Source: an uncultured Bifidobacterium sp. (GTDB taxonomy: Bacteria; Verrucomicrobiota; Verrucomicrobiia; Limisphaerales; JADLHS01). Taken from it: a stretch of DNA of 40,877 bases. Below, one piece after another: positions 1 to 40,877 of this stretch. The DNA lies in the NCBI GenBank assembly GCA_964355895.1, contig CAYHFK010000002.1:1-40877 (forward strand), in the 5' to 3' direction. The notes under the pieces were generated by a model that worked only from the letters and a program-made list of their open reading frames with translations, was not told the DNA's origin and ran no database searches. The position numbers and the translations under genes are program-made. Within the stretch, counting starts at the first letter, position 1; every line of letters begins with the position of its first letter.

Positions 1-491
1 AGTTTTTTGTCCGCCGGCACCATGCGGTCGGTCTGGCCGCAGATGACACAACCGACGCTTTGTACGATCTGGGTGATGCGTCGGGCGGGCAGCAAGGTCT
101 GGAAGCCGGGGATGGAATCGAGCTTGTCGAGCGTGCCGCCGGTGATGCCAAGGCCGCGCCCGGAGATCATCGGCACGCGGAAGCCGAGGCAGGCGAGCAA
201 CGGCGCGAGCGGGAGCGACACTTTGTCGCCCACGCCGCCGGTGGAATGTTTGTCCACCAGCGGACGCTTGTCCTTGGGAAATTTCAGCACGTCACCTGAG
301 CCGCGCATGGCAAGCGTGAGCGCAGTGGTTTCGGCGGGGCTCAAGCCGCGAAAGAAGACAGCCATTAGAAAGGCGGCGATCTGGTAGTCGGGCAGTTGGC
401 CGGAAACGACCCCGGAAACTATTGCGCCAAGCTGGGCGGCGGTGAGCGGCTGACCGTCGCGCTTGGATTCGATGAGGGAGAGGAAGTTCAT
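1..491 (-). CDS. deoA: thymidine/pyrimidine-nucleoside phosphorylase, N-terminal ~163 aa (gene runs off the left edge)
   Basis: Absent from the ORF track because it is open at the window edge. Reverse-strand translation from the ATG (complement of 489-491) reads MNFLSLIESKRDGQPLTAAQLGAIVSG..DYQIAAFLMAVFFRGLSPAETTALTLAMRGSGD..VDKHSTGGVGDKVSL..ISGRGLGITGGTLDKLDSIPGF. This includes the HSTGGVGDK signature and N-domain typical of thymidine phosphorylase. Confidence 0.85.
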   Translation of the reverse strand, partial: MNFLSLIESKRDGQPLTAAQLGAIVSGVVSGQLPDYQIAAFLMAVFFRGLSPAETTALTLAMRGSGDVLKFPKDKRPLVDKHSTGGVGDKVSLPLAPLLACLGFRVPMISGRGLGITGGTLDKLDSIPGFQTLLPARRITQIVQSVGCVICGQTDRMVPADKK

Positions 492-659
492 TATGCAAAG
501 GCGTTGCCGTTTTGCCGTTGTTGCCCGACCATTTTCAGTCATGGTGTTGCTGGTAAGATTGAAATGGTTCGCCCAGCCTGACAATTTTTGGTGCAGACGA
601 ACGCGGGTGGAATCCTAGAATCCGGGATCTACATCATTCGTTTCTATTTTCAAATTCTT

Positions 660-2204
660 TCAACTGCGGTTCGCTGTGGCCTTTTTGAGCCGACGAGCTT
701 TATCAAGCAACATTGGCTGACTCATTGACTTGAGAGGGTTAAGGCCGACTTCATCCAAAACGGACTGGGGGATTTCAAGTTGGTCGAGTTGTCTTGGCTC
801 AGTTTTCAATGCCCCGCCACCGTAACTTTTAGAAACGAAGCCCAAATTCGCCAGCGTGTCTGGATGATTGAGTGCCCGCCACAGTTTTTTTGCTCCAGCT
901 TGTGTTGTGTCCCACGGATACACACAAAGAAAGCCGGTCAGCGGGACGACGTTTGCCTCATTCAAAATGAACCGGCAGTCGCGGCGACCGAGATACGCGA
1001 ATAGGATCGGCGGTGGTGTGCGCTTCTCCATCTTATACCAAGGTCGGCGGGTCTTGATTAATGACTTTTCCGGCAGTCCTGCTTGCTCGCCGCTTTTCAA
1101 ATAAGTCTGCAACTGTGTTGGAAGTTGTTCGTTGGACTCGTCCGCAAGGTTAAGCAACCAAGTGGCGCGGCCTACTGCTTCGAGACGATCTAAATCTTCT
1201 ATCTCAAGTCGGGCGCCAGGACAATCGCGTGTTCTTCCGATGGCTCGTCGGAAAAATCTCTCCGGCAGTTTGTGTGATCGAAGTTGTTCGCGAGTGAGAA
1301 AAAAGAAGTCATTGTCGCCGGTGGCAATTCCGCGCAGGACTCTGGCAAAATGGAAAAGCGGAGTGCCGAAATTATCTTGGGCGCGCGGCGGACGAGACAA
1401 TCCTGTTTTCAGTGCTTCAGGCAGTTTACGGCGGTGAGCATTGACAGCGCTTGAGGCTTTCCGCCCGGCCAGCGCAGCCGAGATTGCTTCGCCATCTCTC
1501 TCGCACACGCGCAGCCAAAGAAAATCTTCCAAGGGTTTCGCTTTGGTGAAAAGGAACACCATCGCGTTGGTGTCCACGGTTGGAAATGGCGCGGCTTCAT
1601 CGGCGAAAGTCATAGCGGCAATCAGCCGGTATTGCTGACAGATTCGATTCCAAAACACAAATGACGAAATTCCCTCGCAAACATCGGCAGGCAGAAGAAA
1701 CGCCAGCCGCCCGCCTGGTGCAAGCTGCGTTAGACATTTAAGCAGGAAAAAAACGTGCAAACCAACACGCCCATCGAGAGAAAACCCCAGATGGCTTTGT
1801 GCTAGTTGTTTCAATTCAAGTTTTTGATCTTGAGTCAGACGATGGTGGCGGATGTAAGGCGGATTGGAAACGATGGCTGGAAACTTTTCCGGCAAAGAGG
1901 TGCTGATGAAATCAGCGATCTGCACATGATGGAAGTCAGCAAGCTTCAAACCGAGTTTCCAGCCGTCGGCAAACGCGTTCGGGTGAAGTTCAAAGCCATG
2001 AAACTCGCCTGTAAATCCTCCTTCACGCGCCGCCGCGAAAAAAGTTCCCGGACCGACTGCGGGATCAAAGAGAACTTCAGGACGGTCTTGTGTTACCCAG
2101 CCAGCCATGACTTTTGCCAGCCACAGCGGCGTCCAGAACTGTCCTTTCACCCGCAACGCTTCTCGTTCGTCTCCGCTGGCAGGAAGTTTTTGTAAAGTTC
2201 GCAT
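660..2204 (-). CDS. N6-adenine (amino) DNA methyltransferase, Eco57I/TaqI-like, of a Type II R-M pair
   Basis: ORF 660..2213. An ATG lies at 2204 and the track start at 2213 is TTG. Motifs: GQFWTP near the N-terminus, DPAVGPGTFF (AdoMet motif I) and IVSNPPYIRHH (catalytic NPPY motif IV), followed by a long C-terminal target-recognition-like region. It lies directly downstream of a putative endonuclease on the same strand. Confidence 0.85.
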   Translation of the reverse strand: MRTLQKLPASGDEREALRVKGQFWTPLWLAKVMAGWVTQDRPEVLFDPAVGPGTFFAAAREGGFTGEFHGFELHPNAFADGWKLGLKLADFHHVQIADFISTSLPEKFPAIVSNPPYIRHHRLTQDQKLELKQLAQSHLGFSLDGRVGLHVFFLLKCLTQLAPGGRLAFLLPADVCEGISSFVFWNRICQQYRLIAAMTFADEAAPFPTVDTNAMVFLFTKAKPLEDFLWLRVCERDGEAISAALAGRKASSAVNAHRRKLPEALKTGLSRPPRAQDNFGTPLFHFARVLRGIATGDNDFFFLTREQLRSHKLPERFFRRAIGRTRDCPGARLEIEDLDRLEAVGRATWLLNLADESNEQLPTQLQTYLKSGEQAGLPEKSLIKTRRPWYKMEKRTPPPILFAYLGRRDCRFILNEANVVPLTGFLCVYPWDTTQAGAKKLWRALNHPDTLANLGFVSKSYGGGALKTEPRQLDQLEIPQSVLDEVGLNPLKSMSQPMLLDKARRLKKATANRS

Positions 2205-2215
2205 GGCCAGCAAAA

Positions 2216-3193
2216 CTATTCCCGCTTTGCCGCGAGCAAACTAAGCTGCTCAAGAGATTCAGGCAGCAGCGAGAGGTGTCCTCCGCTGAACGTGACGTAA
2301 GGTAAAATGTGACCATTCTTGTCCTCGACAAAAGCGGGCAGAAGTTTCGGGTCTTCTGTGCTGATGCCGAGCGGATAGCCGTAGTGGTAGTAGTGCTTGT
2401 AGATGGCCTTTTTGGTCGTCGCCCCGCCGGGTGCTTGAAAGGTTTGCACCGTCGCTTCCGTCAGATTTTCTTTAATCAGTTCTTCAGCGCGATCAAATGA
2501 AAGTCCGTAAGCGCGATCGTAAAAAACGTGCCAGATATGAATTGGAACGCCACGAAGGTTTTGCCATTCCATCAGTGGCTGCCGATCTTCCTCTTTGATG
2601 ATGATATTCGGCAGAACCGCGCCCTTCCTCAATCCGGGCTTCCCGCCGAGCCGCCTTTGTGGGCGCAACGGTGTCAGGAAATCTGGCATCTTCGCTCCGC
2701 GCCAAAGGCTGTTTTCACATTCCACTGCAACAATCGCGTCGGTCAAAATAGAGGCAATGCGCGGATCGGTTTCAGGGATAAAAGGCAATTCCGCCAAACC
2801 GCCCGCCGCCAAAACTTTGCCTTCGACTTTCTTTTTGTCAGCACTTAAAAAAATCAGGACGTCGGGGCGCTTTATTTTTCCAAGCCCAGCGGCTTCCAGT
2901 CTTTCAAAATAAAGTTCAAACTCTCGGACGCTGCCGGTTGGTGCTGTACCGCTAGGCCCGTAAGGAATAGCGAAGAACTTACCAGTTTCATTCACGGCTT
3001 CAGTCAACCGATGTTCGCTCCACACGCCCTGCGACCAGCGCATGAGAAAATCACTGCCGCGCAGGCGACGGGGGTTTAGCCAAAAATCAAGCCACGGGAG
3101 GGCGGGGAAATTATGAAGAACGTCCTGTAAATCTTCGCTGCAAACTGTCAGTGCTTTTTCAAATGGATGGTGGGCTTGTTCAAGTTTGCTCAT
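2216..3193 (-). CDS. putative Type II restriction endonuclease (partner of the 660-2204 methyltransferase)
   Basis: A 325-aa ORF with a clean ATG at 3193. Its stop at 2216 is 11 nt before the methyltransferase ATG. It shares the lower GC of the methyltransferase. It contains RPDVLIF...VAVECENS, which can be read as a degenerate PD...(D/E)x(K)-like core. I cannot name a family. The call rests mainly on context. Confidence 0.5.
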   Translation of the reverse strand: MSKLEQAHHPFEKALTVCSEDLQDVLHNFPALPWLDFWLNPRRLRGSDFLMRWSQGVWSEHRLTEAVNETGKFFAIPYGPSGTAPTGSVREFELYFERLEAAGLGKIKRPDVLIFLSADKKKVEGKVLAAGGLAELPFIPETDPRIASILTDAIVAVECENSLWRGAKMPDFLTPLRPQRRLGGKPGLRKGAVLPNIIIKEEDRQPLMEWQNLRGVPIHIWHVFYDRAYGLSFDRAEELIKENLTEATVQTFQAPGGATTKKAIYKHYYHYGYPLGISTEDPKLLPAFVEDKNGHILPYVTFSGGHLSLLPESLEQLSLLAAKRE

Positions 3194-3244
3194 CTATTTT
3201 GGATGATAAACTTGGAAGCAGAGGGAGCAATTGAATTCTCGATT

Positions 3245-4504
3245 TTATCCCACAAACTTCTTGGCCGCGATGGTCGAGTTATGGCCGCCGAAGCCGAACG
3301 AGTTGTTCACGATGGCATTCACCGGCATTTCGCGCGCGGTGTTCGGCACGTAGTCGAGGTCGCACTCCGGGTCGGGATACTGATAGTTGATCGTGGGCGG
3401 CACGATGCCGTGCTGGATGGCGAGGGCGCAGGCGGTCATTTCCACCGCGCCCGCCGCCCCGAGCATGTGCCCGGTCGCGCCCTTGGTGGAGCTGACGGCC
3501 ACCTTTCGCGCATAGTCGCCGAACACCGTCTTGATGGCCAGGGTTTCGCAGGCATCGCCCTGCGGCGTGGAGGTGCCGTGGGCGTTGATATAGGAAATGT
3601 CCGCCGGGTTCAGCCCAGCGGTGCGCAGCGCCACTTTCATGCAGCGGGCCGCGCCTTCGCCGTCCGGGGCGGGGGAGGTGAGATGATACGCGTCGGCGGT
3701 GTTGCCGTAGCCGACGATCTCACAATAAATTTTCGCGCCGCGCTTCTTGGCGTGTGCCAGTTCCTCCAGAGCCAGCACGCCCGCGCCCTCGCCCATGACG
3801 AAACCGTCGCGCTCCTTGTCGAACGGCCGCGAGGATCGCTGCGGATCGTCGTTGCGGGTGCTCATGGCGCGCATCGCGCAGAAGCCGCCGATGCCGATGG
3901 GCACAATCGTGGCTTCGCAACCACCGGCAAACATCATCACCGCTTCACCCATCTTGATGGTGCGCCAGGCTTCGCCGATGGCGTGGTTGGAGGTGGCGCA
4001 GGCGGAGCAGGTGGCAAAGTTGGGCCCGCGCAACTGGTTGTACATCGAGAACAGACCGCTCGCCATGTTGCCGATGAGCATCGGGATCATGAACGGCGAG
4101 AGCCGCCCCGGCCCGCGTTCCAACAGGACCTTGACCTGCGCGGTGGTGGTTTCGAGTCCGCCGATGCCGGAGCCAAGGATGACGCCGATTTCGTCCCGGT
4201 TGAGCTGGTCGAGGTCGGCGCCGGAATCCTGGAGCGCCTGCCAACCGGCATGGATCCCGTATTGCGAAAAGCGATCGGTCCGGCGGATTTCCTTGGGCGA
4301 CGGAAACGCGGGCGTCAGATCGAGGCCCTTGACCTGGCCGGCGATCTGGGTATCGAAGCCGGTGGCGTCGAATGCCGTGATGCGGTCAATGCCGCACTCG
4401 CCGGCGATCAGCCGCCGCCAGAACGTGGCGAGATCATTCCCCAACGGCGTGACCACACCCAGTCCGGTAACGACCACCCTGCGCTCCTGCCAATTGCTCG
4501 CCAT
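3245..4504 (-). CDS. fabF: beta-ketoacyl-ACP synthase II
   Basis: A 419-aa ORF. It has the active-site Cys context ATCSACATSNHAIGEA, the His motifs NAHGTSTPQGD and STKGATGHMLGAAG, and the C-terminal NSFGFGGHN. It lies immediately downstream of acpP. Confidence 0.95.
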   Translation of the reverse strand: MASNWQERRVVVTGLGVVTPLGNDLATFWRRLIAGECGIDRITAFDATGFDTQIAGQVKGLDLTPAFPSPKEIRRTDRFSQYGIHAGWQALQDSGADLDQLNRDEIGVILGSGIGGLETTTAQVKVLLERGPGRLSPFMIPMLIGNMASGLFSMYNQLRGPNFATCSACATSNHAIGEAWRTIKMGEAVMMFAGGCEATIVPIGIGGFCAMRAMSTRNDDPQRSSRPFDKERDGFVMGEGAGVLALEELAHAKKRGAKIYCEIVGYGNTADAYHLTSPAPDGEGAARCMKVALRTAGLNPADISYINAHGTSTPQGDACETLAIKTVFGDYARKVAVSSTKGATGHMLGAAGAVEMTACALAIQHGIVPPTINYQYPDPECDLDYVPNTAREMPVNAIVNNSFGFGGHNSTIAAKKFVG

Positions 4505-4569
4505 AAAATCAAGCGGGGCAGCTCAAGCTGCCTCCAGCCGACACTGCCCCGAACTCCGGTCCGTCACCT

Positions 4570-4812
4570 TTATTTCTGCTGGTCTTCGATGAATTTGATG
4601 ACGTCGGCGACGCTCTGGAGCTTTTCGGCCTGTTCGTCGGGGATTTCGTTGCCGAATTCCTCTTCGAGGGCCATGACCAGCTCGACCGTGTCGAGCGAAT
4701 CAGCACCCAGGTCTTCGATGAATTTGGCTTCCGGGGTGACTTGATCGGGCTTCACGCCGAGCTGCTCGACGATGATGTCCTTGACGCGTTGTTCGATTGA
4801 TTTTTCAGACAT
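4570..4812 (-). CDS. acpP: acyl carrier protein
   Basis: ORF 4570..4869, trimmed to the internal ATG at 4812. The product is [20 protein letters not shown]...[20 protein letters not shown], 80 aa with the DSL phosphopantetheine site. Confidence 0.95.
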
Positions 4813-4877
4813 GTTTTTTCTCCAGTTAAATTGTGCAACTTGTTTATGCGGCGTGGCGTGAGGCGTCAAGCCCTGAT

Positions 4878-5405
4878 TCAGAATTCTTTTGCCGCCTTCC
4901 GCCCCTTGTCATTGACATACCGCCCCCAAATCAATTGGAACGCGCTGGCAAACTCCCCCGGCTGCTCCGCCACCCAACGGGTAATGCGCTCCGGCGCGAA
5001 CCAATCCCCGCGCTCAATCTCCCCGGGATGCAACGTGAACGGCCCTTCGCTCGCGCACTGATAGACCCAGACAAACTCCCAACCCGTCTCCACGCACGCC
5101 GCGATTCGCATGAGCCGCGCCGGGCACGCCGCGACCACCAGCCCGATCTCCTCGCGCAACTCGCGCACCGCACAAGCGTCGTAATTCTCGCCGGCATCCA
5201 CATGGCCGGACGTTGACGAATCCCACAAGCCTGGCGCCGTGTCCTTCGTCAGCGACCGCTTTTGCAGGAAGACCTCGCCGCGCGCATTGAACACCAGCAC
5301 ATGAATCGCGCGATGCAAAAGGTCGCGCGCATGGACTTCCCGCCGCGGCGCGCGGCCAATCACCTCGTCGCGCTTGTTGACGACATCAAAAAATTCTTCG
5401 CTCAT
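4878..5405 (-). CDS. NUDIX hydrolase
   Basis: A 175-aa ORF with a Nudix box, [23 protein letters not shown]. The layout is Idi/YfcD-like but lacks the IPP-isomerase Cys. Confidence 0.85.
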
Positions 5406-5417
5406 AAATCCAATCTG

Positions 5418-5482
5418 GCAGGAGACGACGTGAAGAGTCTCTGACTTCCAGCTAATTTGAGACTCGTTACCTCGTCTCCTAC
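5418..5482. repeat. 65-bp palindromic (REP/MITE-like) element, copy E1
   Basis: The arms are gcaggagacgacgtgaagagtctc (5418-5441) and gagactcgttacctcgtctcctac (5459-5482). They match 20/24 as an inverted repeat. The element fills the NUDIX-rsmA spacer, and its last 4 nt overlap the rsmA stop codon. Confidence 0.65.
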
Positions 5483-6342
5483 GGGATATTGAGACGGCGC
5501 GCCAGTTCTACAAACAGTTCCAAACCCACCTTCTCCGCCCGCTCCTGCGGCGAAATCTGCAACTCGGAAAATACCTGCGCCAGTTTTTCCGCCGGCCAGT
5601 CCTCTTTCAGCAATTTCATCATCATCTTCCGCCGTTGCGAGAACGCGCGCTTCACGATCTTCACGAAGGCCGCCCGGTGCTCGTCCGCCAACAGTGGATT
5701 GGCTCGGCGCACCAGAACCACGCACGCCGAGTCCACGTCCGGCGCGGGGAAAAAACAGCTTGCCGGAATCTTGAACCAGCCGCGCGGCTCGTAATCGAGT
5801 TGCACCAGCAACGTGAGCAAGCCGTAATCCTCATCATCCGCCCCCGCCATGAGCCGGCGCGCCACTTCGAGCTGGAGCGTGACGACCATGCGCTCCGGGC
5901 GTCCGCGCATCTGCGCCAGTTCGACCAGGATCGGCGACGCCACCGAGTACGGAAGATTCGCCACCAGCTTCCAATCGCTCCAATCGCGCGGCTCGCGTTT
6001 GAGCAACTCCAGCGCGTCGTCGTGCAACAATCGTAGGACGGGCGTCGCGCCTGTCTCTAATTCTTCTGAAGAGGGAGACCGGCGCGACGCCTGGCCTACG
6101 GTGAAACGCTCCCGCAGGACTTCCACCAGCCGGGCATCTTTCTCAATTGCCAGAACCGAGCCGGCGCGCTTCAAAAGCAACTCCGTCAACGGCCCCAGCC
6201 CCGGCCCAATTTCCAGGACCTTGTCCGCCTTCGTCAGTTCCGCCGCGTCCACAATGCGCCGGAGCTGATTGCCGTCGTGCATGAAATTCTGGCCGAGCGA
6301 CCGGGTCAGTTGAATTTCCCGCCGCGCCAGCAAGTTGCGCAT
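5479..6342 (-). CDS. rsmA: 16S rRNA (adenine1518/1519-N6)-dimethyltransferase
   Basis: ORF 5479..6591, trimmed to the ATG at 6342 (MRNLLARREIQLTRSLGQNFMHD). An alternative GTG at 6357 forms a GTGA overlap with the upstream stop. Motifs: LEIGPGLGPLT (SAM binding) and VANLPYSVASPIL. Confidence 0.9.
   Translation of the reverse strand: MRNLLARREIQLTRSLGQNFMHDGNQLRRIVDAAELTKADKVLEIGPGLGPLTELLLKRAGSVLAIEKDARLVEVLRERFTVGQASRRSPSSEELETGATPVLRLLHDDALELLKREPRDWSDWKLVANLPYSVASPILVELAQMRGRPERMVVTLQLEVARRLMAGADDEDYGLLTLLVQLDYEPRGWFKIPASCFFPAPDVDSACVVLVRRANPLLADEHRAAFVKIVKRAFSQRRKMMMKLLKEDWPAEKLAQVFSELQISPQERAEKVGLELFVELARRLNIP
6033..6099. repeat. 67-bp palindromic element, copy E2, inside the rsmA reading frame
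   Basis: The arms are gtaggacgggcgtcgcgcc (6033-6051) and ggcgcgacgcctggcctac (6081-6099). They match 17/19 as an inverted repeat, with an inner gtctc/gagac pair. The ORF stays open through the element, which encodes roughly GQASRRSPSSEELETGATPV. Confidence 0.6.
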
Positions 6343-6353
6343 TTCCGAAAGTG

Positions 6354-7694
6354 TCACGCCCGCCTCCGAAGTTCCGCGGCGAGCGCCCGCACCGTTTGCC
6401 GCAACTGCGCTTCCGAAATCGTCAGCGGCGGTGTGAAGCTGATGACGTTGCCGTGTTCGCCTTCCGGCAACAGGATAAAGCCACGATGCAGCATCGCCTT
6501 GATAACCTGCAATGCCTCGACGGTGGCCGGGGAGCCGTCTGGCTTCCGTAATTCCAGTCCGGCCATCAACCCCGCCGCCCGTGCCCGGCAACTGACTTTA
6601 GACTTTAGACTTTGGACTTTGGACAATTCCGAAAAGAGAAACTCACCGAGCCGCAGGCTGCGCGCGCATAGTTTCCGCCGGCGAATCTCGTTGATCTGCG
6701 CCAGCGCCATCGCGCAGCCGACCGGATGGCCGAGAAACGTGCTGGTGTGGATTGCCTCGCCGGTCGAGGCCGGCCACGCGGCGTCCATCAGATCCGCGCG
6801 ACCCACGCACGCGGACAGCGGGAAGCCGCCGGTCAAGGCCTTGCCCAGGCAAATCAGGTCCGGCACTGCGCCGCTGTGCTCGCACGCGAACCATTTTCCC
6901 GTGCGGCCAAAGCCGGTGTAAATCTCGTCGAGGATGAGCACCGCGCCGTGTTCATCGCAAAGCTGGCGGAGCAACGGCAGAAATTCCAGCGGCGGAATAT
7001 TGCAGCCACCGCGCGCCTGGATCGGCTCGACGAGAATGGCGCCGATCTTCTCGCGGCGGAAGAGGGAGCGGATGCGTTTCTCAACTTCGTAGCAGCCGAC
7101 GTGAGGAGGCTCATTCTTTCTCGGTTTTGATTTGAGACTCCTCACGTCGGCTCCTACAGGAAAAGGAACAAAATGCCCGAACTCCCGCAACTGCGAGCGG
7201 AACGGGCCGCGAAAGTGTTCGCGATGCGTGGCGTTGAGGGCGCCGTAACCCAGGCCGTGATACGCGCCCGAGAAGGCAATGACCCCGTGCCGGCCCGTCG
7301 CCAATATCGCCGTTTTGAGCGCCGATTCGACGGCTTCAAAACCGGAGTTGGAGAAAATCACTTTGCCGGTCTTTCGCTGCCAGCGCTCAAAAGTTATCCG
7401 GCTCAACTCCCGCGCGAGCTTGGCCTTGAGGGCGTGCGGATGCACATCACCCATCGCGTGCAGCAGCTTCGCCATCTGCTGCTGGCCGGCGCGGACGACA
7501 CGCGAATTCGCATGACCTGCCGCCGCAACCCCGAACGCGGCCGTTAGATCGAGATACTTTTTCCCGTCCGCGTCCCAGACGTGAACGCCGCGCGCCCGTT
7601 CCCACACGATCGGCCAGGAACCGTCCGGTTCGGAGAACATGACGTTCTGCGATTCATAGGCCCGCAACAGTTGGATCGTCTTGCGCGTGTTCAT
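6354..7694 (-). CDS. class-III (PLP-dependent) aminotransferase, acetylornithine/GABA aminotransferase-like
   Basis: ORF 6354..8024, trimmed to the ATG at 7694 (MNTRKTIQLL). Motifs: FSNSGFEAVESALK, LILDEIYTGFGRTG, and DLICLGKALTGG (PLP Lys). The 110-aa upstream extension overlaps queE and looks like low-complexity junk. Confidence 0.85.
   Translation of the reverse strand: MNTRKTIQLLRAYESQNVMFSEPDGSWPIVWERARGVHVWDADGKKYLDLTAAFGVAAAGHANSRVVRAGQQQMAKLLHAMGDVHPHALKAKLARELSRITFERWQRKTGKVIFSNSGFEAVESALKTAILATGRHGVIAFSGAYHGLGYGALNATHREHFRGPFRSQLREFGHFVPFPVGADVRSLKSKPRKNEPPHVGCYEVEKRIRSLFRREKIGAILVEPIQARGGCNIPPLEFLPLLRQLCDEHGAVLILDEIYTGFGRTGKWFACEHSGAVPDLICLGKALTGGFPLSACVGRADLMDAAWPASTGEAIHTSTFLGHPVGCAMALAQINEIRRRKLCARSLRLGEFLFSELSKVQSLKSKVSCRARAAGLMAGLELRKPDGSPATVEALQVIKAMLHRGFILLPEGEHGNVISFTPPLTISEAQLRQTVRALAAELRRRA
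6594..6624. repeat. tandem heptanucleotide repeat GACTTT(A/G) x4.4 inside the aminotransferase CDS
   Basis: Read directly: gacttta gacttta gactttg gactttg gac. It encodes SKVQSLKSKVS on the minus strand. Confidence 0.85.
7089..7158. repeat. 70-bp palindromic element, copy E3, inside the aminotransferase reading frame
   Basis: The arms are gtagcagccgacgtgaggag (7089-7108) and ctcctcacgtcggctcctac (7139-7158). They match 19/20 as an inverted repeat. The ORF stays open and the element encodes about VGADVRSLKSKPRKNEPPHVGCYE, between conserved aminotransferase blocks. Confidence 0.7.
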
Positions 7695-7701
7695 TCGTGG
7701 T

Positions 7702-8445
7702 TCAAACCCCGCGTTGCTCCGGCGGCCAGATGATTTTGTGGAGCTGCGCCTGGAAACGCACGGGCAACGCATCGGCGATGATGCGCTCGACGAGTTGCTG
7801 GCGCGTGATGGGCGTCTGGTCGGGGGGGACAGGCTTGAGCGATTTGTGCTGCTGCTCCGGTCGCAACGGATGCACCCACGACATGAGCAGCGGACAAATT
7901 GCATCAAGCTTGTGCGTGGAGATTTGCTGCTTTGCCCACGCGTAATCCTCCATGGTACCGAGGACGAACTTGATTTCGTCGGTGGGATGCAAGTGTGGAA
8001 TGTTCTCCAATCGATTGCGCGCAACTTCGCCGCTGCTAGGGCATTTCAGGTCCACGATGCGGCGCACGCGCGGGTCAATTTGTGAAATGTCATGCGCGCC
8101 GCTGGTTTCGAGGAGTACGGTGAAGCCGTCGTCGCAAAGTTGCTGCATGAGCGGCAGCGCGTTTTTTTGCAGCAACGGCTCGCCGCCGGTGAGTTCGACG
8201 AGGGGAAGTCTGAAGTCTGAAGTCTGAAGTTTGAGGTCTGAATACGGTTTCGCCAGTCGCAGCACTTCCGCCCGCACCTCGCTGAGTTCCCGCTTCTTTC
8301 CCTCGGTGAAGGCATACGCGGTATCGCAGTACGAGCAGCGCAGGTCGCAGGCGGTGAGGCGCACGAAGACGCACGGCAACCCGGCGAAAGTGCTTTCCCC
8401 CTGCAGGCTCAAATAGATTTCGTTGACGACCAGCGTATCGGACAT
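7702..8445 (-). CDS. queE: 7-carboxy-7-deazaguanine synthase (radical SAM)
   Basis: ORF 7702..9270, trimmed to the ATG at 8445. The product is MSDTLVVNEIYLSLQGESTFAGLPCVFVRLTACDLRCSYCDT...LVELTGGEPLL (247 aa). The remaining 275-aa upstream extension is antisense to the thioredoxin-like gene. Confidence 0.9.
   Translation of the reverse strand: MSDTLVVNEIYLSLQGESTFAGLPCVFVRLTACDLRCSYCDTAYAFTEGKKRELSEVRAEVLRLAKPYSDLKLQTSDFRLPLVELTGGEPLLQKNALPLMQQLCDDGFTVLLETSGAHDISQIDPRVRRIVDLKCPSSGEVARNRLENIPHLHPTDEIKFVLGTMEDYAWAKQQISTHKLDAICPLLMSWVHPLRPEQQHKSLKPVPPDQTPITRQQLVERIIADALPVRFQAQLHKIIWPPEQRGV
8205..8241. repeat. tandem heptanucleotide repeat GAAGTCT x5 (last two units degenerate) inside the queE CDS
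   Basis: Read directly: gaagtct gaagtct gaagtct gaagttt gaggtct ga. It encodes DLKLQTSDFRL just before the conserved LVELTGGEPLL block. Confidence 0.85.
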
Positions 8446-8525
8446 GTCCGCGCATGGTAGCGGGGGCCGCGGGGCGAGTGAACAGCGAATTGCGTTTAGA
8501 GCCTGGTTGAAAATCCAGCTTTGCC

Positions 8526-8600
8526 CCTCCTCCTCGTTCTCGTCCTCGTCCTCGATTTTGTCACGGGAGTTCGAGGAGGAGGACGAGAACGAGGAGGAGG
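8526..8600. repeat. 29-bp purine/pyrimidine-skewed inverted repeat with a 17-nt loop, in the queE / thioredoxin-like divergent spacer
   Basis: The arms are cctcctcctcgttctcgtcctcgtcctcg (8526-8554) and cgaggaggaggacgagaacgaggaggagg (8572-8600). They are complementary at 28/29 positions. Confidence 0.85.
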
Positions 8601-8667
8601 ACGAAGTTGCATCGTAATGTTTAAACCAACACTCGACAAGAAGGCGCCATCGCCGCAGATTTTCCGC

Positions 8668-9249
8668 ATGGCCGAAACTCCTTCCACCATGCTGCCGCTC
8701 GGCACGACCGCGCCGGATTTCCGGTTGCCGGACCCGAACGGGAAACTTGTTTCGCTCGCGGACTTCGCCGGTCAACCGGCGTTGTTGGTGATGTTCCTCT
8801 GCAATCATTGTCCCTACGTGAAGCACGTCCAGGCCGAACTGGCAAAACTGGGCCGGGATTATGTGCCGCGGGGCGTGGGCATCGTGGGGATCAGTGCCAA
8901 TGACGCGACGAATTATCCGGAGGATGGCCCGGCGATGATGGCCCGGGAAGCAAAGGCCGCCGGCTACAACTTCCCGTATCTCTACGACGAATCCCAAACC
9001 ATTGCCCAAGCGTATCGCGCCGCCTGCACGCCGGATTTTTTCCTGTTCGACCAGAGCCGCCGGCTCGTTTATCGCGGACAACTCGACGCCAGCCGGCCCG
9101 GCAATGGGATTCCCGTAACCGGCCAGGACCTGCGCGCCGCGCTTGAGGCGTTGCTGGCGGGCAAGGCGGTTTCCGCAAAACAAACCCCGAGCCTCGGCTG
9201 CAACATCAAGTGGCGGCCAGGGAATGAACCGGATTACTTCACCCATTGA
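8668..9249 (+). CDS. thioredoxin-fold thiol-disulfide oxidoreductase (AhpC/TSA-like)
   Basis: ORF 8521..9249, trimmed to the ATG at 8668 (MAETPSTMLPLGTTAPDFRLPD). An ATG at 8617 is also possible. Motifs: a CxxC motif in LLVMFLCNHCPYVKH and a conserved C-terminal SLGCNIKW. Confidence 0.8.
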   Translation: MAETPSTMLPLGTTAPDFRLPDPNGKLVSLADFAGQPALLVMFLCNHCPYVKHVQAELAKLGRDYVPRGVGIVGISANDATNYPEDGPAMMAREAKAAGYNFPYLYDESQTIAQAYRAACTPDFFLFDQSRRLVYRGQLDASRPGNGIPVTGQDLRAALEALLAGKAVSAKQTPSLGCNIKWRPGNEPDYFTH

Positions 9250-9312
9250 CCGACAAATCGCCACGGACAAAGCTTGACCCCGGGGCGGTCATCCCCTTAT
9301 TTTCCCCTCGCA

Positions 9313-9390
9313 ATGTTCGGACAAATTCGACAAGTAATAGCGGTAGTAGTAGTCGTAGCTAACGACGCCGTTGGTGCTTGTCGAGGTTAA
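9313..9390 (+). CDS. candidate ilv leader peptide (25 aa, Val/Ile-rich)
   Basis: The ATG at 9313 to the TAA at 9388-9390 translates to MFGQIRQVIAVVVVVANDAVGACRG. The ORF lies 84 nt upstream of ilvB and is followed by a terminator hairpin. Confidence 0.6.
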   Translation: MFGQIRQVIAVVVVVANDAVGACRG

Positions 9391-9408
9391 GAACGATTTA
9401 GACAAGAA

Positions 9409-9438
9409 CCCACGGCTGGAAACGGCTGTGGGTTTTTT
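9409..9438 (+). terminator. intrinsic terminator (attenuator) between the leader peptide and ilvB
   Basis: The sequence is cccacggc-tggaaacg-gctgtggg, an 8-bp stem including one G.U pair. It is followed by TTTTTT (9433-9438), 35 nt before the ilvB ATG. Confidence 0.65.
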
Positions 9439-9473
9439 GTTGCCCGCACCGTCAGCCACAACCGAAAGAAAGT

Positions 9474-11360
9474 ATGAGCAAGACAACTGAAATCGCTGCC
9501 ACCAAGAAAAAGCCCACGGCCAAGCGCGCCGAAGTCGGCGCGGCCATGTTCGGCTGCGACATTCTCGTCGCAGCCTTGGAACGTGAAGGGGTGGAAGTCA
9601 TTTTCGCCTATCCCGGCGGCGCGAGCATGGAGATTCACCAATCGCTCACGAAGTCGAAGATTCGCACCATTCTCCCGCGGCATGAGCAGGGCGGCAGTTT
9701 CGCGGCCGAAGGTTACGCCCGCGCCACCGGCCAAGCCGGCGTGTGCATGACGACGAGCGGCCCGGGCGCGACGAATCTCGTCACCGCCATCGCCGATGCC
9801 TACATGGATTCCTGCCCGCTCATCGCCATCACGGGCCAGGTGAACCAGAGCATGATCGGGCGGGGCGCGTTTCAGGAGACGGACATCATCGGCGTCACGC
9901 TGCCGATCGTGAAACATTCCTATCTCATTACGGACGTGAACGACATTGCGCGCGTGGTGAAGGAGGCGTTCTACATCGCGCAATCCGGCCGGCCCGGCCC
10001 GGTGGTGATTGATTTCCCGAAAAACATCCAGCAACAAAAGACGCAGCCCGTCTGGCCCACCCTGGAGCAAATCAAAAAAGGCTTGCGCGGCTACACGCAA
10101 CCCGATCTCCGCGCCGATGAACTCGCTTTGAACGAGATCATGGGCCTCCTCGAGAAGGCCGAGCGCCCGGTGCTTTACTGCGGCGGCGGCATCATCACTT
10201 GCGGGGCGGCGGCGGAACTCAAGAAGTTTGCCGAGGCGACGCAAATTCCCGTCACCACCACGCTCATGGGCGTGGGCGGTTTTCCCGAGACGCACCCGCT
10301 CTCGCTGCGCTGGCTGGGCATGCACGGCGCGGCGTCCGCGAATTGGGCGGTGAACGGCGAATACAAGCAGCGCCTGAATCCCACCGAGCCGATGGTGAAG
10401 CTCAAGGACGGCGCGGATTTGCTGCTCGCGTTCGGCGTGCGGTTCGATGACCGCGTGACGGGCAAGTTCGAGGAGTTTTGCAAACACGGCACGATTGTGC
10501 ATGTGGACATTGACGCGTCGGAGTTAAACAAAAACCGCCGCGCGAATCTCGCGGTGGTGGGCGACATCAAGGACGCGCTCACGCGGCTCAACGCCATGCT
10601 GGCCAAGCGTCCGATCAACAAGAAACACACGCCGTGGCTCGAACAAATCGCGGAGTGGAAAAAGAAAGCGCCGTTCGCCTACGCCGTCACCCCGGAGATC
10701 GCCAACAGCGATCACATGAAAGACCATCTCAAAGGCCAGGAAGACCAGGTCATCCTGCAACAGATGGTCATCGAGGCGCTTTACGAATTGACCAAGGGCG
10801 AAGCCTACATCACCACGGGCGTCGGCCAGCATCAGATGTGGGCCGGGCAATGGTATAAATACAAATACCCGCGCCAGTTCATCACCAGCGCCGGCCTCGG
10901 CTCGATGGGTTTTGGCTATCCCGCCGCGCTCGGCGTGAAGGTGGCGCATCCGGACAAGGAAGTGGTGGACATTGATGGCGACGGCTCCTTCCTGATGAAC
11001 ATCCAGGAACTCGCCACCGCGCACGTCGAGAAGATCGCGGCCAAGGCGATCATCCTGAACAACCAACACCTCGGCATGGTGGTGCAGTGGGAGGACAATT
11101 TCTTCGAGGGCAACCGCGGCCACACTTACCTCGGCGATCCCGACCACCGCGCGCAAATTTATCCCGACTATGTGCGGGTGTGCAACAGCTTCAACGTGCC
11201 GTGCGAGCGGGTCATCTACAAACGCGACCTCAAACCCGCCATCCAGCGCATGCTTGATTCCAAGACCGCCTACGTGCTCGACGTGGTGACGCCGTACAGC
11301 GAACACGTGTTGCCCTTCATTCCGGCGGGCCGCACGGTGGCGGACATGATTTGGAAATAG
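9474..11360 (+). CDS. ilvB: acetolactate synthase (acetohydroxy-acid synthase) large subunit
   Basis: A 628-aa ORF. Motifs: IFAYPGGASMEIHQSL, TSGPGATNLVT, and the TPP motif GLGSMGFGYPAALG...DIDGDGSFLMNIQELAT...ILNN. Confidence 0.95.
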   Translation: MSKTTEIAATKKKPTAKRAEVGAAMFGCDILVAALEREGVEVIFAYPGGASMEIHQSLTKSKIRTILPRHEQGGSFAAEGYARATGQAGVCMTTSGPGATNLVTAIADAYMDSCPLIAITGQVNQSMIGRGAFQETDIIGVTLPIVKHSYLITDVNDIARVVKEAFYIAQSGRPGPVVIDFPKNIQQQKTQPVWPTLEQIKKGLRGYTQPDLRADELALNEIMGLLEKAERPVLYCGGGIITCGAAAELKKFAEATQIPVTTTLMGVGGFPETHPLSLRWLGMHGAASANWAVNGEYKQRLNPTEPMVKLKDGADLLLAFGVRFDDRVTGKFEEFCKHGTIVHVDIDASELNKNRRANLAVVGDIKDALTRLNAMLAKRPINKKHTPWLEQIAEWKKKAPFAYAVTPEIANSDHMKDHLKGQEDQVILQQMVIEALYELTKGEAYITTGVGQHQMWAGQWYKYKYPRQFITSAGLGSMGFGYPAALGVKVAHPDKEVVDIDGDGSFLMNIQELATAHVEKIAAKAIILNNQHLGMVVQWEDNFFEGNRGHTYLGDPDHRAQIYPDYVRVCNSFNVPCERVIYKRDLKPAIQRMLDSKTAYVLDVVTPYSEHVLPFIPAGRTVADMIWK

Positions 11361-11438
11361 CTCGTGGGGTCGTGGTGATATACGCCGTCGGGCGGCATTT
11401 GCTTGTCGCTCGACGGTTTCTTTGTCAGGCTCGGTGAC

Positions 11439-12488
11439 ATGTTGAGTCGTATTTTCTGGTTGTGGCTGGCGTTCGGCGGGTCGGCGGCGGCGACGGAACT
11501 AGCCTTTGATTTCAGCGCGGTTCCCGCGAAGCAAATCCCGCCGGGCTTCACCAACCTCGTGGCCGGCAAGGGCCGCCCGGGCGATTGGCGGGTGGTTACG
11601 GACGCCTTTCCGTCGGCGCTGCCGTCGCTCAATGAAAAAACGCCCGCGATGACGCAGCGGTCGGTCCTCGGCCAGTTCAGCCTCGAGGTGACGGACGAGC
11701 ATTTCCCCATCCTCCTGTACGACCGCGAGACGTTCACGGATTTCACCCTGACGACGAAGTTCAAGCTGGTGGACGGCGTGGCGGAGCAGATGGCCGGCAT
11801 TGTGTTTCGCGTGCAGGACGAGAAAAACTTCTACGTCATCCGCGCCAGCGGCTTCGGCAACAACGTGCGTTTTTACAAGATGGTCGCGGGCCTGCGCAGC
11901 CTGCCCATTGGGCCGGAGCTGCCCGTGCCCCGCGGCGTGTGGCATGAGTTGAAGATTGAGTGTCAGGGCAACCGAATCCGCGCGTGGTTGAACGGCCAGG
12001 AGGCGATCCCGCCGTTGACGGATACCAGTTTCGCGGTGGGCAAGATCGGCTTCTGGACGAAGTCGGACGCCATCAGTTACTTCACCGACACAAAAATCAT
12101 TTACACGCCGCGCGAGACGCTGGCGCAGATTCTGGTGCGTGACACGGTGACAAAGAACCCGCGCCTCGTCGGCCTGAGCATCTATCTGTTCGACGAGCAG
12201 GGCGAACCGCGCGTGGCGGCCAGCAAGGACCCGAAAGAAGTCGGCACGGCGGGGGGCGACGCGGAAAAGCAGGCGATCGTGGGCGGTAAGATTTTCTACG
12301 GCAAAGGCAAGGATACGGTGGCGGTCGTCCAACCTTTGCGCGATCGCAACGGCGAACCGATTGCCGCCGTGCGCGTGACGATGAAGTCGTTTGCCGGTCA
12401 GACGGAGCAAAGCGCGTTGCAACGCGCCCTGCCCATCGTGAAAGGGATGCAATCGCGCGTGCGGACCCTGCCCGAGTTGAAGGACTAG
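11439..12488 (+). CDS. secreted protein with a DUF1080-like (concanavalin/LamG-type jelly-roll) domain
   Basis: ORF 11403..12488 (TTG), trimmed to the ATG at 11439. This gives a signal-like N-terminus, MLSRIFWLWLAFGGSAAA. The blocks AGIVFRVQDEKNFYVIRAS...WHELKIECQGNRIRAWLNG resemble DUF1080. The family call is from memory only. Confidence 0.6.
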   Translation: MLSRIFWLWLAFGGSAAATELAFDFSAVPAKQIPPGFTNLVAGKGRPGDWRVVTDAFPSALPSLNEKTPAMTQRSVLGQFSLEVTDEHFPILLYDRETFTDFTLTTKFKLVDGVAEQMAGIVFRVQDEKNFYVIRASGFGNNVRFYKMVAGLRSLPIGPELPVPRGVWHELKIECQGNRIRAWLNGQEAIPPLTDTSFAVGKIGFWTKSDAISYFTDTKIIYTPRETLAQILVRDTVTKNPRLVGLSIYLFDEQGEPRVAASKDPKEVGTAGGDAEKQAIVGGKIFYGKGKDTVAVVQPLRDRNGEPIAAVRVTMKSFAGQTEQSALQRALPIVKGMQSRVRTLPELKD

Positions 12489-12783
12489 TCCGCCTCATGT
12501 GTTCCCACCGACGAGCGGATTGACCGTTCGCAGTAGTTCCCGCGGGGGCAGGGGCGGGGCGCGTCAGGCTGAGCGAGATGTTTTGCCAGAGGCGATAGCG
12601 GAGAGTGGTATCCCGCTGGAAACGGAACGGGCCCGGCTCTTCGCGGTTCGCGAAGAACACCAATTGCGCCGGCAACCGGCCGCCGATTTTTACTCGCCAC
12701 CCGACCGCATCAGTCGCCGCCGGCACGCCGGCCACAAGCGGCGACATCGCCAAAACGACAAACCCCGGAGGCGAGCGTCAAGA

Positions 12784-13656
12784 TCACGGGTTTCTTGGGG
12801 GCACAGGTTCCTCAGTCTTCGTCGGCGCGGGCACGTCATCCGTCGTCTGCCGACGCGCGCCGCCCACCACCGTGAGCCGCCCATTTTCGCCCAACTGCAA
12901 TTTCGGGCGCGTGCTGGTGTAGTCGTGGGTTTGGCGGGCGATGATGTCGCCGTCGGGGTTGATCACCGTGTAGCTGAACGCGCGAGCCCCATTTTGGTAG
13001 AGGACGTGGAGATTGCTCGCCTGATCAATCTGATGTTCCGGAATGCCGAAGGAAACCATCGGGCCGAGCGAAAAAACTTTTAACACCCGCTCTCCGTTGG
13101 CGTCGGTTAAGCGGAAGTAAAGCCGCAGTTGCGTCCGCAGATAATTGGCCTGTTCCAGGGCGTATTTGCGCACCTCCGGCGACCGGTTCGGCCTGCCTTC
13201 GGCCGGCACGCCGAAATCCTGGGACCACAGTTTCGCGCCATTGATGATATCAAAGCCCTTTGGTTTGGTCGTGAGGGTTTGATCCCAATCCTTGATCCGC
13301 ACCGTGGCGACGATGGAGTAGCGCCCCGTGCGGGCAAGGTCAAAATGCGGCACCAACTCCACGCGGCGGGTGGCGACCTTGGTGGTCTCCAGCGTAAACG
13401 CGCCCAGCACCGATGGCTCGCTGTTCTTTTCCACGATCCCCCTCCCATCGCGCGACTCCAGGGCGAACGTCAGCCAGTCTTCCTCGCCCCCCAGATGTAA
13501 TGTTTGCCCCGAGCGATTGGTGATACGCACGGCGGCGGTCAGATTTTCGCCGGATAGAAAATGCTCCTGATCCAATACCACCTCCACGGACACCTGCGCG
13601 CATAAGGGCGCGAGCGGTGCGAGCGAGAACACGAGCAGCCAAGCCAAGACTTTCAT
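12784..13656 (-). CDS. hypothetical secreted protein
   Basis: A 290-aa ORF with a signal peptide, MKVLAWLLVFSLAPLAPLCAQ. The composition looks coding. I recognise no family. Confidence 0.6.
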   Translation of the reverse strand: MKVLAWLLVFSLAPLAPLCAQVSVEVVLDQEHFLSGENLTAAVRITNRSGQTLHLGGEEDWLTFALESRDGRGIVEKNSEPSVLGAFTLETTKVATRRVELVPHFDLARTGRYSIVATVRIKDWDQTLTTKPKGFDIINGAKLWSQDFGVPAEGRPNRSPEVRKYALEQANYLRTQLRLYFRLTDANGERVLKVFSLGPMVSFGIPEHQIDQASNLHVLYQNGARAFSYTVINPDGDIIARQTHDYTSTRPKLQLGENGRLTVVGGARRQTTDDVPAPTKTEEPVPPRNP

Positions 13657-13760
13657 CAGTTCACTTTAGGTTGGCCGGGCGGGGTGGCAAGCCGCAAAAC
13701 GGTCGCATCGGTTCCAGTCCGGTCCCGCCGAAAAGTTGACGGAACCAATCGCCACGCGAT

Positions 13761-14795
13761 TCAACCGCCGCGCGCCAACTCGCGCCGTGCGCGCGCGAAA
13801 ACCTCGCGGGGCGACATCGCGGTCATGCATTCCATGGGTTGCGGCCAGGTGCAGCGCGATTTGAGGCACGGCACGCAGGGCAGTTTGGTTTGCGCCACGC
13901 GCTCCCACTGACCGTAGGGTCCGGTGCGGCGTGGCTCGGTCGGACCGCAAATGGCGATGACCGGTTTGCCCAACGCCGCGGCCACGTGCATCGGACCGGT
14001 GTCATTCGTCACCATCAACTCGCACCGTCGCAGCCACTCGACCATCTCCGGCAGGGAGGTTTGGCCGGCCAGATTCAGGCAACGCTCCGGGGTCGCGCGG
14101 GAAATAATGTCCCCCAGCGACTGGTCATCCGCGCTGCCGAGAATCGCGAAGCGCGCGTCCGGGAATTCCGCGCCCAGTTGGCGCGTCAGTGCGGCGAAAT
14201 GTTCGGCGGGCCAGCGTTTGTTCCGCCACCGCGCCCCGGGTTGCAGTGCGATCCAGCGGGCGCGGTCGGCGGGCCATTTCGATTTTATCGCGGCGGCAGC
14301 GGACGGTCGTTCCGGGAGCCACACGAAATCCTGGTGAACCGGAACGCCGAGGCGCGGCAACACCGCGAGATACCAGTCCACCGCATGGGTGTGAAACGAG
14401 GCGCGCGGCACAATGATGTCGTAGAACCCCCGCGCCCCTTCGCGCGATTCATCGAGGCCAGCGAGGAGCTGGCCGTTGGCCAGCCAGGCAAAAGCGCCGC
14501 TGCGGGCGAGGCCTTGGAGATCAATCACCCAGTCAAACTTTTGTGCGCGCAACCATGCGATGCTCCGCAGCATTTCCGGCCAGTGAACCGGCGCCGCCCA
14601 GCGCTTGCGCTCGAAACGCACCACCCCGGCCAGATCCGGATCCCCTTCGAGCAACGGCGCAAGCCCGGAGTCAATCCACCAGTGAATCTCGCTCGCGGGG
14701 AGATGGCGTTTGAGGAGCCGCAGCACGGGCAGCGCCTGCACCACATCACCAAGCGAACTGGGTTTGAGGATGAGGATTTTCAAAGCACCAAGCAC
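13761..14795 (-). CDS. glycosyltransferase family 9 (LPS heptosyltransferase-like)
   Basis: A 344-aa ORF. Motifs: ILILKPSSLGDVVQALPVL at the N-terminus and MVTNDTGPMHVAAALGKPVIAICGPT, the GT9 signature region. Confidence 0.85.
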   Translation of the reverse strand: MLGALKILILKPSSLGDVVQALPVLRLLKRHLPASEIHWWIDSGLAPLLEGDPDLAGVVRFERKRWAAPVHWPEMLRSIAWLRAQKFDWVIDLQGLARSGAFAWLANGQLLAGLDESREGARGFYDIIVPRASFHTHAVDWYLAVLPRLGVPVHQDFVWLPERPSAAAAIKSKWPADRARWIALQPGARWRNKRWPAEHFAALTRQLGAEFPDARFAILGSADDQSLGDIISRATPERCLNLAGQTSLPEMVEWLRRCELMVTNDTGPMHVAAALGKPVIAICGPTEPRRTGPYGQWERVAQTKLPCVPCLKSRCTWPQPMECMTAMSPREVFARARRELARGG

Positions 14796-14896
14796 CCAAC
14801 ACCAACCGCCAGAGAAATTTCAAACTAACACATCCGGCGAGAACTTGGACGGCGAGCTGGATGATTCTCCGGAGCTGGAATGTTGGGGTTTGAAAT

Positions 14897-15619
14897 TTAT
14901 CGGCCGTAGGCCAGCCGCTCCGCCAGCCGTTCGGGCAAACCGGCGGCCAGGATCTTTTTCTGCGCGGTGGCGATGTCGTAATCCAGCCGGCGAATTTCAA
15001 TCGTGCCATCGTCGGTATCATAGACCACGTAGGCGCATTTCGGATTGTTGTCGCGCGGCTGGCCGACGGCACCGACGTTGACGAAATACTTCTTGCCCGG
15101 CTCGGTCTTGAACTTCGAGTAGGTGCCGCCCCGCACGACGCTGTCCTTCATGAAGGCCACCGGCACATGTGTATGACCAAAAAAGCAAACCGAGGTGTTC
15201 TGGTAGGTCAGACTGGCGGCGGCGGCGAGTTTGTCGAATACGTAGCCCCAGCGTTGGGGGCCGTCCAAGGTGGCGTGGACGATGGTGAAATTGGTGACCA
15301 TGCGCGTGTACTTCAAGTCGCGCAGCCACTGGCGATCGTCTTCCGTGAGCTGTTTGCGCGTCCAGTTGACAGCTTCCGCGGCGGCGGGGTTGAAGCCTTC
15401 CAGGTGTTCCTCGCTGGAGCAGTAATCGTCGTGGTTGCCCTTCACGCAGGGCATGTTCATCGTGCGAACAATATCCAGACATTCCTTGGGATTGGCGTTG
15501 TAGCCGACGACGTCGCCGAGGCACGCGTAATGAGTGACGAATTGTTTCTTGCAGTCCTCGAGGACCACTTGAAGCGCTTCCAAGTTGGCGTGAATATCGG
15601 CTATAATGGCAAACTTCAT
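14897..15619 (-). CDS. metallophosphoesterase (YfcE/MJ0936-like)
   Basis: A 240-aa ORF. Motifs: IIADIHAN, LGDVVGYNANP, KGNHD and FFGHTHVP. Its start codon abuts the acylphosphatase stop with no gap. Confidence 0.85.
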   Translation of the reverse strand: MKFAIIADIHANLEALQVVLEDCKKQFVTHYACLGDVVGYNANPKECLDIVRTMNMPCVKGNHDDYCSSEEHLEGFNPAAAEAVNWTRKQLTEDDRQWLRDLKYTRMVTNFTIVHATLDGPQRWGYVFDKLAAAASLTYQNTSVCFFGHTHVPVAFMKDSVVRGGTYSKFKTEPGKKYFVNVGAVGQPRDNNPKCAYVVYDTDDGTIEIRRLDYDIATAQKKILAAGLPERLAERLAYGR

Positions 15620-15940
15620 TTACTTTCTGTCCGTAATGGTGAACCCGGTGAACCCGCCGCTGGGGTCGGTCCAGCTCGCGTCCTCGTGTCGGATGTTCGC
15701 GGCCAGGCCGGCGGCGTGAATGGCTTCGCGAAATGCCTCCAACTCCGTCTTTGCGCCCTCGGCGGTGAGTTCCACGCGGCCATCCGCCAGATTACGCACC
15801 GCCCCGGTGACTTCAAATCCGGCGGCCAACGTCCGCACCGCATAGCGAAAACCCACGCCCTGCACCCGTCCGGAATACAAAATTTGCATCCGGCGTCGCT
15901 CTTCTCGAGTTGCGCCTTTCAGGTTGGCCGCTTGTGCCAT
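15620..15940 (-). CDS. acylphosphatase
   Basis: ORF 15620..15991. It carries the SGRVQGVGFRY signature. The likely start is the ATG at 15940 or at 15889 (MQILYSGRVQGVGFR, 89 aa). The start is uncertain. Confidence 0.8.
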   Translation of the reverse strand: MAQAANLKGATREERRRMQILYSGRVQGVGFRYAVRTLAAGFEVTGAVRNLADGRVELTAEGAKTELEAFREAIHAAGLAANIRHEDASWTDPSGGFTGFTITDRK

Positions 15941-16189
15941 CCGGAAATGAAGCCAAAGACCGGGTGGACAAGCAATGTTTTTCCTGAACAACCCTGCATG
16001 TGCGGACCCCTTTTCTCATCCCGAGGGACTCCCGGCAGGCTCGGAGATTGGTCCGCACCACGTTGGGTAACTGGCGCTGGGAACAGAGCCGCGTCGCCAA
16101 GCTGGCAACCCCGCAGCTCGCTCGACCGGTGTCGTTGACGATGGCGAACTGGTTGAAACCCGTGCGCCCGACTGCTATGCTCGCCGCAC

Positions 16190-17122
16190 ATGGTAATCAA
16201 AGCCTTCTCGTTTGGGGCCGGTATCGCCCTGATCCTTGCAGTGGGCGGCTGCCAGCCGGGACAAAACTCCACCTCCGTCTCCGGCACCATTGAAACCGAC
16301 GAAGCGCGCGTCGCGTCGCGCTACGGTGGGCGGGTGGAGCAAACATTGGCACAGGAAGGCGATGCCCTGATGGCAGGTCAGATCATCGTTGAACTCGCCG
16401 CCGCCGAGCTCCGGGCGCGCCGCGATCAAGCTGCCGCCCAACTTGCGGAAGCCGAAGCCGGCCCGCGCCAGGAGGAACTCGCCGCCGTCAAAGCTGATTG
16501 GGAGGCGCAGGTGGCGCAACTGGATTTCGCCAAAGCCGACGCCCGGCGTGCCGAGGAGTTGTTCACGCAAAGAACCATGTCGGCCACCGAACGCGACCAG
16601 GCTGCGACCCGCGCCGCGTCGTTGGCGAAAAGCGTCGCAGCTGCCAAAGCCCGCCACGATTTGTTGCTTGCCGGAACGCGACCGGAACGCATTTCACAGG
16701 TGAATGCGCAGCTCGCAGAAATAGAGACGCAACTGCGCGAAATGAAGATCTCCGCGCCGACGAATTGCGTGCTCGATGTTTTGAATGTGAAGGTGGGCGA
16801 CGTGCTCGCGCCGAACCAGCCGGTCGCCACGCTGCTGCTGACGAATCATATCTGGGTGCGTGTGTTCGTGCCCGAGCCGTGGCTGGGACGCATCGCCGTC
16901 GGCGATGACGTAAAAGTGCGCGTGGATTCGTTTCCCGGGAAGGATTTCGCGGGGGCGGTGGAACAAATCGCCCGCCGCGCCGAGTTCACGCCGCGCAATG
17001 TCCAGACCGTCGGCGAGCGTGTGAAGCAGGTCTTCGGCGTGAAAGTGCGCCTGGACAATGCCGAAGGCCGATTCCGCGCCGGCATGGCGGCGGATGTCAC
17101 GTTCCCGAACGTCCCCCACTAA
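16190..17122 (+). CDS. HlyD-family periplasmic adaptor (membrane-fusion protein)
   Basis: A 310-aa ORF. It has a lipoprotein-like N-terminus (ALILAVGGCQ), a long Ala/Glu/Arg-rich coiled-coil segment, and a C-terminal beta-barrel block, VKVRVDSFPGKDFAGAVEQIARRAEFTPRNVQT. No transporter partner follows it. Confidence 0.85.
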   Translation: MVIKAFSFGAGIALILAVGGCQPGQNSTSVSGTIETDEARVASRYGGRVEQTLAQEGDALMAGQIIVELAAAELRARRDQAAAQLAEAEAGPRQEELAAVKADWEAQVAQLDFAKADARRAEELFTQRTMSATERDQAATRAASLAKSVAAAKARHDLLLAGTRPERISQVNAQLAEIETQLREMKISAPTNCVLDVLNVKVGDVLAPNQPVATLLLTNHIWVRVFVPEPWLGRIAVGDDVKVRVDSFPGKDFAGAVEQIARRAEFTPRNVQTVGERVKQVFGVKVRLDNAEGRFRAGMAADVTFPNVPH

Positions 17123-17405
17123 CCGGCGGTTCAAAATTTCTTCGGGCGCAGCACGCGCACGCCAGACTCGAAGGCGATCATTCCGTAGCGCGGAAAAAAT
17201 TACTCCGCCCGCCGCTCCAGCAAAGCCTGAGCGACTTCCGGTTGCACCAGAATCTCAATCTGGATGTTCGCAAACTCTAGTTTGTTTCGACCGGCGTTCT
17301 TTCCGAACTGGCTTGATCATTTGCGCCTTCAGCGCCCCAAGTGTCAAGGATGCGATTTGGCACTATCGTTCCTGCCGCCCGCCCCGCCATTGGCCCAGTA
17401 ACCCG

Positions 17406-17660
17406 GTGCGCTCGCAGAGTTTGGCAAAGGCTTTTGGGATCGTCCTCCGAAAGCACCGGAAGGCGAAAAAGTTCTCCCAGGAACTTCTCGCCGAGAAGGC
17501 TGACGTGGCGGCGAAAATGGTCAGCCTGATCGAGCGATTTGAGCGCAACCTGTCTGTGAATCTGGCCGATTCGCTGGCGCAAGGCTTGGGTGTTCCACTC
17601 TGGCAATTGATCCGGGAGGCTGAAGAAGTCCGCAGGAAGCACACGCCCAAGCGAAGTTGA
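17406..17660 (+). CDS. small XRE-family helix-turn-helix protein
   Basis: This is the C-terminal part of ORF 17058..17660. The sequence LRKHRKAKKFSQELLAEKADVAAKMVSLIERFERNLSVNLADSLAQGLGVPLWQL is a typical HTH_3 pattern. There is no in-frame ATG. The candidate starts are a GTG at 17406 or a TTG at 17421. Confidence 0.65.
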   Translation: MRSQSLAKAFGIVLRKHRKAKKFSQELLAEKADVAAKMVSLIERFERNLSVNLADSLAQGLGVPLWQLIREAEEVRRKHTPKRS

Positions 17661-17855
17661 CGACGGTTGCGGTTTTACAATTTCAGGCAGGCTGCCACGG
17701 CGCTCCTGATCTCCGCCGACTGTGCCGGAACCGTAAAGGAAATGATCGGCACCTGCCGCCAGCACCGGCTCGCAGATTTACCCGTCAACGATGGCCGTGC
17801 CAGTGGCTCAACTCTGAGGAAGAACACGTCCTTCGTTCCTGCCTTGTGAGGCTGT

Positions 17856-17900
17856 GATTTGCTCAAGGATTTGCTCAAGGAGGTTCATTTTGAGCAAATC
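17856..17900. promoter_or_regulatory. operator-like repeat cluster between the XRE gene and tRNA-Thr
   Basis: gatttgctcaagg (17856-17868) and atttgctcaagg (17869-17880) are in tandem, followed by the inverted copy ttgagcaaatc (17890-17900). Confidence 0.4.
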
Positions 17901-18000
17901 TCTGCATCTGCTTGCATCAATTCGACCGATCTAGTATCCTCTGCACAGTAGTGAAACGGGCCGATTTTACAGGGTTTCCCTGATTTATCAGGTTTCGGGT

Positions 18001-18075
<75 letters not shown>

Positions 18076-18430
18076 TCTTTAATTGCCTGAAAACATCATA
18101 AAACACCTGTTAAATAAGGGTTATATGCGTTTCTCGCTTTTCGTTCTCCCGTGCAAGCCGGTGCAACCCTCGGCAGCTATTTGCCGCTAAAAGCAGTCTT
18201 TTGGCAAATCGTCTGGCAAATCCATTCCTTGCACGCGATCAAATCAACGGTTGCTGTTTCGCAAGGCGCACCGGCATTTCACTCACTCGCAGATAATTGG
18301 AAGCCAATTTCGCGAAATCCTCATCGTGAGTGTACAGCACAGAAGCTTTTTGCGTATCCAAAACGCAGATGTGCAACCTACTCCCGGCTTACCCTTGCAG
18401 GGTGGCCGTTCGCAGTTCACCCTTTTGCCG

Positions 18431-19027
18431 ATGAAACCGTCGCCCCAGCCGCATCCGCAGCCCAAGACGCTCGACGACCTGATCGCCAACGCCGAGCACT
18501 TCGCGGATTTCTGCATGCGCAACTCGGGCAGCGTTACGCCCGCGCTCTTCTTCCTGGGGCCGGACGGCCAGGGCATGTTCTGTCCCGAGAGCCTCAAGGA
18601 CGCCAGCGCCAAAGACGACTTCGCCGACAACGCGCGCCTCGTCTGCATCGCCCACGCCGCGACGGCTTGCGTCATGACGCTCGAATCCTGGATGAAAACC
18701 GCCAAGCCCGGCGAAACCCTCGACATGACGGAAGCGCCATCCGAGGCGTTCGACCGACGCGAAGTCATCGTGCTCATGGGCGAGTCGCAGACCGGCCAGA
18801 GGCAGAAGATCCTGCCCATCATCCGCAGTGGCAACGGCAAGTTCTTCGGCTTCGGCGAACCCGAACTCCCGGAGCTGGACGCGATCAAGGGCCGCTTCAC
18901 GCAGTTGCTCCCGACGAAAGTTCCCGATGCCGCCATGCGTGACCTCGCCAAGGCGATGATGAAGATCAAAGGCGCTGGCCGCGCCACGCAGGGCAGCACA
19001 CGCCGCCTGCCCCGCTCCCGCCGCTGA
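18431..19027 (+). CDS. hypothetical protein (first ORF of the island)
   Basis: ORF 18251..19027, trimmed to the ATG at 18431 (MKPSPQPHPQPKTLDDLIANAEHF...), giving 198 aa. The composition looks coding. I recognise no family. Two other long ORFs overlap it in other frames. Confidence 0.5.
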   Translation: MKPSPQPHPQPKTLDDLIANAEHFADFCMRNSGSVTPALFFLGPDGQGMFCPESLKDASAKDDFADNARLVCIAHAATACVMTLESWMKTAKPGETLDMTEAPSEAFDRREVIVLMGESQTGQRQKILPIIRSGNGKFFGFGEPELPELDAIKGRFTQLLPTKVPDAAMRDLAKAMMKIKGAGRATQGSTRRLPRSRR

Positions 19028-19047
19028 CCGCCCGGCACTTCTTTTTT

Positions 19048-19075
19048 GATGCAAGTTCCCGCGCGAACTTGCATC
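19048..19075. promoter_or_regulatory. perfect 10-bp inverted repeat upstream of the DUF499 ATPase gene
   Basis: The arms are gatgcaagtt (19048-19057) and aacttgcatc (19066-19075), around an 8-nt GC loop. The repeat lies 74 nt before the ATG at 19149. Confidence 0.5.
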
Positions 19076-19148
19076 CTGCGTCACTCGATGAGCGGGCAGA
19101 TTATTGCAACGCTCCCAAAAAATGCTCGGCTCATTCCAATAAATCAGC

Positions 19149-22100
19149 ATGAAAACCGTTCGCGACGCTTGCACGCTCCAGCCCAACGCGCTGTCCGTCA
19201 AACTCAGTGACCAGATCGAGCAACTCGACGAGTTGATCCACGCCGCGGGCAACGGTGAAGTCTTTTTCAAAAGGACTCACATCACGCTGGGTATGCAGGA
19301 CCTCATCACCGAGGGCATCGCCCGCCTCGCCGGTGTTTCCACGCAGGCTATTTTTCATTTGAAGCAGGCCATGGGCGGCGGCAAAACCCATTTGCTCGTT
19401 GGATTCGGGTTGCTGGCCAAGCATCCCGCCCTCCGGAAGGCGTACTGCGGCGGCGACGCCAACTCCCAAATGTTCGGCACCGCTGACGTAGCGGCGTTCA
19501 ATGGCCGCAACAGTCCGCCGCACTTCTTTTGGGGCGAGATCGCCCAGCAACTCGGCAAGGCCGAAGTATTTCAGGAGTTCTGGGCTTCCGGTCCGAAAGC
19601 GCCGGATGAAAAAGCCTGGCTCAAGCTGTTCGATGGCAACGACCCTATCCTCATCCTGTTGGATGAAATGCCGCCTTACTTCGAAGACCTCGCCACTCGC
19701 CCGGTCGGCGCGGGCACCGTGGCCGACATCGCCACCCGGGCCTTCGCCAATCTGCTGACCGCCGCCGGCAAGAAGGCCAACGTCTGCATCGTCGTCTCCG
19801 ACCTTTACGCAGCTTACCAAACTGGCGGTGCCTTGATCATCCGGGCGCTTGACAACGCCAAGCAGGAGCTTGGCCGCGCCGAGCGCAACATCACCCCGGT
19901 TGACCTCGCCGCGAACGAAATCTACGACATCTTACGGAAACGTCTTTTCGAATCCCTTCCCGACCAGGCTGAAATTGACGACATCGCCGATGCTTACGGC
20001 CGGAAACTGGAGGAAGCTTCCAAGTCCAAGGTCGCCAATCGCGGCGCGGAGGCCATCGCCGCCGAGATCGCGGCCACCTACCCATTCCATCCGCGCCTCA
20101 AAAATGTCATCGCCCTCTTCAAGGAAAACGAGCAATTCAAGCAGACCCGCGGCCTCATCGAACTCGTCTCGCGCCTGCTGCGTTCGGTGTGGGATCGCCC
20201 GTCGAACGACGTTTTCCTCATCGGCCCGCAACACTTTGATCTGTCCATCGCCGAGGTGCGGGACAAGCTCACCGAAATCTCCGGCATGCGCGATGTGATC
20301 GCCAAGGACCTCTGGGACGCCCAGAAATCCGCCCACGCGCAGCTCATTGACCTCAGCACCGGCAAGGAAGCCGCCACTCAGGTCGGCTCGCTCCTGCTCA
20401 CCGCCAGCCTCTCCACCGCCGTCAACGCCGTGAAGGGCCTCAAGGAATCCTCCGAGACGGTTGAATGTCTCGTGTCCCCGTTGCGCGAGCCGTCCGAGTT
20501 TCTCGAAGCGTTCCAGCAGCTTGAAGAATCCGCCTGGTATGTTCACCACACCGCGGAGGGCCGTTACTATTTTGATCGGCAGGAGAATCTCACCAAGCTG
20601 CTCCAAAGCCTCGCGCACGACGCCCCGGACAATCAGGTGGACGATCTCATCCGCCATCGCTTGCGCGACATGTTCAAGCCCACGCGTAAAACCGCTTACG
20701 AAGAAGTCCTCCCGTTGCCGAAGCTGGAAGATGTGGCCGACAAGGTTCGCAAAAATCGGGTCCTGCTCATCGTCAGCCCGGACTCCAAAATCCCGCCGGA
20801 GGAAGTGCAAAAGTTTTTCGATGGCCTCAGCCAAAAGAACAACCTCTGCGTCCTCACTGGCGACAAGACCGCGATGGGCAGCGTCGAGAAAGCCGCGCGT
20901 CATGTTTATGCCGGGCAAAAAGCGGATGGTCGCATCCCGCTGGGCCACCCGCAGCGCGAAGATCTCGAAACCAAGCAGCGCACTTACGAACAGGACTTCA
21001 ACTCCACGGTCCTGAACCTGTTCGACAAAGTCCTTTTCCCCATCCATCGGGCTGGCAAAACCCAACCCCAACTCGCTCCCAAACCCCTCGAAACGACCCG
21101 CGACGCCAAGCTGCCTTTCGATGGCGAGGCGCAGGTGGAAAAAACGCTTACCTCGAACCCGCTCAAACTCTACCTGGATGTCGAAAAAGACTTCGACCCC
21201 ATCCGCGATAAAGCCCAGGACCTCCTCTGGCCGGAGAACCAGGACGAGGCCCGCTGGTCTGACGTGGCCGACCGTTACGCCGAGCAGGCCGGAATGCTAT
21301 GGCTGCCGCCCAAGGGACTCGACACACTCAAATCCATCGCCTGCAATCGCGGCCTTTGGGAAGACCTCGGCAACGGCTACGTCACCAAGAAACCCAAGAA
21401 GAAAAAGACCTCCGTCCAGGTCATCGCCGAATCCGAGCCGGACGACGAAGGCAAAGTCCGCCTGCGCGTGAACCCCCAAAATGCCGGCCCGGCCCCGCGC
21501 ATCCATTTTGCCGAGGACGCACCCGTCACCGAGAAAAGCCCGCAACTTAAAGACCAATTCCTTACGACCAAGGCGCTCCGGGTAAGCTTTCTCGTCGTGG
21601 ACCCGTCCAAGCAATACGAAACCGGCGATGTTGTGACCTGGTCGAACAAACTCGTTCTCCGCAACAACCTCAAGGAAAACGGCGGCCAGCGCGCCGTCGA
21701 ACTGCTCGTCGCACCCGTCGGCAAGATTCGCTACACCCTCGACGGCTCCGAGCCACGCGAAGGAGCGCTCTACGACCAGCCGGTCGCAATCGGCGACGGC
21801 GACGTTCTGATGCGCGTCTTTGCCGACGCCAGTGGCGTTGAGGCCAAAGCCCAGTTCAGCTACTCCGCCAAGGGCAAGAAAGGCGTGCAAGTGGACGACG
21901 TGAAACCCGGTCGCCTCATTTCCCGCACCGGGCGCAAGCTCGACTCGCGGGCCAAGACCTTTGAAGCCCTCAAGCAAGCCACTGAGAAATCCGTCACGTT
22001 CGAGAACGTCACTGTCAACGTCGGCACCGGCACCCAGGTTGCCACGTTCTTCGTCGGCGAGGTCGCGGTGAACGCCGCCTTCATCGAAGCCATCCTCAAA

Positions 22101-22238
22101 ACCACGCTGGAAAAGTTCGCCCCCGACACGCCCGTCACGATGACCTTCCGCAAGGCCCACTTCAATTCCGGCCACGACCTCAAGGATTTTGCCGAAAAGC
22201 TCGGTCTGGAATTGAACCCCGGTGACGTTGAGCAATGA
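19149..22238 (+). CDS. DUF499-type (BrxC/PglY-like) P-loop ATPase
   Basis: A 1029-aa ORF. Motifs: Walker A LKQAMGGGKTHLL (GGGKT at 19374-19388) and Walker B-like ILILLDEMPPYF. The overall size and N-terminal layout (FFKRTHITLGMQDLI) are typical of DUF499 proteins. Confidence 0.8.
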   Translation: MKTVRDACTLQPNALSVKLSDQIEQLDELIHAAGNGEVFFKRTHITLGMQDLITEGIARLAGVSTQAIFHLKQAMGGGKTHLLVGFGLLAKHPALRKAYCGGDANSQMFGTADVAAFNGRNSPPHFFWGEIAQQLGKAEVFQEFWASGPKAPDEKAWLKLFDGNDPILILLDEMPPYFEDLATRPVGAGTVADIATRAFANLLTAAGKKANVCIVVSDLYAAYQTGGALIIRALDNAKQELGRAERNITPVDLAANEIYDILRKRLFESLPDQAEIDDIADAYGRKLEEASKSKVANRGAEAIAAEIAATYPFHPRLKNVIALFKENEQFKQTRGLIELVSRLLRSVWDRPSNDVFLIGPQHFDLSIAEVRDKLTEISGMRDVIAKDLWDAQKSAHAQLIDLSTGKEAATQVGSLLLTASLSTAVNAVKGLKESSETVECLVSPLREPSEFLEAFQQLEESAWYVHHTAEGRYYFDRQENLTKLLQSLAHDAPDNQVDDLIRHRLRDMFKPTRKTAYEEVLPLPKLEDVADKVRKNRVLLIVSPDSKIPPEEVQKFFDGLSQKNNLCVLTGDKTAMGSVEKAARHVYAGQKADGRIPLGHPQREDLETKQRTYEQDFNSTVLNLFDKVLFPIHRAGKTQPQLAPKPLETTRDAKLPFDGEAQVEKTLTSNPLKLYLDVEKDFDPIRDKAQDLLWPENQDEARWSDVADRYAEQAGMLWLPPKGLDTLKSIACNRGLWEDLGNGYVTKKPKKKKTSVQVIAESEPDDEGKVRLRVNPQNAGPAPRIHFAEDAPVTEKSPQLKDQFLTTKALRVSFLVVDPSKQYETGDVVTWSNKLVLRNNLKENGGQRAVELLVAPVGKIRYTLDGSEPREGALYDQPVAIGDGDVLMRVFADASGVEAKAQFSYSAKGKKGVQVDDVKPGRLISRTGRKLDSRAKTFEALKQATEKSVTFENVTVNVGTGTQVATFFVGEVAVNAAFIEAILKTTLEKFAPDTPVTMTFRKAHFNSGHDLKDFAEKLGLELNPGDVEQ

Positions 22239-22291
22239 ACCGCTGCCAATATCACTATCAATTTACGCCGGTCATTCCGGCGAGCCGCTGT

Positions 22292-22317
22292 CCCTCGCCC
22301 GTTGGAACGGGAGAGGG
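22292..22317. repeat. GC-rich hairpin (REP-like) in the ATPase / DUF3780 spacer
   Basis: The sequence is ccctcgcccgt-tgga-acgggagaggg, with 10 of 11 stem positions paired. It is followed by ggccggaggccgg. Confidence 0.5.
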
Positions 22318-22388
22318 TGGCCGGAGGCCGGGTGAGGGTCGTCGGGGTAAAACCAATCAATCGGCTCGCCTTCCATTCACCAGCCCGC

Positions 22389-22979
22389 ATGAGTGAGAAA
22401 CTCCAATTCGTGGATTTCGGCGCGCCCGATAAATTCGGCGCGCACCTGTTTCGCGTCGAAATCCCGGCGGTGCGCACCGAACCCGTCCGCATCGTCGAGG
22501 ATTTCGGCTATCGCGGCCTCGAAGGCGGCATTCCCCGCGATGAAGACCGCGCGATCCTCATCCGCCCCGTTTGGTCCGGCATCGCGGACATCGCCCGGCG
22601 CGAGTTCAATGACCGGCTCAAAACCGCCAAAGTTACTACCGGCCGCTGGAAGAGTGGCACAAATTTGGTGGACCGCTTGCTCGGCAAGGAACTCTGCGTT
22701 CTCGCCTGGGCCGCCGAGCCAGCCAACGCCGACCAGCTTCCGGTAATTTGCAGCAAGTGGGCCGCGCTCCGTCCCGAGGAACGCTGGTGGCTTTTCTCCA
22801 TGACCGTCGCCGAGGCCGGCCTGCCGGAGGACACCCAGCGCGGCTGGCGGCGCGCCCTGTTCCTGGCGCTTTCCGACGGCGAACTTCCGCCCGCCGGCCG
22901 CAAGCGCCGCCGACCGGTCGAGAGTGACCTGTTCAGCCTGCCGTTGTTCGAGGTGGAAAGGATGAAGGCCAAAGCATGA
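22389..22979 (+). CDS. DUF3780-like protein
   Basis: ORF 22302..22979, trimmed to the ATG at 22389 (196 aa). The blocks REFNDRLK...LLGKELCVLAWAAE...LRPEERWWLFSMTVAEAG...RGWRRALFLAL match my memory of DUF3780. This has not been verified by a search. Confidence 0.65.
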   Translation: MSEKLQFVDFGAPDKFGAHLFRVEIPAVRTEPVRIVEDFGYRGLEGGIPRDEDRAILIRPVWSGIADIARREFNDRLKTAKVTTGRWKSGTNLVDRLLGKELCVLAWAAEPANADQLPVICSKWAALRPEERWWLFSMTVAEAGLPEDTQRGWRRALFLALSDGELPPAGRKRRRPVESDLFSLPLFEVERMKAKA

Positions 22980-24172
22980 AGGCCATGAAGAACGCGAAGG
23001 AGGCAACGGTGATAACCTCGCCGGAATACCGGCTGTTTATTGAGCATCTAAAGACACGCGTGATCTCCGCCCGCATCTCGGCGGCGCGGGCCATGAATCG
23101 CGAGGGCATCCTGCTCTACTGGGACATTGGGCGCGGCATTGCTGAGAAGCAGCGGGTTCTCGGTTGGGGAGAATCCGTGGTGGAGATGGTTTCGGCGGAC
23201 TTGCGGCGGGCGTTTCCGGGCCTGCGCGGATTCTCCGCAAACAATCTGTGGCTGATGCGCCAGTTCTTTTCGGAGTATTCCGCCGCCGAATTTCTTGAAC
23301 ACCTTGTTCAAGAGATGGAAAAGGAAAGGCGGAAAATTCCGCGACAGCCTGTCGCAGACTGGGTGTTGCCCGATCTCTCAAGCAAGTCCACCCATCCGTC
23401 CGCAATTCTTGAACAGCTTGTTCAAGAATTGCTGCCCGCCGTCCCTTGGGGGCATCACGTCGAGATTGTCAAGAAGGTCAAAGCCCCCGCCGCCCGCCTC
23501 TACTACCTCCGCGCCACGGCCGGCTTCGGCTGGACGCGCCACGTCCTCCTCAACCAGATCAAGGCCGGAGCGTATGAGCGGGCCGTGACGGAGAAGAAAT
23601 CCCACAACTTCCCGCTCGCCCTGCCCGAAAACCTCGCCGAGCAGGCGGACGAGATGCTCAAAAGCTCCTACAACCTCGAATTCCTTGGCCTCCAGGGCGC
23701 GGTCAAGGAGCGCGAACTTGAAGACCGGCTGATCTCCCGTCTGCAGGCCTTTCTCCTCGAACTCGGCTATGGCTTCTGCTTTGTCGGCCGCCAATACCGG
23801 CTCACTCTCGGCCAGAAGGAGTATTTCATTGATCTGCTTTTCTATCACCGGTTCCTCCGGGCGCTCGTCGCGTTCGATCTCAAGGTCGGCCCGTTCGAGC
23901 CGGAGTTCGCCGGCAAGATGGATTTCTACCTCAATCTGCTCAATGACAAGCAACGCGCCCCGGACGACCAACCCTCCATCGGTATCATCCTCTGCGCGGA
24001 AAAGGACGACGTGGAAGTCGAATACGCCCTGCGCTCCAAGAGCAATCCCATCGGCGTGGCCGTCTATCAACTCCAGTCGAAACTCCCGGCGGACCTGAAG
24101 GGAAAACTGCCGACGGCCAAACAGCTTGCTGACGTCGTGCGAACTGTGCTTCCAGAACGGAGCGCCCCATGA
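22976..24172 (+). CDS. DUF1016/YhcG-family PD-(D/E)xK nuclease
   Basis: A 398-aa ORF. The N-terminal DUF1016_N-like blocks are NREGILLYWDIGRGI and FSANNLWLMRQFF. The C-terminal nuclease core is ELGYGFCFVGRQYRL...YFIDLLFYHRFLRALVAFDLKVG. It has ATGA overlaps with both neighbours (22976-22979 and 24169-24172). Confidence 0.85.
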   Translation: MKAMKNAKEATVITSPEYRLFIEHLKTRVISARISAARAMNREGILLYWDIGRGIAEKQRVLGWGESVVEMVSADLRRAFPGLRGFSANNLWLMRQFFSEYSAAEFLEHLVQEMEKERRKIPRQPVADWVLPDLSSKSTHPSAILEQLVQELLPAVPWGHHVEIVKKVKAPAARLYYLRATAGFGWTRHVLLNQIKAGAYERAVTEKKSHNFPLALPENLAEQADEMLKSSYNLEFLGLQGAVKERELEDRLISRLQAFLLELGYGFCFVGRQYRLTLGQKEYFIDLLFYHRFLRALVAFDLKVGPFEPEFAGKMDFYLNLLNDKQRAPDDQPSIGIILCAEKDDVEVEYALRSKSNPIGVAVYQLQSKLPADLKGKLPTAKQLADVVRTVLPERSAP

Positions 24173-27100
24173 CTACTTCAGCCTTCAGCCTTCAGCCTTT
24201 ATCCTTGCGCGACGCCCCCGCGCTCATCGAGCGGCTCCTGCCCGTCCAGAAACTCTCCGCCGAGGCTTACAAGGAGCAGATGGCGGGCAGTGGCAAGACG
24301 CTGACCGCGCTCGGTTCCTATTGGAAAGGCCGAAAGCCGCTCATCTTGAACAAAGCTTGTATCCTTGGCTGCCTTCTCCCAGCGACCGATAATCCCAAGC
24401 GCGACCTTGAGATTTTCGAGAAACTTATGGCGATGGACGATGAATCCTTCGTTGCCCGCTGGCCCCGCCGTGCCAAACCCCGCGAAATTCTCGCCACCCT
24501 GAGCATCGCCCGCATCGCCGATTACTTCGTTTCCGACCCGCCGATGCTCCTGCCGTCGTCGGCACCGGTGGATTGGTCGAGGCCAGAGTTGGAAAATGTG
24601 AAAGTCCAGTGGCGCGATGACATCACAGAGTTGGAGCGTCGCCATCTTGAAGCGCAGATGCTCCCCAAGGCGACCTATCGTGAGCGAGTGGATGAGGCAA
24701 AGCGCTCCGAGGAAATTATGGACACGATGCACACCCATATCTGGGAAGCTGTCAATACACACCTCGGCACAGACGCGCAGTCGTTCCCAGAGTTGGTGGA
24801 ACAGCTTGGCATGATGCGTTTCGGCCACCGTCCTCGCGTGGCCGACACCTTCTGCGGCTCCGGTCAGATTCCTTTCGAGGCCGCTCGGCTCGGCTGCGAT
24901 GTGTACGCTTCTGATCTGAATCCAGTCGCCTGCATGTTGACGTGGGCGGCAATGAACATTGTCGGTGGTTCAGCGGAGAGCCGCGGCCTCTTAAAAGCGG
25001 AGCAGATGCAGTTGGTGCGACGCGTTCAACAAGACCTTGAAGGCTTGAATGTCGAGAGTGATGGAGCGGGCTGGCAGGCCAAGGCTTACCTCTACTGCGT
25101 GGAGGCCCGTTGCCCGCAGAGCGGCTGGCTGGTGCCCTTGATTCCGAGTCTCGTCATTACCCGGCCTAGAAAAGGCGAAGGCGGCTTCGTCGTCGCCCAA
25201 CTCCATCCCGACGTCAAGTCCAAGCGTTACGACATCGTCATCAAGGTCGAGGCCACGCTCACAGAGGTAAAGAGTGCGGATGCGGGCACAGTTAGATCAG
25301 ACGGTAAGGGGCAAGAGCCCTACATGGTCCACATGGTCGATGGCACGGAGTATAGAACCAAGATTTCCACACTGCGGGGCGACTATCGCGGAGAAGATGG
25401 CCGCAATCTAAACAAACTCCGGTTGTGGGAAAAGGAGGATTTCAAACCCAAAGCCACGGATGTTTTTCAAGAGCGCCTTTACGCCGTACAATGGATGCGT
25501 CAGAAGCCAGGGAAAAGGACTTTCGATTATGAGTTCCGAGCCGTCACGGCCGAAGATCTCGAGCGAGAGCGCATCGTCGAGGATTTCGTCGGAACACACC
25601 TAGCGGATTGGCAGGCCAAGGGCTGGGTGCCGGACATGCGGATTGAAGCCGGGGCCAAGACAGACGAACCCATCCGCACTCGCGGTTGGTCGCACTGGCA
25701 CCACCTTTTCACTCCGCGTCAGCTTTTGTTGGCTGGACTGTTGAAGAAACACATAACCGCCAAGACGGCTCTCGGAGTGGCTCAGGTGCTGAATTGGAAT
25801 AGCAAGCTGTCGCGCTGGAATCCAGGCAGCGGTGGTGGCGGTTCAGTTCAAGACACTTTCTACAATCAAGCGCTTAATGCCTTTTTTAATCATGGCTGTC
25901 GCGCCTCTCGCAACGCGCTTTCCTTGATTGAACAGGAAGCGTTTTCTTTTCCGATCGCCGATGCCACCTCAATAAAGATCGCGAATCAAGAGGCAACTAA
26001 TTTCGACGCCTCAGTCGATCTTATCGTGACCGATCCACCTTATGGCGATGCGGTGTGTTATGATGAGATTCTCGATTTTTTTATTGCGTGGCTTCGGAAG
26101 AACCCACCGAATGAGTTCGCCGCTTGGGTCTGGGATAGCCGGCGCTCCCTTGCAATCAAAGGCGAAGATGAAGATTTCAGGCGCGGTATGGTGGCCGCCT
26201 ACAAGCGAATGGCCGAATGCATGCCGGACAACGGCATTCAGGTCATCATGTTCACGCACCAATCGGAGAGCATTTGGGCGGACATGGCGAATATCGTTTG
26301 GGCTTCCGGCCTGCAAGTAACTGCGGCGTGGTATGTCGTCACAGAATCGGACAGCGCACTCCGCGACGGCAGCAACGTCAAAGGCACCGTTCTCCTCGTC
26401 TGCCGCAAGCGTCGCGGCACGCACAAAACCACTCGCGACGACCTTGCGTGGGAAATTCAGGAGGAAGTTGAAAAGCAAATCCGCGACCTCACCGGTCTGA
26501 ATCAGGAAGCCAAGGGCCTTTACAGCGACGAAAACGTTTTTGAAGACGCCGACATCCAGATGGCCGGCTACGCCGCCGCACTTCGCGTGCTCACCCGCTA
26601 CGCCGTCATTGATGGTCGCGAGATGTCCGCAGAAGCCATCCGCCCCCGCGTAAAAGGTGAAACTACTTTCGTGGACGGTCTCATCGCTTTCGCCGTGGAC
26701 ACCGCCAACCAGTGCCTCGTCCCGCAAGGCATCCCGAATGCACACTGGAAGCAATACACCGGCGCAGAAAGGTTTTATCTCAAGCTGCTCGATCTCGAAG
26801 CCAAGGGCCTCAAGACATTGGACAACTACCAGAACTTTGCCAAGGCGTTCAAAGTCCGGGATTTTCGCGCCCTCATGGGCAGCCAACGCGCCAACGAAGC
26901 CCGGCTCCGCAGCGCCGTCGAGTTCGGCAAAAACGAAATGAGCGAAGGCTCGGAACTCCACCAATCCGTCCTCCGCGCCGTCCTCTACGCCATCATGGAA
27001 CTGGCCGGCAACCTGGACGGCAATGACGTTCTCGCCCATCTCACGCTCAACGTGCCGGACTATTATTCCAACCAAACCCAGCGCGAGCGCGTCATCGAAC

Positions 27101-27201
27101 TCGCCGACTACCTCGCCAAAAAACTCGAAACCCTCCGCCCCGACGAAGCCAGCGCCGCCCGCGTCCTGCGCGAGATGGTAAAAAACCAACGGCTGGGATA
27201 A
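24169..27201 (+). CDS. DUF1156-type DNA methyltransferase (exocyclic-amino, DPPY)
   Basis: A 1010-aa ORF with a divergent DUF1156-like N-terminus (LIERLLPVQKLSAEAYKEQ...SYWKGRKPL). Motif I is DTFCGSGQIPFEAARLGCDVYASDLNP (FCGSG at 24850-24864). Motif IV is LIVTDPPYGD (DPPY at 26032-26043). There is about 390 aa between the two motifs, including CVEARCP. Confidence 0.8.
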   Translation: MTTSAFSLQPLSLRDAPALIERLLPVQKLSAEAYKEQMAGSGKTLTALGSYWKGRKPLILNKACILGCLLPATDNPKRDLEIFEKLMAMDDESFVARWPRRAKPREILATLSIARIADYFVSDPPMLLPSSAPVDWSRPELENVKVQWRDDITELERRHLEAQMLPKATYRERVDEAKRSEEIMDTMHTHIWEAVNTHLGTDAQSFPELVEQLGMMRFGHRPRVADTFCGSGQIPFEAARLGCDVYASDLNPVACMLTWAAMNIVGGSAESRGLLKAEQMQLVRRVQQDLEGLNVESDGAGWQAKAYLYCVEARCPQSGWLVPLIPSLVITRPRKGEGGFVVAQLHPDVKSKRYDIVIKVEATLTEVKSADAGTVRSDGKGQEPYMVHMVDGTEYRTKISTLRGDYRGEDGRNLNKLRLWEKEDFKPKATDVFQERLYAVQWMRQKPGKRTFDYEFRAVTAEDLERERIVEDFVGTHLADWQAKGWVPDMRIEAGAKTDEPIRTRGWSHWHHLFTPRQLLLAGLLKKHITAKTALGVAQVLNWNSKLSRWNPGSGGGGSVQDTFYNQALNAFFNHGCRASRNALSLIEQEAFSFPIADATSIKIANQEATNFDASVDLIVTDPPYGDAVCYDEILDFFIAWLRKNPPNEFAAWVWDSRRSLAIKGEDEDFRRGMVAAYKRMAECMPDNGIQVIMFTHQSESIWADMANIVWASGLQVTAAWYVVTESDSALRDGSNVKGTVLLVCRKRRGTHKTTRDDLAWEIQEEVEKQIRDLTGLNQEAKGLYSDENVFEDADIQMAGYAAALRVLTRYAVIDGREMSAEAIRPRVKGETTFVDGLIAFAVDTANQCLVPQGIPNAHWKQYTGAERFYLKLLDLEAKGLKTLDNYQNFAKAFKVRDFRALMGSQRANEARLRSAVEFGKNEMSEGSELHQSVLRAVLYAIMELAGNLDGNDVLAHLTLNVPDYYSNQTQRERVIELADYLAKKLETLRPDEASAARVLREMVKNQRLG

Positions 27202-27213
27202 CCTGAAGCAAGC

Positions 27214-29001
27214 TTGAGCGGACCTTTGCCAACACCGACACCCGAGGAACTTCTTCGCTGGACCACCGCGAAGGAAGGCCAGTTCCTTGAGCGAAAGTCA
27301 GCCCAGCACAGCGAACCAGGCAAGACAAAGCCGCGCAAAGTTGCCGACGTGGCGATGGATGTTGCCGAAACTCTAGCGGCAATGGCCAATGCAGATGGCG
27401 GCGAGTTGGTCGTAGGTATTGAAAACGAGGGCGCTGTGACCGGGGTTCGCCAGCCGGAAGACCGTCTGTCAGTAATCTTGAGCGCGCCGCGCAGCAAGAA
27501 CTACGTCAATCCGCCGTTGCCGGTCCGCTCCCGAGAGCTACGCACCGCCGACGGCCACCGCCTATTCCACTTCGAGGTTGATTGGAGCCCTGAGGTGCAT
27601 CAATTGGCGGGCAGCCGATACTTGTTGCGCGTCAACGACCACAACTCACCTTTCCCAGCGGAGCAGATCGCCGCGCTTAAGTCCGCTAAAACTCAAGGGC
27701 TCTGGGAGCGGACCTATCCGCCCGGCGCCGTGCTGGCGGATTTGGATATGGATTTGATTGCGTCGTTAGCGCCTGCCGCATGGGCGGGCCGCAATCCTGA
27801 AGCCGTTCTCCGCGACCGTGGTTTGCTCGCCGGCCGGAACGGACACAGCGTGCCTTCAAACGCCGCCCTGTTGCTGTTCGCCAAATCACCGGCCCGGTGG
27901 CACCCCCGATGTGGCATTGATTTCGTTCGCTGGCAAGGCGACGAGCGCAAACAGGGGGCTGAGTTCAACGCGGTTAAACGTTTCCCCCTCGAAGGCCCGT
28001 TAAGCACGCTGATTCGCAAGGCTTACGACGCCATTCTCCCGATTCTCCCAGAACGCACCAAGCTCCAGGACCTGCTCTTCAATGAGAAATTGGTTTACCC
28101 GGTTTTTGCCTGGCAGGAAGCGGTCGTCAACGCGGTCGCCCACCGCGATTACGGCATCCAAGGCGCGAGCATTGAGGTTTGGTTGTTTGATGACCGGCTC
28201 GAAATCCGCAGTCCGGGGCTGCCACCCGCGCCCGTTACCCTGGATGCGCTCGCACGCCGCGAGCATATTCATGTGTCGCGCAATCCATACATCGTCCGCA
28301 CTCTGGTCGAGCTTGGCTACATGCGGGAAGCCGGCGAAGGTATTCCGCGCATTTTCGATGAGATGGAACGGGCCGGCTTTTATCCGCCAACGCTATCCAT
28401 CGTCGGCGGAATGAGTTTCCAAGTCACCTTGCGCAATCAACCGCTTTACGACCAAGCGACGCTCAAGTGGTTGCATCAGTATGATGCTCTCGAATTAACC
28501 TTGGATCAGAAACGCATTCTCGCTTCCGCCCATGCTCACATGGATCAATTCACGAGTCGCGACGTTCAAGGGTTGCTGGACAAAGACATCTACGGAGCCT
28601 CGAACCTGATCAAAGATTTAATCCGCAAAGGAGCGGTGCGCTCCTCGGCGAAAGGCAGTCGCATTTATCAGGTGATTGAACCGCTAGCGGCCCAAGCCGA
28701 CACGCCGGCTGACCTCGCCAAAATGCTGCCTTTGCTAAATAAGCGCGGCCACATTCGCAACCAGGATCTTCGCAAGGAGTTGCACCTTAAGCGCATCACC
28801 GCTACCCGGAAATTACAGGATTGGGTTGCTTCTGGCTGGCTGGACGCCCCCAAAGCCAGCCGCGGAATCGGGGCGGTTTATCCCCCCGGCCCAAAGCTAT
28901 TGCATCACTCTCCCATTGCATCATCCAGCCCTGAGACTGATGCAATGAGCCGTGAGGCTGATGCAATCCAGCCCCCGGCGCCGAAGAAGCCAAGTGCTTG
29001 A
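27214..29001 (+). CDS. AlbA_2 (Schlafen-like) / HATPase_c_4 / winged-helix protein (COG2865-type)
   Basis: A 595-aa ORF with a TTG start. The AlbA_2-like N-terminus is EGQFLERKSA...ELVVGIENEGAVTGV. The HATPase-like block is WQEAVVNAVAHRDYGIQGASIEVWLFDDRLEIRSPG...REAGEGIPRIF. Two wHTH-like segments occupy the C-terminal third. Confidence 0.8.
   Translation: MSGPLPTPTPEELLRWTTAKEGQFLERKSAQHSEPGKTKPRKVADVAMDVAETLAAMANADGGELVVGIENEGAVTGVRQPEDRLSVILSAPRSKNYVNPPLPVRSRELRTADGHRLFHFEVDWSPEVHQLAGSRYLLRVNDHNSPFPAEQIAALKSAKTQGLWERTYPPGAVLADLDMDLIASLAPAAWAGRNPEAVLRDRGLLAGRNGHSVPSNAALLLFAKSPARWHPRCGIDFVRWQGDERKQGAEFNAVKRFPLEGPLSTLIRKAYDAILPILPERTKLQDLLFNEKLVYPVFAWQEAVVNAVAHRDYGIQGASIEVWLFDDRLEIRSPGLPPAPVTLDALARREHIHVSRNPYIVRTLVELGYMREAGEGIPRIFDEMERAGFYPPTLSIVGGMSFQVTLRNQPLYDQATLKWLHQYDALELTLDQKRILASAHAHMDQFTSRDVQGLLDKDIYGASNLIKDLIRKGAVRSSAKGSRIYQVIEPLAAQADTPADLAKMLPLLNKRGHIRNQDLRKELHLKRITATRKLQDWVASGWLDAPKASRGIGAVYPPGPKLLHHSPIASSSPETDAMSREADAIQPPAPKKPSA
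28899..28967. repeat. nested inverted repeats (ATTGCATCA / TGATGCAAT), copy 1 of a ~50-bp duplicated segment
   Basis: attgcatca occurs at 28899-28907 and 28915-28923. The exact complement tgatgcaat occurs at 28938-28946 and 28959-28967. All four lie inside the last 35 codons of the 27214-29001 gene. Confidence 0.85.
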
Positions 29002-29078
29002 TTCCAAACGATTATGAATTGCCAGCCCAATCGTAACGCGCATGGAAAATCGCATAGCGCCGATTCTATGCTTACTTC

Positions 29079-29156
29079 TATGCGCAAAACACATAACGCC
29101 GCGCATAAAACAGCGGATATGAGCAGCTTATGCGCGCGGCGGATAAAGTCGCGCAT
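29079..29156. promoter_or_regulatory. two ~50-bp-spaced palindromes TATGCGC-N15-GCGCAT(A) upstream of the helicase gene
   Basis: tatgcgc (29079-29085) pairs with gcgcata (29101-29107). tatgcgc (29129-29135) pairs with gcgcat (29151-29156). Further half-sites are gcgcat (29038-29043) and cgcata (29051-29056). The region is locally AT-richer. Confidence 0.5.
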
Positions 29157-29174
29157 TAATGGCGGTCGGCGGCC

Positions 29175-29229
29175 ATTGCATCACTCTCACATTGCATCAT
29201 CAATCATTGAGACTGATTCAATGCAATCC
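29175..29229. repeat. copy 2 of the duplicated ATTGCATCA segment (intergenic)
   Basis: The first 49 nt (29175-29223), attgcatcactctcacattgcatcatcaatcattgagactgattcaatg, match 28899-28947 at 43/49 positions. The copy ends 18 nt before the helicase start. Confidence 0.8.
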
Positions 29230-29246
29230 TAGGACACCAAGACTTC

Positions 29247-31959
29247 TTGAACGCCAACGCAATCAATCGTTTTTCCTCCCGCCGCGAACGGCTTGATCAC
29301 GCGTTTCTGTCCAAAAAGCTCGCGGGGGCAAAATCCTACCGCCGCATTGCAGGTTATTTTCGCAGTTCCATTTTTGAACTCGTCGGCGAGGAAATCGCCG
29401 GCATTGAGAAAGTCCAGATCGTCTGCAACAGCGAACTCGACGCCGCCGACGTAGCCATTTCCCAACACGTACGCGAGACCGCTCTCAAAGAACGCTGGAA
29501 CGAAGCGCCTGCCGAGGTGGAAGCGCTGCTCCACAAGGATCGTTACCGCAAACTCCACGATTTGCTGACCAGCGGCCGGGTCGAAATCCGCGTCGTCCCC
29601 AAGGACCGCGTCTTCATCCACGGCAAGGCCGGCGTCATCGAAGCAGCGGACGGCACCAAGACCTGTTTTATCGGTTCCATCAACGAATCCAAGAGCGCCT
29701 TCGCCCATAATTATGAAATCCTCTGGGAAGACCCTTCGCCCGAAGGCGTCGCTTGGGTGGAGGACGAGTTTGACGCGCTCTGGAAAGATGCCTACCCGTT
29801 GCCCGACGCCATCGTCGAGGAAATCAAACGGGTCGCCGACCGCGTCGAGATTCGTTTCGATGAAGTCCGGCCTGCCGAACTCCCCGGCGCGGCCCTGGCC
29901 GAAACGCCCATCTATCGCGGCGGCGAACAGCTCCAGTCCTGGCAACGGGCGTTCGTCACCATGTTCCTCCAGCACCGCGAGACCTACGGCAAAGCCCGCC
30001 TCCTTCTCGCCGATGAAGTCGGCGTCGGCAAAACGCTGTCGCTGGCCGCGAGCGCCATGATGTCCGCGCTCCTCGCTGACGGCCCGGTTCTCATCCTGTG
30101 CCCCTCGACGCTCACGTTCCAATGGCAGGTTGAGTTGCAAGACCGCCTCGGCATCCCCAGCGCCGTCTGGGCGTCCGGCCAGAAAGTCTGGATTGATCCC
30201 CACGGCCACACCATCAAGACCCGTGGCGCCGAGGACATCACCCGCTGTCCCTTCCGCATCGCCATCGTCTCCACCGGCTTGATCTTTCACCATTCCGACG
30301 AACGGCGACTGCTGCTTGAGAAGCGATTCGGCACGGTCGTCCTGGACGAAGCCCACAAAGCCCGGCGGCGCGGTGGCCTCGGCCCAAACAAGGACGAGTC
30401 GAACAACCTGCTGGACTTCATGCTGGGCATCGGCCCGCACACCAAGAATCTTTTGCTCGGCACCGCCACCCCCATCCAGACCAACGTGCATGAGCTGTGG
30501 GATTTGATGCGCATCCTGAACGCCGGCGCGGATTTCGTCCTGGGCCGCGAAGCCATGAGCCTCTGGGTCAGCTTGCCGCGAGCCTTGCCGATCGTGAAAG
30601 GCGACGAAATCCCGCTCGACGAGCGCGATGCCTGGGAGTGGCTGCGCAACCCGCTTCCGCCCGGCGACGAAGAACCGCTGGTGGCCAACTTGCGCCTCCA
30701 GTTGGGCATTCCTGACAACGCATTCTTTACCGACAAAGGCTTCGGCTCGCTCGAATACTCCGTCCAGCAATCGGTCCTCCAGACCTTGGCGCCCGGCTTT
30801 TATCAGCAACACAACCCTATTGTCCGCCACACCGTCCTGCGTCGTCGTCAAACGTTGGAAGATGCGGGCCTGCTCGAACGGGTCGCCGTCGAAGTGCATC
30901 CCGTGCCCGACGCCCCCTCGACCGCCTACCCCGGCGTGCATTTTGACGGGCTCGGGTTGCTAACCAACCATCCGTTCGACCTCGCCTACCAAGCCGCCGA
31001 AGATTTCACCACCGCTTTGCAACAGCGCACCAAAGCCGCCGGCTTCATGAAGTCGCTCCTTGCTCCAGCGCATCTGCTCCAGCTTCGCTTCCGGTCGTAG
31101 CACGGCCACGAAGATGTTGGGTCGCGAACTACTTGAGGATGAAGAACAGGCCGCCTTGCTGCTCGATCAGCTCAGTTCGCTCACTCCCACCGAGGCGGGC
31201 CACCTTCGCACGATTGTCGAAGAATTGTCCCGCCCCGAGGCGCACGATCCCAAACTCGCCGCCGTTCGCTACTTCCTGAACGAACATCGCACCGAGGGCA
31301 AAACGTGGTTGGAACACGGTTGCATTATCTTCAGCCAGTATTACGACACCGCTTTCTGGATCGCCTCAGAACTGGCAAAGACGCTGCCTGCCGAGCCAGT
31401 TGCCGTCTATGCCGGCACGGGCAAGAGCGGCATGTTTCGCGGCGAGGAGTTTGCTTCCATCGAACGTGAGGAAATCAAGAAGGCCGTCAAAACACGCAGC
31501 GTGCGGCTCGTGGTCGCCACCGACGCCGCGTGCGAGGGGTTGAACCTGCAAACGCTCGGCACGCTCATCAACGTGGACTTGCCGTGGAATCCGTCACGGC
31601 TTGAGCAGCGGCTCGGCCGCATCAAACGCTTCGGCCAGGCACGCCGTTCCGTGGACATGCTCAACCTCGTCTATCACGACACCCGGGACGAGGATGTGTA
31701 TCGGGTAATCTCCCGGCGCTTGAAAGACAAGTTCGACATCTTCGGCGGCCTGCCGGACACGATCGAAGACGACTGGATTGCAACGGAAGAACGCCTGGAA
31801 GGAATGATGGATGAATACATCCATCTCCGTCAGAAAGCCCGCGACGTGTTCGAACTCCGCTACAAAGAAACCATTGATCCCGACCAGAACCGCTGGGAAC
31901 TCTGCTCGCGCGTGCTGGCGCGGAAAGATGTCGTAGAGAAATTATCGGAATCGTGGTGA
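29247..31959 (+). pseudogene. PLD-family nuclease / SNF2 helicase fusion, reading frame interrupted once (ORFs 29247..31100 and 31060..31959)
   Basis: The start is a TTG. The HKD motif is FIHGKAGVIEAADGTKTCFIGSINES (His codon at 29619). The SNF2 motifs are LLADEVGVGKTL (30018-30032), VVLDEAHKARR (30345-30356) and LLGTATPIQTNVHELW. The second ORF, in a different frame, carries the C-lobe: IIFSQY, LVVATDAACEGLNLQ and DLPWNPSRLEQRLGRIKRFGQ. The two join as ...FMKSL|LLQRICSSFASGR if one nt near 31056-31061 is skipped. Confidence 0.75.
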
Positions 31960-32310
31960 ATAGCATTTGGCACCGACTGGCGAACGCCCTGTTAACCGGC
32001 TGTAGCCAGCAAACTTTCATCTGAGCACGCTTCCGGGCTTGTGCGATAGACAGTGAAAGTTGCCCTCCTTTTGGGCTGCCTGTCTTCGCCCGAGCGTCAA
32101 GTTAAAAGCTGCCCCTCTAAATCCTGCCAAAAGGTTTCGAGTGCCGCACCAAGATAAACTGGATCAAGCGCCATCCAACATCGAACGCCCAATGACGGGC
32201 GCACCTGCGGGTTCGGAGTTGGATGTTCGATGTTTTGGTTGCGGCGCCAGCCGCGCTATGCCTTGGCGTTGAAAGCCTTCTATGGCTCCGGCTTGGATCA
32301 AAGATCAGAG

Positions 32311-32331
32311 CCTCCTCACGTCGGCTGCTAC
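32311..32331. repeat. solo arm of the palindromic element family (copy E4)
   Basis: cctcctcacgtcggctgctac is the exact reverse complement of 7089-7109. I found no partner arm nearby. Confidence 0.6.
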
Positions 32332-32423
32332 TTTTCAAACCGGCTCTTGTTCCGGCCCAATTCTCTGTTACCGTCCACGCTCCTGTGAGAACAACTTTGT
32401 GTCCTTTTGCGGTCTGAACTGAA

Positions 32424-34328
32424 ATGTCCACCATCATCACTGCCACCGAAATTACCGTGCGCTACGGCGAACGCGCCGTGCTCGACGCTGCCACGCTCGG
32501 CATTGAAGCGGGCGACCGCATCGGACTGGTCGGGCGCAACGGTTGTGGCAAGACGACGTTCCTCCGCATCCTCGCCGGGTTGCAATCGGCCGACAGCGGC
32601 GTGGTCTCGCGGCAGCGCGATCTGGTGGTGAGCTATCTGCCGCAGGATTTCATGCTTGATGCGACCAAGTCGGTGGCCGAAAACATCCGCGACGGCGCGA
32701 AGCCGGTGCTCGATCTGATCGCGGAATTTGAATCGCTGCCGCACGACTCGAAGCGCCACGAGGAACTGGAGCATCGCATCCAAGCGCTCGAAGGCTGGAC
32801 GCTGGATCTACGCCTCGAAACCGCGATGTCGCATCTGAACTGTCCCGCCGCCGACCGGCGGATTGAAACGCTGTCCGGCGGCGAGAAACGGCGCGTGGCG
32901 ATGTGCCGCGCCATCGTCTCGTTGCCCGACTTTCTCATCCTCGACGAACCGACGAACCATCTCGACCCGGAATCCATTGATTGGGTCGCAGATTTTCTCG
33001 ACGAGTTTCATGGCTCGTTTCTGGTCGTCACGCACGACCGCTATTTTCTGGACCGGGTCGCGAAGCGCATGGTTGAGTTGTACGAGGGGAAGTTCTGGTC
33101 GCAGAACGGCAACTATACCGATTACCTGCTGGCCAAGGCGGAGCGTCAGGAAGCGGACGCAACCGTCGAACATAAACGCCAGATGTTTCTGAAGAAGGAA
33201 CTGGCCTGGGTGCGCCAAGGTCCCCGCGCGCAACGCAGCAAGCAGAAGGACCGTTTCGAGCGTTACTACGAGACCGCGGCGCAGGCCGGGCCAGCGGTCG
33301 AGGAGGATATGGAACTCGTCATCCCGCCGCCGCCGCAACTCGGCAATCGCACGGTGGAGGTGAGCAATCTCGGCATGACTCTCGGCGGCAAGAAATTGTT
33401 CAGCGGATTCAGTTATACGTTCGAGAATGGGCAGCGCATCGGGGTTTGCGGACGGAATGGCCTCGGCAAAACCACGATGCTCAAAGCCATCATTGGTCAA
33501 CTCCCGCCCACGGAAGGCACGGTGAAGATCGGTCAACTCACCAAGTTCAATTACGTGGATCAAGGCCGCCTGCAATTGAATGAAGAGCGCACGGTGCTGG
33601 ACGAAGCAGCCGACGGCACGGAGTTCGTCATCTGGGGCGATTCAAAAATTTCGGTGCGCTCGTATCTGAAACGATTTCTGTTTGCGGATGATCGCATCAC
33701 GACGCAGGTGAAGAAGCTTAGCGGGGGCGAACGCAGCCGGCTGTTGCTCGCCAAAATCCTCAAGTGCGGCGGCAACTTCCTCATCCTCGACGAGCCGACG
33801 AACGATCTCGACCTGCCGACGTTGCGCGTGTTGGAGGAAGCCTTGATCGCATTTCCGGGCATGGTACTCGTTGTGAGCCACGACCGCTATTTCTTGAATC
33901 GGGTCTGCACGAATATTCTCGCGTTCGAAGGCGACGGGAAAATTTCCCACAGCGTGGGGGATTACGATTATTACCTGGAGAAGAAACAGCGCGCGGCCAA
34001 AGAGGCGGCCCGACAGAGTGCCGCTTTCATTTCCGCCAACAAGTCCGCCGCGCCCGCGCAAGCCGCGAAGCCCAACGGGGCGAAGAGCCGCAAGCTGTCA
34101 TTCAAAGAACAGCGCGAACTGGAGGGCATCGAGCCTCAGATTCACGCCGTCGAAGCCGAAGTGGCGCGCATCGAGGGATTATTTGCTCAACCGGATTTTT
34201 TCCGCAAACACGCCACCCAAGTCAACCAACTCACGGCCGAACTGGACACCGCGAAAGAGAAGGTCCCGCAGCTCTATGCGCGCTGGGAAGAACTGGAGGC
34301 GATTCGGGCGACGGCAGAAGCATCGTAA
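32424..34328 (+). CDS. uup: ABC-F family ATPase, Uup-like (two ABC domains plus a C-terminal coiled coil)
   Basis: A 634-aa ORF. Walker A motifs: GLVGRNGCGKTT and GVCGRNGLGKTT. Signature motifs: LSGGEKRR and LSGGERSR. Walker B motifs: LILDEPTNHLD and LILDEPTNDLD. The C-terminal KLSFKEQRELEGIEPQI...ARWEELEAI matches the Uup architecture. Confidence 0.9.
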   Translation: MSTIITATEITVRYGERAVLDAATLGIEAGDRIGLVGRNGCGKTTFLRILAGLQSADSGVVSRQRDLVVSYLPQDFMLDATKSVAENIRDGAKPVLDLIAEFESLPHDSKRHEELEHRIQALEGWTLDLRLETAMSHLNCPAADRRIETLSGGEKRRVAMCRAIVSLPDFLILDEPTNHLDPESIDWVADFLDEFHGSFLVVTHDRYFLDRVAKRMVELYEGKFWSQNGNYTDYLLAKAERQEADATVEHKRQMFLKKELAWVRQGPRAQRSKQKDRFERYYETAAQAGPAVEEDMELVIPPPPQLGNRTVEVSNLGMTLGGKKLFSGFSYTFENGQRIGVCGRNGLGKTTMLKAIIGQLPPTEGTVKIGQLTKFNYVDQGRLQLNEERTVLDEAADGTEFVIWGDSKISVRSYLKRFLFADDRITTQVKKLSGGERSRLLLAKILKCGGNFLILDEPTNDLDLPTLRVLEEALIAFPGMVLVVSHDRYFLNRVCTNILAFEGDGKISHSVGDYDYYLEKKQRAAKEAARQSAAFISANKSAAPAQAAKPNGAKSRKLSFKEQRELEGIEPQIHAVEAEVARIEGLFAQPDFFRKHATQVNQLTAELDTAKEKVPQLYARWEELEAIRATAEAS

Positions 34329-34346
34329 CGCACCAGCATTGCCGCT

Positions 34347-34682
34347 TTAAGGTGAACTGAGCCGGAAGAAGCGGTTGCCGGTGGCGAGCGCAACGATGAC
34401 TTGGTTTTGACTGTTGGTCACGTTCCCCGCGTTGGTCACGCTCGTCCAAGTTCCCGTGAAGAGGTTGGTGTTTTGCGGAAGCGCGAAGCCGATGGACGAG
34501 GACGGCCATGAAAGGAGGAAGGTGTACGTGCTGGTGCGTTGAATATTCAAGGTCGGCGCGGGGACCTGCGCCAGCGTGACGAAGCCAAGGCGACGCGTTT
34601 TTTCAAATCGGGAATTTCTTACCGCTGATTTTTTCGCGGGTCGTGATGACTTGCCGGACGGAGTAGCCGCCGCCGTTGCCAA
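34347..34682 (-). CDS. small ORF consisting of an orphan copy of a C-terminal '...TGTWTSVTN...FFRL' domain (possible gene remnant)
   Basis: The last ~70 aa, PTLNIQRTSTYTFLLSWPSSSIGFALPQNTNLFTGTWTSVTNAGNVTNSQNQVIVALATGNRFFRLSSP, are paralogous to the partial gene at 40729-40877. The N-terminal part of the ORF looks non-coding and the true start is unknown. Confidence 0.4.
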   Translation of the reverse strand: MATAAATPSGKSSRPAKKSAVRNSRFEKTRRLGFVTLAQVPAPTLNIQRTSTYTFLLSWPSSSIGFALPQNTNLFTGTWTSVTNAGNVTNSQNQVIVALATGNRFFRLSSP

Positions 34683-34736
34683 GGTTGTAACAGCCGGACG
34701 GGCCTGGCTCGAAACCGAGGAGTGTGGTTGGCAAAG

Positions 34737-37700
34737 TCATGGAAACTCTGCGACAAGGCGGTAGTAGGCGTGGCCGGACGGCGAATCGGGATCCGCCAGA
34801 GCCACTTGACCGTCGGCTTCGGGAATGGCGGTGGCGACACGAACCCACGTTCCGGCGTTCAAGTCCGCCCGGCGCTCGAGGCCATACTGACGGCCGGCGA
34901 CGCCCGTAAAGTTGAGCGTCGCCCCGTCGCTGCTTGCCACGAGGCTTTCCACGCGCAACGCCGAGTTCGCTTTCGTCGGGTCGGTTTGGGCGATGTATTC
35001 CTGCAAGTTGGTGAAACCGTCATGGTCGCAATCGCCATTCGCGTCAGGCACCAATGGATTCAAGCAGGAAGGATACAGCGCCTCCCAAAAATCCGGCATT
35101 CCGTCGCCGTCGGTATCGGTCGGAAGCTGAACGACCTGGCTGGCGGAAAACTCGGACGTGCCGCGAACCGGATCGGCCGCCGTGGAAGCGACGAGCCAGC
35201 CTTTGGGCGACGTGCGCGGGAGCACCGAGTCGTACGAACCAATGCCGCTGCTATCAAGCGGCACGTTGACGGTCCCCACCCACATCTCGCCTTCGCCTTG
35301 CGCCCCAGCCTTGGGACGGTGCGCGTAAAAGTGCAGGCGCAACATTTGATTGGCCTGACCGTTGACGTTGCCTCGGACGTGGGTGCTGCCCTTGATGGCG
35401 CTGGTGATCTGCGGCGCTCCTTGATTTTGCGGATCGAAGACGCGCTCGACGGCCTTCACCGCGTTGGAGGCGGTGTTGTTGATTTCGATGAGGATGCGGT
35501 CGCCCGTTCCGACTTTGCTGACGCCGCTGCCGCCGTTGCGGACAATCTGGTTGGCCTGGGCCAGGGTCGTGCCTCCAATGGTGACGGACGATACGTTGGT
35601 ACCGAGGCGGATGCCACTTCCTGCGTTTTGATAGATTTGATTGTTCTCGACGACTTGCACCGACCCATCCGCGATCACGGACGGATCCTGGGTGAATTCC
35701 ACCCCCGCGCCGCCATTGAACGCGATGGTGTTGCCCATGATCACGGTGGTATTCGACGTGGCCGTTGCGGCAAAACCGGCGGAGAAATGCACCTTCACCG
35801 CAGAGAGATCGTTGGACAACGATGTGGCGCCGCTGAAATCGGCGCCGATGGTGGAATTGACGATGCGGAGTTGTGGTGAATCAATCGCTTCGATTCCATA
35901 TTTGCCGCAACCGCCGATAACGAGCCCTTCCGCCTCTCCGCCAGCGTCATTACCCACGGTCAGATTTCTGGTGGAGATGGCGGTGATGCCGTTGCCGCCG
36001 ATGGGCAGGCGATTCGTACCGGTGGCGTCCGTGCCGAAGAGGTTGGCGAAGATCTGGACATTCGTCATGGACTGAAACGTGACCGCATTGGACGAGATGC
36101 CGGCGAAGATGTTGCGCGCGAGCCCGCCAAGGTTGAGGCCGCTCGAACGTTCGCTGATCAATCCATTGAGCATGTTGCCAACCTGGCTGGTCCCATCCGC
36201 GCCCAATCCAAAGTAGCAGTTGAGCACGCTGCTGACGTTGGTGCCAATGCCGGAAAGCTCGCGGAAGAACGCTCCGTTCGTCGCGCAAATCACGCTGAGA
36301 AAACTGCCGGAGCCGACGGTGAGGTTCTGTCCCTGCTCGGCGAGGATGCCCGTGCCGACCGGCACACTCGTGTTGCCGCTGCGGTCCGTGCCGATGTAGT
36401 TGCCGAGAAGCTGGACGTTCGTCGTCCCTAACAGCGTGATCGCGTTGGACGAAATGCCGCCAAAGACGTTGCGCGTACTCCCTCCGATAATGAAACTGTC
36501 CAAAGCTTCGCCGAACAGCCCGTGAACCATGTTGCCCACCTTGCTGGTTCCGTTCGCTCCCACTCCAAAGTTGCAGTTGAGCACGCTACTGACGTTGCTG
36601 AACAGGCCGCTGACGTTGGTAAGCTGGCCGATAACGCCGCGAAGAAACACTCCGTTCGTTGCGCAAATCACGCTGAGCGAATTGCTGGAGCCGATGGTGA
36701 GACCGCGTGCCTGCTCGGCGGCGATGCCCGTGCCGACCGGCAGACTGGTATTGCCAGTCCGATCCGTGCCGATGAAATTGCCAAGAACCTGGGTGTTCGT
36801 CGTTTCCAGTAAAGTGATTGCGTTGGACGAAATGCCGCCGAAGACGTTGCGCGAACTCCCGCCGATGCTGACGTTTTCCGAATGTTCGACCAACAGCCCG
36901 TTGAGCATATTCCCCAACTGGCTGGTCCCGTTCGCCCCCAACCCAAAATTGCAGTTGAGCACGTTGATCATGTTCGTGCCAATGCCGGAAAGGTCGGCGA
37001 CCATGCCCTTAAGGTTGCGGAGGAACACTCCGTTCGTCGCGCAAATCACGCTGAGAAAACTGCCGGAGCCGACGGTGAGGCCCTGCCCCTGCTCGGCGAC
37101 GATGCCCGTGCCGACCGGCACACTCGTGTTGCCGCTGCGGTCCGTGCCGATGTAATTGCCGAGAACCTGGGTGTTCGTCGTTTCCAGCAACGTAATCGCG
37201 TTGGACGAGATGCCGCCAAAGACGTTGCGCGAATTTCCGCCAATGCTGACGTTATCCGAATGTTCGACCAACAGCCCGTTGAGCATATTTCCCACCTTGC
37301 TGGTCCCGTTTGCCCCCAACCCAAAATTACAGTTGAGCACACTGATGATGTTCGTGCCAATGCCGGAAAGGTCGGCGACCATACCCTTAATGTTGCGGAG
37401 GAACACTCCGTTCGTCGCGCAAATCACGCTGAGAAAACTGCCGGAGCCGACGGTGAGGCCCTGCCCCTGCTCAGCGACGATGCCCGTACCGACCGGCAGG
37501 TTCCGGTTGCCGGTTTGATCCGTGCCGATGTAGTTGCCGAGAACCTGGGTGTTCGTCGTTTCCAGCAACGTGATCGCGTTGGACGAGATGCCGCCAAAGA
37601 CGTTGCGCGAACTCCCGCCAATGTTGAATCCGCCGGAATGTTCAAGCTGGAGGCCATTGACGGTTCCGCCCAGGGAGAAGTTGCCGTTGGCGTTAAGTCC

Positions 37701-40532
37701 GACAAAACAGTTCACGATGCGGCCCACATCCAGATTGCGGATAATTACCGCCGTAGCAGAGTTGAGGACGCTGGCGAGGCCGGGGGTTCCAACCGCCAGC
37801 CCGGTGACCTGCTCCGCCAACAGACCGGCCTGGCCGTTGGGCAGGCTCGCGTTGCCATCGGGAGTCGTGCCGACGAAGTTGGCGCGGATCTCGATGTCGG
37901 AAGAGTTGGTGATGGAGATCCCGTCGGTGAGGTTGGCGGAAACGACGTTCCGGTCGGCTGGAATAAGGCCGCCCACGATGTTGCTCAAAGAATTCATCAT
38001 CAGGAGACCGATGCCGTTGCCCAGGCCGGCCGTGCCGTTCGCGTCCGTGCCGAGAATGTTGCCGGTGATGGTATGGGACAACCCGCCCTGAATGAGTATG
38101 CCCGCGCGTTGAAATTGATTGATGACCAGGCCGCGGATCACGCAATTGCTCGTCCCGAGGTGCAGTCCGTCAACCGCACCCGCCAGCAGTCCACTCACAC
38201 CCACGCGACTGCTGCTGGGTTGCGTGGTGCCGTCAATCACGAGCGGTTCGGTGATTTCCGGCAACGCCGCGGTCGGCGAAATCGTGACCGATCCGCCCGA
38301 CTCGATGTTGAACTCGATGATGTCCTTGCCCGCTCTGCGGTTGGCGAAATCAATGGCGCAACGCAGCGTGGTTTGCAGGCCGGGCGCGTTGAGGTCCACG
38401 TCCGGCAGGTCGTCGGTCAGATTGGCATCCGGTTCATCGCCGGAGGAATTGACGATGATTTCGTTCAGGACGTCGGCGGCCAGCTTCACGACATCCCAAG
38501 CGTTCGTCGTACCGAGGGTTTTGCCGGTGAAAACAATTTCCCGGCGGCTGCCTGAAACCAACGCATTAACGCCGCGCAATTCCACCGTCAGATCAACAAA
38601 GTCTCCGCTGGCAAGCGTGCCGACATTCAATCCCCCACCGGTGATGAGCGCGGAGACGTCGCTCGCGCCCTGTTTGTAAGTTGCCAGCCAGCCAGGGTCG
38701 CCGCTCGCCACGGCTTGCACGGTGAGTTCGCGCGAGCGCTCGCTGTCGTTTTGCACGCGAACATTGAACGCCGCCGTTTCAGTCGGTTGAATCCGGGTTA
38801 CCCGGGTTTGCGAGGCGACCGGCTCCTCGAAGTAGAGGTCATTGCCCTTCCACGCCACGTCGTTGGTGCGGCGCACCCAGAGGTCGGCTTGATCAAGCAC
38901 CTTGAGCACAGCACTTTCGGCAAGGGTGCTGTTGTTGGTGCCCGCGTTGCCTTGCGCCACCCAGATGCCGGTGGTCTGGTTGGTGAAGCGGAAAGTCCAC
39001 ACCCATTCATTGGTCGCGCCGGGCAACCACGAATTGCTGCTGACCAGCGTTGGGCCGCTGAGGATGTTCGGCGTGCCGGGGCCAGCCCAATGCAACACTG
39101 GCGTGCCGGGCGAGGTGAGCGTGGCGGTGAAGGCGTTTTGCAATCGCAAGTGTACCTTGTTCGTTGCGCCGGGAGCGGATTTTTCACTGTCGAGCGCGAT
39201 TGACGCCACAAGTTTGGGACGGAAGAGCAAAAGCACGTGGTCGTAATCAATCACCGAAACGTAGGAGGCAAGTGCGCGCACCAGCATTTCGCCCCGATCA
39301 TTAAAACCCCTCGGCGCGTGAAGGGCAAGCCAGCCGCGGTTTTGAGGGTCCTCGCCGAGCTCGGCGTACCAAGGGCTGTCACCGGTGTATGCGTTTATGT
39401 AACTGGAAGTGTCAGCCAACTGTTCCAGCGGCCAGCTCTGGCCGCGTTGCCAGAGGAAACCGTTCGTGGCCATGCCATCGATGCCGGGCGTGAGGAGCGC
39501 CTGCCCGCGGTTATTGATGAAGATTCGCGCCGTGACGGGCAACGGGGTGCTGCTCGATCCGGTGTAGCCGGTCATTGTGGGGCCGATTTCGTGCAAGCCC
39601 GACGACAACCCATGCGCCGCCGCCGGCAGATGAATGAAAGGCCGGACGCCCCCAAATTGCGTGCCGGTGACGCCGACAATTTCGCCCGCATCGTTGATGC
39701 CGTGGGTCTGGGAATATCCCCCCAGGCTGCCGACTGGACCAAAGTCAATCGGCGTCGTGCCATAGGTGGCCGTGAAGCCGCGAAACGGCGTCGTGGCCGG
39801 TGGCGCATCGGCCGCGCGATACACCCCGCAACACATCCCGTTGCTGTTCATTGAGAGCACATACGCTCGCGTGGTGGCTTCCGGAAAGATCGGCAGCCAC
39901 GCGTTGGCAGCCGCAGACCATAAGCCGGCGCGCGATACGGACGTCGCCGGCGGACCACCAGGGACACCCCAGCCCTCATACAAAACGTACTCAAAGGCGA
40001 TGTCCCCGCGCTCGTTGACCCCATGAACCGAATAAGGACTTCGCAACCGACCTTGAACCAGCGCTTCGTCCATGCAGGAAATCCACTGATAACCATCCCA
40101 CCAACGCAGTTGCCTGGAGAGGCCACTTGCCCAGTCGGTTCCCTGCGCGATACCGGCGAACCGGCCATCGCTGGTGACACCCGTTCCGATTGGCCCCGAG
40201 CCCGCCCAATCACCATCTAACAGCAGCGAAGTCCCGGCGGGGCGACCAAACTGCGCTTCCGGCTGCCACAGCCGGGTGCGATAACCAAATGGAGCACCAA
40301 ACGGGGGAGTTGTACTGTAAACCACCTGTGAGTTGGCGCCCAAACCAGTCGGATACGGCCATGTCTCGGTAGATGTATCCGCAGGTGGGTAATGCGCCCG
40401 CACCACCTCCACGATCTGGTAAGACGGACACAACCAGGACGGCTCAGCCATGGTCTGGATGATGGGTCCACACAACGCTGCGCCCAGGCACAAAACAGGC
40501 CGCCATTGAAGAAGATGTGATTTCATGTCCAA
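34737..40532 (-). CDS. 1931-aa secreted multidomain protein with a long right-handed beta-helix (adhesin/surface-protein-like)
   Basis: It has a signal-like N-terminus. Its first ~480 aa carry HAF-like repeats (GVNERGDIAF, GINDAGEIVGV, GFNDRGEMLV). A CSLREA-like block, TLRCAIDFANRR, follows. There are many G-x-x-I/V-G-x-N/D beta-helix turns, including five ~126-aa tandem units. Near the C-terminus there is a Ca-binding-like DTDGDGMPDFWE...DANGDCDHDGFTNLQEY segment, and the protein ends in a domain finishing YYRLVAEFP. Confidence 0.85.
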   Translation of the reverse strand: MDMKSHLLQWRPVLCLGAALCGPIIQTMAEPSWLCPSYQIVEVVRAHYPPADTSTETWPYPTGLGANSQVVYSTTPPFGAPFGYRTRLWQPEAQFGRPAGTSLLLDGDWAGSGPIGTGVTSDGRFAGIAQGTDWASGLSRQLRWWDGYQWISCMDEALVQGRLRSPYSVHGVNERGDIAFEYVLYEGWGVPGGPPATSVSRAGLWSAAANAWLPIFPEATTRAYVLSMNSNGMCCGVYRAADAPPATTPFRGFTATYGTTPIDFGPVGSLGGYSQTHGINDAGEIVGVTGTQFGGVRPFIHLPAAAHGLSSGLHEIGPTMTGYTGSSSTPLPVTARIFINNRGQALLTPGIDGMATNGFLWQRGQSWPLEQLADTSSYINAYTGDSPWYAELGEDPQNRGWLALHAPRGFNDRGEMLVRALASYVSVIDYDHVLLLFRPKLVASIALDSEKSAPGATNKVHLRLQNAFTATLTSPGTPVLHWAGPGTPNILSGPTLVSSNSWLPGATNEWVWTFRFTNQTTGIWVAQGNAGTNNSTLAESAVLKVLDQADLWVRRTNDVAWKGNDLYFEEPVASQTRVTRIQPTETAAFNVRVQNDSERSRELTVQAVASGDPGWLATYKQGASDVSALITGGGLNVGTLASGDFVDLTVELRGVNALVSGSRREIVFTGKTLGTTNAWDVVKLAADVLNEIIVNSSGDEPDANLTDDLPDVDLNAPGLQTTLRCAIDFANRRAGKDIIEFNIESGGSVTISPTAALPEITEPLVIDGTTQPSSSRVGVSGLLAGAVDGLHLGTSNCVIRGLVINQFQRAGILIQGGLSHTITGNILGTDANGTAGLGNGIGLLMMNSLSNIVGGLIPADRNVVSANLTDGISITNSSDIEIRANFVGTTPDGNASLPNGQAGLLAEQVTGLAVGTPGLASVLNSATAVIIRNLDVGRIVNCFVGLNANGNFSLGGTVNGLQLEHSGGFNIGGSSRNVFGGISSNAITLLETTNTQVLGNYIGTDQTGNRNLPVGTGIVAEQGQGLTVGSGSFLSVICATNGVFLRNIKGMVADLSGIGTNIISVLNCNFGLGANGTSKVGNMLNGLLVEHSDNVSIGGNSRNVFGGISSNAITLLETTNTQVLGNYIGTDRSGNTSVPVGTGIVAEQGQGLTVGSGSFLSVICATNGVFLRNLKGMVADLSGIGTNMINVLNCNFGLGANGTSQLGNMLNGLLVEHSENVSIGGSSRNVFGGISSNAITLLETTNTQVLGNFIGTDRTGNTSLPVGTGIAAEQARGLTIGSSNSLSVICATNGVFLRGVIGQLTNVSGLFSNVSSVLNCNFGVGANGTSKVGNMVHGLFGEALDSFIIGGSTRNVFGGISSNAITLLGTTNVQLLGNYIGTDRSGNTSVPVGTGILAEQGQNLTVGSGSFLSVICATNGAFFRELSGIGTNVSSVLNCYFGLGADGTSQVGNMLNGLISERSSGLNLGGLARNIFAGISSNAVTFQSMTNVQIFANLFGTDATGTNRLPIGGNGITAISTRNLTVGNDAGGEAEGLVIGGCGKYGIEAIDSPQLRIVNSTIGADFSGATSLSNDLSAVKVHFSAGFAATATSNTTVIMGNTIAFNGGAGVEFTQDPSVIADGSVQVVENNQIYQNAGSGIRLGTNVSSVTIGGTTLAQANQIVRNGGSGVSKVGTGDRILIEINNTASNAVKAVERVFDPQNQGAPQITSAIKGSTHVRGNVNGQANQMLRLHFYAHRPKAGAQGEGEMWVGTVNVPLDSSGIGSYDSVLPRTSPKGWLVASTAADPVRGTSEFSASQVVQLPTDTDGDGMPDFWEALYPSCLNPLVPDANGDCDHDGFTNLQEYIAQTDPTKANSALRVESLVASSDGATLNFTGVAGRQYGLERRADLNAGTWVRVATAIPEADGQVALADPDSPSGHAYYRLVAEFP
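36030..37866. repeat. tandem coding repeats (periods 357, 378, 378, 378, ~345 bp) within the giant gene
   Basis: The anchor cgtgccga recurs at 36030, 36387, 36765, 37143, 37521 and 37866. The protein units (GGxSRNVFGGISSNAITLLETTNTQVLGNYIGTD...LNCNFGLGANGTS...) are about 90% identical between the central copies, by my eye estimate. Confidence 0.85.
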
Positions 40533-40728
40533 GTTTGAGGAAACTCATACCACAACCCGCGAGCGAATGCGACACGAACCGCAGTGGACCTGACTCGTCG
40601 GGTGTTTCCGCCAAGGCGATGCTGTTTGCCTCGCCATTTGTTTACGGCGAAAAACCGAAGCTCAGTTTCACCGCCGAATACTCCGGGTGAATCTTGCCTT
40701 CGCGCGGCCAGCCGACAATCGGTCGGGC

Positions 40729-40877
40729 TTACTGGGAAATGAGGCGGAAGTAGCGGCTGCCGGCGGCGGGCGGGACGATGACCTGGTTCTGGCTGTTGGT
40801 GACGTTCACGGAGTTGGTCACGCTCGTCCAAGTTCCCGTGACAAGGTTGGTGTTTTGTTGAAGTACGAAGCCGGTGA
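40729..40877 (-). CDS. 3' end of a gene running off the right edge; it encodes the same C-terminal domain type as 34347-34560
   Basis: Hand translation of the minus strand gives ...TGFVLQQNTNLVTGTWTSVTNSVNVTNSQNQVIVPPAAGSRYFRLISQ*, with the TAA stop at the complement of 40729-40731. It shares the identical stretch gttggtcacgctcgtccaagttcccgtga with 34431-34459. Confidence 0.6.
   Translation of the reverse strand, partial: TGFVLQQNTNLVTGTWTSVTNSVNVTNSQNQVIVPPAAGSRYFRLISQ

Follow-up and report, generated by a model that had tools for sequence, protein, structure and literature searches.

Eight same-strand open reading frames (ORFs), counting a split helicase gene as two, occupy positions 18431 to 31959 of the 40,877-nucleotide stretch of DNA that was analyzed (the window). 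Each ORF of the original prediction was confirmed in the ORF listing, and its overlaps and short gaps were found in the sequence, including ATGA overlaps at 22976-22979 and 24169-24172 and a 12-nt gap at 27202-27213. The motifs it had named (GGGKTH, LLDEM, FCGSG, DPPY, HKD, and the SNF2 set) were likewise located in the translations, and inspection indicated that catalytic motifs are intact in the translated proteins of the block. The left neighbor of the block is a tRNA-Thr gene, which is context only; an ABC-F gene lies downstream. Coordinates of all features are collected in Table 1.

Table 1. Genes and sequence features of the locus, with positions in the window, strand, and the evidence for each
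Feature	Position	Strand	Evidence or location
tRNA-Thr (anticodon CGT)	18001..18075	+	ARAGORN; Rfam RF00005, 74.7 bits
198-aa protein, conserved unannotated family	18431..19027	+	ORF; 755 homologues
Perfect palindrome GATGCAAGTT-N8-AACTTGCATC	19046..19075	.	Spacer ahead of DUF499 gene
DUF499 AAA+ ATPase, 1029 aa	19149..22238	+	PF04465, PDLC02192, NF042962
150-nt insertion with GGGAGAGGG-type palindrome	22239..22388	.	Between DUF499 and DUF3780 genes
Standalone DUF3780 protein, 196 aa	22389..22979	+	PF12635, NF042961
Slot A cassette: DUF1016_N + YhcG_C PD-(D/E)xK nuclease, 398 aa	22976..24172	+	PF17761, PF06250
DUF1156 N6-adenine-type methyltransferase, 1010 aa	24169..27201	+	PF06634, PDLC02189, NF042963
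Slot B cassette: Schlafen (AlbA_2) + HATPase_c_4 + wHTH, 591-595 aa	27214..29001	+	PF04326, PF13749
Junction element copy 1	28896..28970	+	Sequence, repeat analysis
GCGCATA(A) / TATGCGC array, both orientations	29037..29160	.	Repeat families D3, D4, I14
Junction element copy 2	29172..29235	+	nhmmer E = 3.9e-16
HKD (PLD) nuclease + SNF2 helicase N-lobe, 617 aa as it stands	29247..31100	+	PDLC02193, NF042964
One-base insertion splitting helicase gene	31059..31062	+	Alignment with nine relatives
SNF2 helicase C-lobe + C-terminal region, 299 aa from TTG	31060..31959	+	PDLC02193, PF00271

Dedicated models exist for the four core proteins (NCBIfam equivalogs NF042961 to NF042964, labeled "anti-phage-associated," and PADLOC PDLC02189 to PDLC02193). 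Profile hidden Markov model searches of Pfam, NCBIfam, and PADLOC bore out the proposed DUF499, DUF3780, and DUF1156 assignments, and all three proteins scored above the curated NCBIfam cutoffs. The DUF499 ATPase matched PDLC02192 over positions 1 to 1021 of 1022 (1589 bits), NF042962 over its full length (1482 bits; cutoff, 1200), and Pfam PF04465 (73 bits). It carries a Walker A motif (GGGKTH) at residue 76, a Walker B motif (LLDEM) at residue 170, and a C-terminal FnIII-like region (Fn3_assoc match, residues 856 to 892), and it is presumed to be a sensor and scaffold. The DUF3780 protein (PF12635, 234 bits; NF042961, 230 bits; cutoff, 200) is 85 to 93% identical to its counterparts in Verrucomicrobiota MAGs, and the longest form of its ORF begins at a TTG at 22302. 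The methyltransferase matched PF06634, PDLC02189 (1451 bits), and NF042963 (1297 bits; cutoff, 1000), with motif I (FCGSG) at residue 228 and motif IV (DPPY) at residue 622. Because residues 250 to 650 are 32 to 70% identical to relatives while the flanks are nearly identical (85 to 100%), this protein is a mosaic, with a variable and presumably swappable target-recognition insert between motifs I and IV.

The fourth core protein was correctly recognized beforehand as an HKD nuclease joined to an SNF2 helicase. Pfam places PLDc_2 at residues 27 to 179, followed by SNF2, with Helicase_C (PF00271) in the second half, and the two halves together cover PDLC02193 positions 2 to 905 of 905 (N-half, 946 bits, positions 2 to 606; C-half, 511 bits, positions 606 to 905). 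The N-half alone scored 800 bits against NF042964 (positions 2 to 602 of 895), below the 1100-bit cutoff. It starts at a TTG and contains one HKD-type motif (H125-G-K...GSIN), in which Glu takes the place of the usual Asp, as well as GVGKT at residue 259, DEAH at 367, and TAT at 406; its frame is lost after codon 605. QRLGR lies in the C-half, for which gene callers use an internal ATG (281 aa).

The domain assignments made for the two remaining genes also held. The YhcG-type protein scored up to 423 bits against the PADLOC candidate PDC-S02 models, in addition to its PF17761 and PF06250 matches, and has the D286...D301-x-K303 motif of a PD-(D/E)xK nuclease. The Schlafen-type protein combines SLFN_AlbA_2 and HATPase_c_4 with a weak MarR-type HTH match; it may begin at TTG 27214 or at the position chosen by gene callers, which yields 591 aa. 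Its catalytic Ex4ExK motif is intact (E21-x4-E26-x-K28), and by domains and motif it fits the pSlfn-HisKinase-HTH class, for which the Ex4(E/D)xK motif has been defined (bioRxiv 10.1101/2025.07.24.666596). It is a probable tRNase.

The original prediction expected these genes to co-occur in other genomes, and they do. Across 80 related loci spanning many phyla, the order DUF499-DUF3780-[slot A]-methyltransferase-[slot B]-helicase is invariant as far as the contigs show. Slot A is occupied in 16 of 75 loci, seven of them with a YhcG-type gene (L004, L005, L008, L009, L014, L015, and L016); slot B is occupied in 26 of 56, with a Schlafen-HisK-HTH gene in 12. Beyond these two families, inserts include DarT with a Macro-domain protein (DarTG-like), GmrSD, Uma2, PIN, AbiJ, and AbiEii, and four relatives (L005, L008, L009, and L014) share the identical six-gene layout. 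The two embedded genes are present as predicted, but because both slots are recurrently filled in relatives, the supposedly unusual "expanded variant" is a recurrent layout. Nucleases and Schlafen-HisK-wHTH genes embedded in such operons have already been described as widespread (PMC12839542; bioRxiv 10.1101/2024.01.29.577857).

This gene set corresponds to the Type-2 BR (BREX-related) system, which is widespread, with 1120 taxa reported (Rakesh & Krishnan, Nucleic Acids Res 2026, PMC12839542). The block contains a DUF499 ATPase, a standalone DUF3780 gene, which is the signature of the system, a DUF1156 methyltransferase with an insert, and an HKD-SNF2 helicase, all codirectional. Type-2 BR systems (PMC12839542) agree with this locus in the four core proteins and their order, in FnIII-like domains before the C terminus of the DUF499 ATPase, in a standalone DUF3780, in a DUF1156 N terminus with a nested target-recognition insert, in a helicase with an N-terminal HKD, and in auxiliary PD-(D/E)xK and Schlafen-HisK-wHTH genes inside the locus. 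The present locus differs in its frameshifted effector gene, in the 150-nt insertion that separates the DUF499 and DUF3780 genes, and in a conserved noncoding element and array before the helicase that go unmentioned in the available part of that paper. The dedicated models and PMC12839542 support the original reading of a predicted methylation-linked, multicomponent anti-phage system. The four-gene methylation-based system is already catalogued, and this locus adds another example.

Other systems share parts of this architecture. In Hma (Type-1 BR, the sister type; Payne et al., bioRxiv 10.1101/2024.01.29.577857; Liu et al. 2024, PMC11232893), an SNF2 helicase-nuclease is likewise encoded with a DUF499 ATPase and a DUF1156 methyltransferase, and 62.7% of Hma loci have other defense genes embedded between core genes (Payne et al.). 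In contrast to the HKD found here, the Hma helicase has a C-terminal PD-(D/E)xK domain (DUF3883/NOV_C) and an N-terminal Tudor domain, and Hma lacks the DUF3780 gene that is present here. The HmaC and HmaB models matched the block proteins weakly (178 and 101 bits; PADLOC) and HmaA matched the helicase with only 29 to 87 bits. By this architecture and these scores, the locus does not belong to Hma. BREX, especially type 3 (BrxC, BrxXI/PglXI, and BrxHII), also pairs a BrxC-like AAA+ ATPase with an SNF2 helicase and an N6-methyltransferase with a nested target-recognition domain, and distinguishes self from nonself by methylation, as would the system described here. In place of PglZ, the presumed effector here joins an HKD nuclease to the helicase. 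PglZ, BrxL, BrxA, and BrxB had no match in the eight block ORFs or the downstream ABC-F gene (Pfam, PADLOC), and with neither PglZ nor BrxL matched in the block, canonical BREX (types 1 to 6) was rejected. The original equation of DUF499 with the BrxC/PglY component stands insofar as these ATPases are BrxC-like; PMC12839542 places them in clades separate from BrxC/PglY. DISARM, which is defined by DrmA (a DUF1998 helicase), DrmB, and a separate PLD protein, DrmC, was also rejected: the DrmD/DrmA matches were weak (≤112 bits) and due to the generic SNF2 core, and a DUF1998 protein is absent. In having co-oriented single-gene nucleases inside a modification-based system, the locus resembles embedded back-up defenses such as PrrC in EcoprrI and BrxU (GmrSD) in BREX, as well as the PADLOC HEC/PDC candidates. 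Together, these results suggest, with a probability that we put at roughly 0.8, that positions 19149 to 31959 constitute a Verrucomicrobiota Type-2 BR operon with two slot-borne accessory genes, a split effector, and a core that is probably restriction-dead.

The Type-2 BR model assigns self-marking to the methyltransferase, the effector role to the HKD-SNF2 protein, and sensor and reader roles to DUF499 and DUF3780 (PMC12839542). By this restriction-modification-like mechanism, the variable insert of the methyltransferase would set the motif at which this enzyme marks host DNA, the DUF499 ATPase, possibly with DUF3780 as reader, would detect unmarked or foreign DNA, and the translocating HKD-SNF2 protein would then cut it. 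The YhcG-type nuclease and the Schlafen-type HisK-wHTH protein would serve as accessory, perhaps independent, defense genes in the two slots. For Type-2 BR systems, defense, methylation, and the roles of DUF499 and DUF3780 rest on inference, and no experimental report on any such system was found in the literature searched. In the sister type, the helicase-nuclease HmaA defends against T4 (PMC11232893).

The repeat-rich region predicted ahead of the helicase gene (28899-29246) is real: a 52-nt direct repeat (28896-28947 and 29172-29223) has 87% identity between its copies, and the region also holds nested inverted repeats. The direct repeat lies within two copies of a conserved junction element of about 75 nt, composed of two direct ATTGCAYCAsyCTC sites and two inverted GAGrCTGrTGCAAT sites. 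The Schlafen-type ORF reads through copy 1 in its final ~35 codons, copy 2 ends 12 nt ahead of the helicase start codon, and GCGCATA-type arrays comparable to the one here occur in L008, L009, and L014. Instead of a transcriptional or translational control region, the element and array (28896-29235) could form a site for site-specific recombination or cassette exchange, although we regard this as unlikely. The cassettes on the 5′ side of the element are unrelated to one another (Schlafen-type, RhuM, HD-domain, and AAA_15 ATPase); L089 has only the element and a 120-nt flank in common with L084 and L093; in L085, the element is joined to the middle portion of a 198-aa ORF homologue; and the four sites co-vary as one recognition sequence. 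However, no recombinase gene is nearby, the element is confined to 4 of 80 genome loci and 10 metagenome contigs, and its position against the next gene's start codon would fit an operator or 5′-UTR structure equally well. Homologous recombination in conserved flanks, moreover, explains cassette swapping without a special site.

A broader proposal, which we consider doubtful, is that the four-site element and the neighboring array form a dedicated cis-site common to defense-gene cassettes. Such a site could act as a recombination handle that swaps Schlafen-HisK, RhuM, HD-domain, and OLD-type ATPase cassettes between host operons, or it could be a common operator that lets a cassette wHTH control expression of the toxic effector gene downstream. 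Payne et al. (bioRxiv 10.1101/2024.01.29.577857) explicitly list how defense genes are embedded in other defense systems, and to what purpose, as open questions, and if the proposal were true, the element and the 198-aa island-edge protein would provide a first mechanistic handle on how defense genes become embedded. The conserved junction element at cassette boundaries is the more general lead of this locus.

The broken effector frame noted in the original prediction was confirmed by the division of the PDLC02193 match between the two halves and by alignment with nine relatives, which located one extra base (CTC CTT G CTC CAG). All Illumina-type relatives carry the helicase gene in one frame, and the same split recurs in two separate assemblies, L001 and L002. 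The helicase dN/dS of 0.05 to 0.07 indicates strong purifying selection, and no other stop codon is present; the lesion is therefore recent. With its effector gene split by this recent insertion of a single base, the core system in this genome is probably restriction-dead. The methyltransferase and the two accessory genes remain intact.

It is quite unlikely that the system is fully functional despite the break, by reassembly of the helicase halves or by a +1 shift at CUU-G that would yield a full-length protein. The split helicase might work as two polypeptides: each half is an intact ORF subject to strong purifying selection, the second has a TTG or ATG start, and the break falls between the lobes (HKD and RecA1 versus RecA2 and the C-terminal region). 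However, the frame is uninterrupted in all close Illumina-type relatives, and with dS at 0.7 to 0.9 to the nearest relatives, dN/dS is blind to a recent loss of constraint. The putative slip from CUU to UUG would keep Leu in both registers, but the site has no following slow or stop codon and no homopolymer. An additional base occurs in the same stretch of ~12 nt in L019 and L068; their helicase genes contain several other frame breaks, typical of long-read assembly errors. That the break is an assembly or sequencing artifact or a minor allele, with the native gene intact, is very improbable: two independent contigs have low coverage by their names (7.8× and 4.3×), and neighboring accession numbers suggest, without showing, one project for both, but the same insertion occurs in the window, L001, and L002, which are separate assemblies, at a site without a homopolymer. 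If these three assemblies stem from one study, as they may, the population could also harbor an intact allele.

On the preferred reading of a recently disabled Type-2 BR operon, the locus would represent a natural "methylase on, restriction off" state, which bears on the decay of toxic restriction-modification-like systems. As a verified and fully dissected Type-2 BR example, it also helps in the choice of constructs, with an intact methyltransferase, a located and repairable lesion, mapped insert boundaries, and defined slots.

At the left edge of the block, the earlier observation of a tRNA flank lacking an integrase or att repeat was upheld. No integrase family matched any of nine ORFs (the eight of the block and the downstream ABC-F gene; Pfam, NCBIfam), and the best downstream score for the tRNA 3′ half was 16 to 20, compared with 20 to 22 in control regions. 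A tRNA-integrated genomic island was accordingly rejected. Same-strand tRNA genes of other specificities lie upstream of the DUF499 gene in L012, L028, L038, L039, and L081.

The 198-aa ORF precedes the six genes, as predicted, but does not belong to the conserved part of the Type-2 BR system: among 54 loci, only L004 also has it upstream of the DUF499 gene. It had no match in Pfam, NCBIfam, or PADLOC, and its AF2 model (pLDDT 66.7) had no fold match in the PDB. Its 755 homologues are 65 to 91% identical, and elsewhere the family sits at the edges of variable or defense regions. The DUF499 and DUF3780 genes, which are uncoupled here by the 150-nt insertion, abut in most relatives and overlap by ATGA in L004. 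The palindrome ahead of the DUF499 gene shares its TTGCATC half-site with the junction element and is partly kept in L004.

The four core proteins of the block at 18431-31959, and exactly these four, are covered by dedicated models in two curated libraries, PADLOC and NCBIfam. Among the PADLOC models, PDLC02192 (DUF499) matched at 1589 bits and PDLC02189 (DUF1156_MTase) at 1451 bits, and PDLC02191 (DUF3780) and PDLC02193 (PLD_Helicase) also matched in the block. The NCBIfam equivalogs NF042962, NF042961, NF042963, and NF042964, all titled "anti-phage-associated," matched the core proteins, the first three above their cutoffs; NF042964 reached 800 bits, short of its 1100-bit cutoff, solely because the helicase gene is split. 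Pfam searches found DUF499 in the ATPase, DUF3780 (234 bits), DUF1156 with N6-methyltransferase motifs in the methyltransferase, and PLDc_2, SNF2, and Helicase_C in the helicase gene; Fn3-type matches lie at ATPase residues 849-893. The gene between DUF3780 and the methyltransferase (slot A) carries DUF1016_N and YhcG_C and matched the PADLOC candidate PDC-S02, and the gene between the methyltransferase and the helicase (slot B) carries SLFN_AlbA_2 and HATPase_c_4, with a weak MarR-type helix-turn-helix match. These profile searches, which the original prediction had proposed as a check, back its domain assignments. Each of its open reading frames (ORFs) was recovered in the ORF list, both ATGA overlaps and the gap of 12 nt were seen directly in the sequence, and GGGKTH and LLDEM (ATPase), FCGSG and DPPY (methyltransferase), and the single HKD-type motif and SNF2 motifs of the last gene were located where it had placed them.

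"DUF499-centred BREX-related (BR) systems" were defined by Rakesh & Krishnan (NAR 2026; PMC12839542), who report Type-2 BR systems in 1120 taxa, with a standalone DUF3780 gene in 98%, an HKD domain fused to the helicase in 83%, an ATPase with FnIII-like domains in 53%, and a methyltransferase in which a DUF1156 N terminus is combined with a nested target-recognition insert. In each of these features the window agrees, the Fn3-type matches included. The earlier description of the block and its interpretation as a methylation-linked anti-phage system are correct, and the system belongs to a family already catalogued and predicted. Experimental evidence in the literature searched was limited to the Type-1 helicase-nuclease HmaA (PMC11232893). 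Specific to this locus are an apparently recent, probably inactivating effector frameshift, a small insertion uncoupling the first two genes, and a conserved junction element (see table).

Features of the window and of related loci, with positions in the window unless a related locus is named
Feature	Position	Content or basis	Loci filled/assessable
Separate Type II restriction-modification pair	660-3193, minus strand	Eco57I-like N6-methyltransferase and AccI-family endonuclease; lower G+C, 0.52	
tRNA-Thr(CGT)	18001-18075	ARAGORN and Rfam	
198-aa ORF	18431-19027		
Perfect palindrome	19046-19075	GATGCAAGTT-N8-AACTTGCATC, before the DUF499 gene	
Insertion	22239-22388	150 nt with GGGAGAGGG-type palindrome, between DUF499 stop and DUF3780 start	
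Slot A	DUF3780 to methyltransferase	YhcG/DUF1016 commonest (7 loci); also Uma2, PIN, AAA_14/DUF4143	16/75
Methyltransferase residues 250-650	24919-26118	between motifs I and IV	
Slot B	methyltransferase to helicase	Schlafen-HATPase_c_4 commonest (12 loci); also DarT + Macro-domain protein, DarTG-like (3: L041, L045, L081), GmrSD (2: L004, L043), Uma2, PIN, AbiJ, DUF3800, AbiEii	26/56
Element-array-element	28896-29235; 16149-16477 in L014	junction element and motif array	
Array-element	14000-14185 in L008; 16470-16655 in L009	junction element and motif array	
Helicase, first part	29247-31100	PADLOC helicase profile positions 2-606	
Extra base in helicase gene	31059-31062	DNA alignment	
Helicase, second part	31060-31959	PADLOC helicase profile positions 606-905	

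We mapped the window proteins onto 80 loci taken from GTDB genomes with the DUF3780 protein as anchor (L-numbers denote the related loci and contigs compared). The order DUF499-DUF3780-methyltransferase-helicase was constant in all 80 as far as the contigs show it, so that the gene order, whose conservation had been put forward as a test of the block, holds across genomes. The nearest relatives, whose core proteins are 84-93% identical, are Verrucomicrobiota metagenome-assembled genomes (MAGs). At 60-85% identity, further relatives belong to Nitrospirota, Proteobacteria, Planctomycetota, Cyanobacteria, Chloroflexota, Firmicutes, and Methanosarcina, a distribution that points to horizontal spread of the operon. 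The window probably comes from a Verrucomicrobiota host: the cluster of its Uup protein at 90% identity or more includes a protein named "[Verrucomicrobiota bacterium]."

The six-gene layout of the window is also present in L005, L008, L009, and L014. The "expanded variant" of the original prediction is thus real as a layout but is a recurrent architecture rather than an oddity, and the embedded genes, regarded there as unusual, are a feature described in the literature and repeated in the slots of relatives. Embedded genes occur in 62.7% of Hma (Type-1 BR) loci, and the PDC candidates were built from them (Payne et al., bioRxiv 10.1101/2024.01.29.577857). PMC12839542 places PD-(D/E)xK nucleases inside or beside BREX and BR loci, and likewise "Schlafen-RNase + minimal histidine kinase + wHTH" proteins; for these last, it counts at least 1017 taxa. 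Accessory proteins are often just 26-39% identical where core proteins are 80-93% identical, which argues that the cassettes filling the slots have been exchanged rather than co-inherited. Slot A of L005 holds two YhcG genes in tandem.

The methyltransferase has a mosaic structure: residues 1-250 and 650-1010 share 85-100% identity with those of Verrucomicrobiota relatives, whereas residues 250-650 share just 32-70% with the same relatives; the version of this segment found in the window is shared with L023 (78-92% identity). The pattern is that expected of target-recognition-domain swapping, which would have diversified the methylation motifs.

The broken effector frame noted earlier is real, as indicated by both the split of the PADLOC helicase profile and the DNA alignment. 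In relatives, the two helicase parts lie in one frame and share a codon; the window has one extra base in "AAG TCG CTC CTT G CTC CAG CGC," which is not in a homopolymer. The identical split (617 + 281 aa) is found in two other metagenome assemblies (L001 and L002); every protein encoded by these and by L003, a contig that stops before the break, is 100% identical to that of the window. For both helicase halves, dN/dS against four relatives was 0.05-0.07, the lowest in the operon, and a search of the halves for further stop codons found none, from which we infer that the lesion is recent. A programmed frameshift at the break was judged unlikely. Two long-read MAGs, L019 (~15458) and L068 (~15467), likewise have an additional base in this stretch of ~12 nt, which is probably assembly noise because the gene has several other frame breaks in them; it may have arisen by chance, from a hotspot, or through a systematic error. 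The helicase start codon at 29247 is TTG, the ATG of relatives (MNRFSS...) reading ATC in the window; an upstream TTG also serves as the start in L008.

The 150-nt insertion uncouples the first two genes of the block: the DUF499 and DUF3780 genes overlap by ATGA in L004 and abut in most other relatives. A palindrome like the GGGAGAGGG type also lies upstream of a homologue of the 198-aa ORF in L094.

This leading 198-aa ORF belongs to a real, highly conserved, unannotated protein family. Its 755 homologues are ~197 aa long and 65-91% identical, and many residues are invariant among them. The ORF had no family match in Pfam, PADLOC, or NCBIfam, and its AF2 model (mean pLDDT 66.7) had no Foldseek match in the PDB (best E-value 0.11). 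We rejected it as a component of the system, since sequence upstream of the DUF499 gene, the ORF included, is not conserved across 54 loci. Elsewhere, homologues sit at differing chromosomal sites on the border between housekeeping and variable or defence genes (L004, L085, and L094-L099): directly before a Type-1 BR/Hma locus in L094, after rnpA-yidC-jag in L096-L098, and, in the context of the homologue P0097, before a DEAD-MZB/SNF2 island adjoining CBASS.

Housekeeping genes make up the window's flanks. Insertion by an integrase at the tRNA was rejected: as the original prediction had it, no integrase match was found among the nine ORFs scanned (eight in the block plus the downstream ABC-F gene), and no tRNA-derived direct repeat exceeded control level. 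A search for a compositional break found none. In five relatives (L012, L028, L038, L039, and L081), the DUF499 gene is preceded on the same strand by a tRNA gene (specificities Cys, Asn, Arg, Phe, and His/Arg), and tRNA adjacency therefore recurs with other specificities. In the empty-site comparison, relatives with 85-89% identical Uup had differing gene order and no tRNA nearby; synteny around uup being unconserved, no empty site was found.

The repeat-rich region described earlier is real and also conserved, and comprises two parts: a junction element of ~75 nt, in which two direct ATTGCAYCAsyCTC sites are followed by two inverted copies, and an array of GCGCATA(A)/TATGCGC motifs. In the window, the Schlafen-type ORF extends through the first element copy, which forms its tail; a protein search with the C-terminal 126 aa of that ORF gave one match. 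An HMM of the element detected it in just 4 of the 80 genome loci. A metagenome scan added 10 element-bearing contigs, 4 of them Type-2 BR loci; in the others the element lies 3' of unrelated cassettes (RhuM, an HD-domain protein, an AAA_15/AAA_21 ATPase, and unknowns). All that L089 has in common with L084 and L093 is the element and a 120-nt flank, and in L085 the C-terminal half of a 198-aa ORF homologue is joined straight to the element. The next start codon follows 6-28 nt past the element end in several loci. The element stands at the 3' boundary of differing defence cassettes, Schlafen-type ones too, in unrelated host contexts (also L084-L093). By eye, the array of L087 consists of GCGGAT-type motifs in place of GCGCATA.

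Across 15 copies, nested and crossing pairings of the four sites scored alike (91% versus 90% paired; covariation, 0.146 versus 0.143), and one specific RNA hairpin was rejected on this basis. The equal support indicates that the four sites co-vary as a single recognition sequence; in L087, all four contain TATGCA. These comparisons favor a predicted protein-binding site, whether operator or recombinase site, over one RNA fold. Rfam found no RNA family in the repeat region, its sole match being the tRNA; neither a sigma-70 promoter nor an intrinsic terminator exceeded shuffle expectation in 28900-29250, and weak stems there were confined to the GCGCATA array. Searches of plasmids and viral contigs gave no matches to the element. 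We also considered the GCGCATAA array against the XerC arm of E. coli dif; on reading the sequence, a dif/Xer reading appears untenable, as no XerD-type arm follows the array at the right spacing. The palindrome before the DUF499 gene contains the TTGCATC half-site of the junction element and is possibly an operator shared with it.
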